From Bacillota bacterium (GTDB lineage: Bacteria > Bacillota > Dehalobacteriia > UBA4068): a stretch of DNA of 64,000 bases. The translations under genes were made by a program, and so were the position numbers. Positions 1-64,000 of the stretch are shown here, one piece after another (within the stretch, counting starts at the first letter, position 1; every line of letters starts with the position of its first letter). The notes beneath the pieces are model-generated. The model was not told the origin of the DNA. It saw only the letters and a program-made list of their open reading frames with translations, and ran no database searches. Location of the stretch: assembly GCA_050949225.1 (NCBI GenBank), contig JBMNFI010000001.1, forward strand, positions 132,195 through 196,194, given 5' to 3'.

Positions 1-584
1 ACGAGCCGGATTTAGTGGTGACTGCTGCCGGGGTGCAAGAGGAAATCTTAAATAAATTTAAAGAATTAAATATTGAAGTTTTTTGTCTGGATGCACATAA
101 CATTGATGATGTCTTGAAAAATATTGAGATGGCCGGAATTATTACCGGTAAAGAAACGGAAGCGGCCACAGTAGTGAAAAAAATGAATGATTCTCTTGAC
201 CAAGTGGCAGAGAAAACAGCCAAAATCAATGAAAAACCTACTGTGTTTGTAGAAATCTGGGACGAGCCTTTAATGACTGCCGGAGCAACTTCTTTTACCA
301 ATGATATTATCGAGCGTGCTGGCGGTATTAATATTGCAGCGGACGTGGATTCGGAATTTCCTGAATATTCTAAGGAAACCTTGTTGGAAAAGGATCCTGA
401 TATTTATATTTTGTTGGGTCATGATAAGCAAGTCAATAATGTTGGTAAACGAGCAGGTTTTGAGGTTTTGCAAGCGGTTAAAAATGAGCGAGTTTTTATT
501 GCCGAAGATGATTTGTTGACGATTTGCGGACCGCGTGTCGTTGATGGAGTGGAAATGCTTTATAATTATTTTTATGGTGAATAA
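1..584 (+). CDS. ABC-transporter periplasmic substrate-binding protein (Fe3+-siderophore/cobalamin BtuF/FecB class), 5'-truncated by the window edge
   Basis: Frame is open from base 3 with no upstream stop. KPDLV-like motif near the N-terminus. Immediately followed by a FecCD permease and an ATPase. Confidence 0.7.
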   Translation, partial: EPDLVVTAAGVQEEILNKFKELNIEVFCLDAHNIDDVLKNIEMAGIITGKETEAATVVKKMNDSLDQVAEKTAKINEKPTVFVEIWDEPLMTAGATSFTNDIIERAGGINIAADVDSEFPEYSKETLLEKDPDIYILLGHDKQVNNVGKRAGFEVLQAVKNERVFIAEDDLLTICGPRVVDGVEMLYNYFYGE

Positions 585-587
585 TTA

Positions 588-1598
588 ATGTTTAAAAAGA
601 AAAGATTTTTATATATGGGTTTTCTCTTATTGCCGATTTTAGGTGTATGGACGGTAGGGGTGGGGGCTGCTGATATTGGAATGATCAAAAGCTGGCAGAT
701 TATTTTAGGGCATTTGGGATTATTGTCGTACCAGCCGACCGCTGCAGAAGATGCCATAATTTGGTCTCTGCGTTTACCAAGAGTGATTTTAGCGATGACG
801 GTGGGCGGTGGTTTAGCGGTTTGCGGTGGTGTTTTACAGACATTTTTTCGTAATGCTTTGGCTGATCCCTATATCATCGGTGTTTCTTCTGGTGCGGCTT
901 TAGGTTCTAGTATTGCAGTGGCCTTTGCCGGTAGTTTGGGGCTTTTCACCAGACCACTTTTGGCCTTTATCTTTTCTTTTATGACAGTATTAGTTGTTTA
1001 TGGTATCAGCCGCAGAAATCAGCATGTTTCCAGTACGACTTTACTTTTGGTGGGGGTAGCGCTGGCGAGCTTCTTAACCTCTATTATGACATTTATTCTG
1101 ATCTATAATCCGAAACATATCAGTAATATGTATTTTTGGCTTTTGGGCAGTTTAAGTACGGCCTCTTGGCTTAATCTACTTATTGTGCTGCCATTAATCA
1201 TAGTTGGTGTGGTTATTTTAATCTCCTTTTCACGCTATCTGAATGCTATGCTTTTTGGTTCGATAACGGCCCAACATCTGGGTGTACCGGTGGAAACAGT
1301 AAAAAAGCTAATCCTGTTCTTAACGGCTTTAGTCGTGGCAGGTTGTGTGGCAGCTTGTGGTCCGATTGGTTTTGTGGGTTTGATTATTCCCCATGTTGTG
1401 AGACTCATTACCGGGCCTGATAATAGTATTTTACTGCCTGTTTCTTTTTGGCTGGGGGCGCTTTTCCTTTTGTTTGCCGACACGGCGGCTCGCACACTGT
1501 TTGCGCCTTTAGAGATACCGATTGGTGCAATTACCGCCATTTGCGGAGCGCCGTTTTTCATCTATCTGGTTAAACGACGGAAATTTAATAACTATTAG
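588..1598 (+). CDS. FecCD-family ABC transporter permease (iron-siderophore/B12 type)
   Basis: 336 aa with about 9 predicted TM helices and Gly-rich FecCD signature segments. Sits between the binding protein and the ATPase. Confidence 0.85.
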   Translation: MFKKKRFLYMGFLLLPILGVWTVGVGAADIGMIKSWQIILGHLGLLSYQPTAAEDAIIWSLRLPRVILAMTVGGGLAVCGGVLQTFFRNALADPYIIGVSSGAALGSSIAVAFAGSLGLFTRPLLAFIFSFMTVLVVYGISRRNQHVSSTTLLLVGVALASFLTSIMTFILIYNPKHISNMYFWLLGSLSTASWLNLLIVLPLIIVGVVILISFSRYLNAMLFGSITAQHLGVPVETVKKLILFLTALVVAGCVAACGPIGFVGLIIPHVVRLITGPDNSILLPVSFWLGALFLLFADTAARTLFAPLEIPIGAITAICGAPFFIYLVKRRKFNNY

Positions 1599-1606
1599 AG
1601 GTTTTT

Positions 1607-2374
1607 ATGGCATTTTTGATTAGCAAACAAATCAATTTTTCTTACGATGAGAGGCAGATTTTAAAAAACATCTCTTTTGAGATCAAAAAAGGCGACTTTG
1701 TTGTTTTGGCGGGACCTAATGGTTGCGGTAAGACCACACTTTTGTATAATATTTCTGCAGCGTTAAAACCCCAAAGTGGCCAAATACTGCTCAATGGTCT
1801 TAATACAGCTAAAATTTCCCCTCAGGAGCTTAGTCGCAGTTTGGCTTTTGTCAGTCAGGCAGAGGACATTTCTTTTGACTTTACAGCCGAAGAGGTGGTA
1901 CGTCTGGGGCGGCTGCCGCATTTGGGTTTTTCCGGTCGTGAAACAGAACATGATTTTGAAATCGTCAAAAAATCTTTGATTTTGACCTCCTCCTGGTATT
2001 TAAAGGAGCGTTTTATTACCGAGCTATCCGGTGGTGAAAGACAGCGAGTCATGGTCTCAAGAGCATTAGCGCAAGAGCCACAGTTGTTATTATTAGATGA
2101 GCCGACCAGTCATTTGGATATCCATCATCAGTTGGAATTGATGCAAATTTTGCAAAAATTGAATTCTGAGGGTATGACGATTATTGCGGCACTGCATGAT
2201 TTGAATCTAGCTTTGCGTTTTGCCCAAAAGGTTCTTTTATTGCTTGATGGCCGCATCATTGCTGATGGTTCTCCTTTAGAGGTATTAAGCCGGCAAAATA
2301 TTAAACGGGTTTATGGTGTAGATATGCAGCTGGTAAAAAATTGTAGGGGCATTAACAATCTGGTTCCACTTTAA
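1607..2374 (+). CDS. ABC transporter ATP-binding protein (FecE/BtuD-like)
   Basis: Walker A GPNGCGKTT, ABC signature LSGGERQRV, Walker B LLLLDEPTSHLD. Confidence 0.9.
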   Translation: MAFLISKQINFSYDERQILKNISFEIKKGDFVVLAGPNGCGKTTLLYNISAALKPQSGQILLNGLNTAKISPQELSRSLAFVSQAEDISFDFTAEEVVRLGRLPHLGFSGRETEHDFEIVKKSLILTSSWYLKERFITELSGGERQRVMVSRALAQEPQLLLLDEPTSHLDIHHQLELMQILQKLNSEGMTIIAALHDLNLALRFAQKVLLLLDGRIIADGSPLEVLSRQNIKRVYGVDMQLVKNCRGINNLVPL

Positions 2375-2432
2375 TTTTATAAGTATTAAAATCCCTCCTT
2401 TTGTTGATATTAAGAATAAAGGGGGGATTTTT

Positions 2433-4064
2433 TTGTCCCGAAAAATATTTAGATTTGCAGTCATTATGTTATTATTATTGGTAGTTTTAGGAGGCAGATT
2501 AGGCTGGGTTTCTTTGATCGAATCCGATAATCTATCGGAAAAAGCTTTAAGTCAATCAACACGCACCTTAGATTATTACCAGTATGCTCGTGGTGATTTT
2601 CTGGATACTTATGGGCGGAAAATAACCAATAATGAGGCCACTTGTTGCATCATTTTTCCGGTTATGCTGACCGACACTCATGAGGCAGCGATTAGTTTAT
2701 CGCAAATTTGTGATCTTCCGGAAAAAAAATTGCGGAGCAGACTTGCGCAAGCCCAAAAAGAAAGGCGTGCGCCTTTTTGCTTGATAGCAAATTTATCGTC
2801 TGCGGAAGCTGTTGCAATTGAAGAGGTCGATTTACCTGGTGTTTTTACAGTGGTGATGGCTCCCCGTTATCCTAAAAGTGGTGGAGCGGCACATCTTTTA
2901 GGTTTTGTGGCAGAAGGAGAGATTCCCCATGTTTATGCGGGAAAATCAGGTTTGGAAAAACAATATGATTCCTATTTAACAGGTCGTTTATCCCCGCAAG
3001 TGGCTATCATGGTTGATGATCAGGGGCGGGAAATTTTAGGACGAGGTTTTCGTTTATTAAATCCCAAGGGTCATGATACCTCGGCGAATGTGAAATTAAC
3101 CCTGAATGCGGACTATCAGTTGAAGGTAGAAGAGGCTATGCTTGATACGAGTGGGGCGGCGGTAATTTTAGATGTGAATAGCGGTGATATTCTGGCGCTT
3201 TGTTCCACACCCTTTATGGATCCTTATATGTTAGAGGAGCCGATTAATGATGATGTTTTTATTAATAAAGCTTTTGCATCCTATCCTCCTGCTTCAACTT
3301 TTAAAATTGTGGTGACGGCGGCGGCTTTGGCTGAAGGGCTTGAGACGCCTACTAATTTTAATTGTCAGGGCAGTTATCTATTACCTCATGGACAGATTAT
3401 GAATTGCTGGTTAGAAAAGGGGCATGGACTGCAGAATATTGACCAAGCTTTAGCCAATTCCTGCAATCCTTATTTTGCTGCTCTTGGCCTGCAGGTGGGT
3501 GGGGATAATCTTAAAAAATATGGCGAGCTTTTAGGTCTCTCGGAACAAAAAATTCTGGGATACGAGACTGCTGATACAATACACATCGATTTTAACAGTG
3601 CAGTGGCCGGTGACGTTGTTAATGCTTCAATCGGCGAAAAAGGCATACGTGTTAGTCCACTGATGATTGCACGCTTATTGGCGGTTTGCGGTAATAAGGG
3701 TAAGCTGGTGACACCACGCCTGGTTAAACAGGTGATACATTCAGATGGCAAAGTTTTAGAAACTGTATCCACACTGCCGCCTCAACAGGTGATAGAGGCA
3801 CAGCATGCGGAGAAAATCAAAAAGATGCTGAGGTTGGCCGTTGTTGAAGGCACAGCTCAAAATGCCGCCGCTACTTTAGTAGAAACAGCAGCCAAGACAG
3901 GTACCTCGCAGCACCAGGGAGTTTGGTTTGCCGGTTTGGTGCCCGCCGATGAGCCGCGCTGGTCGATAGTTATCTATTTAGAAAATGCCACAGCCGGAGG
4001 TCAGGAGGGAGCGGCTGTTTTTACAGAGATCGTTAATGAGTTGGCTATTTTAGACAATTTATAG
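2433..4064 (+). CDS. Class B penicillin-binding protein / peptidoglycan transpeptidase (SpoVD/FtsI-like)
   Basis: TTG start preceded by a GGGGGG RBS. N-terminal TM helix. Active-site motifs STFK, SCN and KTGT. 543 aa. Confidence 0.8.
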   Translation: MSRKIFRFAVIMLLLLVVLGGRLGWVSLIESDNLSEKALSQSTRTLDYYQYARGDFLDTYGRKITNNEATCCIIFPVMLTDTHEAAISLSQICDLPEKKLRSRLAQAQKERRAPFCLIANLSSAEAVAIEEVDLPGVFTVVMAPRYPKSGGAAHLLGFVAEGEIPHVYAGKSGLEKQYDSYLTGRLSPQVAIMVDDQGREILGRGFRLLNPKGHDTSANVKLTLNADYQLKVEEAMLDTSGAAVILDVNSGDILALCSTPFMDPYMLEEPINDDVFINKAFASYPPASTFKIVVTAAALAEGLETPTNFNCQGSYLLPHGQIMNCWLEKGHGLQNIDQALANSCNPYFAALGLQVGGDNLKKYGELLGLSEQKILGYETADTIHIDFNSAVAGDVVNASIGEKGIRVSPLMIARLLAVCGNKGKLVTPRLVKQVIHSDGKVLETVSTLPPQQVIEAQHAEKIKKMLRLAVVEGTAQNAAATLVETAAKTGTSQHQGVWFAGLVPADEPRWSIVIYLENATAGGQEGAAVFTEIVNELAILDNL

Positions 4065-4124
4065 AGAATTTATAAAAAGCTGGCACTTTATTACCGTAAA
4101 ATCACTGGATATAATAGGTAAAAT

Positions 4125-4153
4125 ATATTATAATTTAGTAGTTAGCATAAAGT
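4125..4153 (+). promoter_or_regulatory. Possible sigma-E-type promoter for sigK (ATATT-16-CATAAAGT)
   Basis: Partial match to the sigma-E consensus (kmATATT ... CATACA-T) about 95 nt upstream of sigK. Spacing is slightly long. Confidence 0.25.
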
Positions 4154-4246
4154 AAATTTTCCCCAAAAAATAACTCTTGCCTGCAAGCACTATGCCCAAA
4201 CCTATTGCATAAGATAAATCAATGACGCAAAAGGCAGGGGTGAGTT

Positions 4247-4963
4247 ATGAATATAAGATGGAATGGACCCACCTTGAGGGTATTTTGGGCGCATGATGCT
4301 GCAATATGTTTTATAGCTTATTTAAATAACAATGTCTTTCCTGCTCTTTTATCCGAAGAAGAGGAAAGAAAAAATCTCTTACTATGGGAAGAAGGCGATC
4401 TGGAGGCAAGAAATATTCTGATTGAACATAACTTGCGTCTGGTGGCTCATATTTGTAAAAAATTTGAGAATACCGGCTCGGATAAAGATGATTTGATTTC
4501 CATTGGTACCATTGGTTTAATTAAAGGAATCAATACTTTTAAGGTTTCACGCGGCACAAGACTTTCAACCTATACGGCACGCTGTATTGAAAATGAGATT
4601 TTGATGCATTTACGTGCCAAGAAGAACAGTAAAGGTGAAATATTGCTGCAGGATCCTATTGGCACTGATAAAGAGGGTAATGAGGTCACTTTGTTGGAGC
4701 TTTTGGGAACATCAGGAGAGGAAATATCCGAAAATGTTGAGCAAAAGGAAGAACATGCTGAACTGTGGCAGCTTTTGCAAAGGCTTTCGGAAAGGGAAAA
4801 ATATGTTCTTTGTATGCGTTACGGCTTGGGAAATCAGGAGCCAAAAACTCAAAGAGAGATTGCCAAAAATCTGGGGATTTCTCGTTCTTATGTGTCGAGA
4901 ATAGAAAAAAAAGCGATCAATAAACTAACAAAAGAGCTGGATAATAGTAGACTCAAGAGGTGA
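4247..4963 (+). CDS. sigK: Sporulation sigma factor pro-sigma-K, uninterrupted (no skin-type insertion)
   Basis: Near-identical blocks to B. subtilis SigK: NILIEHNLRLVAHICKKFENTG, DLISIGTIGLIKGI, ARCIENEILMHLRA, DPIGTDKEGNEVTLLELL, KTQREIAKNLGISRSYVSRIEKKA. Carries an N-terminal pro-sequence. Confidence 0.9.
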   Translation: MNIRWNGPTLRVFWAHDAAICFIAYLNNNVFPALLSEEEERKNLLLWEEGDLEARNILIEHNLRLVAHICKKFENTGSDKDDLISIGTIGLIKGINTFKVSRGTRLSTYTARCIENEILMHLRAKKNSKGEILLQDPIGTDKEGNEVTLLELLGTSGEEISENVEQKEEHAELWQLLQRLSEREKYVLCMRYGLGNQEPKTQREIAKNLGISRSYVSRIEKKAINKLTKELDNSRLKR

Positions 4964-4966
4964 AAA

Positions 4967-5986
4967 ATGTCAGAAGTATTATTAAAGAGCTATCGTGGTG
5001 AGCTGGCGGAAAATATGGTGCGCGGCGATCTTGCTATAGTTAATAACAGAGGACAACTGATGGCCTTTTGCGGCAATCCACATAAAGTTACATATATGCG
5101 CAGTGCCGCTAAACCTTTGCAGGTTTTGGTGGGTCTGGATCATGATATTGTCAATTACTATGGCTTATCACAGCAGGAGCTGGCGATATTATGCGCTTCA
5201 CACAGTGGAGAACCTTTTCATGTAGAGGCGGTGGAGTCCATCTTAGCTAAAATAGGTCTTTCTGAGGATGATTTAGCCTGTGGTAAGGATTACTCTTGTA
5301 ATCGGCAAATTAAAACCCGGATGCTTGCTCAAAATCTTTCTCGGCGGAAGATTTTCAACAACTGTTCCGGCAAGCATAGTTTAATGCTGGCCGTGTGCCG
5401 TAAAAAAGGTTGGAGCATCAAGGATTATTATCTACCTAATCATCCCTTACAGCAGGCCATTTTGAGTAAAATTGCTGCTTTAACAGAGATGGACAAGCAA
5501 CAGATCATTATAGGAATTGATGGCTGCGGAGTGCCGGTTTTTGCATTGCCGCTTTATCGGATGGCTCTTTCTTATGCTAAGCTGGCTAATCCTCAATTGA
5601 TGCCGCAAGAGGCGGCGGCTATTAGACAGGTTACGGCTGCTATGACTGCCTATCCTCAAATGATTGCCGGCAGCGGTGAATTTTGTTCAGCTTTGATGTC
5701 TGCTACCGGTGGTCGTATTTTAGGGAAAAAAGGTGCGGATGGTATTTATTGCAGTGCGGTTTTGGGAGGATTGGCTGTTGCTGTGAAAATTGAGGATGGA
5801 AATATGCAGGCATTGCCGCCCGTAATGATGAATATATATAAGCAATTAGACATCTTGACGGCAGCGGAAAAAAAGGTCTTGACTAAATTTACCTCTTGGG
5901 ATAACATCAACTGTCAGGGTGAAGTTGTTGGTCAAACAATAGCTGATTTTACTTTAAAAGCCTTTTCATCATCAGCGTCTAAATAA
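4967..5986 (+). CDS. Asparaginase-II family protein (PF06089)
   Basis: 339 aa. The family call rests on overall similarity as I recall it. It could equally be a generic amidohydrolase. Confidence 0.55.
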   Translation: MSEVLLKSYRGELAENMVRGDLAIVNNRGQLMAFCGNPHKVTYMRSAAKPLQVLVGLDHDIVNYYGLSQQELAILCASHSGEPFHVEAVESILAKIGLSEDDLACGKDYSCNRQIKTRMLAQNLSRRKIFNNCSGKHSLMLAVCRKKGWSIKDYYLPNHPLQQAILSKIAALTEMDKQQIIIGIDGCGVPVFALPLYRMALSYAKLANPQLMPQEAAAIRQVTAAMTAYPQMIAGSGEFCSALMSATGGRILGKKGADGIYCSAVLGGLAVAVKIEDGNMQALPPVMMNIYKQLDILTAAEKKVLTKFTSWDNINCQGEVVGQTIADFTLKAFSSSASK

Positions 5987-6003
5987 CAGTTGCAGGAGAA
6001 TTT

Positions 6004-6546
6004 ATGTTTAAAAGATTTACACCTGATTTATTTGTGAAAACTATCTATGATATACCTTTAGAGAGGCTGCGCGAAATGGGTATTCGCGGGCTTATTTTTG
6101 ATTTGGATAATACTATTACTATGCATGATCAATTAGAGATTTCCTCCCGTGCGCTGAAATGGTTTAAAACATTAAAGGAGCAGGGCTTTAAAGTTTGCAT
6201 CCTTTCTAATAACAGCGGCGGACGGGTTAAAGAATCTGCCGATATTATGGGTATTGAATGCGTGTCCAGGGCAAAAAAACCACGACGGCAGGGTTTTTAC
6301 AGAGCTTTTGAGACTTTGGGAACCAAGCCGCAAGAGACGGCCATGGTCGGAGATCAATTATTCACTGATATTTGGGGGGGTAACAGAGCCGGTGTCTTTA
6401 CGATTTTAGTAGAGCCGATTAGCAGTAAAGAGATGTGGGGCATCAAATATGTGTCCAGAAATTTTGAAAGAATTATTTGGCCGGCAGTAAAGCGAAATTT
6501 AATGAAAAACCCCCAAACAACAGTTAATCTTCTGGAAAAGGAGTAG
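6004..6546 (+). CDS. YqeG-family HAD-IIIA phosphatase
   Basis: FDLDNTI HAD motif I. Size and pattern match TIGR01668. Confidence 0.7.
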   Translation: MFKRFTPDLFVKTIYDIPLERLREMGIRGLIFDLDNTITMHDQLEISSRALKWFKTLKEQGFKVCILSNNSGGRVKESADIMGIECVSRAKKPRRQGFYRAFETLGTKPQETAMVGDQLFTDIWGGNRAGVFTILVEPISSKEMWGIKYVSRNFERIIWPAVKRNLMKNPQTTVNLLEKE

Positions 6547-6554
6547 ATGGAAAA

Positions 6555-7190
6555 ATGACAGATATGATGGATTTAAGTTGCCGTAATTTTATGGACAAGC
6601 TTTCCGGCCCTGATCCCACACCCGGTGGGGGCGGTGCGTCCGCTTTGGGCGGAGCCTTGGGAATAGGTTTGGCTAATATGGTTTCCAGCTTGACGGTAGG
6701 TAAAGAAAAATATGCCGATGTTGAAGATGAAATGCAAGGTTTGCTTAAAAAGGGTTTAACTTTACAAAAAGAGTTGCTAGATCTGGTGCAAGAGGATGCC
6801 AAAGTTTTTAGTGTGCTGGCAGGGGTCTATGCCTATAAAGCGGAAACGGATCAGGAAAAGAGCCATAAAAAAGAGCTTTTGAGTCAAGCCTCTATTAACG
6901 CTACTAAAGTGCCGCTGGCAATCGCAGAAAAGGTTTTTGAGGCAATGAAATTGACAAGAACGGTTGCCGGCATTGGTAATAAACTTGTTATTTCTGATGC
7001 GGCCTGTGCAATCCTTTTTTTGCATGCTGCTTTGGCGGCTGCCGGATTTAATATCATGATTAATTTACCTCATATTTTGGATCAAAAATTTGTCCAAAAA
7101 ACTCAGGATAGTTTAGGTTTGTTTTTACACGATGGAGAAGTGATCATGAAGCATACTATGACTTTTATCGAAGATCGCATGAAAGGTTAA
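6555..7190 (+). CDS. Cyclodeaminase/cyclohydrolase family protein (FTCD C-terminal domain; methenyl-THF cyclohydrolase-like)
   Basis: Gly-rich GPDPTPGGGGASALGGALG helix-bundle signature. 211 aa. Confidence 0.65.
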   Translation: MTDMMDLSCRNFMDKLSGPDPTPGGGGASALGGALGIGLANMVSSLTVGKEKYADVEDEMQGLLKKGLTLQKELLDLVQEDAKVFSVLAGVYAYKAETDQEKSHKKELLSQASINATKVPLAIAEKVFEAMKLTRTVAGIGNKLVISDAACAILFLHAALAAAGFNIMINLPHILDQKFVQKTQDSLGLFLHDGEVIMKHTMTFIEDRMKG

Positions 7191-7200
7191 AAGGTGTAAA

Positions 7201-7965
7201 ATGATCATTGAAAACTGTTTAATTACCGCTAATCAGCAATTAAATAAAGATAACTACCAAATGGAGCTGCAGGCACCGCAAATTGCAAAGGCGGCTGCCT
7301 TTGGGCAGTTTATTATGCTTAAAACCAGTGAGACCTATGATCCTTTTCTTAAAAGACCGATGGGTATCAGTTCCGTTTTCGATGAGCGAATTCGCTTTAT
7401 TTATTGTTTAAAGGGGCGAGGTACGGAGCTTTTGTCACAAATGCTTCCGGGATCCTTAATGGAAGTAATGGGACCAATAGGTAATGGTTGGAGTATTCCT
7501 CAAAAGGCTCAAAAGGTGCTTGTGGTTGCCGGTGGTGTGGGAATAGCTCCTCTTTTGGATTTAGTAAAACACTTTTTTCAACATAAAGTTGCATGTACTT
7601 GTTTATGGGGACTTCAAGATAAAGAACAGCTTTTTAAAGTTGAAGAGTTGAAGCTGTGGTCTGATTTGCAAGTGGTGACAGAGGATGGCAGCTGCGGAGA
7701 AAAGGGCTATGTGACTTTGCTTTTACCAGAAGAGCCTTCTTATGATATGGTCTATTGCTGTGGTCCGCAACCTTTAATGGCTAAGGTCGCAGAGTGGGCA
7801 GAAAAAAAGCAGCAGCCTTGTCAGGTTTCTTTGGGTGAACGTATGGGTTGTGGCGTCGGCACTTGTATGGGTTGTGTTTGCAAAATCAAGGAAGGGGATC
7901 ATCAGTCCTACAAAAGGGTTTGTTGTGACGGCCCGGTTTTTGATAGTCGGGAGGTGATCTTTTAA
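7201..7965 (+). CDS. pyrK: Dihydroorotate dehydrogenase (class 1B) electron-transfer subunit
   Basis: FAD/NAD-binding fold and a C-terminal 2Fe-2S motif CGVGTCMGCVC. Directly upstream of pyrD with a 1-nt overlap. Confidence 0.85.
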   Translation: MIIENCLITANQQLNKDNYQMELQAPQIAKAAAFGQFIMLKTSETYDPFLKRPMGISSVFDERIRFIYCLKGRGTELLSQMLPGSLMEVMGPIGNGWSIPQKAQKVLVVAGGVGIAPLLDLVKHFFQHKVACTCLWGLQDKEQLFKVEELKLWSDLQVVTEDGSCGEKGYVTLLLPEEPSYDMVYCCGPQPLMAKVAEWAEKKQQPCQVSLGERMGCGVGTCMGCVCKIKEGDHQSYKRVCCDGPVFDSREVIF

Positions 7966-8876
7966 TGGCTGATTTACGAGTTAAGGTTGCCGACATGGAT
8001 TTAAAAAATCCCGTTTTGACGGCCTCGGGGACCTTTGGATATGGTAAAGAGTTTGCAGAACTATACGACTTATCCGTTTTAGGTGGGATTGTGGTAAAGG
8101 GTACCAGTTTGGAAGCTAAAAAGGGTAATCCTCCCCCACGTGTAGCAGAGACTCCTGCAGGGATGCTAAACAGCGTTGGTTTGCAAAACCCCGGAGTTGA
8201 TAAGGTGGTAGAGGAATTTTTACCTTATTTAGCTCAGTATGATACTACAAAAATCGTCAATGTTTGTGGGGATGATTTGCCGGGCTATGCTGCTGTGGTA
8301 TCAAAACTAGCGAATAATCCGCAGGTAGATGCTTTAGAAATAAACATTTCCTGCCCTAATGTGCAATGCGGCGGTTTGGCTTTTGGCACTGATTCCCAGA
8401 TGGTGTTTGAGATCACAAAAGCTTTGCGCAAGCTAACCAAGCAGCCCTTGATTATCAAATTATCACCTAATGTTACAGATATTGCGGAAATCGCTCGGGC
8501 CGCCGAAATGGCCGGTGCGGATGCGGTTTCTTTGATCAACACCTTGTTGGGGATGGCCATTGACACAAAAAGCAGACGCCCGATAATGCCCAATATTACG
8601 GGGGGGCTTTCCGGCCCGGCAGTAAAGCCGGTGGCTTTGCGCATGGTTTGGCAAGTGGCTCAGGCGATTAAAATACCTGTGATCGGTTTAGGAGGAATCA
8701 TGACCGGTGATGATGCAGTGGCTTTTATGTTGGCTGGTGCCACCGCCGTGGAAATCGGTTCAGCTAATTTTTATGATCCTTTGGCCGCTCCAAAGATCAT
8801 ACAGGAAATAGAAGAATGGCTGGTCATTGAAGGAGTTAAGGATGTTAAAGAAATTATTGGCGGTTTAATAATATAA
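7965..8876 (+). CDS. pyrD: Dihydroorotate dehydrogenase catalytic subunit (class 1B)
   Basis: TASGTFGYG, NSVGLQNPG and ISCPN motifs. 303 aa. Confidence 0.9.
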   Translation: MADLRVKVADMDLKNPVLTASGTFGYGKEFAELYDLSVLGGIVVKGTSLEAKKGNPPPRVAETPAGMLNSVGLQNPGVDKVVEEFLPYLAQYDTTKIVNVCGDDLPGYAAVVSKLANNPQVDALEINISCPNVQCGGLAFGTDSQMVFEITKALRKLTKQPLIIKLSPNVTDIAEIARAAEMAGADAVSLINTLLGMAIDTKSRRPIMPNITGGLSGPAVKPVALRMVWQVAQAIKIPVIGLGGIMTGDDAVAFMLAGATAVEIGSANFYDPLAAPKIIQEIEEWLVIEGVKDVKEIIGGLII

Positions 8877-8942
8877 TACAATAAAAATAACAGCAAAAAG
8901 GGCTGAACCCTTTTTGCTGTTATTTTTATGCTTAATTTGTTT

Positions 8943-9779
8943 TTAGTTTTTCTTAGAGGTTTTTTGTTTAGCAGTCGGTCTTTTAGGTAAAGTAATGATA
9001 CAATTTCGAGGGCAAACTTTAGCGCAAAGACCACAGTTAACACATTTATCATAATCTATAACGGCATGAGTCCAGTTATTAATCGAGATGGCATCAAATT
9101 TACAGGCTTTTATACATAAGTTGCAGGAAATGCATCCTACTTTACAGGCTCTTTTTGTTTTTGCATCACTAAGCTCAGTCATGCAGGCCACATAGGTGCG
9201 AGCATTACCCGGGATAATGTCGATCAAATTATTGGGGCAGGCATTTTGACAAAGACCGCAGCCGATACATAAATCCCGATCAATTTTAGCTAAACCATTT
9301 TCTACATGGATGGCATTATAAGGACAAGTTCGCTGACAATCGCCATAACCAAGACAGCTTTGCGGACAGATGAAACGACCTCTGTAAAACCTTTTATTGG
9401 CCTTACAAGTGGGAATGCCACGATAATCCATTTTTAAACTACTTTCAAAAAGACTGCCGCCACAGCGTACGATGGCAAAATTTTTACTTGAAGCTTGAAA
9501 ATCCACCCCTAATATTTCGGCTAATGCTTTAGCCGTTTGATCACCGCCGGGTGGACAAAGATTAGTATTAATATCATGATCATCCGTCAAAGCCACAGCA
9601 TATTCATAGCAGCCCGCAAAACCACAGGCACCACAATTGACGCCGGGGAGGGCGGCGAGCAAATCCTCTGTTAGAGGGTTAATTTCAACGGCCATAGCTT
9701 TATGTGCTATGGTCAAGATGATCCCGGCTATCGTGCCGATAACGGCCATTACCAAGATAGGAATTAAATAAGAGAACAT
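8943..9779 (-). CDS. rnfB: Rnf complex subunit B (polyferredoxin)
   Basis: N-terminal TM helix plus multiple CxxCxxCxxxCP ferredoxin motifs. Last gene of the rnfCDGEAB operon. Confidence 0.85.
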   Translation of the reverse strand: MFSYLIPILVMAVIGTIAGIILTIAHKAMAVEINPLTEDLLAALPGVNCGACGFAGCYEYAVALTDDHDINTNLCPPGGDQTAKALAEILGVDFQASSKNFAIVRCGGSLFESSLKMDYRGIPTCKANKRFYRGRFICPQSCLGYGDCQRTCPYNAIHVENGLAKIDRDLCIGCGLCQNACPNNLIDIIPGNARTYVACMTELSDAKTKRACKVGCISCNLCIKACKFDAISINNWTHAVIDYDKCVNCGLCAKVCPRNCIITLPKRPTAKQKTSKKN

Positions 9780-9817
9780 TAATATAAAGCTCCTTAATAT
9801 TTCGATAGAAAATTAAA

Positions 9818-10411
9818 TCAGGCGCCAAAGAGTCCTTCGATAATGCCGCTAAATCCAATGAAGGATAAAGAGACAATGGAGGCGGAAATTAAGACGGCTG
9901 GTGTTCCTTTAAAAGCCTCCGGAAAATCACTATTTTCAATATGCCCTCTAATGCCGGCAAATAAACCTAATGCCAGCATAAATCCCACTCCTGCGCCGAA
10001 AGAATGTAAAAGCGATTGACCATAGGTATAAGCAGAATCGATATTTAAAATACACACACCGAGTATGGCGCAGTTGGAGGTGATCAAAGGCAGATAGATT
10101 CCTAATGAACGGTATAAAGAGGGCAGATATTTTTTCATCGCTATTTCAATTAATTGCACCAGAAAAGCCATTACTAAAATAAAAATGATCGTTTGTAAAT
10201 AAGTAATTTCAAAGCGTGCCAGCAATCCATAATAAATCGGGTAGGTGACGGCTGTGGCCAGCACCATGACAAAAATTACAGCAAAACTCATGCCCATGGC
10301 CGAATCCATCTTTTTCGAAACACCTAAAAAGGGGCAAACTCCCAAGAATTTTACCAGCACAAAGTTGTTAACCAAAACGGCACTGAGGATAATGGCCATC
10401 ATTTCTTTCAT
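9818..10411 (-). CDS. rnfA: Rnf complex subunit A
   Basis: 197-aa polytopic membrane protein in the canonical rnf order. Confidence 0.85.
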   Translation of the reverse strand: MKEMMAIILSAVLVNNFVLVKFLGVCPFLGVSKKMDSAMGMSFAVIFVMVLATAVTYPIYYGLLARFEITYLQTIIFILVMAFLVQLIEIAMKKYLPSLYRSLGIYLPLITSNCAILGVCILNIDSAYTYGQSLLHSFGAGVGFMLALGLFAGIRGHIENSDFPEAFKGTPAVLISASIVSLSFIGFSGIIEGLFGA

Positions 10412-11085
10412 TATTTAATGCAACTCCCTTCATTTTGACACGTTTCAGCTGAGGAACAGGAGTCACAGCCAAAGTCATTTCGTTTAGCGGCTTTGCCTTT
10501 AGATAAATGATTGATGAGTGCAACCAAGCAGCCAAAAACGAAGAAAGCGCCGGGAGCCAGCATAAAGATGGAGATAGGCTCAGCATAAGGAATTTTATCG
10601 ATAAAATTTAAGCCAAACCAGGAACCATTACCCAAAATCTCTCTGATAGATCCTATGAGAAACAGTGCCAGCGTAAAGCCAATACCAAAGCCCAGTCCAT
10701 CCAGGATCGAATTAAAGGGATTATTTTTGCCGGCAAAAATCTCAGCACGGCTGATAACTACACAGTTGACAGCAATCAGGGGAATAAAAAGACCCAAAGC
10801 TTTATCTAATTCCGGTAGATAAGCCTTTAATAACAAACTGACAACGGAAACAAAACCGGCAATTATTACAACATAGCAGGGGATACGGATGGTGTCAGGT
10901 ATGACGTTTTTAACCAGGCTGATCACAAGATTAGAGCAAACCAGAACTGCCAAAGTAGTTATCCCCATGCCCAGGCCATTGATAGCAGTACTTGTAACAG
11001 CCAAAGCCGGACAAATACCCAAAAGCATAATGAGAACGGGGTTTTCTCTTAAAATACCATTAGTCAGGATATTTATCTTTTTCAT
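10411..11085 (-). CDS. rnfE: Rnf complex subunit E
   Basis: 224-aa membrane protein paralogous to RnfA. Overlaps its neighbours by 1-4 nt. Confidence 0.85.
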   Translation of the reverse strand: MKKINILTNGILRENPVLIMLLGICPALAVTSTAINGLGMGITTLAVLVCSNLVISLVKNVIPDTIRIPCYVVIIAGFVSVVSLLLKAYLPELDKALGLFIPLIAVNCVVISRAEIFAGKNNPFNSILDGLGFGIGFTLALFLIGSIREILGNGSWFGLNFIDKIPYAEPISIFMLAPGAFFVFGCLVALINHLSKGKAAKRNDFGCDSCSSAETCQNEGSCIK

Positions 11086-11633
11086 TTGTCGGAACCTCCT
11101 GTTTGTGGTATTTTAGCAAATTGAGCCAAAGCTACATCCGCCGCCGCAAAAATTGCATCAGATGTCACAGTTGAACCGGTGATTGCTTCTATTTGCGTAG
11201 CATTTTCTTCTCCTGTACGGGTAATTTTATTTTGCTCCAGATATTGGGAAAGATATTCAGGGGTCATAACCTTAGTGCCAAGACCCGGGGTTTCCTCGTG
11301 TTCCATAACTTTAATACCGACGATTTTACCATCTTGGTCAAGTCCGGTCATTACGATAACCTCTCCGCCAAAACCCATGCCAAAAGAGGTGATGACATAG
11401 CCGCTGCCATTATTGGCGGCATAGACATCCTTGACATTTTCTAATAGTTCAAGATGTTGCTGCGTAAAGCCATCACTGCCTTCAGGAAGCACTTCTGCTC
11501 GAATCAGATCCGCATTTTTATTACTGATTTCTTCGATCAGCGGTTCTGTAAGATGGTGTGTTACAACCAGGGCCGTTGTTACAACGACACAGATTATTAA
11601 TAAAACAAATACGGGGGTGAAATATTGTTTCAT
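11082..11633 (-). CDS. rnfG: Rnf complex subunit G (FMN-binding)
   Basis: Single N-terminal TM helix plus an FMN-binding domain with a TGSTVTS covalent-flavin motif. Confidence 0.85.
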   Translation of the reverse strand: MKQYFTPVFVLLIICVVVTTALVVTHHLTEPLIEEISNKNADLIRAEVLPEGSDGFTQQHLELLENVKDVYAANNGSGYVITSFGMGFGGEVIVMTGLDQDGKIVGIKVMEHEETPGLGTKVMTPEYLSQYLEQNKITRTGEENATQIEAITGSTVTSDAIFAAADVALAQFAKIPQTGGSDK

Positions 11634-12586
11634 TCCCTAAACCCCCTTTTAAGCTTTTTACAGAAAATATTATCTATCAGCGGTACAAGAAGGTTCATAA
11701 ACAAAACCGCAAAGGAGACACCTTCGGGATAAGAACCAAAAAGACGAATAATCATTGTCAAGCCGCCGCAGCCTATACCAAAAATAGCTCTGCCCAGTAT
11801 ACTGACGGGTGAGGTGGTATAATCAGTAGCGATAAAGAAAGCGCAGAGCATGGCTCCACCGGCACAAATATGGAAAATTGGATCCTGTCCGACCAATAGA
11901 GAAATTACTGTTATTGTTCCCAAAAAGGAGAGGGGTATCACAGGGTGAACAACTTTTCTGATGACTAAGTAAACACCGCCGATAAGTAGCGCCAAAGCGC
12001 AGGTTTCACCTAAAGATCCACCGATAAACCCTAAAAACATTTCCATATTTGAAGGGATCAACTCTAATTTGTCCATGGCCAGTAATGCCAAAGGGGTGGA
12101 GCCCGTTACAGCATTTATGCCATGAGGTAGTGGGATCAACCAACTAGTCATGGGGGTAGAAAAGGATAACAATAAAACCACACGGGCAGTGTTAGCCGGG
12201 TTGACAAAATTTTGTCCCAGTCCACCAAAAAGCTGTTTAACAATAACAATAGCGACAAAGCAGCCAATAATAGCCATCCAGAAAGGAAGGGTGGAAGGTA
12301 GACAAAAAGCCAACAGTATTCCTGTTACGACGGCGCTTAAGTCGGAGATCGTGTTAACACGTTTGGTTATCTTTCTGAATAAAAATTCAAATAAAAGACA
12401 AAATGCGACGCAAAGCAACGTCATGATAATAGCTCGTGAACCAAAAATTACCCCAGACATTACAAAAGCCGGCATTAATGCAATAATTACATCTAACATA
12501 ATTTTTCGGGTGCTTTGATTGCTGGTGATATGGGGTGCAGCATTAATTAGCAGGCGAGGGGATAATTGAGGGTTCATTTGAATCAT
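11630..12586 (-). CDS. rnfD: Rnf complex subunit D
   Basis: 318-aa membrane protein of the NqrB/RnfD family, in position. Confidence 0.85.
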   Translation of the reverse strand: MIQMNPQLSPRLLINAAPHITSNQSTRKIMLDVIIALMPAFVMSGVIFGSRAIIMTLLCVAFCLLFEFLFRKITKRVNTISDLSAVVTGILLAFCLPSTLPFWMAIIGCFVAIVIVKQLFGGLGQNFVNPANTARVVLLLSFSTPMTSWLIPLPHGINAVTGSTPLALLAMDKLELIPSNMEMFLGFIGGSLGETCALALLIGGVYLVIRKVVHPVIPLSFLGTITVISLLVGQDPIFHICAGGAMLCAFFIATDYTTSPVSILGRAIFGIGCGGLTMIIRLFGSYPEGVSFAVLFMNLLVPLIDNIFCKKLKRGFRE

Positions 12587-13896
12587 GATGGTTGCTCTCC
12601 TTTCCTAACCAATTCTTTAGCGGCACTATTGATAAAGGAAACCTGTATCTTGGCAGGACAAACATAAGAGCAACAGCCACACTCTATGCATAAAAGGGTA
12701 TCATGTTCTAAAAGTTCATCCAGATCCCCCTTTTTATAAGCTTTATTAATCTTCATCGGATAAAGACCCATAGGGCATGCAAAAGCACAGCGTGCGCAAT
12801 TTATGCAGGCACTCTCTTTTGGTAAATAGGCCCAGGTTTCATCGAAAACCAAAATAGCATTGTTGTGTTTAATAATAGGCGTTTGATCACTGTAAATAGA
12901 GCGCCCCATCATAGGGCCGCCCATAATAATTTTACGGGGCTTTTTTTTGTAACCGCCGCAAAACTCTATCACATCCATAATAAGGGTGCCAATCAGCACC
13001 TCTATATTTTTAGGATTAGAGACGGCAGGTCCATCGACAGTAATTTTTTTACTAATCAAGGGCATGCCGGTTTTAAGATAGTTTCCCAGTGTTTCGACAG
13101 TTGTAATATTGGAAACGATTACGCCAATATCGGCCGGCAGATGTCCTAAAGTAAGGATCTTACCGGTTGTTTCATAAATCAGAACACGTTCAGCCCCTTG
13201 GGGATAATCATTACGCAGGGGGACAATCTTTATTTGGGGTAAATCCCGACTGAGTTCCCGGAATTTTTCAATGGCAGCAGGTTTATTTTTTTCGATACCG
13301 ATATAACAGTTGGCGATCTCTAAATAATTCATTATTTCTTTGATGCCATGGAAAATATTTTCACTTTCTTCCATCATGTTACGATAATCGGAGGTTATAA
13401 ATGGTTCACATTCGGCACCATTGATAATTAAGGTATCAACCTCATGAAGGTTTTTAGGGCTATATTTAACATGGGCAGGAAAGGCAGCACCACCTAAACC
13501 AACCAGCCCACAATTACGAACTGCTTGTAAAAATTGTTCGTGATTGTTTATCTTTGGTGGTTTGATGGTAGGATGTATATCTTGTTGCCCATCCGGCTTA
13601 ATGATAACCACTTCGTTAGAAATACCTGAGGCTGCCAGAATTTTATCAATATCTATTACTTCACCGGAGACACTGGAATGAATGGGCGATGAGATCAACT
13701 CTTTGCTGTCGCCAATGATTTGCCCTACTTTTACTGTGTCACCTACTTTTACCAGTGGCGTACAGGATTTTCCAATGTGTTGTGACATGGAGATAACAAT
13801 TTTATGTGGTACAGGCATTTTTTCAGTTGCCAGGTTCATGGTATTTTTGTAATGAGGCAAATTAATAGAGGGTAGTCTCCTTTTGAAAATAGTCAT
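12583..13896 (-). CDS. rnfC: Rnf complex subunit C (NADH-binding, 2x[4Fe-4S])
   Basis: GAGGAAFP NADH-binding motif and two CxxCxxCxxxCP clusters. First gene of the operon. Confidence 0.9.
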   Translation of the reverse strand: MTIFKRRLPSINLPHYKNTMNLATEKMPVPHKIVISMSQHIGKSCTPLVKVGDTVKVGQIIGDSKELISSPIHSSVSGEVIDIDKILAASGISNEVVIIKPDGQQDIHPTIKPPKINNHEQFLQAVRNCGLVGLGGAAFPAHVKYSPKNLHEVDTLIINGAECEPFITSDYRNMMEESENIFHGIKEIMNYLEIANCYIGIEKNKPAAIEKFRELSRDLPQIKIVPLRNDYPQGAERVLIYETTGKILTLGHLPADIGVIVSNITTVETLGNYLKTGMPLISKKITVDGPAVSNPKNIEVLIGTLIMDVIEFCGGYKKKPRKIIMGGPMMGRSIYSDQTPIIKHNNAILVFDETWAYLPKESACINCARCAFACPMGLYPMKINKAYKKGDLDELLEHDTLLCIECGCCSYVCPAKIQVSFINSAAKELVRKGEQPS

Positions 13897-14070
13897 AGGT
13901 TGGTTACACGTTCCTTGCCTTTTTATTAAATTTTATTTTTTAATACATTTAATTGTAACATAAAAAGCTATAATTGACTAGGTTTTTTTAAGAAGGAATA
14001 GTGTGTTTACCGCTATATGATGGGCTTTTGTGTTGTATGGGTGATAAATACTTACTTTATTGTTTTTCTA

Positions 14071-14106
14071 AATAAAAAATGCCGCCGACCATCTCTAGCG
14101 GTCAGC
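14071..14106 (-). terminator. Intrinsic terminator downstream of tRNA-Arg (minus strand)
   Basis: On the minus strand: GCTGACC-loop-GGTCGGC stem with one G-U pair, followed by GCATTTTTTATTT. Confidence 0.5.
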
Positions 14107-14129
14107 GACATGAAAAATAGATTGATATT

Positions 14130-14204
14130 TGGTACGCCTGATAGGAATCGAACCTACGCATCCGGCTCCGGAGGCCGGTGCTCTATCCACTGAGCTACAG
14201 GCGC
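14130..14204 (-). tRNA. tRNA-Arg (anticodon CCG)
   Basis: The reverse complement folds as a cloverleaf: acceptor GCGCCTG/CAGGCGT, D-arm, anticodon stem CCGGC/GCCGG with loop CTCCGGA, T-arm GGTTCGATTCC, encoded CCA end. Confidence 0.85.
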
Positions 14205-14232
14205 ATAGAGGATTGGTTAATAATGCTTATTA

Positions 14233-14261
14233 ATTTTATCCTAAAAGACGGGGCAAGTCAA
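14233..14261 (-). promoter_or_regulatory. Sigma-A-type promoter for tRNA-Arg (TTGACT-17-TAAAAT on the minus strand)
   Basis: Consensus-like hexamers with a 17-nt spacer about 28 nt upstream of the mature tRNA 5' end. Confidence 0.5.
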
Positions 14262-14335
14262 TAACAAAGATGTTTGAGTCCGAGTCGCTCTTGTGCTATT
14301 ATTAAAGTCAGATAAAAAGGAAACCAGGTGAATAA

Positions 14336-17146
14336 ATGAAAACAGAATATGTAGTAATAGATACCGAAACCACCGGTTTTGATGCCAAAAACTGTGCTAT
14401 TATCGAAATTGCGGCGGTAAAATGGGATAAAGGCTTAATCAAAGAGGGGTTTACTTCTTTAATAAATCCCGGGCAGCCTATTCCGGAAGAGATTAGTGAT
14501 ATTACCGGTATTACAGATGAAATGGTCAAAGAGCAGCCGTTGATTCAAGATGTGATTCCTCGTTTGGAAAAATTTATTGGTGATGCTGTTTTAGTGGCTC
14601 ATAATGCTCCTTTTGATAAATCTTTTATGGATAATGTCTGGTCGTTGGAAAATCAGTGGCTGGACTCTATCACTTTGGCACAAATTGTTTTTCCCACCGC
14701 CGGAACATATTCCTTGGGTTTTTTGTGTCAATATTTAGGCATAGAAAATACTGATGCTCACAGGTCGCTATCAGATACTAAGGCCACGGCGGAATTATTT
14801 GGACGCTCTTTGCAAGAGCTTGCAGCTCTCTCTTGGCCGATCAAAAGAGAGCTGCTGGAGATGGTTAAAGATGATGAAAGCGCACTGGGTCGTTTAATTT
14901 ATCGAGAGTGCAAAAAAGATCCGCAGGTGGATGAAAAGGAGCCGTGGGATTCTGTAGTTTTGACGGCTAAGCCCGCTACAAAAGAAAGTGTGCCACGCCA
15001 ACGGGTTGTTAATGAAGAATATCTGTTGAATCTAAAGGAGATCGAAAAGTATTTGACTTCTGATGAGCTTTGCGGTCAACATATCGCTGATTTTGAACCA
15101 CGTCAGCAGCAGCTGGAAATGTCACAAGCGGTGGCTGAGGCTTTTAACTTACAAAATTTCCTCTTGGCAGAGGCCGGCACTGGCACCGGTAAATCTTTGG
15201 CTTATCTGTTACCGGCGGCACTTTTTGCCCTGCACTCAGGTCAACCGGTGGTTATCAGCACACATACCATCAACCTGCAGGAGCAGTTGATTAAAAAAGA
15301 TATACCACAGCTCAAGGCTATTTTAAAAGAAGAGTTCAAAGCTGCCGTGATCAAGGGGCGCAGCCATTATTTATGTTTAAATCTTTTAAAACATTATGTT
15401 TTGCATGGTGATGACGAATTACGCTATTTTATTATGCGTCTTTTGGTTTGGGCCTCGCAAACTAGCACGGGTGACAGCGGAGAGCTGGGACTAAACCGTT
15501 TTGAACGCTGGAAATGGCAGCGTCTTTCTGCCAGCAGAGAGAATTGCGTGGCACCTAATTGCAGCTATTGTCGAGCCGGCTGCTTTGTTTTTCAAAGCAG
15601 AAGGAAGGCCGAGACGGCTGATATTATTATCGTTAACCATTCTTTATTAGTGGCTAATGCGGGTTTAGAGACTGCTATTTTGCCGGATTTTTCTTATTTG
15701 ATTATTGATGAAGCCCACCATCTGCAACGTGATGCAGAAGAGCAACTGACAGGAGTGGTGGATTTTTATGAATTAATTAAAGGTTTAGGACGCCTGAAAA
15801 AAAAAGAACGGGGCAAAACCGTTGGCATCCTGACTCAGATGGAAAAGCAAGCGCAATCAATATTTGTCAATCATCAGGAGCGAGAGCAATTTTTAATCTG
15901 CTTGAACCAGGCGGAAGAGAAAGTTGGCGCTGTGGTGGCTGCCGGTGAAGAATTTTTTTCCTTGTTACAGGAGATTTTTTTAGCAAGAGCAGAGGTCAAA
16001 GCTTATTTTCCGTCACGTCTTTTGATTGATAAAAAGGATCGTACAGAGGAAATCTGGCAGCAAATTGAAACTGTAGGAGATAATTTTAAGGTTAGCATAA
16101 ATCTCTTGTCGCAAACCCTGTTTTCTTTGCTGGAACAGGTGACATTGCTTTCCTTACAAGATGGTGAGGACATGTTTGGTGTAGATCAAATAAAGGGACT
16201 GGCCTCTAACTTTTTGACAATAGCTGATCTAGCTGAAACTTGGCTTAAGCCGCCTGATAATGACTATGTTACCTGGTTGACCTTTACTGCCGGCGATAAA
16301 AAACCCTCTCTGCATATGGCACCGATTGATATGGGAGAATTGCTTTATGATACTTTATTATTTAATAAAAAGTCTATTGTTTTTACCTCTGCTACCTTAT
16401 CGGTTGCTAATTCGTTTGCCTATTTCAAAAAAAATATTGGTCTTGATTTATTACCGGAACCACCCATCGAATTACTGGTCAGCTCGCCTTTTTATTATAA
16501 TGAGCAAGCCTTATTTGCTATTTGCACCGATCTGCCGGATTGGACTAAACAAAGTGAGGTACAATGTATTGAAGCCATTGGCAGTACCTTGATAAAGCTG
16601 ATAGAGTCCTCAGAGGGGCGGGCTTTGATTTTGTTTACCTCGCATGCACAGCTTAAGGCAGTATATAGAAGGATTAATAAACCGTTATCACAAAAAGGTC
16701 TTACCGTCTTGGCTCATGGAATCAACGGTAATCCCTCACAGCTTTTAAACCGTCTTAAAGAAGAAGAAAACTGCTGCCTTTTGGGGGCCAGCAGTTTCTG
16801 GGAGGGGATTGATGTGGTAGGTAGTGCTTTATCACTGGTAGCTGTGGTAAGGCTGCCGTTTTGGCCGCCTACGGATCCTTTGATGTATTCACGCATGAAA
16901 AAGCTTGAGGATGAAGGATATAATAGTTTTAATGCCTATAGCTTGCCGCAGGCTGTTATTCGTTTCAAACAGGGCTTTGGCCGTTTGATCCGCTCGGGGT
17001 ATGATAAAGGTGTTTTTTGTGTTTTAGACAGACGGTTAGTAGAAAAATATTATGGACGTACCTTTGTTGAATCTTTGCCGGAAATGCAAATCGTTTGCGA
17101 TACGCATGAGGAGATTGCCGAACACGTTCGCCAGTGGTTGAAGTAA
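14336..17146 (+). CDS. dinG: Bifunctional DnaQ-like 3'-5' exonuclease / DinG-family ATP-dependent DNA helicase
   Basis: N-terminal epsilon-exonuclease motifs (VIDTETTG, HNAPFD), then SF2 helicase motifs (AEAGTGTGKS, DEAHH) and a C-terminal DinG/Rad3 domain. 936 aa, as in Firmicute DinG. Confidence 0.85.
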   Translation: MKTEYVVIDTETTGFDAKNCAIIEIAAVKWDKGLIKEGFTSLINPGQPIPEEISDITGITDEMVKEQPLIQDVIPRLEKFIGDAVLVAHNAPFDKSFMDNVWSLENQWLDSITLAQIVFPTAGTYSLGFLCQYLGIENTDAHRSLSDTKATAELFGRSLQELAALSWPIKRELLEMVKDDESALGRLIYRECKKDPQVDEKEPWDSVVLTAKPATKESVPRQRVVNEEYLLNLKEIEKYLTSDELCGQHIADFEPRQQQLEMSQAVAEAFNLQNFLLAEAGTGTGKSLAYLLPAALFALHSGQPVVISTHTINLQEQLIKKDIPQLKAILKEEFKAAVIKGRSHYLCLNLLKHYVLHGDDELRYFIMRLLVWASQTSTGDSGELGLNRFERWKWQRLSASRENCVAPNCSYCRAGCFVFQSRRKAETADIIIVNHSLLVANAGLETAILPDFSYLIIDEAHHLQRDAEEQLTGVVDFYELIKGLGRLKKKERGKTVGILTQMEKQAQSIFVNHQEREQFLICLNQAEEKVGAVVAAGEEFFSLLQEIFLARAEVKAYFPSRLLIDKKDRTEEIWQQIETVGDNFKVSINLLSQTLFSLLEQVTLLSLQDGEDMFGVDQIKGLASNFLTIADLAETWLKPPDNDYVTWLTFTAGDKKPSLHMAPIDMGELLYDTLLFNKKSIVFTSATLSVANSFAYFKKNIGLDLLPEPPIELLVSSPFYYNEQALFAICTDLPDWTKQSEVQCIEAIGSTLIKLIESSEGRALILFTSHAQLKAVYRRINKPLSQKGLTVLAHGINGNPSQLLNRLKEEENCCLLGASSFWEGIDVVGSALSLVAVVRLPFWPPTDPLMYSRMKKLEDEGYNSFNAYSLPQAVIRFKQGFGRLIRSGYDKGVFCVLDRRLVEKYYGRTFVESLPEMQIVCDTHEEIAEHVRQWLK

Positions 17147-17295
17147 GAATTAGACGGACAGACACAAGATTTTCACTCTGAACATAAATTATAGCAACAA
17201 GATAAAAGGAGTGATCTTGATGAAAATTTATTATATAAAACTACCCAACCCACTGCGAAACTTGTTAAAGAAAATATTTCAGCAATAAGAGCTAA

Positions 17296-17322
17296 AACTG
17301 ACAGACCGCCTTAAGGCGGTCT
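17296..17322 (-). terminator. Hairpin after the minus-strand membrane-protein gene (AGACCGCC-TTAA-GGCGGTCT)
   Basis: Perfect 8-bp GC-rich stem immediately 3' of the stop at 17323. It also lies downstream of dinG, so it may be bidirectional. Confidence 0.45.
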
Positions 17323-17706
17323 TTATCTTACGCCGATTACACCGCCGATGGCGGCTGCCAAAAGATAATAAACACTGTGAATGCTGATTACAGTTTGCCC
17401 GCCGGAGGTGATCAAGCCCAGCAAGTAAAGGATAATAAGTACAATAACCCCTACAAACAAACCGTGAAAGAGTCCCTTAGTTTGAGCTTTTTTACCGGCA
17501 AAAAGTCCTCCTGTAAAGCTGCCGACAGCAGTAATTATAAGTGCGGCAGATGCCAAATAAGTTTCCGAAAGAGAGCTGTAAAAGATGATACAGCTGAAAA
17601 TTAAAGAGGCGCCCAGAATAATAATAAGAGCAGTTACAATCCCTATTATAAGAGGGGATAAGCGGCTTAATCCAGCCTGTTTTATAGTGGGGTATTTACT
17701 CGTCAT
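17323..17706 (-). CDS. Small integral membrane protein (TIGR04086/YrzE-like)
   Basis: 127 aa with 3-4 hydrophobic helices. Has RBS and terminator. Confidence 0.55.
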   Translation of the reverse strand: MTSKYPTIKQAGLSRLSPLIIGIVTALIIILGASLIFSCIIFYSSLSETYLASAALIITAVGSFTGGLFAGKKAQTKGLFHGLFVGVIVLIILYLLGLITSGGQTVISIHSVYYLLAAAIGGVIGVR

Positions 17707-17859
17707 AAAAATATCACTCCTTATAAAAAATCTCTTTTTAGAGGATTATTAATCGTTATCACTATATGTCCGAACATAAAATATATGACAATATTACTTG
17801 ACCAGAGGCAGTAAATGGCATATTATAAAAGCTATAAGAATTAAAAAAGAGGTTAAAAA

Positions 17860-18420
17860 ATGGATAAAGCCAAAATTCAAGCGGCGGTAAAAATGATTTT
17901 TGAGGCCATAGATGAAAATCCGCATCGAGAAGGGTTAAAGGAAACACCCCGAAGGATAGCGGAGATGTATGAAGATATTTTGGGTGGCATCAATATTGAT
18001 CCCAAAGAACATCTGCAAATCCAGTTTATTGAAGATAAACATCAGGAAATGGTGATTATTAAAGATATTGATATGTATTCTATGTGTGAGCACCACATGA
18101 TGCCGTTTTTTGGCAAGGTGCATATTGCCTATATCCCTAAAGATGGCGTTATTACCGGTCTTTCTAAGCTGGCTCGAGTGGTTGAGGACTATGCCAGGCG
18201 GTTGCAGCTGCAGGAAAGATTAACCACGCAAATTGCTGAGGCTATTATGGAAGTGCTCAAACCTCAAGGTGTACTGGTTGTTATCGAAGCGGAACACATG
18301 TGCATGACCATGCGCGGCATTAAAAAGCCGGGCTCTTTTACGGTTACTTCAGCGGTGCGCGGTATTTTTACCACCGGTAGCACAAAAGCAGAAGCGTTGC
18401 AACTTATTAAAGGGTGTTAG
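17860..18420 (+). CDS. folE: GTP cyclohydrolase I
   Basis: CEHHMMPF zinc-site motif. 186 aa. Confidence 0.9.
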
Positions 18421-18466
18421 TTTTTTTAATAAAAATAAATTTTTTGATAACTATATAGGAGATGCT

Positions 18467-19030
18467 ATGAATAAAACTGCTACGGGTAAAGAACAGAGAA
18501 AATCTTTTATTAAGGAAATTATCGTGGTTGTCTTGATAGCCTTGGCAATTTCATGTTTTTTAAAGTTTTTTATTATGGACAGCCGCATGGTACCTACGCC
18601 TTCTATGTATCCCACTATTCATGTAGGTGACCGTGTTTTAGTTAACAAATTGGCTTATTTTGGGGATCGTTCACCGCAACGCGGGGATATTGTGGTTTTT
18701 GTCGGACCTGCTGACTCCGGGGTGGATGGTGATCTTTTGAAAAGAGTGTTGGGCTTACCGGGGGAAAAAATTGAAGTACATGACAAAAAAGTTTATATTA
18801 ATGATCAGCCCTTAACTGAAGATTATTTAGCAGAAGAGCCTTACTATGACTTTGGTCCGGTAATTGTACCCGAGGGTTACTATTTCATGATGGGGGATAA
18901 CCGTAATCAAAGCGCCGACAGCCATTATTGGCAGGATCCTTTTATCAGTAAAAAAGATATTAAAGGCAAGGCATTTGTACGTTATTGGCCTTTTAATAGG
19001 ATATCTGTATTAGAAAAAGCTGTATATTAG
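18467..19030 (+). CDS. lepB: Signal peptidase I
   Basis: TM anchor, SM-containing catalytic Ser box (PTPSMYPT), catalytic Lys in GDRVLVNK, GDNR box. Confidence 0.85.
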   Translation: MNKTATGKEQRKSFIKEIIVVVLIALAISCFLKFFIMDSRMVPTPSMYPTIHVGDRVLVNKLAYFGDRSPQRGDIVVFVGPADSGVDGDLLKRVLGLPGEKIEVHDKKVYINDQPLTEDYLAEEPYYDFGPVIVPEGYYFMMGDNRNQSADSHYWQDPFISKKDIKGKAFVRYWPFNRISVLEKAVY

Positions 19031-19043
19031 ATGGGAGTTTAAA

Positions 19044-19790
19044 ATGCGTATATTACTAACTAATGATGATGGCATATCCGCTCAGGGTTTAAATAAATTA
19101 TGTGCCTGTCTGGCACAGATTGCTGATGTTTATGTTTTTGCACCGACTTTTGAGCAAAGTGCCACCGGTCATGGCATTACGGTTAAAACGCCTCTGCGTA
19201 TTACAAAATGGCAGATAGAAGGGGCCAAAGAGGCTTTTGCTGTGGACGGTCTGCCGGCTGATTGTGTAAAATTAGCTTGTGAGGCAGTGCTGGACGGATT
19301 GCCTGATTTGGTGATTTCAGGGGCAAATCATGGTACAAATTTAGCTTCCGATGTAATTTATTCGGGAACTGTTTCTGCGGCCCTGGAGGGTTATTTGTTG
19401 GGCAGACCTTCTTTGGCGGTTTCTTTGGAGGATGTGCAGAGTAATTTACCGGAAGCTTGTCAATTTGTTTGTGATTTTGTTTTGTGGTGGCAGCAGAATA
19501 ATTGGCAACCGAAAAGTATGTTTAATATCAATGTGCCGGCCCAAAAGATCAAGGGCAGCAAATATGCTCAACTTGGTGTTCGTGTTTACAGAAATACTTT
19601 TGAAGAGCGTATTGATCCTCGCGGTAATTCTTATTATTGGCTTTCCGGTTCTCCGGAAGATCAAGGTTATCAGGGTCGTACGGACGTGGAGGCTATGGCA
19701 GAAGGCTATATTACAATTACGCCTTTGTCAACTGACTTAACCAACTATAAGGTACTTGACTTTCTTAAAGAAAATGAGCCGCTTACTTAA
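19044..19790 (+). CDS. surE: 5'/3'-nucleotidase SurE
   Basis: N-terminal ILLTNDDG motif. 248 aa. Confidence 0.85.
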   Translation: MRILLTNDDGISAQGLNKLCACLAQIADVYVFAPTFEQSATGHGITVKTPLRITKWQIEGAKEAFAVDGLPADCVKLACEAVLDGLPDLVISGANHGTNLASDVIYSGTVSAALEGYLLGRPSLAVSLEDVQSNLPEACQFVCDFVLWWQQNNWQPKSMFNINVPAQKIKGSKYAQLGVRVYRNTFEERIDPRGNSYYWLSGSPEDQGYQGRTDVEAMAEGYITITPLSTDLTNYKVLDFLKENEPLT

Positions 19791-21294
19791 AACGCTGAAT
19801 CATGCGTTGCCAAAGTCCGATGCTGAGTCCGCGCATCAAGGCTAAAAAAGCGAGATAGATTAATAGTAATACCGGAATAATGGCTGCTAAAGCCATTTTT
19901 TCTTGTGCCAAAGCACCCAGATTAAGAAAATGATATAAAGCGGCAGTAATGGCGATAGAGATCAGCGGCTTAATAAAAATATTCAGTACAGGCAGTTTAA
20001 CTTTACTGCACTGCCAAAAGCAAATCAGGTTGAGGAAAAAACCGAAAACAGCGGCGATATTAACGGCGATAGCGGCACCATTGATGCCCATATGAGGCTG
20101 GGTAGTAAGGGCGATAATCCCGGTAAGAAGGCAGATTGCTGTTAAAATGGCATTAATTAAAAGTTGTCTTACTTTACCCATGCCTTGAAGAATACTGGTC
20201 AAGGTGGTTTGCAAATAAAAGAAGGTGCCTCCAATACATAAAATGCGTAGCGGTTCAGCCGCTAAAGGACTGTTGAAAAGGCGGCTGCATAAAATATCCG
20301 CAAATAAAAAAAGAATTAACATGCCGGGCAGGCTAAAGATCATCGTTGCCTGAAGGGCATTTGTTGAACGATGTGCTAATAGTTTTTTATTTCTGATACT
20401 GCCGGCAACGGCGGGAATTACGGAAACAGAAAGGGCTGCGGTAAAAACACCCGGTAAATGCAAAAGAGTCATGGCCACACCGGCAAAACGACCATAGATT
20501 TCTGTGGCCGCCCGCACATCATAGCCGGCCGTTTGCAAAGCCCATGGGATTAAAAAAGCCTGCAGCATCATCATTAGACTAAGAGCCAGACGGTTAAGGG
20601 TTACGGGAGTACCAAAACGCACCAATTTAGAGGCGATTTGTGGTTTAAAGCTACCCGCAGAGAGTAAAGGTTGTTGTTTGCGAAAACAAATTAACAAATA
20701 GATAAATCCTACTGTTTCACCCAAGAGGGTAGCAATGGCAGCGGAGGTGACTGCTTTATCCAGACTGAGGTTTACAAATTGTAAGGCTAAGAAAATGCCT
20801 ATGACCACGCGGACAGTTTGCTCGATACTCTGACTGACACCGATAGTCGACACTTGTCCTGTACCTTGAAAATAACTGCGATAAGCAGAAGCAATACTTA
20901 TAATAAAGACTGCCGGCAGCATAATTTGCAGAGACAATAAGATCCTTTCATCAGGTACAAAATACTCAATAAAAAAAGGCAGCATGAACCAGCCCGCCGT
21001 GGTGATAATAAAGCCAGTTAAAAATAACAGAATTAAGCCACTTTTAAAGATATTTAAGGTTCTGCTTTTGCCGCCTTTAACGGCGATTGATTGTGACATG
21101 GCCAAAGGGATACCCCAGCTACCCAATACCAAAAGAAAAGTATAAAGCGGTGTGACCATTTCCACCAAACCTATGCCTTCGGCCCCTAAAATGCGTACAA
21201 GCACTATCCGGTAAAAAAAACCCAGTCCCTTAACAAAAATATTTGATAAGAGTAATAAAATAGTGCCAAGCAGTAATCCTTGCTTTTTTGTCAT
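19783..21294 (-). CDS. MOP-superfamily polysaccharide/lipid-II flippase (SpoVB/MurJ-like)
   Basis: 503 aa with about 14 TM helices, typical of SpoVB-family proteins. Convergent with surE, overlapping it by 8 nt. Confidence 0.65.
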   Translation of the reverse strand: MTKKQGLLLGTILLLLSNIFVKGLGFFYRIVLVRILGAEGIGLVEMVTPLYTFLLVLGSWGIPLAMSQSIAVKGGKSRTLNIFKSGLILLFLTGFIITTAGWFMLPFFIEYFVPDERILLSLQIMLPAVFIISIASAYRSYFQGTGQVSTIGVSQSIEQTVRVVIGIFLALQFVNLSLDKAVTSAAIATLLGETVGFIYLLICFRKQQPLLSAGSFKPQIASKLVRFGTPVTLNRLALSLMMMLQAFLIPWALQTAGYDVRAATEIYGRFAGVAMTLLHLPGVFTAALSVSVIPAVAGSIRNKKLLAHRSTNALQATMIFSLPGMLILFLFADILCSRLFNSPLAAEPLRILCIGGTFFYLQTTLTSILQGMGKVRQLLINAILTAICLLTGIIALTTQPHMGINGAAIAVNIAAVFGFFLNLICFWQCSKVKLPVLNIFIKPLISIAITAALYHFLNLGALAQEKMALAAIIPVLLLIYLAFLALMRGLSIGLWQRMIQRFK

Positions 21295-21502
21295 AGCTGG
21301 TGTGCTGTCCTTTGATTAACTGTTAGTTTTTATCAAGATTATGCTGATGGCTTTTAGTCTATGACTTTTGCGCGGTCTTTTATTTGCCTGTCTATGCCGT
21401 TTTAAAAAAATTTTGACTAAAAGAGGGTTTTTTCTTGAGTGTATATAATATATAAGTTTGTGTAGTTTTATAAAAATAGCTATTGCTGAAGGGGGATATT
21501 AA

Positions 21503-23536
21503 ATGAAGGTCTATCCATCGGAAAAAATTCGTAATGTGGGCTTCGTAGCTCATCAAGGAGCAGGTAAAACATCTCTAATTGAAGCCTTAGTCTTTAACAC
21601 GGGTACTATAAAACGTCTTGGCAGGGTGGACGATGGCAACACCGTAGCTGATTATATGCCGGAAGAAATTAAGCGCAAAAGCACTATTAGTGCTGCCTTG
21701 GTAGCTGCTGAATGGCGTGATACTAAGCTTAATATCTTTGATACCCCCGGCTTTGCTGATTTTTTTAGCGAAGTGGTAGGTGTTGGTTCCGTCGTCGATA
21801 GCTTTTTAATGGTCTTAGATGCAGTTGCAGGTACTGAAGTCAGTACGGAAATTATTTGGGATTTTGCTGATGAAAAAAACCTTCCTCTCATCGCATATAT
21901 GAATAAAATGGATCGAGAAAACGCTAATTTTACTAAAGCCGTTGATTCTATGAAAGCAACCTTGACCAGGCAGATTGTGCCTGTTCAGCTACCTATCGGG
22001 CAGGCTGCTGATTTTTCAGGCATTATTGATTTGATAGAAATGAAGGCCTATAAATATGATGATGGTAAGGCCACCATCATCGACATTCCGAAGGAGCTTT
22101 TGGCCGATGCTGAATTGGCCAGAGAAGAGTTAATCGAGGCGGCAGCCGAAGGCGAAGATGATATCACCATGAAATACCTTGATGGTGAGGAGTTGACTCA
22201 AGAGGAAATTATTTTGGGACTTAAAGCCGGCGTGGCACAAGGTAATGTTGTACCGGTCTTATGCGGTTCTGCTGACAAAAATATTGCGGTTGATAAATTA
22301 GCTGATATACTGGTTGATTTTGCGCCTTGTCCTTTAGCTAATATGGATGATTCCTTAATTAATAAGCCCACTACTGCTGTAGTTTTTAAAACTTTGGCCG
22401 ATCCTTATGTTGGTAAAATCAGTTTCTTTAAAGTTATGCAAGGTAATATGAAAGGTGATACTACCATGTATAATGCTAATAAAGAATTTGATGAAAAAGT
22501 GGCTCATTTAAACACCATGCAGGGAAAAAATATGATACAGTTGCCGGAGATTAATTTTGGTGATATTGGTGTGGTAGCAAAACTGAATAAAACTGTCACC
22601 AGTGACTGGTTGACCGTTAAGGGTAACTCTGATCTTAGTTTGGATAAAATTGTTTTTCCGGCCGCCAATTATCGGGTTGCCATTTCACCTAAGACTAAGG
22701 GTGACGAGGACAAATTAGGCAGTGCTATCAACCGTATTTTGGAAGAGGAACCAACCTTGACCTTCGAAAAGGATGCCGTGACTAATCAAACTACTTTAAC
22801 CGGCACCGGAGAAACCCATCTCAATATTATTATTGATCGTTTAAAATCAAAATTTGGTGTAGAAGTAGAAATTGTGGAAATGAAAATTCCTTATCGTGAA
22901 ACTATTCGTGGTTCGGCTCAAAAAGTCGAAGGTAAACATAAAAAACAATCAGGTGGTCATGGTCAATATGGTCATGTTTTTATTGATATCGAACCTTATG
23001 CGGATGGGGATTTTGCCTTTGAAGAAAAAATCTTTGGCGGCAGCGTTCCCAAAAACTATATTCCTGCTGTTGAAAAAGGTATGCGCGAGGCCATGAGGGA
23101 AGGTATTTTAGCCGGTTATCCAGTTTCTAATATTAAGATCACCCTGATTGACGGCTCTTATCATGATGTTGATTCTTCGGAAATGGCCTTTAAATTAGCG
23201 GCCAGCATGGCTTTTAAAAAGGCTTGTGAACAGGCCAAACCTGTTTTATTGGAGCCGGTAATGGATGTGGAAATTTCCGTTCCTGACCAATTTATGGGGG
23301 ATATTATGGGTGACATGAATACCAAGCGTGGACGCATTTTAGGTATGGAAAAATCCGGTAAAATGCAAAAAATAAAAGCTCAAGCACCCTTATCTGAAAT
23401 GTTACGTTATGCCATTGATTTAAGATCAATTACCCAGGGACGCGGTCGTTTTGATATGGATTTTTCTCACTACGAGGAAGTGCCAAAAGAAATTGCTGAT
23501 AAAGTAATTGCTCAAACCAATGCTGAAAAAGAATAG
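21503..23536 (+). CDS. Elongation factor G paralog (EF-G2-type translational GTPase)
   Basis: G1 AHQGAGKT, G3 DTPGFADF, G4 NKMD. EF-G domains II-V present. 677 aa. Not in the str-operon context. Confidence 0.8.
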   Translation: MKVYPSEKIRNVGFVAHQGAGKTSLIEALVFNTGTIKRLGRVDDGNTVADYMPEEIKRKSTISAALVAAEWRDTKLNIFDTPGFADFFSEVVGVGSVVDSFLMVLDAVAGTEVSTEIIWDFADEKNLPLIAYMNKMDRENANFTKAVDSMKATLTRQIVPVQLPIGQAADFSGIIDLIEMKAYKYDDGKATIIDIPKELLADAELAREELIEAAAEGEDDITMKYLDGEELTQEEIILGLKAGVAQGNVVPVLCGSADKNIAVDKLADILVDFAPCPLANMDDSLINKPTTAVVFKTLADPYVGKISFFKVMQGNMKGDTTMYNANKEFDEKVAHLNTMQGKNMIQLPEINFGDIGVVAKLNKTVTSDWLTVKGNSDLSLDKIVFPAANYRVAISPKTKGDEDKLGSAINRILEEEPTLTFEKDAVTNQTTLTGTGETHLNIIIDRLKSKFGVEVEIVEMKIPYRETIRGSAQKVEGKHKKQSGGHGQYGHVFIDIEPYADGDFAFEEKIFGGSVPKNYIPAVEKGMREAMREGILAGYPVSNIKITLIDGSYHDVDSSEMAFKLAASMAFKKACEQAKPVLLEPVMDVEISVPDQFMGDIMGDMNTKRGRILGMEKSGKMQKIKAQAPLSEMLRYAIDLRSITQGRGRFDMDFSHYEEVPKEIADKVIAQTNAEKE

Positions 23537-23551
23537 GTATTTAACAGATAT

Positions 23552-23582
23552 GAGGGTTTCTGAAAACGAAACCCTCTTTGTT
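23552..23582 (+). terminator. Intrinsic terminator after the EF-G paralog
   Basis: GAGGGTTTC-TGAAAAC-GAAACCCTC followed by TTTGTT. Confidence 0.7.
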
Positions 23583-23793
23583 ACATAAAGTTATCGTTAT
23601 ATATGTTTGATGATTGCCGGCCAAGAATTTAAATATTAGACAAGAAAATTTAAAAAATCTCTCAAAGAATGTTGACATTTTGTAAGTTTAGGGTTACTCT
23701 AGTACATATATTAAAGATGGGATAGTTTTATTTGTTGCTTTAGGCAATAAATAGATAGTTGTTTTAAAATTTAATGAGAGGTGCAAAAGAAAA

Positions 23794-25188
23794 ATGAATG
23801 CGAAAAGATTGATTAGTAAGGCTGCAGTTAAGATTGGGGTTAGTTATATTACTAAAGATCCTATGAAAAATCTGCATAAACTGGTTGATTGGGCTGATGG
23901 TCTGGTAGTTTTAGAAGATCACAAAAAAATGGTTAGTGCTTTCAGGGGCTGGATAAATGATCCTACTTGCGGACCGTACAAGCTGATTGAACGCTATTTT
24001 ACACAATTAAATCCAGAAGTGCGTAAGAAATTTTTGGTTAACTTCTTTATTAATGCCGGCATGGATGGTATCCCACGCAGAAAGAAAATGCAAGAGGAAG
24101 CCAACTGTAATATCCCTTGGGCAGTTTTGATGGATCCTACGGCAGCTTGTAATATCAAATGTATCGGCTGCTGGGCCGGTGAATATGATAAAACTGATGC
24201 CATGGATTATGATACTTTAGATAGAATTATCCGTGAAGGTAAGGAATTGGGCATTTATATGTTCATTTATTCCGGTGGTGAACCGTTAATGCGTCGTGAT
24301 GATATACTTAAGCTGGCACAGGTACATGATGATTGTATCTTCCTTTCTTTCACCAATGGTACTTTAATTGATGAAGAATATGCCGAGAAAATTGCCAAAG
24401 CCGGTAACTTCCTTTATGCTATCAGCATTGAAGGTGATGAGGAATCTACGGATATGAGACGCGGCAAGGGCGTTTATGCTAAAGTTGTCGAAACTATGAG
24501 AATTCTTAAAAAACATGGTATTCCTTTTGGTTTCTCTGCTTGCTATACCAGTAAAAACGTTGATCAGATTGCCAATGAGGATTGGATTGATCTGATGGTT
24601 GAATATGGTTGCCTTTTCGGGTGGTACTTTACCTATATGCCGATTGGTGCCGATGCTGACTTAAGCTTACTTGCCAGTGCTGAGGATCGGGAAAGAATGT
24701 ATTATCACATCAGAGATATCAGAAGCAGAAAACCCATCTTTTTGTTAGATTTCTGGAATGATGGTGAGTATGTTAATGGTTGTATCGCAGGCGGCAGACA
24801 GTATATCCATATTAGTGCAGCCGGTGATGTCGAGCCTTGTGCTTTTATCCATTATGCCAACTGCAATATTAAAGAGACCAGCTTGCTGAAAGCTTTGCAG
24901 TCGCCTTTGTTTGCTGAATATCGTAAAAATCAACCATTTAATGATAATCAGCTGCGCCCTTGTCCACTTTTGGATAATCCGGAAAAACTGCGTATGATGG
25001 TTAAAAATGCCGGTGCTTATTCTTCACAACCGATTGATAAAGAGCCTATAGATTCTTTATGCGATAAGTGTGTACCACCTAGTGAAGCATGGGCAAAAAA
25101 AGCCCAGAAAATATGGGATGAAACTCCGGAAGAGATTAGAACTAAATTTGATAAAGTTAATGCAGAACACAGAGCTTCATTCGAATAA
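23794..25188 (+). CDS. Radical SAM enzyme with SPASM/twitch-type C-terminal domain and ~115-aa N-terminal extension; function unknown
   Basis: CNIKCIGCW (Cx3Cx2C) at about residue 120. SPASM-like CIAGGRQYIHISAAGDVEPC plus later Cys residues. No recognisable precursor peptide nearby. Confidence 0.6.
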   Translation: MNAKRLISKAAVKIGVSYITKDPMKNLHKLVDWADGLVVLEDHKKMVSAFRGWINDPTCGPYKLIERYFTQLNPEVRKKFLVNFFINAGMDGIPRRKKMQEEANCNIPWAVLMDPTAACNIKCIGCWAGEYDKTDAMDYDTLDRIIREGKELGIYMFIYSGGEPLMRRDDILKLAQVHDDCIFLSFTNGTLIDEEYAEKIAKAGNFLYAISIEGDEESTDMRRGKGVYAKVVETMRILKKHGIPFGFSACYTSKNVDQIANEDWIDLMVEYGCLFGWYFTYMPIGADADLSLLASAEDRERMYYHIRDIRSRKPIFLLDFWNDGEYVNGCIAGGRQYIHISAAGDVEPCAFIHYANCNIKETSLLKALQSPLFAEYRKNQPFNDNQLRPCPLLDNPEKLRMMVKNAGAYSSQPIDKEPIDSLCDKCVPPSEAWAKKAQKIWDETPEEIRTKFDKVNAEHRASFE

Positions 25189-25201
25189 AACTAACAACTG
25201 T

Positions 25202-25237
25202 CAGGGAATGCTTGAAAGCGTTCCCTGATTTATTATT
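25202..25237 (+). terminator. Intrinsic terminator after the radical SAM gene
   Basis: 10-bp stem CAGGGAATGC/GCGTTCCCTG followed by ATTTATTATT. Confidence 0.6.
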
Positions 25238-25287
25238 ACCTGCTATTCATAAACAAAAGAGCTTGAGCATAAACTGAAGCAGATATT

Positions 25288-25935
25288 TTGATAGCAGGTG
25301 ATGAAATGGGTAATTTAAATGATTTTGAATATTACAAGGCGCCAAAAAATTCCAGCGGCCCTAAAAAGAAACGCTTTGCGTTGCGATTATTAGCACAAAG
25401 CATTGCAGCAGTTGTTTTTTTTCTGGTGATCTTTAATTTTGTGGCGGCAGATGGCCTGATCGGTAATTTTTCCCGTTATGTGAGCGGAGATGCTCTGCAA
25501 ATGGAAAGCAGCTGGCTTTCTGCTGATATTATTGCCAGTGTAAGCAGTGATAAAGATGAAGTGATACCCCATTTTACCATTCCGGTGTCAGGAACTGTTG
25601 TTAAGCAGTTTGCCTTAAAAGGTGAAACGGATGGTGCTTCCGGAATTATTATTAAATGTAATAATGGTTCCGCCATCAAAACGGTGGCGGAAGGTACGGT
25701 TATTGCTACCGGTCAGGAAGCGGACAGTTTATGGATAAAGGTCACTCATAGTGGAGGTTTTACCAGTATTTATCAAGGATTAGTCAGTGTTTCAGTCACA
25801 GAGGGGCAAACTTTAATCGCGCAGACGGAAATTGGCAAAGTCGGTGAAAAAAATCTGGCTTTTGCACTTTTGCAAAACGAGCTCCCTGTTGACCCCTTAG
25901 AATTTCTTTTAGGAGAACAAAAAAAGACGGTCTAA
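25288..25935 (+). CDS. LytM/M23-domain protein, catalytically degenerate (SpoIIQ-like candidate)
   Basis: N-terminal TM anchor. M23 fold segments (GIIIKCNNGSAIKTVAEGTV, VTHSGGFTSIYQGL) lack the HxxxD and HxH metal ligands. The true start may be the internal Met at 25306. Confidence 0.5.
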   Translation: MIAGDEMGNLNDFEYYKAPKNSSGPKKKRFALRLLAQSIAAVVFFLVIFNFVAADGLIGNFSRYVSGDALQMESSWLSADIIASVSSDKDEVIPHFTIPVSGTVVKQFALKGETDGASGIIIKCNNGSAIKTVAEGTVIATGQEADSLWIKVTHSGGFTSIYQGLVSVSVTEGQTLIAQTEIGKVGEKNLAFALLQNELPVDPLEFLLGEQKKTV

Positions 25936-25948
25936 CCGTCTTTTTATT
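25922..25948 (+). terminator. Intrinsic terminator overlapping the M23 gene stop
   Basis: GACGG-TCTAA-CCGTC followed by TTTTTATT. Confidence 0.6.
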
Positions 25949-26037
25949 CGGTTTATGGGAGGGTATTAGCCTTTTGATGTGGAATGCTTATTATATTGTA
26001 GTATAATATTGTTCAGAAAAAGAGGGGCAAGTTAACC

Positions 26038-27921
26038 TTGAATAAAACTATTGATATAAGGAATTATGAAATCCTGTCTGAGGTAAAAAGGCCAGCTCAA
26101 TATGTTGGCGGGGAGTATAATTCCTTAATTAAAGATCCTCAGTCGGTACAAGCTCAGATGGCTTTTTTATTCCCCGACACCTATGAAATCGGGATGTCAC
26201 ATCTGGGGTTACGAGTCCTCTATGAGGCGATTAACCGTGATGAGCGTTTTTTATTAGAGCGTTCTTTTGCACCACAAACTGATCTGGAAAAAATTATGCG
26301 GGACAAAAAATTACCGCTTTTTACTTTGGAAAGTCATCGACCTATTAGTGATTTTGATGTAATCGGCTTCACCTTACAATATGAATTAAGCTATACTAAT
26401 GTGCTTAATATGCTTGATTTAGCGGGTTTACCACTTTTAGCGGCGGAACGTGACGACCGTCATCCCTTGATTATTGCCGGTGGACCATGTGTTTATAATC
26501 CGGAACCTTTAGTTGATTTTATAGATCTATTTATTATTGGAGAGGGAGAAGAAGTATTAATAGAGCTGTTGGAGCTGATAGCAAAAAAACTGCCAAGAGC
26601 CGAATTATTACGCAAGGTGGCCGATATAAAGGGTATTTATGTCCCGCAATTTTACCAGGTGACTTATGGCAACGATCAAAAAATTGCCGCTATTCAGTCA
26701 CTGGCGGGTGTACCCACCAGAGTGAAAAAACGTTTTCTTTTTGATCTTAACCAAGCGGCTTTCCCTTCTCGAGCACTGCTGCCTAATATTGAGGTGATTC
26801 ACGATCGAGCTTTACTGGAAGTGATGCGTGGCTGCACCAGAGGCTGTCGTTTTTGTCAAGCGGGGATTATTTATCGCCCCTTGCGGGAAAAAGATCTGCA
26901 GGTCTTACTGAAGCAAGGTCAAGAGCAGCTTTCATCAAGTGGTTATGAAGAGATAGGTCTGCTTTCTTTATCAACTGCCGACTATTCTCAGTTAGAACCA
27001 CTGATTGATGGTCTGTTAAAAATTAGTGATTCCTGTGGAGTGGGGGTTTCTTTGCCTTCCTTGCGTGCGGATGCTTTTTCCGTGGATCTGGCCCAAAAGG
27101 TGCAGAAGGTGCGTAAAAGCGGTTTAACATTTGCTCCTGAGGCCGGTAGTCAGCGCATGCGTGATATTATTAATAAAGGTGTCACGGAAGAAGATATGTT
27201 GGAGGCGGCGGCTGCCGCTTTTGCTGCTGGTTGGACAGCACTTAAGCTCTATTTTATGATTGGTTTACCTGAAGAAAAAACGGAGGATTTAATCGCAATC
27301 GTCGGGCTTTGTCAAAAAGTGCTGTATCTTGGTCGTAAAAAACGTCCCCAATGGGTCAAAAAACAACTAAAAATTTCTCTGGGAATGGCTTCTTTTGTAC
27401 CAAAAGCGCATACTCCTTTTCAATGGCAAGGACAAAACAGCCCGCAAGAACTTTTGGAAAAACAAACTTTATTAAAAGAGCTGCTCCGCCCGCTGAAAGC
27501 GGTCTCTTTTAGTTTTCATGATATTGAGACAAGTTCCTTGGAGGCTGCTTTTGCCAGAGGTGACAGACGTTTGGGACAAGTTTTACTAAAGGCTTGGCAA
27601 AAAGGTTGTCGCTTTGATAGCTGGCATGAGCATTTTCGACCGGATCTTTGGCAAGAAGCTTTTGACGAATGTCAGATAGATAAAGATTTTTATGCACAAA
27701 CGAGCTATAACTATGAAGATATTTTGCCTTGGGATCATCTTGATTGCGGTGTTGATAAAAAATGGTTGTGGCAAGAGTACCAAAAAGCCCTCTTGGGGCA
27801 AAAAACAAAGGATTGCCGTCATGAAGGATGTACAAATTGTGGTATTTGTTTTAATTTAGGCGGAGAAAACCGCTTAGCCGACTCTAGACCAGAAAATAGA
27901 GAGAGTGAGACAACAGATTAG
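26038..27921 (+). CDS. TIGR03960-family B12-binding-domain radical SAM protein
   Basis: TTG start with AGAGGGG RBS. CTRGCRFC radical-SAM motif. 627 aa. Sits in the conserved triad with TIGR03936 and rng. Confidence 0.8.
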   Translation: MNKTIDIRNYEILSEVKRPAQYVGGEYNSLIKDPQSVQAQMAFLFPDTYEIGMSHLGLRVLYEAINRDERFLLERSFAPQTDLEKIMRDKKLPLFTLESHRPISDFDVIGFTLQYELSYTNVLNMLDLAGLPLLAAERDDRHPLIIAGGPCVYNPEPLVDFIDLFIIGEGEEVLIELLELIAKKLPRAELLRKVADIKGIYVPQFYQVTYGNDQKIAAIQSLAGVPTRVKKRFLFDLNQAAFPSRALLPNIEVIHDRALLEVMRGCTRGCRFCQAGIIYRPLREKDLQVLLKQGQEQLSSSGYEEIGLLSLSTADYSQLEPLIDGLLKISDSCGVGVSLPSLRADAFSVDLAQKVQKVRKSGLTFAPEAGSQRMRDIINKGVTEEDMLEAAAAAFAAGWTALKLYFMIGLPEEKTEDLIAIVGLCQKVLYLGRKKRPQWVKKQLKISLGMASFVPKAHTPFQWQGQNSPQELLEKQTLLKELLRPLKAVSFSFHDIETSSLEAAFARGDRRLGQVLLKAWQKGCRFDSWHEHFRPDLWQEAFDECQIDKDFYAQTSYNYEDILPWDHLDCGVDKKWLWQEYQKALLGQKTKDCRHEGCTNCGICFNLGGENRLADSRPENRESETTD

Positions 27922-27924
27922 ATT

Positions 27925-28572
27925 ATGAATGAACATGTTTTTAGCAGATGGCGTGTAAAATTAAAAATTAGCGGGTCTTTGGTGTATGTTTCTCATTTAG
28001 ATGTTCTTTCTGCTTGGGAAAGAACACTTAGACGTGCTCGGTTACCTATGCGTTTTTCGTCGGGATTTAACCCGCACATGCTGATTTCTTTTGGGCCGGC
28101 TCATGCGGTGGGAATGCAGGAGGACGCTTTATATTGTGATCTTGATTTTTCGCATCAGCCACCTGATAATTGGCCGGATTTATGTAATGCAGTAGCTCCT
28201 TCAGGGCTGCAAGTGCTGGAGGCGCGTGAAATTGCCACTGATTTACAATCGTTGATGTCTGCAATTAATCTGGTTACTTATGAATTAGACTTTACAAATG
28301 ATAATTTTGCAATAGAAAAATTTCTGGCTCGAGAGAGTTATGTCATAGAAAGAATTTCCCCTAAGAAAAAAAAGACCGTGGATCTTCGTCCCAATGTTCT
28401 GGAAGTACGCAAAATTGAGGAACAAAAAATAGCGCTAACGGTGCGTTTAGGTAATAAAATTAGTCCTAAAGCCGGGGAAATTGCAAGGGCGATTGCACCG
28501 CAAAATACCCTAAAATCATTACGCCGTACGGGTCTTTTTATTGAAAACGAACAGGGTCGGCAGCTGCCATAA
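27925..28572 (+). CDS. TIGR03936-family radical-SAM-associated protein (DUF2344)
   Basis: 215 aa, directly after the TIGR03960 gene and before rng. Confidence 0.7.
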   Translation: MNEHVFSRWRVKLKISGSLVYVSHLDVLSAWERTLRRARLPMRFSSGFNPHMLISFGPAHAVGMQEDALYCDLDFSHQPPDNWPDLCNAVAPSGLQVLEAREIATDLQSLMSAINLVTYELDFTNDNFAIEKFLARESYVIERISPKKKKTVDLRPNVLEVRKIEEQKIALTVRLGNKISPKAGEIARAIAPQNTLKSLRRTGLFIENEQGRQLP

Positions 28573-28593
28573 AATAAAGCTAGGGGTGTATTT

Positions 28594-30273
28594 ATGTATA
28601 GAGAAATATTGATGAAAGGGACTCCTGAAGAGCTTTCAGTGGCTGTGATAGATAATCAGCAACTTTCAGAAATTTATTTTGAGCGTCTTTTTAAAAACCG
28701 TTTAATTGGTAATATTTATAAAGGTCATGTGGACAGTGTTTTGCCGGGTATGCAGGCTGCTTTTGTTGATATTGGCTTGGAGAAAAACAGTTTTTTGTAT
28801 GTAGAGGATGCGGTACCTAAAAAAATAGATGAATTCGGTCGGGAGCAGGGCGGCGAGAAGAAAAGTATTAATCAAATTTTACATAAAGGGCAAGAAATTG
28901 TGGTGCAAATCTTTAAAGAACCCTTCGGTTCTAAGGGTGCACGTGTAACGATGAATCTTACTTTTCCCGGACGTTATTTAGTGCTTTTACCCGGCTGTAA
29001 CTACATTGCTATTTCACGTCGCATTGATGATGAAAATGAGCGTAACAGGCTTAAAAGCTTAGCAAAGTCTCTTTTGCCGACCGGTGTAGGGGCGATTATT
29101 CGTACTGCGGCACAGGGTATGAGTGAAAAAGAATTATCCGGTGACATTAAAATGCTTTCTAAGCAATGGAAACGGATTCAAGGTAAAGCGGTGAAAAGTA
29201 AAGCACCCTCTTTGCTTTATGCTGATTTGGCTTTGGCCGAGCGTATTATTAGGGATACGGCGACTATGTCTGTAAATCGCATTTTAATTAATAATAGAGA
29301 AATGCATGAAAAGATGCAGGAGACTGCCGCCGTCATGGCGCCTTCCTTGGTGCCGAAAATCATCCTTAAAGAAACTGAAGATCCTTTCAACATGTATAAT
29401 GTACAGGCGCAGATTGAACAAGCCTTGTACCGTAAAGTCTGGCTGAAAAGCGGGGGTTATTTGATCATTGATCAGGTGGAGGCTCTGACGGTTATTGATG
29501 TTAATACTGGTAAATATGTGGGAAAAGATAACCTTTCTGCCACCATTTTACGTACCAATTTGGAAGCCGCAACGGAAATTTCTCGTCAATTGCGCTTGCG
29601 TAATATAGGAGGAATTATTATTGTCGATTTTATTGACATGGATAAACAAGACGATAAAAACGAGCTGATTGCGGTTTTGGAAAAAGAAGTAAAAAAGGAT
29701 CGAACCAAGGTAACTGTCCTAGGGCTGACACGGCTGGGACTGGTGGAAATGACCAGGAAAAAAAGAGGACAATCTTTGATGATGACTTTGGAAAAAGAAT
29801 GTCCTTTTTGTCAAGGTAAAGGGCGCGTTTTATCGGAAGCCAGTATCGATGCCCACATTAGGCAAGAAATAAAAATGATAGCAGATACAAGTGATGCACC
29901 GGCCATTCATATCAAAGCTCATACCAGTGTGGCCTCTTATTTATTGGGTCCGGCCGGACATAGTTTAGAGGGTTTGGAGAAAAAATATCGAAAAAAAATT
30001 ACTGTCTGCGGAGATGCTTCATTGCGTATGGAAAATTTTGTTGTCAGGCCCAGCTATGAAGAGATAACAAGTTATATCCAATCACCAGTTAAGACCGGCC
30101 AAAAAGTTAAACTTAAAATAGATTCTACTCATAGAGAGCATCTGTCGGATGGCTTGTCTCGGGTCAATGGTTTTATAATTCATATTATTGATGGTGGTAA
30201 TCGAGTTGGTCAAGAAGTTGAGGTAACCGTCACTAAGGTTTTGCCGACTTATGCCAAGGCACAGATCAATTAA
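28594..30273 (+). CDS. rng: Ribonuclease G/E family endoribonuclease
   Basis: S1 domain plus the RNase E/G catalytic core (DNase-I-like fold, IIVDFIDM motif) and the zinc-link CPFCQGKG. 559 aa. Confidence 0.85.
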   Translation: MYREILMKGTPEELSVAVIDNQQLSEIYFERLFKNRLIGNIYKGHVDSVLPGMQAAFVDIGLEKNSFLYVEDAVPKKIDEFGREQGGEKKSINQILHKGQEIVVQIFKEPFGSKGARVTMNLTFPGRYLVLLPGCNYIAISRRIDDENERNRLKSLAKSLLPTGVGAIIRTAAQGMSEKELSGDIKMLSKQWKRIQGKAVKSKAPSLLYADLALAERIIRDTATMSVNRILINNREMHEKMQETAAVMAPSLVPKIILKETEDPFNMYNVQAQIEQALYRKVWLKSGGYLIIDQVEALTVIDVNTGKYVGKDNLSATILRTNLEAATEISRQLRLRNIGGIIIVDFIDMDKQDDKNELIAVLEKEVKKDRTKVTVLGLTRLGLVEMTRKKRGQSLMMTLEKECPFCQGKGRVLSEASIDAHIRQEIKMIADTSDAPAIHIKAHTSVASYLLGPAGHSLEGLEKKYRKKITVCGDASLRMENFVVRPSYEEITSYIQSPVKTGQKVKLKIDSTHREHLSDGLSRVNGFIIHIIDGGNRVGQEVEVTVTKVLPTYAKAQIN

Positions 30274-30316
30274 AAAGAACCATTAAAAAAATCAATAGAA
30301 TAACCGTAAATATTGA

Positions 30317-30346
30317 TTGACAAAGTCATGTTTTTCATGATAAAAT
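30317..30346 (+). promoter_or_regulatory. Sigma-A promoter for rplU operon (TTGACA-17/18-TGaTAAAAT, extended -10)
   Basis: Perfect -35 hexamer and an extended -10, about 100 nt upstream of rplU. Confidence 0.55.
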
Positions 30347-30445
30347 ATTACTGTTATGTTGCTATACCGCTCCGAAAAGGTTGAAAGTACCGTTTAGGTC
30401 ACCTTGGTCGGGCGAGTCTATATAGTAGGGGAGGTGCAACGATTA
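30347..30445 (+). ncRNA. Putative ribosomal-protein L21 leader (cis-regulatory 5'UTR)
   Basis: About 100-nt GC-enriched leader between promoter and rplU (GGTCACCTTGGTCGGGCGAG). L21-leader structures are known in Firmicutes. Confidence 0.35.
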
Positions 30446-30757
30446 ATGTATGCAATCATTGAAACAGGTGGCAAGCAATACAAAGTTAATCAAGGGGATG
30501 TCTTAAAAGTAGAGCTTTTAACAGCTGAAACAGGTGAAACTTTAACGATTGATAAAGTTTTAGCCGTTTCGGATGGCAAAAGTACCACTATTGGCAGTCC
30601 TTATGTTGATGGTGCGGCGGTTGAATGCAAGGTTTTGGAACATGGTAAAAATAAAAAAGTTGTGGTGTTCAGATATAAACCAAAGAAAAATGTCCGGGTT
30701 AAAAAAGGACACCGTCAACCATTTACTAAACTGGAAATTACCGGTATTACTGTTTAA
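30446..30757 (+). CDS. rplU: 50S ribosomal protein L21
   Basis: [15 protein letters not shown]-terminus. The real start is the internal Met of the listed ORF. Confidence 0.9.
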
Positions 30758-30797
30758 AAATAATTAAAATTTTCCTTATAAGAGGAGGTGGGATATA

Positions 30798-31061
30798 ATG
30801 GCTCAAAAGAAAGCCGGAGGTAGTTCGCGTAATGGTCGCGATAGTCAGTCGAAACGACTGGGATTAAAAAGTCATGATGGGCAAATGATCTCGGCCGGTA
30901 CCATTATTGTTCGCCAAAGAGGAACTAAATTTCATCCTGGTAATAATGTTGGTATTGGTAAAGATGATACACTGTTTGCTAAAGTAGATGGTCAAGTAAT
31001 GTTTGAAAGAAAAAGTCGGGAAAAGAAACAGGTCAGTGTTTATCCCGTGCAAGCTGTTTAA
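30798..31061 (+). CDS. rpmA: 50S ribosomal protein L27 (no N-terminal propeptide)
   Basis: [22 protein letters not shown] resembles mature E. coli-type L27. No prp/ysxB gene lies between rplU and rpmA. Confidence 0.9.
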
Positions 31062-31073
31062 ATTTTGTATCCT

Positions 31074-31106
31074 AAGAGACTTTCTGAAAAAGAAAGTCTC
31101 TTTTAT
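31074..31106 (+). terminator. Intrinsic terminator after rpmA
   Basis: AAGAGACTTTC-TGAAAAA-GAAAGTCTCTT followed by TTTAT. Confidence 0.7.
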
Positions 31107-31155
31107 ATCATTATGTGATATACTATATAATATAAGTTAGAGAAAAGGGAAGATT

Positions 31156-32436
31156 ATGTTTTACGATTATGCAAAAATATATATTCAGGGCGGTGCCGGT
31201 GGTAACGGAATAGCTGCCTTTAGAAGAGAAAAATATGTGCCGATGGGCGGACCTGCCGGCGGTGACGGCGGTCGTGGCGGCAATATTATTCTCATCGGAG
31301 ACAGGAACCTCAAAACATTAGCTGATTTTCGCTATAAAAGGCATTATCGAGCTGATCGAGGGCAAAACGGATCAAATAAAAATCAACATGGACAAGGGGC
31401 GCCTAACCTATATTTGCGGGTGCCTTTGGGTACCATTTGTCGTGATCATGATACAAATGAACTGCTAGCTGATATTGTTGTGGATGGTCAAGAATTTGTA
31501 GTGGCCAAAGGTGGTCGTGGCGGCCGTGGAAATAGCCGTTTTGCCACGGCGCAAAACAAGGCGCCGCGGATGGCTGAAAAAGGAGCGCCGGGAGAAGAGC
31601 GTAATATTCAGCTGGAATTAAAACTGCTTGCTGATGTAGGGCTGATTGGTTTACCTAATGTTGGTAAATCAACTTTAATCAGCCGTGTTTCAGCGGCCAA
31701 GCCAAAGATTGCCAATTATCCTTTTACTACTTTACAACCCAATTTAGGTGTGGTTGATTTAGATGATGGCAAAGGTTTTGTGATGGCTGATCTGCCCGGA
31801 TTAGTGGAAGGTGCTGCCGAAGGAGTAGGCTTAGGTCAGCGTTTTTTACGGCACACGGAAAGAACCAGAGTTTTAATACATGTTTTAGACATGTCCGGTT
31901 TGACTGAAAGTGATATTTATGATGATTTTTGTTTGCTTCTGGAAGAGTTGCGTCGCTATCGGGAGGACTTGATGGAGCGCCCGCAAATAATTGCCGCAAA
32001 TAAGATGGATTTGCCGCAAGCTGCGGAAAATTTGTCCAAATTTAAAGCTAAACTGCAGGAAAACGGACAAAAGTATGAAATTTTTCCTATTTCAGCAATT
32101 AAGGGTCAGGGTTTGAAGTCGCTTGTGCAACGGGCGGCAGAATTAATCGCCGCAGCACCGGAGCCCATGGCAGTTAAAGAAGAGGAAATTAAGCATACTA
32201 TAGTTAAGGATGAACAGCCTTGGCAAATCGCGGAGATAGAGCCCGGCTTTTGGCAAGTTACAGGGCAAGGTGTAGAAAAATTAGTAGCCATGACTGATAT
32301 GCAAAATGATGAGGCGGTCTCTCGTATGCAGAAAATTTTTGCTAAAATTGGCTTTGACAAGGCCTTAAAGGAAGCAGGAATCCAAGAAGGCGACGTGGTT
32401 AAAATCGGCAGGGAAGAATTTGATTTTGCTGAATAA
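31156..32436 (+). CDS. obg: GTPase Obg/CgtA
   Basis: Gly-rich Obg fold (GGDGGRGG), G-domain GLPNVGKST, and a C-terminal OCT domain. Confidence 0.9.
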   Translation: MFYDYAKIYIQGGAGGNGIAAFRREKYVPMGGPAGGDGGRGGNIILIGDRNLKTLADFRYKRHYRADRGQNGSNKNQHGQGAPNLYLRVPLGTICRDHDTNELLADIVVDGQEFVVAKGGRGGRGNSRFATAQNKAPRMAEKGAPGEERNIQLELKLLADVGLIGLPNVGKSTLISRVSAAKPKIANYPFTTLQPNLGVVDLDDGKGFVMADLPGLVEGAAEGVGLGQRFLRHTERTRVLIHVLDMSGLTESDIYDDFCLLLEELRRYREDLMERPQIIAANKMDLPQAAENLSKFKAKLQENGQKYEIFPISAIKGQGLKSLVQRAAELIAAAPEPMAVKEEEIKHTIVKDEQPWQIAEIEPGFWQVTGQGVEKLVAMTDMQNDEAVSRMQKIFAKIGFDKALKEAGIQEGDVVKIGREEFDFAE

Positions 32437-32453
32437 TAATCAAGGAGGCTATT

Positions 32454-33077
32454 ATGCTTTTAAGTGAACCTAAAGCGGGCAAAAAAATCAAAGTGGGGCT
32501 GATGGGTGGCACTTTTGATCCCATTCATTATGGCCATTTAGTAGCCGCTGAGGCCGCCAGGGATAAGTTTCAACTGGATGAGGTGGTTTTTGTGCCTGCC
32601 GGCAGACCACCGCATAAACGTAAAAAAATAGTTTCCGAACCTCGTCATCGAGTAATGATGACCATTTTAGCAACGATTACTAACCCTTCGTTCAGGGTTT
32701 CACGCATAGAGGCCGAAAGAGAAGGCTATTCCTATGCTTACGATACAGTGATGCAATTTTTGCAGCTTTATAAACGGCAATGTGAATTGTATTTTATCAC
32801 TGGGGCGGATGCTATTTTGGATATTTTATCCTGGAATAAAGTTGATGAATTGGTGGAAAACTGCCGCTTTATCGCAGCTAATCGTCCCGGATTTACCTGG
32901 CCTGATAATACTGATTTGCCGGACTATGTATTAAATAATGTTACTTTTATGGAAGTGCCGGCCTTGGCTATTTCCTCAACTGATATCAGATCGCGGGTTG
33001 TTAACGGTGAAAGTATAACTTACCTGGTTCCGGAATCAGTACAAATGTATATTACTAAAAACCAACTTTATAAATAA
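32454..33077 (+). CDS. nadD: Nicotinate-nucleotide adenylyltransferase
   Basis: GGTFDPIHYGH (HxGH) motif. 207 aa. Confidence 0.9.
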   Translation: MLLSEPKAGKKIKVGLMGGTFDPIHYGHLVAAEAARDKFQLDEVVFVPAGRPPHKRKKIVSEPRHRVMMTILATITNPSFRVSRIEAEREGYSYAYDTVMQFLQLYKRQCELYFITGADAILDILSWNKVDELVENCRFIAANRPGFTWPDNTDLPDYVLNNVTFMEVPALAISSTDIRSRVVNGESITYLVPESVQMYITKNQLYK

Positions 33078-33089
33078 GGGATTGAAGGT

Positions 33090-33671
33090 ATGTCTTTATC
33101 AGAAAAACTTTGTAAGTGCGTGCAGAAATTGCTTAATAAGAGCCGCTATCAGCATAGTTTAGCGGTTGCCGAAACGGCCAAAAAACTAGCTGATCATTGG
33201 GGAGAAGATCCGCAAAAAGCCGAGCTGGCGGGTTTTTTACATGATTTAGGTAGGTCTTATGATGCACATGAATATATCGATCTTTGCCAAAAATATGGCT
33301 TAAAGGTCAGCCAGCGAGAGCGCTGTAACCCTATTTTGCTGCATGCACCTTTAGGGGCGTATATGGCGGAAAAGGAACTTGGTATTGCGGATACGGATAT
33401 TTTAGAGGCGATAGCCTATCATACTTTGGGGAAAATAGGCATGAGCGATCTGGCAAAAATCATTTTTTTAGCTGATGTGATTGAACCGGGTCGGCAATGG
33501 AAGGATACGGAAACGTTAAAAGAGCTGCGTAAAGTCGCTTATGAAGATTTAAATCTGGTGGTGGGTAAGGCTTTGGACGGTATTTTTAATTGGCTGCTTG
33601 AATGCGGTCGAGAGATTCCTCTTGAAGATTACCAAACCAGAGATTATTTTTATGCATTGGCCAAAAAATAG
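33090..33671 (+). CDS. yqeK: HD-domain protein YqeK
   Basis: HSLAVA...HDLG HD motif. Conserved position after nadD. Confidence 0.8.
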   Translation: MSLSEKLCKCVQKLLNKSRYQHSLAVAETAKKLADHWGEDPQKAELAGFLHDLGRSYDAHEYIDLCQKYGLKVSQRERCNPILLHAPLGAYMAEKELGIADTDILEAIAYHTLGKIGMSDLAKIIFLADVIEPGRQWKDTETLKELRKVAYEDLNLVVGKALDGIFNWLLECGREIPLEDYQTRDYFYALAKK

Positions 33672-33710
33672 AGAAAAATAAGGAAAATAGTTTAATGAGG
33701 AGGTCTAAGA

Positions 33711-34082
33711 TTGCCTAATAACCCTAGTAATTCAAATCATAATGAAAGTAAAGAATTGGTAGAAAAAATAGTTACCTGGTGCAAAGAAAAGAAAGCTGTT
33801 AATATTTTAAGTATTAATTTACAGGGAATTTCTTTAATCGGTGATTATTTTCTGTTGCTTACCGTCTCTAATGCGCGGCAAGGGCAGGCTTTGACAGATT
33901 ATCTTAAAGAACAGTTAAAAGAGCTGGGAAAAGAAGTTTTACGTACTGAAGGTTATGATGAAGCAAGGTGGATTTTGTTGGATTGTGGCGAGGTTATTAT
34001 CCATATTTTCCAGGATGAAGAACGTAAATATTATAACCTGGAACGCTTGTGGGGCGATGCGCCTATTGAAAACTATTTCTAA
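33711..34082 (+). CDS. rsfS: Ribosomal silencing factor RsfS
   Basis: 123 aa in the conserved nadD-yqeK-rsfS arrangement. Confidence 0.8.
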   Translation: MPNNPSNSNHNESKELVEKIVTWCKEKKAVNILSINLQGISLIGDYFLLLTVSNARQGQALTDYLKEQLKELGKEVLRTEGYDEARWILLDCGEVIIHIFQDEERKYYNLERLWGDAPIENYF

Positions 34083-34133
34083 AATGCTCTGAAAAGGGTA
34101 ATGTATAAATATGCAAACTTACTTATGCTAACT

Positions 34134-34209
34134 GTGGATAAGTTGTGGATAAAAAATGTAAAATTGTGCTTGACAAGATAAATGGCCAGCTAGAGGTGCT
34201 GTGGATTTA
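34134..34209. promoter_or_regulatory. DnaA-box cluster: two perfect tandem TGTGGATAA boxes (34134-34142, 34145-34153) plus a 1-mismatch box TGTGGATTT (34201-34209)
   Basis: These are exact reverse complements of the DnaA-box consensus TTATCCACA. They are 2 nt apart in the rsfS-ilvA intergenic region. Confidence 0.55.
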
Positions 34210-34461
34210 AACAAAGAAAATGTGGAAAAAACAGCATAAAAAAATGTTGAAATACGAGTTTTGACTACATTTTAGAGGACTTTTGTTATAAAATAAGTTT
34301 TTTTTGTAAGGAAACTGCTTATAAAGATGGTGGAAGTTAATTCGTTATTAAATGCCAGTATTTTACAGTTTTCGACTAAGGGGTACATAAATTTTCATGA
34401 TATACAGAGCTAATGAGCCAAAATGTCGCTTATTGGTGAAAAAAACTTTAAGGAGTAGATA

Positions 34462-35712
34462 ATGAGTGAATTATTAACAATAAACATGATTCGTGAGGCT
34501 GGTGAGACTTTAAAACCGGTGGTCAAGAAAACATCTTTAGAAAAAAATTACATTCTTTCCGAAAAGTATCAAAGTACGGTGCTTTGCAAAAGGGAGGATT
34601 TGCAGATTGTTCGCTCTTTTAAGCTTAGGGGAGCGTATAATAAGATGGCCAGTTTGACTAAGGAGGAATTATTGCGGGGTGTTGTTTGCGCAAGTGCGGG
34701 TAACCATGCTCAGGGTGTGGCCTATTCCTGCAAGTCTTTGCAGTCACCGGGTAAAATTTTTATGCCTGTGACCACTCCTAAACAAAAAATCTCCCAAGTG
34801 ACGCGCTTTGGCAATGATAATGTTGAAGTAATTTTAACAGGGGATACATTTGATGATGCTTCCGAGGCTGCTTTTAAGTATTGTCAAAAGCATAACATGA
34901 CTTTTATACACCCTTTTAATGATCCGTTGGTGATTGCGGGACAAGCCACCGTGGCAATGGAAATTTTAGCAGATGCTCCGCAGCCGATAGACTATCTTTT
35001 CATGACGATTGGCGGCGGTGGATTGGCTGCCGGGATGGGGACTTATTTTAAGCATTTTAGTCCTCAGACTAAAATCATTGGTGTTGAACCTCTTGGTGCG
35101 GCCTCTATGCAGTCTGCTTTTGAGCAGGGTGCAGTAGTTTCTTTAGAAAAGATTGACAAGTTTGTCGATGGTGCTGCGGTTAAAAAGGTAGGGGATCTCA
35201 CTTTTTCGGTTTGCCGAAAAATGGTTGATGAAATAGTGACCGTGCCGGAAGGGAAGGTTTGCAGCACCATTTTAGACCTTTATAATAATTGTGCAATGGT
35301 TCTGGAGCCGGCCGGAGCCTTGCCGGTGGCGGCACTTGATTTTTACCGTGAGCAGATTAAAGGCAAACAGGTGGTTTGTGTGATTTCCGGTGGCAATAAT
35401 GACATCGACCGGATGCAGGAAATTAAAGAAAAATCACTTTTATATGAGGGTCTGAAACATTATTTTATTATTGAATTTCCTCAAAGACCGGGAGCCTTAA
35501 AGGAATTTGTGAATGAAGTTTTGGGGCCCAATGACGATATTACGCGTTTTGAATACACAAAGTCTAATGACAAGGAAAAAGGGCCTACACTGGTGGGGAT
35601 CGAACTGAGCTATCCGGAGGATTATGAAAGTCTTTTACAAAGGTTGAAGGAAAAAGGGTTCAAATACACGATTGTCAATCATAGCAAGCAGCTCCTAAAT
35701 CTTTTTGTCTAA
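34462..35712 (+). CDS. ilvA: Threonine ammonia-lyase (threonine dehydratase), PLP enzyme with C-terminal ACT-like domain
   Basis: PLP-lysine motif SFKLRGA and Gly-rich GGGGLAAG loop. 416 aa. Confidence 0.85.
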   Translation: MSELLTINMIREAGETLKPVVKKTSLEKNYILSEKYQSTVLCKREDLQIVRSFKLRGAYNKMASLTKEELLRGVVCASAGNHAQGVAYSCKSLQSPGKIFMPVTTPKQKISQVTRFGNDNVEVILTGDTFDDASEAAFKYCQKHNMTFIHPFNDPLVIAGQATVAMEILADAPQPIDYLFMTIGGGGLAAGMGTYFKHFSPQTKIIGVEPLGAASMQSAFEQGAVVSLEKIDKFVDGAAVKKVGDLTFSVCRKMVDEIVTVPEGKVCSTILDLYNNCAMVLEPAGALPVAALDFYREQIKGKQVVCVISGGNNDIDRMQEIKEKSLLYEGLKHYFIIEFPQRPGALKEFVNEVLGPNDDITRFEYTKSNDKEKGPTLVGIELSYPEDYESLLQRLKEKGFKYTIVNHSKQLLNLFV

Positions 35713-35727
35713 TAACTAATAAATTTA

Positions 35728-35750
35728 CCGCCGACCATCATGGCCGGCGG
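35728..35750. terminator. GC-rich hairpin downstream of ilvA (CCGCCGACC-ATCAT-GGCCGGCGG), weak or absent U-tract
   Basis: 9-bp stem with one mismatch. It is not followed by a T-run, so terminator function is uncertain. Confidence 0.3.
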
Positions 35751-35873
35751 CTGTCTATTGGAAGATATTTTAATTTTAGTCTTGATTGCACAAATTAACG
35801 GCTACAGGCTAAATAAAAAACGGTAAAACATGGGGCTTACTTAACACTACTTTCTATAATTTTCTATAAATTA

Positions 35874-36290
35874 TTATAATTTAGCTTGTTTAGCTTTTTC
35901 CGAGATTTCCACCAATTCCTCATGAGACAAAGTAGGCAGTTTTTTTAACTGTTCTAAAAACAGCATTAAACTTTCCTTATGTTTGATTTTCGTTTGTTCG
36001 TTAAGATATGTAATGACGACTGCCGGAATCATGGCCACTACGATCACTCCGTAGAGGGTCAAAAGGATTGTCAGAAGGCGACCAACCCCTGTTACAGCGA
36101 CATAATCGCCATAGCCAATGGTAGTAAAGGAAATAAAGCAATACCAAAGACTTTCGCGATAGGTATGAATTGACGGTTCAAACAGTAATACCAAAAAAGA
36201 CGTAACTATATAATAGAGGAAAAAACCGCTAAGAATTTTATTCATCCCTGTTCTTTTTATGATCATCCAAAAAAACGATAGTTTTTTCAT
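35874..36290 (-). CDS. Minimal two-TM potassium channel (ion transport 2 domain)
   Basis: K+ selectivity filter TTIGYGD between two TM helices. 138 aa with a short cytoplasmic tail. Confidence 0.7.
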   Translation of the reverse strand: MKKLSFFWMIIKRTGMNKILSGFFLYYIVTSFLVLLFEPSIHTYRESLWYCFISFTTIGYGDYVAVTGVGRLLTILLTLYGVIVVAMIPAVVITYLNEQTKIKHKESLMLFLEQLKKLPTLSHEELVEISEKAKQAKL

Positions 36291-36365
36291 ATAAAAAACC
36301 TCTTCATTGATAGGATGCTTTTATTATAGCATTTGCCTTATCTAAGAGGAAGAGGTTTTTTTTAA

Positions 36366-36935
36366 CTAATGCTCCAGGTATCTGGCAAAAAAACTGGCTG
36401 CCGTTTCGGCAATTTTGCTTTCCAAGATACCAAGATGGATCTTTTGATCTTTATTAACAATGATCACAGCACCCATAGGATCACCGTGATTGATAATGGG
36501 GGCGATTATTTTGCCATAGAAATGATTGTTTTCTGAAAGCTGTTCGCCGTTTTCTTCATTAATAATTGTACCGGATGTCGGTTTGTCATAATTTTCACAA
36601 AAAAGTCGCCGCTCTTGCATAGATTTTTTTACTAAACGGCCGATAGGTTGCCCCAAAAAATCTTTTTTGGCTTTTCCACTAACGGCAATAATGTGATCTC
36701 GATCAGTAATCATGACTGTCTTATCAAGGTTTTCACTAATCGATTGGGCATACTCATCGGCTATTTTGCTTAATTCACCCAAGGGAGAATATTTTTTTAA
36801 AATAATTTTTTCTTCTGCCGTGACATATATTTCAAGCGGATCGCCTTCATGAATTCTCATAGTTCTTCTAATTTCTTTTGGAATTACCACACGTCCCAGG
36901 TCATCAATTCTTCTAACAATTCCCGTTGCTTTCAT
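36366..36935 (-). CDS. spoVT: Stage V sporulation protein T (AbrB-N + GAF transcription regulator)
   Basis: MKATGIVRRIDDLGRVVIPKEIRRTMRIHEGDPLEIYV is near-identical to the B. subtilis SpoVT N-terminus. The start is placed at the internal Met of the longer ORF. Confidence 0.85.
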   Translation of the reverse strand: MKATGIVRRIDDLGRVVIPKEIRRTMRIHEGDPLEIYVTAEEKIILKKYSPLGELSKIADEYAQSISENLDKTVMITDRDHIIAVSGKAKKDFLGQPIGRLVKKSMQERRLFCENYDKPTSGTIINEENGEQLSENNHFYGKIIAPIINHGDPMGAVIIVNKDQKIHLGILESKIAETAASFFARYLEH

Positions 36936-37091
36936 TTGTGTCCTCCTCAATATAATCTCACTCTTATTATGAGAATTTATGGACATAAATATACAGTAAA
37001 TGACAAAAGATAGAGGACTAATTTATCCATTTGTTTAATATATGATTAAGCTCGTAATATTACTTTAAAAAAAGTCCGTCTTAGTAAAGGA

Positions 37092-37874
37092 GTGAGAATT
37101 ATGGTTGATGCTGCCGCTTGGCAAAAACTAGCTGATATTATGGCAGCTTTGCGTGCCCCTAATGGTTGTCCCTGGGATCAAGAACAGGATCATCATAGCT
37201 TAAAGCGCTATCTAGTAGAAGAAACCTATGAGGTTTTGGACGCTATTGATAGCGGAAATGATGAAAACCTTTGTGACGAATTGGGTGATCTGTTGCTACA
37301 AGTGGTTTTTCATGCTCAGATAGCAAGCGAACAAGGCCGTTTTACTTTAGATGATGTAGTAAATAGTGTTTCGCAAAAGATGATCCGCCGTCATCCGCAT
37401 GTTTTTGCCGACACGGAAGCTGCTGATGCGCAGGAGGTTTTAAGCCTGTGGGAAGAGATCAAGGCACAGGAAAAAGACGATGGTGTTAAGCGTGGCTTAA
37501 TGCATGTTAATCACAACTTGCCGGCTCTACTTTTAGCACAAAAAGTTCAAGATAAGGCCGCTCGAGTGGGTTTTGACTGGCAGGATATTACGGGACCGCA
37601 ACAAAAACTGAAAGAGGAATTACAAGAACTAAAAGAGGCTCAAACGACAGTTCAACAAACAGAAGAGCTGGGTGATGTTATTTTTTCAGTGGTTAATTTG
37701 GCGCGTTTTATGCAGCTTGATGCAGAATCTGCCTTGCGGCAAACAATTAAAAAATTTATAGGGCGTTTTTCATATATTGAAAAACAATTAACTCAATCTG
37801 ATATTTCTTTTACTGAAGCCGAGCCGGATCAGCTGGAAATGTACTGGCAAGAGAGCAAAAAAATGGGTTTATAA
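37092..37874 (+). CDS. mazG: MazG-family nucleoside triphosphate pyrophosphohydrolase (YabN-like)
   Basis: Duplicated MazG EExxE/D motifs (LVEETYEVLDAI, EELGDVIFSVVN). Conserved neighbour of spoVT. Confidence 0.8.
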   Translation: MRIMVDAAAWQKLADIMAALRAPNGCPWDQEQDHHSLKRYLVEETYEVLDAIDSGNDENLCDELGDLLLQVVFHAQIASEQGRFTLDDVVNSVSQKMIRRHPHVFADTEAADAQEVLSLWEEIKAQEKDDGVKRGLMHVNHNLPALLLAQKVQDKAARVGFDWQDITGPQQKLKEELQELKEAQTTVQQTEELGDVIFSVVNLARFMQLDAESALRQTIKKFIGRFSYIEKQLTQSDISFTEAEPDQLEMYWQESKKMGL

Positions 37875-37886
37875 AGGAGTAGTTAC

Positions 37887-38159
37887 ATGCGTTTAGATAA
37901 ATTTTTAAAAGTTTCAAGAATTATTAAACGACGTCCGGTGGCTAAAGAAGTTTGCGATGCCGGACGCATCAGCCTTAATGGACGTATCGCTAAAGCCGGC
38001 AGTGAGGTGCAGGTAGGGGATATTATTAATGTCAGTTACGGCAATCGTCGTTTAGAAGCTGAGATTTTACTCTTGGCGGAAACGATGCGAGCAAGTGAGG
38101 CGGACACTATGTACCGGGTGATTAGCGATGTGCGTGTGCAAAAAGAGCCGCTGATTTAA
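37887..38159 (+). CDS. S4-domain RNA-binding protein (YabO/Hsp15-like)
   Basis: 90 aa with S4 fold MRLDKFLKVSRIIKRR. Confidence 0.75.
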   Translation: MRLDKFLKVSRIIKRRPVAKEVCDAGRISLNGRIAKAGSEVQVGDIINVSYGNRRLEAEILLLAETMRASEADTMYRVISDVRVQKEPLI

Positions 38160-38322
38160 TGTTATGCGGTAAAAATTGAGACGATAAAAAGTTTTGAATA
38201 CATTTTGACTATATTTGACCATAAGGAAAGATCTTTATGCTAAAAAGGGGCTTTTTTGGCATAAAGACTTTTTTAAGGCATAGTTTTAACTAAGACGAAT
38301 TTTTGAAAAGCGGTGTTGAACT

Positions 38323-38586
38323 ATGTCCGAAAGTAAACAGGTTTTTACACTATATGATCGTGAAAAACTAGTTTTCTGTGGTGTTTTGAGCGTAGAAAGC
38401 TTTGATACGGACACTATTTTATTGGTGACTAATTTAGGGGATTTGCTTATCAGTGGGGAAAATTTACATATTAATCAGCTTGATTTGGAACAAGGGCAGG
38501 TGGGGATTAATGGTTATATAAATTCTCTTGTATATCAAAAAAGTAAAGAAAAGTCCGCCGGTTTCTTAAAGCGTTTGCTTAAATAG
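38323..38586 (+). CDS. yabP: Sporulation protein YabP
   Basis: 87 aa YabP-family. Conserved yabP-yabQ-divIC-yabR order. Confidence 0.75.
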   Translation: MSESKQVFTLYDREKLVFCGVLSVESFDTDTILLVTNLGDLLISGENLHINQLDLEQGQVGINGYINSLVYQKSKEKSAGFLKRLLK

Positions 38587-38602
38587 GGGGGGGGCGAACC
38601 CA

Positions 38603-39148
38603 ATGCAATTTATGATTTACCAGGGATGGGTGCTTCTGGCGGCGATTTTATGCGGTGTGCTGCTCGGTTTATTTTTGGACTTTTATCGTGCTTTTTCCAG
38701 ACGCTGGTATAAGCGTAAATACCTATTGCACCTTTTTGATTTCTTGTTTTGGTTGACGGCTTTTATTGCTCTTTTTTCCTTTTGGTATTTTTTGACTCCC
38801 GGTGGAATGAGGCCGTTGTTAATAGTATTTTTACTAGTAGGTTTTGCCCTTTATCATAGCTATTTATCAGTAAATTTCGGTGATTTTTTGCATAAAAAGC
38901 CACCTCAAAACCCTTCACAGCCCTTAGCACAAATTTTACCGCCCCAAAAAGAAGCATCGATAAATACATCAGTTAAAGCCCCAAAAGAGAACAGTTGCCA
39001 AAAGGTTATTGACAAGGGATTTTACACCCTGGCGATATGGGCGGTTAAGGGGGATATGAGATTACGTCGGCAAGGTAAAAGGTTTTGGCAAAAAATGCAG
39101 CAAAAGCGAAAAACGCATGTAGAGAACGATCAACAAAAACAAGATTAG
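38603..39148 (+). CDS. yabQ: Spore cortex biosynthesis membrane protein YabQ
   Basis: 181 aa, N-terminal TM helices, position after yabP. Confidence 0.6.
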   Translation: MQFMIYQGWVLLAAILCGVLLGLFLDFYRAFSRRWYKRKYLLHLFDFLFWLTAFIALFSFWYFLTPGGMRPLLIVFLLVGFALYHSYLSVNFGDFLHKKPPQNPSQPLAQILPPQKEASINTSVKAPKENSCQKVIDKGFYTLAIWAVKGDMRLRRQGKRFWQKMQQKRKTHVENDQQKQD

Positions 39149-39234
39149 GTAACAAAACACTAAAAACTATTGATTTATCATAAAATGCCTGATATAATAA
39201 ATATAATGTCAATATTTATAAAGGAGGTCAAGGC

Positions 39235-39606
39235 ATGAGAAAAAACAATGCCAAAACCCCTGATAAAAGACAAAAGACTGCTGTTTTAAAAAAAATCCGT
39301 TGGGGATTGATTGCCGGTATTGCTGTCGCCTGCTTTATTGCGTTTAATTTTATTGGTCAATTTATAAGATATGATAATTTAAATACGGATCTGGCTAACT
39401 ATAAAAACCAATTGGCGCAGACTGAAAATAGGTATCAAGATCTTTTAAAACAGAAAGAATTATTAAATGATGATTCATATATGGAAATTCTGGCCAGAGA
39501 TATTGGCCTGATCAAAGAGGGCGAAGTTTTGGTTTCTCCTATGACAAAAAACCAAAATGTTCAGGATTTAGATGCTTCCACAGCACAGGAAGATGATATG
39601 CATTAG
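39235..39606 (+). CDS. divIC: Septum formation initiator DivIC/FtsB family
   Basis: Single TM helix plus a coiled-coil (LANYKNQLAQTENRYQDLLKQKELL). 123 aa. Confidence 0.7.
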   Translation: MRKNNAKTPDKRQKTAVLKKIRWGLIAGIAVACFIAFNFIGQFIRYDNLNTDLANYKNQLAQTENRYQDLLKQKELLNDDSYMEILARDIGLIKEGEVLVSPMTKNQNVQDLDASTAQEDDMH

Positions 39607-39657
39607 ATTATACATATAATAAAAGTATTACTAAAGAAAGGTTAAGGATACATCTAT

Positions 39658-40080
39658 ATGGGTTTTAATGTTGGAGATATTATTGAAGGAAAGATTACCG
39701 GTATTACGAAATTCGGGGCATTTGTGGAAATTCAAAAGGGTGTGACGGGCCTGGTTCACATTTCCGAGATCGCTAATACCTATGTTGAAAATGTTGCAGA
39801 TTTTTTCAAAGAGCAGGATCTTGTTAAAGTAAAAATTATCAATATTGGGGACAACGGTAAGATTGCTCTTTCTATAAAACAAGTTGTTGAACAAAAACCG
39901 CAAGAAAGACCGGCTAAAACAAGAATGGTTAATAGGTCTAGCTTTGAGGATAGGGCAGACTCATCATCTGAAAGTAATCCTTTCGAAGATAAATTAGCTA
40001 AATTTATGAAAGACAGTAATGAAAAACTTCTGGCTTTAAAACGTCATCAAGACGGCAGAAAAGGCCGCTATGGTCGTTGA
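39658..40080 (+). CDS. yabR: S1-domain RNA-binding protein YabR
   Basis: S1 domain GKITGITKFGAFVEI...GLVHISE. 140 aa. Confidence 0.8.
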   Translation: MGFNVGDIIEGKITGITKFGAFVEIQKGVTGLVHISEIANTYVENVADFFKEQDLVKVKIINIGDNGKIALSIKQVVEQKPQERPAKTRMVNRSSFEDRADSSSESNPFEDKLAKFMKDSNEKLLALKRHQDGRKGRYGR

Positions 40081-40169
40081 TTTTCTTATTAACTGCTGTT
40101 TATATTGAAGATGTCTCTTAAGCATCCTTTAAGGATGCTTTTTTATTCAAAACATTGGAGGTAAAATCT

Positions 40170-41030
40170 ATGAGAGCTGCGATTGATATTGGTTCTAACT
40201 CTGTGCAGATGTTGGCAGGTGAGGTGAAAAATGGTTTTATTGTACCCTGCTATACGGCTTTAGAAACTACTCGTTTGGGGGATATGGAATCCGCCGGATT
40301 TTTATCCGCAGCAAGAGTTGAAGATACTTTAAAAGTTCTCGGAGATTTAGTGGGTTTTTTGCATAGTAAAGGAATTACTGAAATAAAAGCTGTGGCCACT
40401 AGTGCTGTGCGGGACGCCCAAAACAAAGAACGGCTGTTATCCCGTTCACCTGTAAATATTACTGTGCTGGCCGGACAAGATGAAGCATCTTTAACCTTTG
40501 CCGGGGTAAAACCTTTATTTTTGCAGGATGATTATCTGATGATGGATATTGGCGGCGGCTCCACTGAATTGATGATGCGACAAAAAGATGATCTGAAGGT
40601 TATCAGTTTGGATCTGGGAGCGGTGCGGGCACAGACTTTAGGCTGGGACAGAAGGCATATTAAAGATTTTGTTAAGCAGGCCGCTTTATTTGATGATGTT
40701 GGTAGTGAAGATTTTAAGGCCGTAGGGATCGGCGGCACCTGTACGACTGTGGCAGCACTTCTCCAGGATCTTGCTGAATATGAGCGGGAGAAGGTACATG
40801 GTTATATTGCCAGTTATCAGGATATCGAAAATTTGTGGCAGCTTCTCAGTAAATTGCCACGCGAGAAGCGTTCGATTTTTTCTCCTTTATTATCCCATCG
40901 AGGGTTAATTATTTGTGAGGGAATGGCCATTTTATTGACTATTTTAGAGTTTTATCAATTATCTGAGATAGTTATTAGTGATGCCGGAATTTTAGACGGC
41001 ATTCTTTTAAATTGGACAAAAATACCGTAA
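40170..41030 (+). CDS. Ppx/GppA-family phosphatase (exopolyphosphatase / pppGpp phosphohydrolase-like)
   Basis: AAIDIGSNS and DIGGGSTE actin-like ATPase motifs. The start is chosen at the Met 8 nt after a GGAGG RBS, internal to the listed ORF. Confidence 0.75.
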   Translation: MRAAIDIGSNSVQMLAGEVKNGFIVPCYTALETTRLGDMESAGFLSAARVEDTLKVLGDLVGFLHSKGITEIKAVATSAVRDAQNKERLLSRSPVNITVLAGQDEASLTFAGVKPLFLQDDYLMMDIGGGSTELMMRQKDDLKVISLDLGAVRAQTLGWDRRHIKDFVKQAALFDDVGSEDFKAVGIGGTCTTVAALLQDLAEYEREKVHGYIASYQDIENLWQLLSKLPREKRSIFSPLLSHRGLIICEGMAILLTILEFYQLSEIVISDAGILDGILLNWTKIP

Positions 41031-41198
41031 AGAAAAGAATATTTCGTCGGCTTTTGACGACAAAAAACCACTTAAAAGGGCAGGTAAAGCCGTTTTGACT
41101 AGAGAATTAATTAGCTGGATAAAAAGGATAGGCATACTGTTTTAAACTGAAACATAAGGTGTAGAGACCGGCTAATAAAATTCATGGTGGTGGAAAAG

Positions 41199-41723
41199 AT
41201 GACTGAAGCTGAGAAAAAAAACATAATTTTAATTGGTTTTATGGGCAGTGGAAAAACAGTAGTGGGGCGTGCCATTTCGCGTCTGATTGATTATGAATTT
41301 GTGGATACTGATAATGAAATCGAAAAGGTTACGGGGCTTGCCATCGCGCAGATTTTTAAAAAGTATGGCAAACTGCGCTTTCACTCGGAAGAGGAACTGG
41401 CATATAAGAAGCTGCTTAACCGTGAGGGATTGGTAATTGCTACCGGTGGTAATATTAATCCGCAAGGTAATCCTTTAAAACTTTTACAAAATAAAGGTTT
41501 TTTTGTCTTATTGGAAGCGAAACCGGAGATTCTTTATCGGCGACTCAAACGTAAAAATACACGACCCATGTTTAATAAAAATACTACACAAGAAGAGTTG
41601 AAAGAGTTAGTGGCTCAACAGTATGACTATTATAAAAACCTGGCAGATTTTAAAATAGATACTTCCAAGATAAGTGTGGAAACGGCAGCTACGGCTATTG
41701 TTAAGGCTTTTAGAAACAAATAG
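41199..41723 (+). CDS. aroK: Shikimate kinase
   Basis: Walker A GFMGSGKT. About 175 aa. The start is chosen after a GGTGGTGGAAAAG RBS. Confidence 0.8.
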   Translation: MTEAEKKNIILIGFMGSGKTVVGRAISRLIDYEFVDTDNEIEKVTGLAIAQIFKKYGKLRFHSEEELAYKKLLNREGLVIATGGNINPQGNPLKLLQNKGFFVLLEAKPEILYRRLKRKNTRPMFNKNTTQEELKELVAQQYDYYKNLADFKIDTSKISVETAATAIVKAFRNK

Positions 41724-41726
41724 AAA

Positions 41727-41756
41727 TTTACAAAAGTCTCATAATTGTGATATAAT
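41727..41756 (+). promoter_or_regulatory. Sigma-A-like promoter (TTTACA-18-TGaTATAAT) upstream of rbgA
   Basis: Extended -10 with a perfect TATAAT. Followed by a terminator-like hairpin at 41759-41788. Confidence 0.4.
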
Positions 41757-41758
41757 AT

Positions 41759-41788
41759 AACCACTCGTTAAAAGAGTGGTTTTGTGTT
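41759..41788 (+). terminator. Hairpin AACCACTC-GTTAAAA-GAGTGGTT plus TTGTGTT (aroK terminator or rbgA leader attenuator)
   Basis: 8-bp stem followed by a U-rich tract, 30 nt upstream of the rbgA start. Confidence 0.45.
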
Positions 41789-41817
41789 ATAAATTTATAA
41801 AAAATTTGGTGTAATTA

Positions 41818-42717
41818 ATGGCTGATAGTGAAATAACAAATATCAATTGGTATCCCGGACATATGGTTAAGGGTAAGCGTAATATCGCTGCCGATTTACG
41901 GCGCATTGACGTTTTGATTGAGGTTTTGGATGCACGGGCACCAAAAAGCAGCCGTAATCCAGATTTGTCTAACATTAATGGGCAGAAAAAACCACATGTA
42001 TTGGTACTAAATAAAGCTGATTTAGCGGATGCCGAAGCAACCAAAAAATGGCTTGCCTTCTATCGCCGCCGTGGTTATCAGGCGGTTGCCGTGAACGCTG
42101 TGCAAAAACGAGGGATTAAGGAGCTTTTGGCAGCTGTTAACAGGGCTGCTGAGCCTTTATTGCAAAAGCTGGCTGACAAAGGCCGTTTGAGCAGACCAGT
42201 AAGGGCGATGGTGGTCGGTATTCCCAATAGTGGCAAATCAACGGTGATTAATGCTTTTTGTCCGGCAAAAACTGTTAAAACCGGTAATATGCCAGGTGTC
42301 ACCAGAGGCCAGCAATGGGTAAAAACTACCGCAGGCATCGAGCTTTTGGATACCCCCGGTGTTTTGTGGCCTAGATTTGCTGATTATCGGACGGCTTTTA
42401 ATTTGGCGGTAATCGGCTCTATTAGTGATTTGGTTTATCCTTATGAAAAAATTGCTCAAGAATTAGCAGAGCTGCTTTTAGAAAAAAATCCTCAAGCCCT
42501 TCAAGATCGTTTTAAGCTTAGTGAACTTCCGGTAGATGGTAGACAATTAATTACGGCAATTGGCAAAAGGCGGGGACTTTTGGCCGCCGGTGGTCGAGTT
42601 CGTATGGAGGATTCTTCATTATTGCTGCTGCGAGAGTTTCGGGCGGGTCTTTTGGGCAGATATACATTGGATGATAAAAGGGATGATAAAAAGGACGATC
42701 AGCATATAAATGATTAA
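41818..42717 (+). CDS. rbgA: Ribosome biogenesis GTPase A (YlqF)
   Basis: Circularly permuted GTPase: G4 NKADL precedes G1 GIPNSGKST. 299 aa. Confidence 0.85.
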   Translation: MADSEITNINWYPGHMVKGKRNIAADLRRIDVLIEVLDARAPKSSRNPDLSNINGQKKPHVLVLNKADLADAEATKKWLAFYRRRGYQAVAVNAVQKRGIKELLAAVNRAAEPLLQKLADKGRLSRPVRAMVVGIPNSGKSTVINAFCPAKTVKTGNMPGVTRGQQWVKTTAGIELLDTPGVLWPRFADYRTAFNLAVIGSISDLVYPYEKIAQELAELLLEKNPQALQDRFKLSELPVDGRQLITAIGKRRGLLAAGGRVRMEDSSLLLLREFRAGLLGRYTLDDKRDDKKDDQHIND

Positions 42718-42762
42718 AGGTTTTTATGAGGTATTTTAATAATGAAGTAAAGGTTGTGATAA

Positions 42763-43539
42763 ATGATGAATAAACGTGAACAAGTTAAAATAGCTCGGGA
42801 ATTGCTTGATTCCTTTAATCTCCCGGATGAAACTGTGCAAGAGCTCTTAGAAAGCCCTGTTGATAAAGTCAGAAGTTTGACTCGAAAGTTTTTAGAAAAA
42901 AAGGCGCAGGAAGAGGATCGTTTATTGCATATGAGCTTATATGAAAAGCAGCTTTGGCGTAAAGGTGTTTCTTTGGTCGCCGGTGTTGACGAGGCAGGTT
43001 GTGGTCCTTTGGCCGGCCCGGTAATAGCTGCCGCTGTGATTTTGCCTCAAGACTGTTTTTTATGGGGTATTGACGACTCTAAAAAACTTTCCGCAAAAAA
43101 ACGGCTTATTTTGGAGCAGGAGATTAAAGAAAAGGCACTCTGTTGGATGATCTTTGGCGTAAATCATCGTTATATTGACCGTTATAATATTTTGCAGGCG
43201 CGCTTGATCGCTATGCGTAAGGCTATTAATCGTTTGCCATGTGCTCCGGAGCATCTTTTAATTGACGGTAACATGGCTTTGTCGATCGACACCCCGCAAA
43301 CATTGATTAATAAAGGGGATGGTAAAAGCATCTCTATTGCGGCGGCTTCTATCATGGCTAAATGTGCTCGGGATCGTATAATGGTTAAAATGGCGAAGCT
43401 TTTTCCTGAATATGGCTTTGAAGTTAATAAAGGATATCCCACTGCTTATCACAGAGCCGCCATTGAAGAATTTGGTTTATCACCTATTCATCGTCGGAGT
43501 TTTAAGATTAAAAAACTTGCCGAAGGTGAAAATAAATGA
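42763..43539 (+). CDS. rnhB: Ribonuclease HII
   Basis: GVDEAGCGPLAGPV catalytic motif. Conserved rbgA-rnhB adjacency. Confidence 0.85.
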   Translation: MMNKREQVKIARELLDSFNLPDETVQELLESPVDKVRSLTRKFLEKKAQEEDRLLHMSLYEKQLWRKGVSLVAGVDEAGCGPLAGPVIAAAVILPQDCFLWGIDDSKKLSAKKRLILEQEIKEKALCWMIFGVNHRYIDRYNILQARLIAMRKAINRLPCAPEHLLIDGNMALSIDTPQTLINKGDGKSISIAAASIMAKCARDRIMVKMAKLFPEYGFEVNKGYPTAYHRAAIEEFGLSPIHRRSFKIKKLAEGENK

Positions 43540-43886
43540 CAGATTCCCGACTTAAAACCGGCAGGGATGGCGAAGAGATGGCTGTGCTGGCTTTAGAAAA
43601 ACGTGGCTATCAAATTATCGAGCGAAATTTTCGCCGACGTGAGGGCGAAATAGATATTATTGCAGTTAAAAATAATTGTCTATACTTTGTGGAAGTGCGA
43701 ACCAGACGCGGTGGCGGTTTTGGTCGTGCGGTGGAGAGTGTGAATCGCCAAAAAAGACTGCAGATGCAACGGATTGCAGAAATTTATTTAGCCGAGTTAG
43801 GTAGGGAAATTAACTGTGAATTTTTGGTGATTGCAATTGACCTAGCTGCTGATCAGTTGGAGATAATTAGTGATTTGTTGGTTTAA
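43536..43886 (+). CDS. yraN: YraN-family (UPF0102) endonuclease-like protein
   Basis: 116 aa, GEIDII motif, conserved after rnhB. Confidence 0.75.
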   Translation: MTDSRLKTGRDGEEMAVLALEKRGYQIIERNFRRREGEIDIIAVKNNCLYFVEVRTRRGGGFGRAVESVNRQKRLQMQRIAEIYLAELGREINCEFLVIAIDLAADQLEIISDLLV

Positions 43887-43980
43887 AAGCCAGCTTTACT
43901 ATGTGCAGTATTATTTTTTATCTAAAGCAGCAAGATAAGATTTGTATGATATTATGATGTCTTTAGCAAGTTGATGAAGG

Positions 43981-44010
43981 TTGCTATTTATTTGCCGGAT
44001 GTGTTATAAT
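43981..44010 (+). promoter_or_regulatory. Candidate promoter for the OLE-like RNA (TTGCTA-18-TGtTATAAT)
   Basis: Extended -10 with consensus TATAAT, about 45 nt upstream of where GC-rich structured sequence begins. Confidence 0.35.
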
Positions 44011-44054
44011 TGTAAAACTAATTATATCTTGACAAATTATAATATGTAATGAAG

Positions 44055-44665
44055 TTTGTTAGGATGTGGCGCAGTATTCTAGTCGGTAGGCTTTTTACTG
44101 AAGGCGGGCCTAAAAATCCGTCACGGGCACATCGATGAAGTTTCTGGTGCTGGCTTTCGACGCCCAGTTGAGGGCTGGTGCTGGGAGTTAAGGAAGATGG
44201 GGCAAGCTGCAAAGGCATGTGGCGATTGACCCCGCTTCCGTGGAGACCCAAATACGTGGAGATCTGTCTTGGTCGGACAGAAAAGCTACGGTTTGGGATT
44301 AAACCTGTATGCGGCGTTTAGTTGTGTACAGCGTAGCCTGCCTTGAGTGGTAGTGGTGGATTCATAAAGACACCTACAAGATTCCTTCGACCAAAAGGGA
44401 TCGGTAGGTGATGAAACCGCGATTGCAAAAGAGGCTAGGTAAATTGCCGATCCGTCGAGGAAAACTCCTAGACTGTATACACCTATTGGGGATTAAAGTA
44501 TAGGCTAAGTGGCAATCCGGCCCTGTATTGGGAAACCTTACAGATCGAAACTTAAAGGGAAACCGCCTGTTTGGTAACAGCAGGTTGATTCGATGGGAAA
44601 TCCTGCCGGACCTAAGCTATAGAGTTTACTCAGTAGGAGACCATATTCTAACTTTTTAATCGATA
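44055..44665 (+). ncRNA. ole: Large structured noncoding RNA, best explained as OLE (ornate, large, extremophilic) RNA
   Basis: About 600 nt with no ORF over 30 codons on either strand. Markedly GC-rich with many short complementary segments, in an otherwise AT-rich genome. Lies directly upstream of a small 4-TM protein followed by dxs-tlyA-nadK-argR-recN, the conserved OLE/oapA context. Boundaries are approximate. Confidence 0.6.
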
Positions 44666-44676
44666 ACTGGAGTTGA

Positions 44677-45309
44677 ATGTTTTTGAAGTCAAATAAAAGC
44701 AGCGGCCGACGAAGGCGCGTTGTTAAATATGCGATATTTTCGGGTTTGATCACTTTTTTGATCGCTTGTGCCATGAATATCAATTCGCAATTTTTCCTCA
44801 CCGAAATGAAGTCAGTGTCTATCTCCTTATTTTTATTGCTGGCTGTCATACTTGTGGGGATTATTTTTGATATTATTGGTGTGGCGGTGGCAGTGGCCAA
44901 TCCGGCTTCTTTTAATGCCAGCTCCGCTCGAAAAATCCCCGGCTCTACACAGGCCTTGCGTTTGATTAACAACAGCAGCAGGGTCGCTAATATTTGCTGT
45001 GACATGATGGGTGATATTTGCGGTACTGTTAGTGGTGGTATGGGGGTAGGGATTATCATCCTTTTGCCATGGGCTAAAGACCCACAGCAAGCTATTATCG
45101 CTACAATGTTAATGTCCGGAATGGTTGCCGCAATAACTGTCGGCGGTAAAGCACTCAGCAAAGATTATTCAATTAATAAAGCCGATAAAGTTATGTTGAT
45201 GGTGGGTCGCTTCATTGCTTTCTTTGAGGAAATTTTTATCTCTCAAAAAAAGCGTTCTCAGGGTTGGGGCACACAAGGTAAAAACAATGAAAAAGGTAAA
45301 GGTAGATAA
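44677..45309 (+). CDS. oapA: OLE-associated protein A-like small membrane protein
   Basis: 210 aa with four predicted TM helices, a Gly/Met-rich segment and a basic C-terminus. GGAG RBS. Sits between the structured RNA and dxs. Confidence 0.55.
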   Translation: MFLKSNKSSGRRRRVVKYAIFSGLITFLIACAMNINSQFFLTEMKSVSISLFLLLAVILVGIIFDIIGVAVAVANPASFNASSARKIPGSTQALRLINNSSRVANICCDMMGDICGTVSGGMGVGIIILLPWAKDPQQAIIATMLMSGMVAAITVGGKALSKDYSINKADKVMLMVGRFIAFFEEIFISQKKRSQGWGTQGKNNEKGKGR

Positions 45310-45318
45310 AATTTTCTG

Positions 45319-47253
45319 ATGGTTAAAAAATATTTAAATAATAAAATAAATAAAGCGGTAACGACTGACGTGACGGAAAAAATTTTACCAAAAATCAACA
45401 GTCCTGCCGATCTTAAGAATTTGTCCTCGGCACAGCTGCAAAGTTTGGCTGAGGAAATTCGTCTTTATATAATTGACGTAGTAGCGGAAAACGGCGGTCA
45501 TTTAGCGCCTAGTTTAGGTGTTGTTGAGCTGACTATTGCTTTACACAGGGTGCTTGATGTGCCCACTGATAAACTGATTTGGGATGTGGGTCATCAGGTT
45601 TATGCACATAAAATTATCACCGGACGCCGAGAAAAATTTCATACTTTGCGAGCTTATGAAGGATTAAGCGGTTTTCCTAAGCGAGAGGAAAGCCCGGCAG
45701 ATCCCTTTGGTGCAGGCCATGCCAGCACGGCACTTTCTGCTGCTTTGGCTTTTGCTAAAGCACGTGATATAAAAAAGGAAAATTATCGAGTGGCCGCTGT
45801 GGTCGGCGATGGTGCTTTTACAGGTGGTTTATCATATGAAGCGCTATGTCATTGTGGTGATTTGGGCAGTAATATGCTGATCATTTTAAATGATAATGAA
45901 ATGTCCATTGACAGTAATGTTGGTGCCATGTCTAATTATCTGATGAAAATTCGTACCAGCCGACATTATACAGACAGTAAACAAGAATTGGAAAATCTTT
46001 TACGGAAAATTCCTCAGCTTGGACCTTTAGTAGCCGAAAATCTCAAAAAACTTAAGGACAGTTTTAAGCATCTCTGGCTGCCCGGTATGATTTTTGAAGA
46101 ACTGGGTATTTTTTATTTAGGGCCTGTAAATGGCCATGATATTGCAGCTATTGAAGGGGCCTTGATGCGTGCAAAAACGATTAAAGGTCCGGTGCTTTTG
46201 CATGTCTTAACGACTAAAGGCAAAGGATATTTGCCAGCAGAAATCAATCCGGATGTTTTTCATGGTACGGGAGCCTTTCATATTGGCACCGGACAGGCAA
46301 AAAAAATGCCGCCCCCTTTTACCTACAGCAGTGTTTTTGGTGATGCCATGTGCAAAATGGCAGCCGAAAATGAAAATATTGTGGCAGTAACGGCGGCCAT
46401 GACAAGCGGAACAGGTTTGTTGAATTTTTTTGCCCAATATCCTGAACGATCTTTTGATGTGGGAATCGCCGAAGGGCATGCCGTTACCTTTGCGGCGGGC
46501 TTAGCAGCCGCCGGTCTGCATCCGGTAGTGGCTATTTATTCCACCTTTATGCAACGAGCTTATGACAATATTTTACATGATGTTTGTTTACAAAAACTGC
46601 CGGTTATTTTGGCGCTGGATCGTGCCGGTTTGGTTGGTGATGATGGACCGACACATCATGGAGTTTTTGATATTGCTTATTTAAGCAGCATTCCTAATTT
46701 GATTATTATGGCTCCAATGGATGAAAATGAGTTACAATCGATGCTTAGAGCAGCTGTTTCCTATCAGGCACCGGTCGCAATTCGCTATCCGCGGGGAAGC
46801 AGTGGTTTGGAGACTTTGAGTGCAGAAACTGTTTCTATTCCGCTTGGCAAAGGCCAAATACTAGTGCCGGGTGATGATTTGACAATTATTGCTTGCGGTT
46901 CCATGGTTGCTGTCGCTTTAGAAGTTGCTGATATATTATCTAACAAAAACATCTCGGCTGAAGTAATAAATGCACGCTTTATTGCACCTTTGGATCAAGA
47001 ATTATTACTAAAATCAGCTACTAAAACTCGGCGGGTTTTAACCTTGGAAGAAGGCATAAAAAAGGGTGGTTTAGGTGAGGCCTGTGCCGAACTGCTGCGG
47101 CAAGAAATGACAGAAAACTCGGCAGAAGTAGAAATCGGCGCCCTGCCCAATAGCTTTATTGCTCAGGGTAAAAAAGAATTATTGTTGGATGATTGTAATT
47201 TAACTCCGCCTGCATTGGTGAAAAAGGTTTGCCAACGCTGGTTTAACAAGTAG
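45319..47253 (+). CDS. dxs: 1-deoxy-D-xylulose-5-phosphate synthase
   Basis: TPP motif GDGAFTGGLSYEAL...NDN and a transketolase-like C-terminal domain. 644 aa. Confidence 0.9.
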   Translation: MVKKYLNNKINKAVTTDVTEKILPKINSPADLKNLSSAQLQSLAEEIRLYIIDVVAENGGHLAPSLGVVELTIALHRVLDVPTDKLIWDVGHQVYAHKIITGRREKFHTLRAYEGLSGFPKREESPADPFGAGHASTALSAALAFAKARDIKKENYRVAAVVGDGAFTGGLSYEALCHCGDLGSNMLIILNDNEMSIDSNVGAMSNYLMKIRTSRHYTDSKQELENLLRKIPQLGPLVAENLKKLKDSFKHLWLPGMIFEELGIFYLGPVNGHDIAAIEGALMRAKTIKGPVLLHVLTTKGKGYLPAEINPDVFHGTGAFHIGTGQAKKMPPPFTYSSVFGDAMCKMAAENENIVAVTAAMTSGTGLLNFFAQYPERSFDVGIAEGHAVTFAAGLAAAGLHPVVAIYSTFMQRAYDNILHDVCLQKLPVILALDRAGLVGDDGPTHHGVFDIAYLSSIPNLIIMAPMDENELQSMLRAAVSYQAPVAIRYPRGSSGLETLSAETVSIPLGKGQILVPGDDLTIIACGSMVAVALEVADILSNKNISAEVINARFIAPLDQELLLKSATKTRRVLTLEEGIKKGGLGEACAELLRQEMTENSAEVEIGALPNSFIAQGKKELLLDDCNLTPPALVKKVCQRWFNK

Positions 47254-47263
47254 GAAGGTTTTT

Positions 47264-48094
47264 ATGGCAGAGAAAAAAAGATTAGACATTCTTTTAGTAG
47301 AAAAAGGGTTTTTTCCTGCCCGTGAAAAGGCTAAGGCAGCTATTATGGCAGGAGAGGTTTTGGTGGATGGCAAGCGAGTCGATAAAGCTGGTTCAGCCAC
47401 TGAATTAGGGGCAAAAATCCAGGTAAAAAGTAAAGAGTTGCCTTATGTTTCACGAGGCGGCTTAAAATTGGCCAAGGCACTGGATGTTTTTGCCGTTGAC
47501 CCAAATGGCATGACTGTTTTAGACATTGGTTCTTCCACAGGGGGATTTGTAGATTGTGCTCTGCAAGCCGGGGCCGCTAAGGTCTATGCTGTGGATGTGG
47601 GTTATGGACAGTTGGCCTGGAAACTGCGACAAGATGAGCGGGTAGTAGTTTTGGAAAAAACCAATGCGCGCTATTTAACTATTGAAGATATTCCGGAAAA
47701 AATTGATCTGATCACGGTTGATGTGTCCTTTATTTCTTTACATAAGGTTTTACCGTCGGCCTTAGAGTTTTTGTCGCCGACCGGTTTACTAATTGCCTTG
47801 GTCAAGCCCCAATTTGAGGCAGGTAAGGACAAGGTGGGAAAAAAAGGTGTAATACGTGATCGCAAAATACATCAAGAAGTTCTGGAAAAAGTGTTAAAGG
47901 ATTTGCTGATGCTAAAAATGCAGTCGCTTAATTTAGATTTTTCCCCGATAACCGGAGCGGAAGGCAATATCGAATATTTACTTCTGGCACAAAAAATTAA
48001 CGAAGAAAGCTCTTTATCTTATATTTATGCAGAAATGATGGAACGGTTAAAAATATCTGAAATAATTGATAAATCATGGTCAACACATAGATAA
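47264..48094 (+). CDS. tlyA: TlyA-family rRNA 2'-O-methyltransferase (S4 + FtsJ-like domain)
   Basis: N-terminal S4 domain (RLDILLVEKGF) and SAM-binding DIGSSTGGF. Confidence 0.85.
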   Translation: MAEKKRLDILLVEKGFFPAREKAKAAIMAGEVLVDGKRVDKAGSATELGAKIQVKSKELPYVSRGGLKLAKALDVFAVDPNGMTVLDIGSSTGGFVDCALQAGAAKVYAVDVGYGQLAWKLRQDERVVVLEKTNARYLTIEDIPEKIDLITVDVSFISLHKVLPSALEFLSPTGLLIALVKPQFEAGKDKVGKKGVIRDRKIHQEVLEKVLKDLLMLKMQSLNLDFSPITGAEGNIEYLLLAQKINEESSLSYIYAEMMERLKISEIIDKSWSTHR

Positions 48095-48125
48095 TACAAA
48101 TATAAAATTTATTTTATATTTGTAT
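48094..48125. repeat. Perfect AT-rich palindrome ATACAAATATAAAAT-tt-ATTTTATATTTGTAT
   Basis: 15-bp inverted repeat arms separated by 2 nt. Starts at the tlyA stop and abuts the -35 of the nadK promoter. Confidence 0.6.
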
Positions 48126-48127
48126 AG

Positions 48128-48156
48128 TTGCATATTTTTATAAAATATGGTATATT
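48128..48156 (+). promoter_or_regulatory. Sigma-A promoter for nadK (TTGCAT-17-TATATT)
   Basis: Near-consensus hexamers about 40 nt upstream of nadK. Confidence 0.5.
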
Positions 48157-48197
48157 ACTTCCATGTAATGTAAATATTATTAAGTTAGGAAATTTTC

Positions 48198-49043
48198 ATG
48201 GCTAATTTTTTTACAGTAATAGTTAATCATAAAAAGCAACAAAATATTTTGTATGCAGAAAAAATAGTTGCTTATTTAAAAAAAAGGGGTGCTGAATTAC
48301 TCCTCCCTGATAATGCCTCCGGCTATAATCTTGATAATTGTCAAAATATCGATTTTTCGGGTATCAGTGCTGCTATTGTTCTGGGCGGTGATGGGACTAT
48401 TCTGGCGGCCTCTAAAATTTTCAGCAAATTTTCCATACCGATGGTAGGCATTAATATGGGCAATTTGGGCTTTTTATCGGCTGTAGAAAAAGCGGATATT
48501 TATCCGGCTTTAGATAAATTATTGGCCGGCGATTATTTTTCAGAAGATCGCATGATGCTTACGGGAAAAGTTAAAAAAACTGATGGCGGCGAAATAGAGC
48601 TACTTGCTTTAAATGAGCTGGTCGTAAATAATAGCTTTTATACCAGAACTATTGCTCTTGATTTATTGATTAATGATAATAAAATCAGGTCCTGTAACTC
48701 AGATGGTATAATTGTGGCTACGCCTACCGGTTCTACCGCTTATTCCTTTTCGGCCGGCGGTCCTTTAGTTGATCCCGCTTTAAAAGTCATTTTAGTTAAT
48801 TTTATTTGTCCGCATAGTTTTTTAAATCGTCCCATGGTTGTTGCGGACAACAGTATCGTTAAAATAACTTTATCCGGTGTTGATTTGGAAGGAGCTAAAT
48901 TAACGGCGGATGGTCAAGCCTCTTATGTTTTAAAAAAAGGGGATGCGATTACGATACAAAAGGCCCTCTATACTAGTAAATTAATACGTTTTGCTCCCGT
49001 TAATTTTTTTAATCGGGTTAGTGATAAGTTGAATAAACAGTAA
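48198..49043 (+). CDS. nadK: NAD kinase
   Basis: GGDGT motif and NELVV motif. 281 aa. Confidence 0.9.
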   Translation: MANFFTVIVNHKKQQNILYAEKIVAYLKKRGAELLLPDNASGYNLDNCQNIDFSGISAAIVLGGDGTILAASKIFSKFSIPMVGINMGNLGFLSAVEKADIYPALDKLLAGDYFSEDRMMLTGKVKKTDGGEIELLALNELVVNNSFYTRTIALDLLINDNKIRSCNSDGIIVATPTGSTAYSFSAGGPLVDPALKVILVNFICPHSFLNRPMVVADNSIVKITLSGVDLEGAKLTADGQASYVLKKGDAITIQKALYTSKLIRFAPVNFFNRVSDKLNKQ

Positions 49044-49070
49044 AGAAGACCGTTAGTTTGACAAAAAGGA

Positions 49071-49535
49071 GTGTGCAAGATGATAAAAAATCGCAGGCAT
49101 AAAATGATTCGTGAAATCGTTGAAAACAAAAATATTGAGACTCAATTTCAGTTAACTGATGAATTGAAAAAGTATGGTTTTAATGTCACGCAGGCGACTA
49201 TTTCTCGTGATATTAAGGAATTAGGCTTGATCAAAGTGGCCTCCGGGGAAGACTTTTTCCGTTATAGTTTCCCTCCCGGCAGCATGACCGGCAATATTTT
49301 TGAAAGAGCGAAAAAAATGCTTAGGGATAACATGTTGCGCATAAATAAAAGCAATAATCTAATAATTATGCGTACCTTGCCGGGTACCGCACAAGGTGTG
49401 GCTTTTTGTATTGATAGTTTAACCTGGAAAGAGGTTCTGGGAACGATTGCCGGTGATGATACCATTATGGTGATCGTCAAGGAAAGTGAAGATATTCAAG
49501 AAGTAATTGATCGTTTACAGTCTTTAGCGCAGTAA
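49071..49535 (+). CDS. argR: Arginine repressor
   Basis: N-terminal winged helix (QATISRDIKELGLIK) and C-terminal oligomerisation domain (GTIAGDDTIMV). About 150 aa. Confidence 0.85.
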   Translation: MCKMIKNRRHKMIREIVENKNIETQFQLTDELKKYGFNVTQATISRDIKELGLIKVASGEDFFRYSFPPGSMTGNIFERAKKMLRDNMLRINKSNNLIIMRTLPGTAQGVAFCIDSLTWKEVLGTIAGDDTIMVIVKESEDIQEVIDRLQSLAQ

Positions 49536-49557
49536 CCTTTGAATAAGAGGCTAGATT

Positions 49558-51222
49558 ATGTTGCAAGAAATATATGTAGAAAATTTTACATTAATGAAAT
49601 CCCTGCATTTACCATTAAGTCAGGGATTTAATGCTTTATCAGGAGAGACGGGTGCCGGTAAATCACTATTAATTGATGCGATTTCTTTAATTATTGGTGG
49701 ACGGGGCAGTGAAGACTTTATCCGTAGCGGACAAAAAAGGTGCTTAGTGGAAGGGGTTTTTACGGCACCTTTCCCGGAACAGTTGCAGGATTTATTGACG
49801 GAAAAAGGTCATGAAATTGGCTCGGATGACTTAGTTTTGACAAGAGAGCTTAATCGCTCCGGCAAAAGTGTTGCGCGAATTAATGGCCGTGTGGTTAATC
49901 TATCCTTTTTACGTACAATAGGAAGGATGCTGGTCAATATTCACGGACAAATGGAGCATATGCTGATACTGGAAGAAGAACATCAGTTACAGCTTTTAGA
50001 CAGCTTTGGCGGCCGGCAGCTTTTGGCTGTGAAAAAACAACTGGCGGATTGCTATCATAGTTATCAAAAGTGGCAAAAAAAACTGCAGGACTATGAAAAG
50101 CGTCAACAAGAGGCGCTGCAAAAGGTGGATTTTCTTTCGTATCAGATAAAAGAAATTGAAGAGGCGCGGCTAAGTCCCGGGGAAGAGGAAACGCTCACCA
50201 AAAAACTACTGCAGCTGACTTATGCAGAAGAGCTGCAGGAGTCTGCTGCGCGGGGTTATGAATTTTTAAATGGCCAGCAACGGGCCTTGGAATATCTGGC
50301 CGAAACGCAGCAAGAATTGAAAAATATTTATGAGCACGATGAAGATTTTCTGGAGATTTACGAAAGACTGTCCAATGCTTATTATGAAGTGGAAGATATC
50401 GCTCGGGAGTTAAATAGCTATGGGCAAAAGATCATTGTTGATCATCAGGCGCTGCTTGATACAGAAGAGCGTTTGACTTTAATCAAGGATTTAGAAAAAA
50501 AATATGGCACTGACATAGATGAAATTTTGCAATTTGCTCTTGATGCTCAACAAGAGTTGGAAAAATGGCAAAACTGGGAAGAGGATGGTAAAACAGCCGC
50601 ACAAGAGTTGGAAAAAGAACAAAACAAGTGTCTGGAGCTGGCGCAAAAATTAAGTAGTTTACGCAAGCTGGCGGCGGAAGAATTATCCCATGCTATTACC
50701 ACGGAGCTGCAGCTTTTATCGATGCCGCAGGCCATTTTTAAAGTGCAGTTAGTGCCGCAGGAAATCTCGGCTCAGGGATTGGAAAAAGTTACATTTATGA
50801 TTCAGGCCAACGTGGGAGAGAAGTTTAAATCGGTAGAAAAAACTGCTTCCGGCGGTGAACTTTCACGTATTATTTTGGCGATAAAGGTTATTTTGGCACA
50901 ATTAGATCAGGTGCCTACTTTGATTTTTGATGAAGTGGATAGTGGTCTGGGCGGCATGGCTTTGGAAAGAGTGACAGAGCGGATCAAAAAAATTGCTCAA
51001 TATGCCCAGGTTTTAACAATTACTCATGCCCCTTTGATGGCCGCTGCAGCTACGCATCATTTACATATTTACAAGGAAGTAAGTGCAGGTAAAACTATCA
51101 TTAAATGTGAAGTTTTAGATAAAAACAGAAGGATCCAAGAGCTAGCGCGTATGATTGCCGGGGAAAAAATAACCGACTCAACGATTAAGCAAGCTAAAGA
51201 ATGGATCGAGGGGAACGTATAG
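49558..51222 (+). CDS. recN: DNA repair protein RecN
   Basis: N-terminal Walker A GETGAGKS, long coiled-coil, C-terminal signature SGGELSRI plus Walker B LIFDEVDSG. 554 aa. Confidence 0.9.
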   Translation: MLQEIYVENFTLMKSLHLPLSQGFNALSGETGAGKSLLIDAISLIIGGRGSEDFIRSGQKRCLVEGVFTAPFPEQLQDLLTEKGHEIGSDDLVLTRELNRSGKSVARINGRVVNLSFLRTIGRMLVNIHGQMEHMLILEEEHQLQLLDSFGGRQLLAVKKQLADCYHSYQKWQKKLQDYEKRQQEALQKVDFLSYQIKEIEEARLSPGEEETLTKKLLQLTYAEELQESAARGYEFLNGQQRALEYLAETQQELKNIYEHDEDFLEIYERLSNAYYEVEDIARELNSYGQKIIVDHQALLDTEERLTLIKDLEKKYGTDIDEILQFALDAQQELEKWQNWEEDGKTAAQELEKEQNKCLELAQKLSSLRKLAAEELSHAITTELQLLSMPQAIFKVQLVPQEISAQGLEKVTFMIQANVGEKFKSVEKTASGGELSRIILAIKVILAQLDQVPTLIFDEVDSGLGGMALERVTERIKKIAQYAQVLTITHAPLMAAAATHHLHIYKEVSAGKTIIKCEVLDKNRRIQELARMIAGEKITDSTIKQAKEWIEGNV

Positions 51223-51457
51223 ACACAAAGGTTTAACTTTTATGGTGATGTCGATACACTAATTCTGATTGATGCCGTTTTTCTCAAACTCCTCCAGATT
51301 AGCTTGAGAAAAATGAAGAGCTGCTTTTAACTATAAATAGACTAACATTATTATTTTTTGTGCTTTTAAAAAAATATTACCTCTTTTTGTCTGGATATCT
51401 TACTGTTAAAAAACAAAACATAAGATAGCAGAAGTTAAGATATAAAAGGAGGTATAT

Positions 51458-52744
51458 ATGAAAAACAGGTACAAAAAAAATCAGCCTGTGGCTGTGGTTA
51501 TTTTAATTTTGATCACATTTTTAAGTGTTTTAAGTATTACTTGTTATGATTTTTTGTCATTGGCACCTTATCAACAGGTTTCAGTAGGGGAACAATCATT
51601 AGCGGAAAAAAGCAATGCCCCTTTAAAAACACAAATTTCTTCCAAAAAAGGCAGCCAGCAAGCTCTGGGAAATGATGCTACGGGACAAAAATCCTCAAGC
51701 AACCCGGAAGCTGGTGATAAATATGATGTAGAGTTGTTTTTAGGCGAGTCTATTCCTTTAAAAAAGGTGACAATTCAAGAAATAGATCCCGTTTATGTTA
51801 TCCCCGGAGGCCAAGCTGTAGGAGTATTGCTGCAGACTAATGGAGTGACCGTAGTAGGGCAGTCGCCGGTCATCAAGGAAAATGATGAGGCTTTATATCC
51901 CGCTAAAGAGGCCGGTCTGGAAATTGGTGATTTTATCACCTCTATTAACGGGACAAAAGTTAACTCTAATCAAGAAGTGGCTGATTTAATTAATGATGTG
52001 GGCACAAAAGGTGAAAAACTCACCATTAATTTAATACGTGATAAAAAAGAGCAGCAAATAATTATGACACCGGCTTTTTGCAGTGACAGTAAAAGTTATC
52101 GTATCGGTATTTATGTTAGGGATAATACTGCAGGTGTGGGAACCATGACCTTTTATGAGCCGCAAAGCGGCAAATATGGTGCTTTAGGGCATGAGGTCAG
52201 TGATTTAGATGGAAAAGGAACCACAGAGCATGACAAAGGAATTATCGTAAAAGCTACTATTCAAGGAATCAGAATGTCCACTAAGGATATTACAGGTGAA
52301 AAAATAGGTTCTTTTATGAAAGGTCCTTGGCGCGGCAGTATTGAAAAAAACTGTAAATTAGGCGTTTTTGGCAGACTTAAAGAAGGTTTAGAGAATCCCT
52401 TTTTCACACAGGCTTTACCGGTAGCCCTAGCAGATCAGGTTGAACTTGGTGATGCAGAAATATATACGGTCTTAGAAGGGGAAAAAATAGAAAAATTTTC
52501 TATAAAAATCGTCAAAATACTTCCTAATTACCGTTCCAGCGGCAAAGGTATGATAATTGAGGTTGCGGATCCTTCTTTACTACAGAGAACAGGCGGTATT
52601 ATACAGGGAATGAGCGGCAGTCCGATTATACAAAACGATCATTTGGTGGGTGCCGTAACTCATGTTTTTATTAATAAACCGCATAAAGGATATGCTTGTT
52701 TTGCTGAATGGATGCTTGAAGAAGCCGACCTTTTAACTCCTTAA
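51458..52744 (+). CDS. spoIVB: SpoIVB sporulation signalling serine peptidase (PDZ + S55 peptidase)
   Basis: Signal/TM anchor, PDZ domain (GDFITSINGTKV), C-terminal peptidase with GMSGSPI serine motif. Conserved position upstream of spo0A. Confidence 0.85.
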   Translation: MKNRYKKNQPVAVVILILITFLSVLSITCYDFLSLAPYQQVSVGEQSLAEKSNAPLKTQISSKKGSQQALGNDATGQKSSSNPEAGDKYDVELFLGESIPLKKVTIQEIDPVYVIPGGQAVGVLLQTNGVTVVGQSPVIKENDEALYPAKEAGLEIGDFITSINGTKVNSNQEVADLINDVGTKGEKLTINLIRDKKEQQIIMTPAFCSDSKSYRIGIYVRDNTAGVGTMTFYEPQSGKYGALGHEVSDLDGKGTTEHDKGIIVKATIQGIRMSTKDITGEKIGSFMKGPWRGSIEKNCKLGVFGRLKEGLENPFFTQALPVALADQVELGDAEIYTVLEGEKIEKFSIKIVKILPNYRSSGKGMIIEVADPSLLQRTGGIIQGMSGSPIIQNDHLVGAVTHVFINKPHKGYACFAEWMLEEADLLTP

Positions 52745-52759
52745 TTTATGCTGACAAAA

Positions 52760-52797
52760 TTCGACAAAAAACTCTGAAAAGAAAGCTTTTTGTCGAA
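52760..52797. promoter_or_regulatory. Pair of inverted Spo0A (0A) boxes: TTCGACA (52760-52766) and TGTCGAA (52791-52797)
   Basis: Exact matches to the 0A-box consensus TGTCGAA, in opposite orientation 24 nt apart, about 140 nt upstream of spo0A. Confidence 0.5.
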
Positions 52798-52933
52798 AAA
52801 TAGGGTTCTTTAGCTGCTTTTTTGTGCAGGAATATCTATAAAAGACAGCGAAAAACTTAAAACAAAGGAATTTATAGATAATTAAATTTCCAGTAAAGAA
52901 ATAACAAAAAAAATAAAAGAAGGTTGGCAAAAT

Positions 52934-53716
52934 ATGATGGAGAATAAGATTAGAATACTGTTAGCAGACGATAATAAGGGTTTTTGCAGCATTATGCAGG
53001 ATCATTTCACAAAAAATGCTTTATATGAAGTATGTGGCTGCGCCAATGATGGTAAAAATGCTCTTGCCATGATTGAAAACGAACATCCTGATGTAGTAAT
53101 TTTGGATTTAGTAATGCCATATATAGATGGCTTAGGAGTTTTGGAGGAAGTCAATAAACTTAATTTAGTTCCCAAACCCCATGTTATTTTACTGACAGCT
53201 TTTGGTCAGGAAAACTTGACCAAGCGAGCTGTAGAGTTAGGTGCAGACTATTATATTTTAAAACCCTTTGATCTGAAGGTTTTAGACATGAGAATTCGTC
53301 AATTATTCAGTGATGGTCCATTTGTTAATAATTCTGAAAGACATACTAACTTAGAAGAATGTAATATCGAACTTGAAGTTACTAAAGTCATTCATCAAAT
53401 GGGTGTACCTGCTCATATAAAAGGCTATCAGTATTTGCGAGATGCAATTATTTTGGTTGTTAATGATATTGGTCTTATTGGTGCAGTCACCAAAGAACTT
53501 TACCCCATGGTTGCTGAAAATCATGATACTACCGCCAGTCGCGTAGAACGGGCTATTCGTCACGCTGTGGAATTGGCTTGGGATCGGGGAAATGTCGACA
53601 TGATGAATAAATATTTTGGTTATACGATTAATATTGAACGAGGAAAACCGACTAATTCAGAATTCATAGCTATGATTGCCGACAAATTAAGATTAGGTGA
53701 ACGTGTTGCCTTATAA
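52934..53716 (+). CDS. spo0A: Sporulation master regulator Spo0A
   Basis: Receiver domain (ILLADDN, phospho-Asp in VVILDLVMP) and a C-terminal Spo0A-specific DNA-binding domain (HAIEVAW-like [15 protein letters not shown]). The start may instead be the second Met at 52937. Confidence 0.9.
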
Positions 53717-53745
53717 TTATTACGTTGTATTTTCGTCCATTCAGA

Positions 53746-53768
53746 GCCCGGCTTTTAGGCCGGGTTTT
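53746..53768 (+). terminator. Intrinsic terminator after spo0A
   Basis: CCCGGC-TTTTAG-GCCGGG followed by TTTT. Confidence 0.7.
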
Positions 53769-54038
53769 AGCTTGTTTTAGATGTCTAATAACAAGTTAAG
53801 CACATGAGAAAACTTCAAAACCTGCAGCATATATACTGACAAGGCTCCATGGCTTGCTTTTATAATAAATATATGTTATATTTAATTCAGAACATCCAAG
53901 TTTTAAGGAATTTAACTATTACCTAACAGCGAGGATTTATATTAAACTTTTTCTTACGTTTTTGGGCTATTCCAAAAGGCGAGATATGGTTGATATATAC
54001 ACGGACTTTGCTCTGTGATTGGTAGTGATGCAATCATG

Positions 54039-54068
54039 TTCCTCTGCTAGGTGGGTAGAGGAATTTTT
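54039..54068 (+). terminator. Intrinsic terminator in the hyd-maturase 5' region (TTCCTCT-11 nt loop-AGAGGAA + TTTTT)
   Basis: Perfect 7-bp stem with a T5 tract, 65 nt upstream of the TM1266-like gene start. Confidence 0.55.
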
Positions 54069-54134
54069 AATATCCGGATTAGATATAAAAATTATCTCTT
54101 CTCAAGAGATTAATGAAGATTATAGGAGGTTATA

Positions 54135-54380
54135 ATGGAAACCAGATTAGCAATTATTAGTATTATCGTGGAAAATCGCATTAATGCAGAGTCGATTAAT
54201 GTGTTGCTACATAAGTATGAACAATATATTGTTGGACGTATGGGCATGCCTTATGAAAAAAAGGATTTGGCCATTATTTGTATCTTAATTGATGCACCGG
54301 AGGATATTATCAGTGGCGTCTCCGGGAAATTGGGCATGCTGCAGGGTGTTAGTGTTAAAACAACTTATTCAAAAAAATAA
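54135..54380 (+). CDS. TM1266-family small ACT-like regulator associated with [FeFe]-hydrogenase maturation (TIGR03959-like)
   Basis: 81 aa with pattern RLAIISIIVENR...GRMGMPYEKKDLAIICILIDAP...LSGKLGMLQGVSVK. Immediately upstream of hydE with strong RBS AGGAGG. Confidence 0.6.
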   Translation: METRLAIISIIVENRINAESINVLLHKYEQYIVGRMGMPYEKKDLAIICILIDAPEDIISGVSGKLGMLQGVSVKTTYSKK

Positions 54381-54385
54381 ATGAG

Positions 54386-55459
54386 GTGAGCGGCATGAAA
54401 AACAAAGCTTTACTGGATAAATTGCTGAAGCAAAAAACCTTAAAGCCAACGGAAATGTTAAGTCTTTTGACTGATTATGATCCGGAGGATCGTCTATATG
54501 CTGCCAGCTTAGCGCGGAAAGTAACTCGTCAGAATTTTACCAATCTCATTTATACGCGAGGCTTAATCGAGATGACTAACTATTGTAAAAACGACTGTCT
54601 TTATTGTGGTATTCGCGTGAGTAATAAAAAGATCAGCCGCTATCGTTTAACTAAGGATGATATTATGTCTTGTTGCGCTAAAGGTTATGAATTGGGTTTT
54701 CGTACTTTTGTTTTACAAGGTGGAGAAGATCCTTATTATTCTGATGAGCTTTTAACTGATATTGTGAAAACAATCAGACAAAAATATCAAAATTGTGCAA
54801 TTACTTTGTCTTTAGGGGAAAGATCTGCTGAAAGTTATCAAAAATTGTTTTCCGCCGGGGCTAACCGTTATTTGTTACGCCATGAAACGGCCAATAAGCA
54901 GCATTATCATCAATTACATGATGGTAAGTTATCATTTGACAAGCGTAGAGAATGCCTGCAAACACTGCGGGAGATTGGTTTTCAAACCGGTTGTGGTTTG
55001 ATGATCGGTTCACCATATCAGAGTAAAGAAGACTTGGTGGAGGATCTCTTTTTCATGGAAGCCTTTCGGCCGCACATGATCGGGGTCGGTCCTTTTATCC
55101 CTCATCATGATACACCGTTTAAGGACTTTCCGGCCGGCAGTGCTGAAGAAACCACTTATTTTATCAGCATTCTGCGCATGATGCATCCATATGCTTTAAT
55201 CCCCGCTACGACGGCACTGGGAACGATTAAAGAGGATGGCAGAGAAACGGGTATTTTATCCGGCTGTAATATAGTGATGCCGAATCTTTCGCCACTGAAT
55301 GTGCGCGAAAAATACATGCTTTATGATAACAAAATCAGCTCTGGTGCGGAAGCGGCCGAAAGTTTATCTCTCTTGTCCGAGCGGATGCAAAAAATTGGCT
55401 ATAAACTTGCTGTGGACAGGGGAGATTATACAGGCAAAACTATCGTAAATAGCGCTTAA
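54386..55459 (+). CDS. hydE: [FeFe]-hydrogenase H-cluster radical SAM maturase HydE (BioB-like fold)
   Basis: CKNDCLYCGIR Cx3Cx2C motif about 65 aa from the N-terminus. 357 aa, BioB/HydE-like length and layout. Call supported by the adjacent TM1266-type gene. Confidence 0.6.
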   Translation: MSGMKNKALLDKLLKQKTLKPTEMLSLLTDYDPEDRLYAASLARKVTRQNFTNLIYTRGLIEMTNYCKNDCLYCGIRVSNKKISRYRLTKDDIMSCCAKGYELGFRTFVLQGGEDPYYSDELLTDIVKTIRQKYQNCAITLSLGERSAESYQKLFSAGANRYLLRHETANKQHYHQLHDGKLSFDKRRECLQTLREIGFQTGCGLMIGSPYQSKEDLVEDLFFMEAFRPHMIGVGPFIPHHDTPFKDFPAGSAEETTYFISILRMMHPYALIPATTALGTIKEDGRETGILSGCNIVMPNLSPLNVREKYMLYDNKISSGAEAAESLSLLSERMQKIGYKLAVDRGDYTGKTIVNSA

Positions 55460-55561
55460 AGAATATTTTATGAGCAAAAAATAGGGGATTAACGTACTAT
55501 TTATGATAATTTTCAAATAACTTAAAAGATGCGAAAAATTGCCATTGAAAGATTTTGCTAC

Positions 55562-55590
55562 TTGATATAAAATAGAAGTGCTAGTATAAT
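55562..55590 (+). promoter_or_regulatory. Consensus sigma-A promoter (TTGATA-17-TATAAT) for the activase operon
   Basis: Near-perfect hexamers and spacing about 135 nt upstream of the 55724 start. Confidence 0.6.
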
Positions 55591-55626
55591 ACAAAAAGCG
55601 ACAAATTCCTAGAATTGTTTAGGACT

Positions 55627-55660
55627 TTGTGGTATGTTGTGGTATGTATAGTATGTATAC
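55627..55660 (+). repeat. Tandem direct repeat TTGTGGTATG x2 followed by TATAGTATGTATAC in the activase 5' leader
   Basis: Two adjacent exact 10-mers (55627-55636, 55637-55646), then a GTATAC-containing AT-rich palindromic stretch. Confidence 0.5.
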
Positions 55661-55723
55661 AAGCATATATTAAATTATGAAGTTTGAGTGATATTAAAAG
55701 CATAAAGGGGAATCCTTAATTAG

Positions 55724-58666
55724 ATGTCTATCAAAATTGGTCTGGACGTTGGTTCGACTACATTGAAATGTGTTGTTCTGAATGATCATGATGAAATAAT
55801 CTACAAAAGATATGAACGACATTTTTCGCAAATCGCTGAAAAATCCGCGGCAATGCTGGCGGAGGTTCATGCTGTGTTTCCGGATGAAAAAGAGGTGGGT
55901 TTATGCGTTTCCGGTTCAGCCGGCATGGGTTTTGCCGAACAAATCGGTATTCCTTTTACTCAAGAGGTTTATGCTACCAGAGTTGCGGTCAAGAAGCTTT
56001 TACCGGAAACTGATGTAGTGATTGAGCTTGGTGGGGAAGATGCGAAAATTCTGTTTATTTCCGGTACTATGGAAGTCCGCATGAATGGTTCTTGTGCAGG
56101 CGGTACCGGTTCTTTCATCGATCAAATGTCACAGCTGCTTCATATCACCCCAGGTGAGATGAATGAACTGGCTAAAGAATATAATAAAATATACAGCATA
56201 GCTTCACGCTGTGGTGTTTTTGCTAAAACAGATATTCAGCCACTTTTAAACCAAGGTGCGAAAAAATCGGATCTGGCGGCCAGCATTTGTGCGGCAGTGG
56301 TTAATCAGACTATCACGGGTTTGGCACAGGGAAGGGATATTAAAGGTAATGTGGTTTATTTAGGGGGGCCTTTAACTTTTCTTTCTGAGTTTCGTGCTGC
56401 CTTTGACCGTACTTTGGGCATTAAAGGAATTTGTCCGGAGAATTCACTTTATTTTGTAGCTTTGGGGACAGCTCTTTTGGAAAAAGATGATCAGCTGATT
56501 AATATCGAGGAAATAATTGATAAAATTAAAAATTATTCGGCAGATAATCTCTATAAGAGCTGTAAACCACTTTTTAACAATATGCAGGAATACGAAGAAT
56601 TTACAAAACGTCATCAAAAAAGTGGTGGGAATACTGAATTTCATCCTTTGTTATCTGGTAACAAAGCCTATATCGGCATTGATTCCGGTTCTACCACGGT
56701 GAAATGTTTGGTGATCAATGAAGCAGAACAATTGGTTTATGCTAAATATTTAACTAATAATGGCAATCCCGTTTACCAGGTAAAAGAATTTTTGGAAGAG
56801 GTTTATGAAAAATTTCCTGATATTCAGGTGTTAGGTGCCGCTTCTACAGGTTATGGTGAAGACATTATTAAAAATGCTTTTCATGCTGATTTTGGCATTG
56901 TGGAAACCATTGCACATTTTACAGCAGCTAAAAAATACGATCCGGAAGTAGATTTCATCATTGATATCGGCGGACAAGACATCAAATGTTTTAAAATTGT
57001 CAACGGTATTATTGATAATATCTTTTTGAATGAAGCTTGCTCATCCGGTTGCGGTTCTTTTTTACAAAGTTTTGCGGGGGCTTTGGGTTACTCGATTGAG
57101 GATTTTGCTAAAAAAGGCATTCTTGCCGATAACCCCGTTGATTTGGGCTCCCGTTGTACTGTTTTCATGAATTCTTCAGTTAAGCAGGCTCAAAAAGACG
57201 GTGCCAGCATCGAAAATATTTCAGCCGGTCTTTCTATCAGTGTCGTTAAAAATGCGCTGTATAAAGTTATTCGCGTTAGCAGTGCTCATAAATTAGGGAA
57301 ACATATCACCGTACAAGGTGGAACCTTTTTAAATGATGCAGTTTTAAGAGCCTTTGAAATGGAAATTGACAGCCAGGTCACAAGGCCGGCAATTGCCGGA
57401 CTAATGGGGGCTTATGGTGCTGCTTTATATGCTAAAGCCAACAGCAAGGGATCTAGCACATTGTTAAATAGTAACCAGCTGAAAAACTTTACGCATGAAG
57501 TGAAGGCAGTTACCTGCAATCGCTGCCCCAATCAATGCCGTCTGACTGTCAATACTTTTGATAATGGACGTGCTTTTATCGGCGGTAATCGCTGTGATAT
57601 TCCTTTAGCCAAGCAAAGCAAGCAAGAAAAGTATAATCTTTATGAGTATAAGCAGGCTTTATTAAATAGCTATCAATCATTTAAAGGTGAAAGAGAGACG
57701 ATTGGTTTGCCGTTGGGTCTGAATATGTTTGAACTATTACCATTATGGTATACTTTTTTCAAGGAGTTAGGCTTTGGTGTGCAAATCACTTCTAAATCCA
57801 GTGCAAAAACGTATCTTAGGGGACAGCATACCATACCGTCAGATACCATTTGTTATCCGGCAAAGCTAATGCATGGTCTGATAGAGGAATTAGTGGAGAT
57901 GGATATTGATGCCATCTTCTATCCCTGCATGACGTATAATATTGATGAAGGTAAAGGTACAAATAATTATAATTGTCCGGTAGTGGCTTATTATCCGGAG
58001 GTTATTGAGGCCAATGTGCCCAGTGTCAAAAAAACAAAGTTCATTAAAGATTATATTGGTATCCATCGTCGCAAGGATTTTACGAAAAGAATTCATAAAA
58101 TCATGGAGCGTGAATTTGGTAAATTTAGATTTTCTGATATAAAAAAGGCCGTTCAAAAAGGTTTTATTGAATATGAAAATTATATGACCCGCATTAAAGA
58201 TATGGGAAAAAAATATTTAAAAATTGCCTTAGAGCAGGCCAGACAAGTTATTGTTTTGGTAGGACGTCCTTATCATTTAGATGGTGAGATCAATCATGGC
58301 ATTGATAAGTTAATTTGTGATTGCGGTGCTGTTTTGATCACTGAGGATTCTGTTTATGATGAAATCGATAAATTTTCTGTAGGTGTTTTAGATCAATGGA
58401 CCTATCATTCACGTTTGTACGCTGCTGCCAAATATATTGCCAACAGCGGCGAAAAAAACATGAACCTGGTTCAATTGGTTTCTTTTGGGTGCGGTGTTGA
58501 TGCTATTACGACTGATGAAGTAAGGCAAATTTTAGAGGACAAGGATAGAATTTATACACAAATTAAAATTGATGAAATTACTAACTTAGGGGCAGTGAAA
58601 ATTAGATTACGCAGCTTATTTGATACCCTAAAACAGCAGAGAAAAGACGGTAATCAGGAGGTTTAA
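55724..58666 (+). CDS. CoA-substrate-specific enzyme activase-family protein: two BadF/BadG/BcrA/BcrD (HgdC-like) ATPase domains plus a C-terminal DUF2229-like region
   Basis: Duplicated actin-like ATPase motifs (IGLDVGSTTLKCVV and IGIDSGSTTVKCLV). CxxC-rich central region. 980 aa. Confidence 0.75.
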   Translation: MSIKIGLDVGSTTLKCVVLNDHDEIIYKRYERHFSQIAEKSAAMLAEVHAVFPDEKEVGLCVSGSAGMGFAEQIGIPFTQEVYATRVAVKKLLPETDVVIELGGEDAKILFISGTMEVRMNGSCAGGTGSFIDQMSQLLHITPGEMNELAKEYNKIYSIASRCGVFAKTDIQPLLNQGAKKSDLAASICAAVVNQTITGLAQGRDIKGNVVYLGGPLTFLSEFRAAFDRTLGIKGICPENSLYFVALGTALLEKDDQLINIEEIIDKIKNYSADNLYKSCKPLFNNMQEYEEFTKRHQKSGGNTEFHPLLSGNKAYIGIDSGSTTVKCLVINEAEQLVYAKYLTNNGNPVYQVKEFLEEVYEKFPDIQVLGAASTGYGEDIIKNAFHADFGIVETIAHFTAAKKYDPEVDFIIDIGGQDIKCFKIVNGIIDNIFLNEACSSGCGSFLQSFAGALGYSIEDFAKKGILADNPVDLGSRCTVFMNSSVKQAQKDGASIENISAGLSISVVKNALYKVIRVSSAHKLGKHITVQGGTFLNDAVLRAFEMEIDSQVTRPAIAGLMGAYGAALYAKANSKGSSTLLNSNQLKNFTHEVKAVTCNRCPNQCRLTVNTFDNGRAFIGGNRCDIPLAKQSKQEKYNLYEYKQALLNSYQSFKGERETIGLPLGLNMFELLPLWYTFFKELGFGVQITSKSSAKTYLRGQHTIPSDTICYPAKLMHGLIEELVEMDIDAIFYPCMTYNIDEGKGTNNYNCPVVAYYPEVIEANVPSVKKTKFIKDYIGIHRRKDFTKRIHKIMEREFGKFRFSDIKKAVQKGFIEYENYMTRIKDMGKKYLKIALEQARQVIVLVGRPYHLDGEINHGIDKLICDCGAVLITEDSVYDEIDKFSVGVLDQWTYHSRLYAAAKYIANSGEKNMNLVQLVSFGCGVDAITTDEVRQILEDKDRIYTQIKIDEITNLGAVKIRLRSLFDTLKQQRKDGNQEV

Positions 58667-58668
58667 AA

Positions 58669-59925
58669 ATGACTGCGACAATTCCCAGGATTGAATTTAC
58701 TAAAGAAATGCGCGAGACTTATACCATTCTCGCTCCCAATATGGTGGACATTCATTTTCGAATACTTGTTAGTGTTTTTAAAAGCTTTGGCTATAATCTG
58801 GAGCTTTTATCTAATACCAGTGATGCAATGATTGACGAAGGTTTACAATTTGTACATAATGATACCTGTTATCCGGCATTAGTAACCATAGGTCAGATGC
58901 TTGATGCTTTAAAAAGCGGTAAATATGATGTCAATAAAACAGCTCTTTTGATGACGCAGACCGGTGGTGGTTGCCGGGCATCTAATTACATTCATCTACT
59001 GCGAAAGGCTTTAGTTAATGCAGGTTATCCGAATGTACCGGTGATCTCTTTAGGTTTGGTGCCGGGCATGGAAAAAAACAGCGGTTTTAAGATTACTGCG
59101 GGATTTTTGCGCCGCGCTTTGGCAACTTTGGCTTATGGTGATATCCTGATGCTGTTAAATAATCAGGTTAAACCTTATGAGATAAATAAGGGAGAAAGTG
59201 CCGAATTGGTACAAAAATGGGTAGAGTTTCTCTCGAAAAAATTTGCCAATAAAGAGGCTTATACTCAGAAAGAAATGAAACATTATTTCAAAGAAATAGT
59301 AGAGGATTTTGCTGCTATTGAAATTAAACGTACCCCTAAGGTAAAAGTCGGTATTGTGGGTGAAATTTTTGTTAAATATTCTCCGTATGCCAATAATAAT
59401 CTGGAGGATTTTTTGGCTAAACAGGATTGTGAGGTTATGGTCCCCGGACTTTTAAGTTTTATGTTTTATTGTGTGGATAATATGATTCAGGATATTAATC
59501 TTTACGGTGGCAGTAAGATTAAAAGAAATATGATTATTATGTTGACAAATTATTTGACCAAATATGAGACATTTTTAATCGAGGCTGTTAACAAATATTC
59601 TGATTTTATTGCACCATCAACCTTTGCTCATTTAAAAGAGTTAGCAGAACCGCTGATTGGTGTGGGCTGTAAAATGGGTGAAGGATGGATGTTGACTGCA
59701 GAGATGCTGGAGCTTAATGAACATGGTTACGGTAATATAGTTTGTGCGCAACCTTTTGGTTGTTTACCTAATCATATTGTGGGTAAAGGCATGGTCAGAA
59801 AGCTGATTAACCTGCATCCGGAAATGAACATTGTTTCGTTAGATTATGATCCGGGGATGACCAAGGTTAACCAGGAAAACCGCATCAAATTAATGCTGGC
59901 AATTGCCAAAGAAAAAATGCAGTAG
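58669..59925 (+). CDS. Activase-partner protein (DUF2229-like; 2-hydroxyacyl-CoA dehydratase-related scaffold)
   Basis: 418 aa. Translationally coupled to the upstream gene (GGAGG RBS, 2-nt gap). In other genomes this region is fused to the activase as a single ~1400-aa protein. Confidence 0.6.
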   Translation: MTATIPRIEFTKEMRETYTILAPNMVDIHFRILVSVFKSFGYNLELLSNTSDAMIDEGLQFVHNDTCYPALVTIGQMLDALKSGKYDVNKTALLMTQTGGGCRASNYIHLLRKALVNAGYPNVPVISLGLVPGMEKNSGFKITAGFLRRALATLAYGDILMLLNNQVKPYEINKGESAELVQKWVEFLSKKFANKEAYTQKEMKHYFKEIVEDFAAIEIKRTPKVKVGIVGEIFVKYSPYANNNLEDFLAKQDCEVMVPGLLSFMFYCVDNMIQDINLYGGSKIKRNMIIMLTNYLTKYETFLIEAVNKYSDFIAPSTFAHLKELAEPLIGVGCKMGEGWMLTAEMLELNEHGYGNIVCAQPFGCLPNHIVGKGMVRKLINLHPEMNIVSLDYDPGMTKVNQENRIKLMLAIAKEKMQ

Positions 59926-59946
59926 AGTAGGCGGCGGGAGGATTTC

Positions 59947-60819
59947 ATGAAAAGATTTTTAGTTTTAGTGGTTATTTGTGTTTTAGCTTGTACTTTGATG
60001 GCTTGTTCTAATGGTTCAGGGGATACTAATCCTCAAGAAGAAAGCACTGTCACGGATATTGATAAAATAAAGGTTGATACCAGTGATATGGTCAAAGAAG
60101 AAGTTACGGTGCTGGGACATATTTACTTTGACATGTATCCGCAGCGAGCGGCATTTTTTGGTGCCGAAGAAAGTGAAATCGCGACACTTGCCAATAAGAT
60201 GGCGCAATACATTGATGAGCAAAGTAAAGATGTCAAAAATGAAACGATTATTGGATACCTTAATGACTTCAAAAATTTCTATAAAGCTATTGAAGCATAT
60301 GCCTCTGATATGGAGAATACGGATAAAGAGCAGGCAGCGCAAGTATCAGCAACTAAAGCGGCAGAAAATCTACCGCAGGTGCGAGGTATCTGTAACAATT
60401 TTGAAGTACCATGGGTATATTTTTGGCAAGAACAATTTACCCAAGATGGCGTTTATTTTGCCTTCAATAAAAAAGACACTGAAAAAATAACCGATGAAAA
60501 TGGTTCTGATTCCGGTTTGGTGGCTCTGTCAATTGATGTTTCCGGTAAATGTATTTCTTCTACCGGTCCTTATGGTGAATATCTGATCAATTTTGATTTA
60601 CATGATGCAATGTCTGATAAAATTTACAAACTGGAACAGCAGTATATTCAGCCTAAAACAATCTTAGAGACCAATATTCAAATACAACAAAAGGCCCGCG
60701 CTATTTTAACTTATCATGTGCCGAAAAATCTTACACATTATATCTTAGTTCAAGATACCTGTCCTTGGTCAAAAAAGGAAAACAGATACATCAGAATGGC
60801 CAGCTACAGCATGTTTTAA
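59947..60819 (+). CDS. Hypothetical lipoprotein
   Basis: Signal peptide with lipobox LMAC-S. 290 aa. No recognisable domain. Confidence 0.55.
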   Translation: MKRFLVLVVICVLACTLMACSNGSGDTNPQEESTVTDIDKIKVDTSDMVKEEVTVLGHIYFDMYPQRAAFFGAEESEIATLANKMAQYIDEQSKDVKNETIIGYLNDFKNFYKAIEAYASDMENTDKEQAAQVSATKAAENLPQVRGICNNFEVPWVYFWQEQFTQDGVYFAFNKKDTEKITDENGSDSGLVALSIDVSGKCISSTGPYGEYLINFDLHDAMSDKIYKLEQQYIQPKTILETNIQIQQKARAILTYHVPKNLTHYILVQDTCPWSKKENRYIRMASYSMF

Positions 60820-60856
60820 ATACAGTATGTTTTAAAAAATATAAAACATATAAGAC

Positions 60857-60890
60857 AAGCCTTAAAATACCGGTCGGTATTTTAAGGCTT
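60857..60890. terminator. Bidirectional intrinsic terminator between convergent lipoprotein and adh genes
   Basis: Perfect 16-bp inverted repeat AAGCCTTAAAATACCG-gt-CGGTATTTTAAGGCTT flanked by A/T runs on both sides. Confidence 0.7.
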
Positions 60891-60918
60891 AATTTATTTA
60901 TGTATTATCAATCACAGT

Positions 60919-62088
60919 TTATTTGTAAGATTCCTCTAAAATGGCTATGCAATCATCTTCGCTGAGAGGCAAAGGGTCAAAGTCGAATAATTCACCCACC
61001 ACGGAAATAGCGTTTTTAGCATAGAGAGGTAAATCCTCTTTTTTAATGCCATAATCGGACATTTTCAGTTGGTCAACGCCGCAATCTTGTTTGAGTTTAT
61101 TCAAGGCTTGCACGAAATCCAGCGTATCCTGAGCATCTTTTTTACCTAATGCCTGAGCCATTTGCAATAACTTTTCATCACAGGCATGATGGCGGGCAAA
61201 ATGACTGTAATAAGCGCTGCTGATCATGATAAGGCCTGCACCATGAGGTAATTTAGGAAAATAAGCGCTTAAAGCGTGCTCTAATGAATGACCGGATGTT
61301 GAAGAAGCTGAGGCATCGACCATACCGGCATAAACATTAGCCAAGGCCAGGTTTTCTCGCAGTTTAATATTTTGCCCATCATGAATAACTAGTGGAAGAT
61401 TTTTACCCAATATTTTAATGGCTTGCAAAGCATAAAGGTTACTGATAGGATTAGCACCCAAACTGATAAAACCTTCTGTACTGCGAAATAAAGCGCCAAA
61501 ACCTTGAAAAGCCGTCAATTGCGGGGGAACTGTTAAAGTCAGCTCCGGATCAATAATGGAAAAATAGGGAAAGGTGTCTCTACTGCTGTAGCCAATCTTC
61601 TCTTTAGTTTCTTCCTTTGTAATGACAATCCCGGAACCAACTTCCGAGCCTGTACCGGCAGTCGTTGAAATAACAACAACCGGCAGTGGTCGGTGGGTCA
61701 GATTTTCATCCCTGTCTTTAATTCCTTTCATATGACGCCAAGAATTATCATCATTAGGCGCGATCACAGCGATAGCTTTAGCTGCATCCATGCAGCTGCC
61801 GCCGCCCAGGCCGATAATAAAATCACAGCTTTCCTCTCGAGCCAAAGCCACCCCATCTATGACATTTCTTTTAGTGGGGTTAACTTGTATATGATCAAAA
61901 ATACGATATTTTATATCGGCCATAATTAATTCATGCTCGACACGTGAAAGATGGCCTAGGTTACGTGACAATTCATTGTTTGAGATGACAATCAAGGCCT
62001 TCCTGCCGGGAAAACGCTGATGCCGTAATTCCCTAATTTTTCCGGAACCGAATAAAATTCTGGTAGGAATATAATAATTAAAATCCAT
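60919..62088 (-). CDS. Iron-containing (class III) alcohol dehydrogenase
   Basis: Fe-ADH fold with GGGSxMD-like NAD-binding motif (GLGGGSCMDAAK) and His-rich metal site. 389 aa. Confidence 0.8.
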   Translation of the reverse strand: MDFNYYIPTRILFGSGKIRELRHQRFPGRKALIVISNNELSRNLGHLSRVEHELIMADIKYRIFDHIQVNPTKRNVIDGVALAREESCDFIIGLGGGSCMDAAKAIAVIAPNDDNSWRHMKGIKDRDENLTHRPLPVVVISTTAGTGSEVGSGIVITKEETKEKIGYSSRDTFPYFSIIDPELTLTVPPQLTAFQGFGALFRSTEGFISLGANPISNLYALQAIKILGKNLPLVIHDGQNIKLRENLALANVYAGMVDASASSTSGHSLEHALSAYFPKLPHGAGLIMISSAYYSHFARHHACDEKLLQMAQALGKKDAQDTLDFVQALNKLKQDCGVDQLKMSDYGIKKEDLPLYAKNAISVVGELFDFDPLPLSEDDCIAILEESYK

Positions 62089-62186
62089 AACTATTTCCTC
62101 CTCAGGATATTTATAAAAAATTTCAGATATTCTTGTATTATCTCTTATTTTATCATATCTTTTTCTTCAATTATATAGCATTTGCC

Positions 62187-63326
62187 TTATTTATGCCATA
62201 ATTGCCAAGGAGATTTAATTTTTACAGCGCCTTGAGGGCATAACTCCTGACAGCAAAAACAATGGATACATTTATTATAATCATAAACCGGTATTGACTT
62301 CTGATCTTGCTGTGATAGGGCTTTAGGGTTTACCGGGCAAATTTCCACGCAAAGACCGCAATGATTGCATAGCTTTTTATCAATATATGGCCTACGCATA
62401 ACCAAACGCCCCGCCGAACCCATGAAACGTACTAAAAATGATGGTTTAGGCTGTCGATGGACACGAAAATCATAGGCGATATGATCTTCTATTTTTTCCC
62501 CCAGTATTTCAATCTTATCTGCCGCATATTCTCCCAAACTCAATTCCTGTCCACGCAAATTAGTTTTAACCAAAGTAGGATCCAAATTCATCAAGCGGCA
62601 GGCAGTAGCATCAACGGCAATCGGATCATCAGAAATGATTAAAAGATTCATCGGCTTTGCCGTACCGTTTCCGGGACCATTCCCTTCCATGGCGATGATT
62701 GCATCCATGATAAAAAGCCGCGGCCGTTTTAAAACATTTAATTCTGCCAGCATTCGTGAAAAAACGTTAACATCGGGCATACGGGCATGATAAGAGGCCT
62801 TGATCAGACCTGGCAAATAGCCCATTTGATTTTTAACGGCGCCGGTCATTTTAGTTAAACCATGTGTCTTCATGCGTGGCAAACTGATAATAGCATCCGC
62901 CTCTAAGACTCCCTTGGCCAGGGTGAAATGGGAATTTTGAAAAGAAGGGGGGCATTTTACAGAAATACCGGTCCGAAAATCAGCAGCCTGAACACCTAAT
63001 TCTTGAGCAGTGCCGGCAATGCCACATTTAGCGGCAACCTGTTGCATGCTTTGGGTAGCAGGGGAGTCCCCATAGAAAAGCTGATCGGAGTAAGGTAAAA
63101 GCAATTTACAAACAGCACCAAATAGCTCATGTGAGGTGGTCGTATATTTTGAAGAGATATTTGCTGAGAGAAAATTTGGTTTCAGCAAAATTTTTTCATC
63201 TTTTACGATAAATTTATCTAAACCTCCCAAAAGATCAAATCCCTGTTGAAGAGCAGCTTTTAACTCCTCTTCTTCATAAGAAAGACATTTAATTAAGGCA
63301 ACTTGGGATTTATCTTTTTGATTCAT
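62187..63326 (-). CDS. DUF362-domain protein with C-terminal 2x[4Fe-4S] ferredoxin domain
   Basis: C-terminal CNHCGLCVEICP and CIHCFCCQELCP motifs. 379 aa. Confidence 0.65.
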   Translation of the reverse strand: MNQKDKSQVALIKCLSYEEEELKAALQQGFDLLGGLDKFIVKDEKILLKPNFLSANISSKYTTTSHELFGAVCKLLLPYSDQLFYGDSPATQSMQQVAAKCGIAGTAQELGVQAADFRTGISVKCPPSFQNSHFTLAKGVLEADAIISLPRMKTHGLTKMTGAVKNQMGYLPGLIKASYHARMPDVNVFSRMLAELNVLKRPRLFIMDAIIAMEGNGPGNGTAKPMNLLIISDDPIAVDATACRLMNLDPTLVKTNLRGQELSLGEYAADKIEILGEKIEDHIAYDFRVHRQPKPSFLVRFMGSAGRLVMRRPYIDKKLCNHCGLCVEICPVNPKALSQQDQKSIPVYDYNKCIHCFCCQELCPQGAVKIKSPWQLWHK

Positions 63327-63442
63327 AATTAATCTCTTCTTTCTTTTTGATAAAGTATCTATTATTTTAGTGACAGTAAAAATCTTTTATTTATTTCTTT
63401 TTTATGAAGAATATTCTATAATAAAGGTAAGGAGTGATGGAG

Positions 63443-64000
63443 ATGAAATATATAGACCAAAAAAATTGGCCCAGACGTGATGTTTATGAGCTTTTTTCCG
63501 GGTATAGTTTTCCTTATATTGCCGGTACGATCAACTTAGAATTAGGTGATTTTGAAGAGTTTATTAAAAAACAACGCTTTTCTTATTATCTGGCTTTAAT
63601 CTATCTTGCCACTAAAGCAGCTAATGATATTTGTGAAATGAGATATCGCATTCAAACTGATGGTGTGGTCGAGTACGAGCTGGTACATCCTTCTTATACT
63701 ATTTTAGATAATAATTTCAACTTGCTTTTTTGTACCGTTGATTTTCGCAAGGAAAAGTTTAGCGATTTTTCTCAACGGGCGCTGAAAAAAGAACGGCAGC
63801 TTAAACAAGAAAAAAGTATACGAAAGGATCAAAATCGGACTGATTTTATTTATTATTCCATCTACCCTTGGAATTCATTCACATCTTTAGTTCAACCGGT
63901 AGGGGATCAAGTTTCAGGCAGCATCCCACGTATTGTGTGGGGAAAGGCCTTTAGTAGAGATGAAAAACGTTACCTGCCGACCTCACTGCAGGTTCATCAT
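63443..64000 (+). CDS. cat: Chloramphenicol O-acetyltransferase (type A CAT family), 3'-truncated by the window edge
   Basis: MKYIDQKNWPRRDVYELFSGYSFPYIAGT and the C-terminal-proximal SLQVHH catalytic-His region are CAT hallmarks. AGGAG RBS 7 nt upstream. The ORF runs off the window. Confidence 0.75.
   Translation, partial: MKYIDQKNWPRRDVYELFSGYSFPYIAGTINLELGDFEEFIKKQRFSYYLALIYLATKAANDICEMRYRIQTDGVVEYELVHPSYTILDNNFNLLFCTVDFRKEKFSDFSQRALKKERQLKQEKSIRKDQNRTDFIYYSIYPWNSFTSLVQPVGDQVSGSIPRIVWGKAFSRDEKRYLPTSLQVHH

Follow-up and report, generated by a model that had tools for sequence, protein, structure and literature searches.

An OLE RNA gene followed by a gene for an OapA-type membrane protein between yraN and dxs in a member of the Bacillota

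The DNA analysed (the window; 64,000 nucleotides) contains a gap of 790 nt (positions 43887-44676) between yraN, the stop of which lies at 43886, and an open reading frame (ORF) of 210 aa. The order of the genes is YlqF, RNase HII, YraN, a structured RNA, the 210-aa ORF, and then Dxs, TlyA, NadK, ArgR, RecN and SpoIVB. Only short or shadow ORFs occur in the gap (one of 77 aa on the minus strand, and two on the plus strand, of 47 and 43 aa), and the JGI gene calls on identical contigs place no gene in it, in agreement with the original prediction that no credible coding sequence would be found there. The features recognised at the locus, in window positions, are the following.

43981-44010, plus strand: promoter-like site (-35 TTGCTA at 43981-43986, 18-nt spacer, extended -10 TGTTATAAT at 44002-44010)
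44050-44660, plus strand: OLE RNA gene (full-length match to Rfam RF01071, 611 nt)
44064-44069, plus strand: helix P1, 5′ strand AUGUGG, pairing with 44641-44646 (outside the Rfam model)
44125-44140, plus strand: joining region J4a/5, GGGCACAUCGAUGAAG, invariant at almost all positions in 32 OLE sequences
44141-44187, plus strand: P5/P5.1, long hairpin following J4a/5, 20 bp with loop GCCCA (Rfam alignment)
44192-44239, plus strand: P6 hairpin, two stacked helices and an internal loop (helices 3 and 4, 87.9% and 99.4% paired)
44247-44297, plus strand: P7 stem, of a length that varies between species (helix 5; Rfam alignment and minimum-free-energy fold)
44305-44331, plus strand: P8 hairpin (helix 6, 90.6% paired, both-side changes in 10 of 12 pairs)
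44340-44435, plus strand: P9 multi-stem arm (helices 8-14, Rfam alignment)
44380-44402, plus strand: P9.3 hairpin within P9, loop CGACCAA at 44388-44394
44457-44467, plus strand: small conserved hairpin GAGGAAAACUC (helix 15, 100% paired)
44480-44639, plus strand: 3′ domain, nested long-range helices around the P13 and P14/P14.1 hairpins (helices 17-22)
44523-44543, plus strand: P13 hairpin, with a single-U bulge at 44528 and the GNRA tetraloop GAAA at 44532-44535
44565-44585, plus strand: P14.1 hairpin, GNRA tetraloop GUAA at 44574-44577
44641-44646, plus strand: helix P1, 3′ strand CCAUAU, partner of 44064-44069
44669-44672, plus strand: Shine-Dalgarno-like GGAG, 4 nt ahead of the ATG of oapA at 44677
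44677-45309, plus strand: oapA, 210 aa (208 aa if started at TTG 44683), four-helix membrane protein with DMMGD at residues 109-113
45319-51222, plus strand: dxs, tlyA, nadK, argR and recN (Pfam, NCBIfam), context lying outside the ribonucleoprotein (RNP)

OLE (ornate, large, extremophilic) RNA, first described in 2006 and represented in Rfam, is among the largest bacterial non-coding RNAs that still lack an assigned biochemical function. The Rfam covariance model RF01071, the gathering threshold of which is 50 bits, matched positions 44050-44660 of the plus strand over its entire length (model positions 1-616 of 616) with a score of 474.5 bits and an E-value of 3.8 × 10–136. The identification as OLE RNA that the original prediction had offered, and for which it had proposed this very search as a check, was thus supported. 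When the whole window was scanned with Rfam at E 0.05, only OLE, a tRNA-Arg(CCG) and an L21 leader were returned, and no family other than OLE at 44050-44660. The core of the RNA, as closed by helix P1, spans 44064-44646 (583 nt). Its region had been described as conspicuously GC-rich; an enrichment does exist (48.1% GC in the RF01071 match versus 40.0% in the whole window), with a peak of 55.5% at 44100-44299 and 27% in the spacer at 43887-44049, but it is moderate. The expectation of strong structure was also borne out: the minimum free energy was -235.5 kcal/mol, compared with -187 ± 6 kcal/mol for 20 shuffled sequences (z = -7.98).

Covariation was analysed in an alignment of 32 OLE sequences, namely that of the window and 31 from other Bacillota. 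In the window OLE, 137 of the 151 base pairs of the model are canonical. Over the 32 sequences, 86.1% of the alignment cells were paired as the model requires, compared with at most 47% when the partners were slid, and 112 of the 151 pairs had changed on both sides; none of 500 shuffles reached the observed values. Helix P1, which was also predicted by the minimum-free-energy fold, was paired in 94.3% of cells (at most 59% with slid partners), with both-side changes in five of its six pairs. Values were similarly high for helix 2 (P5/P5.1; 95.3% paired, both-side changes in 11 of 20 pairs) and for helices 17-19 of the 3′ domain (97.5-100% paired, both-side changes in 17 of 21 pairs). The non-canonical pairs that the Rfam alignment leaves in P7 are restricted to its apex, which can re-pair locally (CUGUC with GACAG, enclosing the loop UUGGUCG) to give an apical hairpin common to the three closest relatives (L001, L002 and L007). 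The alignment with 31 OLE RNAs from other Bacillota, a kind of comparison that had been suggested as a way of looking for covariation-supported helices, therefore demonstrates that the predicted OLE fold at 44050-44660 is conserved and covarying. It also bears on the notion of small proteins being encoded in the gap, for instance by the 77-aa minus-strand ORF at 44018-44251, with the RNA structure being incidental. Mechanically defined ORFs of 43-77 aa are indeed present, but the substitutions seen over 32 species maintain base pairing, not codons, a curated RNA family matches the region (E 3.8 × 10–136) and the contig gene caller of JGI called none of these ORFs; the chance of this notion being right is negligible.

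The sequence of the window OLE is somewhat divergent, with an identity of 82% to the nearest sequence compared and of 56-70% to the others. Its score of 474.5 bits falls in the lower part of the range of its relatives, most of which score 430-558 bits (two divergent copies score 211 and 345). It lacks one small variable hairpin (model positions ~425-436), the place of which would be between GAGGAAAACUC and the 3′ domain. In addition, the loop L9.3 reads CGACCAA, with GACC, which is not palindromic, at the position occupied by GGCC in 23 of the 29 OLEs with this hairpin. According to one proposal, the GGCC palindrome of L9.3 makes an RNA-RNA kissing contact within the OLE dimer (PMC12286853). 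A palindromic UCGA does occur in the window at 44387-44390, shifted by one position, but it includes the U predicted to close the loop, and its counterpart in L002 is UUGA. The low score, the missing hairpin and the lost GGCC palindrome are what might be expected of a decaying, non-functional relic of OLE, kept solely through its linkage to dxs. Such decay is nonetheless extremely unlikely. Of the 226 columns with a conservation of at least 90% in the 31 other OLEs, the window OLE keeps 221, along with the 137 canonical pairs mentioned above, and changes are compensatory: two of the five differences in conserved columns (44502 G>A and 44618 C>U) make up one compensatory pair. The neighbouring oapA is intact, with the invariant residues retained. 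Five other species lack the same hairpin, and the features of the window are common to its closest relatives; the copy is therefore better described as a clade variant under selection. On these grounds, the OLE copy at 44050-44660 is an ordinary, intact, further member of a well-described family, which comprised 2,822 representatives in one survey of 2024 (PMC11332333).

The elements of OLE RNA that are contacted by proteins in the model organism, Halalkalibacterium halodurans, were then compared with those of the window. In H. halodurans, P13 is the primary determinant of OapB binding, which needs a GNRA loop and a single-nucleotide bulge, while P14.1 is a weak secondary OapB site (PMC7936274). 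The bulged U of P13 in the window precedes the loop by three positions, in agreement with the model consensus, and OapB would be expected, by analogy, to bind there. J4a/5 of the H. halodurans OLE forms a kink turn that is bound by OapC (PMC9723947, PMC12286853). In the window, J4a/5 (44125-44140), J5/6 and J6/7 all match the family consensus, and by the same analogy J4a/5 may adopt a kink turn. The window OLE retains, in sequence and predicted structure, what OapB contacts in H. halodurans and, in consensus sequence, what OapC contacts there.

The 210-aa ORF lies directly downstream of the RNA on the same strand, its start at 44677 following the end of P1 at 44646. The GGAG at 44669-44672 gives it a ribosome-binding site of its own, as had been anticipated; this GGAG is also 10 nt ahead of TTG 44683, the start preferred in the JGI annotation (208 aa). 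Default Pfam and NCBIfam scans gave no match for the 210-aa ORF, and a sequence search of the PDB gave chance matches only (antibody light chain, NusA; E ≥0.2). Homologues numbered 620. Among the species or loci that carry one and were inspected for OLE (tblastn E-values of 6 × 10–78 to 7 × 10–30), 32 of 34 had OLE directly upstream and on the same strand. A hydropathy scan, once overlapping windows were merged, gave four hydrophobic segments (residues ~14-42, 39-81, 110-133 and 137-159), with which the long helices of an AF2 model of medium confidence (pLDDT 77.5) agree. The motif D109-M-M-G-D113 has three positions (D109, G112 and D113) that are invariant in 26 family members; at the two inner positions, M occurs at both in ∼5 of the 26, including the window protein, while the others have V, I or A. 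This DxxxD motif is distinctive of OapA and absent from CNNM domains (PMC11332333). Basic residues are clustered at R11-R14 plus K17, at the invariant K158 and K162, and in a K/R-rich tail (residues 191-210).

The fold predicted for this protein is nearest, in a fold search, to the transmembrane domain of CorB/CorC, and MpfA/CorB was accordingly considered as an identity for it. The Pfam CNNM model matched only when a permissive E-value was used, scoring 17.8 bits (threshold 28.4), and neither a CBS nor a CorC domain was found. The occurrence of MpfA is anticorrelated with that of OLE (PMC11332333). This sub-threshold score, together with the four helices, the DxxxD motif and the lack of CBS and CorC, is why the protein was not filed as MpfA/CorB. 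It is an OapA-type, CNNM-like four-helix membrane protein, and the assignment to OapA made originally is borne out by a family that adjoins the 3′ end of OLE in 32 of 34 species, by the DxxxD motif and by the CNNM-like fold. With the match to the OLE model, the conserved structure and an OapA-family protein all found, every observation that could have spoken against the original prediction came out in its favour.

A search of the literature returned no paper giving a gene-by-gene list of OLE neighbours, and these were therefore counted directly in the loci compared. In 28 of the 32 OLE-carrying loci, oapA is followed by the genes for Dxs and TlyA, and the order dxs-tlyA-nadK-argR downstream of oapA is common to most relatives; the flanking order had correctly been described as conserved. 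On the other side, ylqF-rnhB-yraN precede OLE in the window, in contrast to ispA or xseA-xseB-ispA in 20 of 32 relatives, and among the relatives compared yraN is upstream of OLE only in L001, L002 and L007. None of the ORFs of the 64-kb window was assigned by Pfam to oapB (ybzG, KOW motif), oapC (ybxF, L7Ae family), rpsU or ispA.

A TGnTATAAT promoter had been noted upstream of the RNA, and a consensus scan located the extended -10 element TGTTATAAT in the promoter-like site at 43981-44010, which is defined by its consensus match alone and may function as a promoter. The predicted transcription start would lie ∼45 nt upstream of helix P1. The three closest relatives have a site of the same type immediately 5′ of OLE, at 10-13 nt from P1 compared with 53 nt in the window. 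A scan of 44647-44676, between OLE and oapA, found no terminator. Since only 30 terminator-free nt separate helix P1 from the start of oapA and a promoter-like site lies upstream, OLE and oapA are likely to be co-transcribed. The same spacing, and the occurrence of such a site immediately ahead of the RNA in four related genomes, would also suit a mainly cis-acting role, in which the structured region would be a long 5′ leader with riboswitch-like control of oapA-dxs and not the scaffold of an RNP acting in trans. This role is very improbable. At 583 nt and ∼150 conserved pairs the RNA exceeds any known leader by far, no expression platform is visible (neither a terminator nor a helix sequestering the ribosome-binding site), and the RNA is a full member of a family that, in model species, acts with OapA, OapB and OapC at the membrane.

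Taken together, these results are best explained if 44050-44660 is a full-length OLE RNA gene and 44677-45309 encodes its membrane partner OapA, which is almost certainly the case. The nearest OLE/oapA loci come from metagenome-assembled genomes (MAGs) of Bacillota/Peptococcaceae. The yraN side, the extended -10 element of their own, the loss of the hairpin and the shift in L9.3 raise the possibility, which we put forward tentatively and at somewhat less than even chances, that the window and L001, L002 and L007 form a Peptococcaceae-related clade with a distinct type of OLE locus. If the RNA-RNA contact is still made through the shifted UCGA, this would amount to an independent covariation event in favour of OLE homodimerisation in vivo. 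Judging from window genes for SpoIVB, Spo0A, SpoVT, YabP/YabQ, the Rnf complex and [FeFe]-hydrogenase maturation, the host, an uncultured member of the Bacillota known from JGI metagenomes, is a spore-forming anaerobe, and such bacteria are the known habitat of OLE.

In H. halodurans, OLE is part of a membrane-bound RNP that supports stress adaptation and Mg2+ homeostasis (PMC12265935, PMC10898510, PMC12286853); OLE of model species binds OapA, OapB and OapC and is found at the membrane, and the phenotypes depend on OLE and OapA together (PMC12265935, PMC9723947, PMC7936274). By analogy, the window OLE most likely forms a membrane-bound OLE RNP as well. Taking the functional steps by homology from the work on H. 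halodurans and from cryo-EM work on Clostridium, transcription would proceed from the sigma-A-type promoter at 43981-44010, possibly also by read-through from yraN, and would include oapA and dxs. The OLE RNA would accumulate as a stable species of ∼580-600 nt, and a homodimer of it would be tethered to the cytoplasmic membrane, or possibly inserted in it, by OapA dimers. Small RNA-binding proteins would be recruited, namely OapB (by the P13 GNRA loop and bulge), OapC (by the kink turn beside P5) and bS21. Cold, short-chain alcohols, excess Mg2+ and poor carbon sources are the stresses that the particle would help the cell to tolerate, probably through modulation of OapA, which is a putative transporter of divalent cations.

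For annotation, the value of the locus is that a gap left empty by protein-only calls is an OLE gene, and that the 'hypothetical protein' next to it is OapA. The locus raises no new question and tests the old ones no better than do the thousands of OLE genes already catalogued; a divergent yet intact OLE does add some comparative power regarding the tertiary and quaternary contacts that have been proposed, the L9.3 kissing loop among them.

Compared with known systems, the window RNA resembles the full-length OLE of H. halodurans and Clostridium in its size (∼600 nt), in having P1, P5-P9, P10 and the 3′ domain, in retaining the conserved joining sequences, and in the GNRA loops of P13 and P14.1 and the single-nucleotide bulge of P13. 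It also has oapA directly downstream, followed by dxs-tlyA-nadK-argR-recN, and its host would likewise be a Gram-positive spore-forming anaerobe. It differs from OLE variants 1 and 2 (PMC11332333) in that P7, P8 and P9 are all present, which is why it was classed as full-length. The protein is like OapA in its length of 210 aa, its four hydrophobic helices, DxxxD, the RRRR at 11-14 and the position of its gene directly after ole, while its identity is 31-48% to most relatives and 62% to that of the nearest MAG. It differs from MpfA/CorB/CorC in lacking the CBS pair and CorC/HlyC and in having four helices, not three. GOLLD, ROOL, the raiA motif and HEARO are likewise large, highly structured non-coding RNAs known from comparative genomics, and GOLLD and ROOL form homo-oligomers, as OLE does (PMC12286853), but the genomic contexts and folds of all four are unrelated to those of the window OLE.

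The locus proved to be a typical, intact pair of an OLE (ornate large extremophilic) RNA and the gene for its membrane-protein partner, oapA, with minor clade-specific variation. A gap of 790 nt lies between a YraN-family gene, whose stop is at 43886, and a 210-aa ORF beginning at 44677; only mechanical ORFs of 43–77 aa were found inside this gap, and the identical JGI metagenome contigs show no gene calls in it, in agreement with the ORF-poor interval of the original prediction. YlqF, RNase HII and YraN are encoded on one side, and Dxs, TlyA, NadK, ArgR, RecN and SpoIVB on the other. GC content reached 48.1% in the 3′ 611 nt of the gap (local maximum in the gap region, 55.5%), compared with 40.0% in the whole window and 27% in the spacer immediately before this stretch. 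When folded as RNA, these 611 nt gave −235.5 kcal/mol, compared with −187 ± 6 for dinucleotide shuffles (z = −7.98), which bears out the claim of a GC-rich, structured stretch. The ribosome-binding site proposed for the downstream ORF was found as a GGAG preceding it, and the proposed promoter as the following promoter-like site:

43981-44010, + strand: promoter-like site; TTGCTA, 18-nt spacer, TGTTATAAT

The covariance-model search that had been suggested as a check of OLE identity gave a match of RF01071 to 44050-44660 (+), covering all 616 model positions with 474.5 bits (gathering score, 50 bits; E = 3.8e-136); the RNA had been named correctly. When the model structure was projected onto the window, both partners were present for 151 of the 159 pairs, and 137 of these 151 were canonical. 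The non-canonical pairs were concentrated at the tips of the variable arms P7 and P9; in P7, a local hairpin (CUGUC/GACAG) takes the place of the model's pairing. Covariation, the other check suggested, was measured in an alignment of the window RNA with 31 further OLE RNAs from other species. Standard pairs filled 86.1% of the sequence-by-pair cells, compared with 39–47% when the 3′ partners were slid by 1–3 columns, and changes on both sides were seen in 112 of 151 pairs, compared with 57–81 in the slid controls; none of 500 shuffles attained the observed pairing or covariation values. Pairing extended to a closing helix, which delimits an OLE core of 583 nt:

44064-44069 with 44641-44646, + strand: closing helix P1, outside the Rfam model; 94.3% paired, 5 of 6 pairs covarying

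Of the 226 columns with at least 90% conservation among the other 31 RNAs, the window matched 221; two of the five departures (44502 G>A and 44618 C>U) lie opposite each other in a single pair. Fernando and Breaker (PMC11332333) describe reduced OLE variants 1 and 2; this RNA, in which P7, P8 and P9 are all present, is instead of the 'full-length' type.

The 210-aa ORF matched no Pfam or NCBIfam model at default thresholds and no PDB sequence, and its 620 homologues in a large protein collection are mostly unnamed. In a scan of one genome per species, 567 loci encoded a relative; the best 80 of the 567 were kept, and 34 of these were run against Rfam. In 32 of the 34, the protein match was directly preceded on its own strand by an OLE RNA, which ended about 10–270 nt before it; by this adjacency OapA is operationally defined. 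Features described for OapA (PMC12265935, PMC11332333) are present in the protein as well: four hydrophobic helices, basic clusters at both termini and a DxxxD motif (DMMGD, residues 109–113), of which D109, G112 and D113 were invariant in 26 family members. The six best Foldseek matches of the predicted fold (pLDDT 77.5) were all CNNM/CorB/CorC transporters, and Pfam CNNM was the best sub-threshold match (17.8 bits). An MpfA/CorB identity was rejected because CBS and CorC domains are absent; the protein is therefore OapA, as originally proposed.

Two 8.5-kb Desulfosporosinus loci, L040 (D. metallidurans, 1-8576) and L075 (Desulfosporosinus sp., 1-8573), encode an oapA homologue followed by dxs-tlyA-nadK-argR. 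No OLE RNA was found in either, even at an Rfam E value of 0.01, so that this genus has oapA genes with no ole beside them. In L040 a 600-nt RNA would not fit upstream of oapA, where the ORFs are tightly spaced: oapA starts at 3992, and the 152-aa ORF before it ends at 3963. Much weaker OLE matches were obtained in two other loci, L053 (3469-3949, 211 bits) and L055 (3303-3912, 345 bits); the L053 copy, of only 481 nt, is probably one of the reduced variants of PMC11332333.

The conserved neighbourhood claimed downstream of the RNA was recovered: in 28 of the 32 loci with OLE, oapA is followed by Dxs and TlyA, and NadK and ArgR come next wherever the fetched flank extends far enough. The upstream neighbourhood of the window OLE is atypical. 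In 20 of 32 relatives, OLE is directly preceded by the gene for a polyprenyl synthetase (IspA), which itself usually follows ORFs of xseB and xseA size; in three more, a DUF212 gene occupies this position. YraN takes this place only in the window and in L001, L002 and L007, the three relatives closest to it, where the ole-oapA-dxs block stands behind ylqF-rnhB-yraN (41818-43886 in the window); ispA and xseAB were not found within the 64-kb window. These four loci have extended −10 promoter-like sites directly 5′ of OLE, in the following regions:

43981-44063: window
2045-2085: L001
3329-3370: L002
3317-3353: L007

The −10 element lies 53 nt from P1 in the window, compared with only 10–13 nt in the other three; the window's additional AT-rich segment has another TATAAT (44038-44043), which lacks a good −35. 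The sites suggest a dedicated transcription start for OLE in this clade. Since the terminator scan found none between OLE and oapA, the two are likely to be co-transcribed and the transcript then processed.

The elements to which partner proteins bind in other OLE RNAs, and the hairpin of a proposed RNA–RNA contact (L9.3), were also located:

44523-44543, + strand: P13 hairpin; GNRA loop GAAA, single bulged U three positions 5′ of the loop
44565-44585, + strand: P14.1 hairpin; loop GUAA
44380-44402, + strand: L9.3 hairpin; loop 44388-44394, CGACCAA

The P13 GNRA loop and bulge and the P14.1 loop are required by OapB in Halalkalibacterium halodurans (PMC7936274), while OapC binds a kink turn that in characterised OLE RNAs is made by the joining regions around P5 (PMC9723947, PMC12286853); in the window these regions agree with the family consensus. 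Family membership and the presence of the binding determinants are established at the sequence level; genes for OapB, OapC and bS21 were not found within the 64-kb window. A symmetric kissing interaction of the L9.3 palindromes has been proposed for the OLE dimer (PMC12286853). The palindrome is GGCC in 23 of 29 OLEs having the hairpin and AGCU in one. The window, L001 and L007 have GACC at this position, and their palindrome, UCGA, lies one base further 5′ (44387-44390 in the window, using the predicted closing U of the hairpin); L002 has UUGA instead. The contact may persist here in the shifted register or may be weaker. In the window, AUA (region 44468-44479) stands in place of the short hairpin that separates GAGGAAAACUC from the 3′ domain in the Rfam model (positions ~425–436); L001, L002, L007, L027 and L055 lack this hairpin too.

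Only OLE, one tRNA and an L21 leader were matched by Rfam across the window at E 0.05. The tRNA, a lone tRNA-Arg(CCG) (14130-14204, −), lies between a six-gene Rnf-type operon (8943-13896, −) and a gene for a 936-aa DinG-like exonuclease-helicase. The L21 leader (30356-30429; 36.9 bits, threshold 36) precedes rplU (30404-31061); rpmA comes 40 nt after rplU without an intervening ysxB-like protease gene. The start of the mechanical rplU ORF overlaps the leader, so that the real start probably lies further downstream. Gaps of ~380–420 nt before the threonine dehydratase (34083-34461) and TM1266-like (53717-54134) genes gave no Rfam match, and a 290-aa ORF (59947-60819) gave no Pfam match. The TM1266-like [FeFe]-hydrogenase regulator adjoins a radical SAM gene, the pair lying at 54135-55459 (+), and, together with the Rnf operon, points to a strictly anaerobic lifestyle. 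The window also contains spoIVB, spo0A, spoVT, yabP and yabQ, and [FeFe]-hydrogenase maturation genes accompany those of the Rnf complex; the exact OapA sequence was found only on JGI metagenome contigs, and the nearest species-level genome among the best 80 of 567 loci showed 62% (OapA) and 82% (OLE) identity. All this marks the host as an uncultured, spore-forming anaerobe of the Bacillota, near Peptococcaceae-type MAGs.

By homology, on which every functional step is based, the RNA would fold and dimerise, and OapA dimers would hold it at the membrane, into which it may be inserted according to a 2025 proposal. Small RNA-binding proteins would join the particle, which would help cells to grow when stressed by cold, alcohol, Mg2+ or the carbon source; control of cation flux through OapA is a possible mechanism. 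The original prediction identified the OLE/oapA locus correctly from sequence alone. Spore-forming anaerobic Bacillota are the usual home of OLE, and to this already known family the window adds another member.
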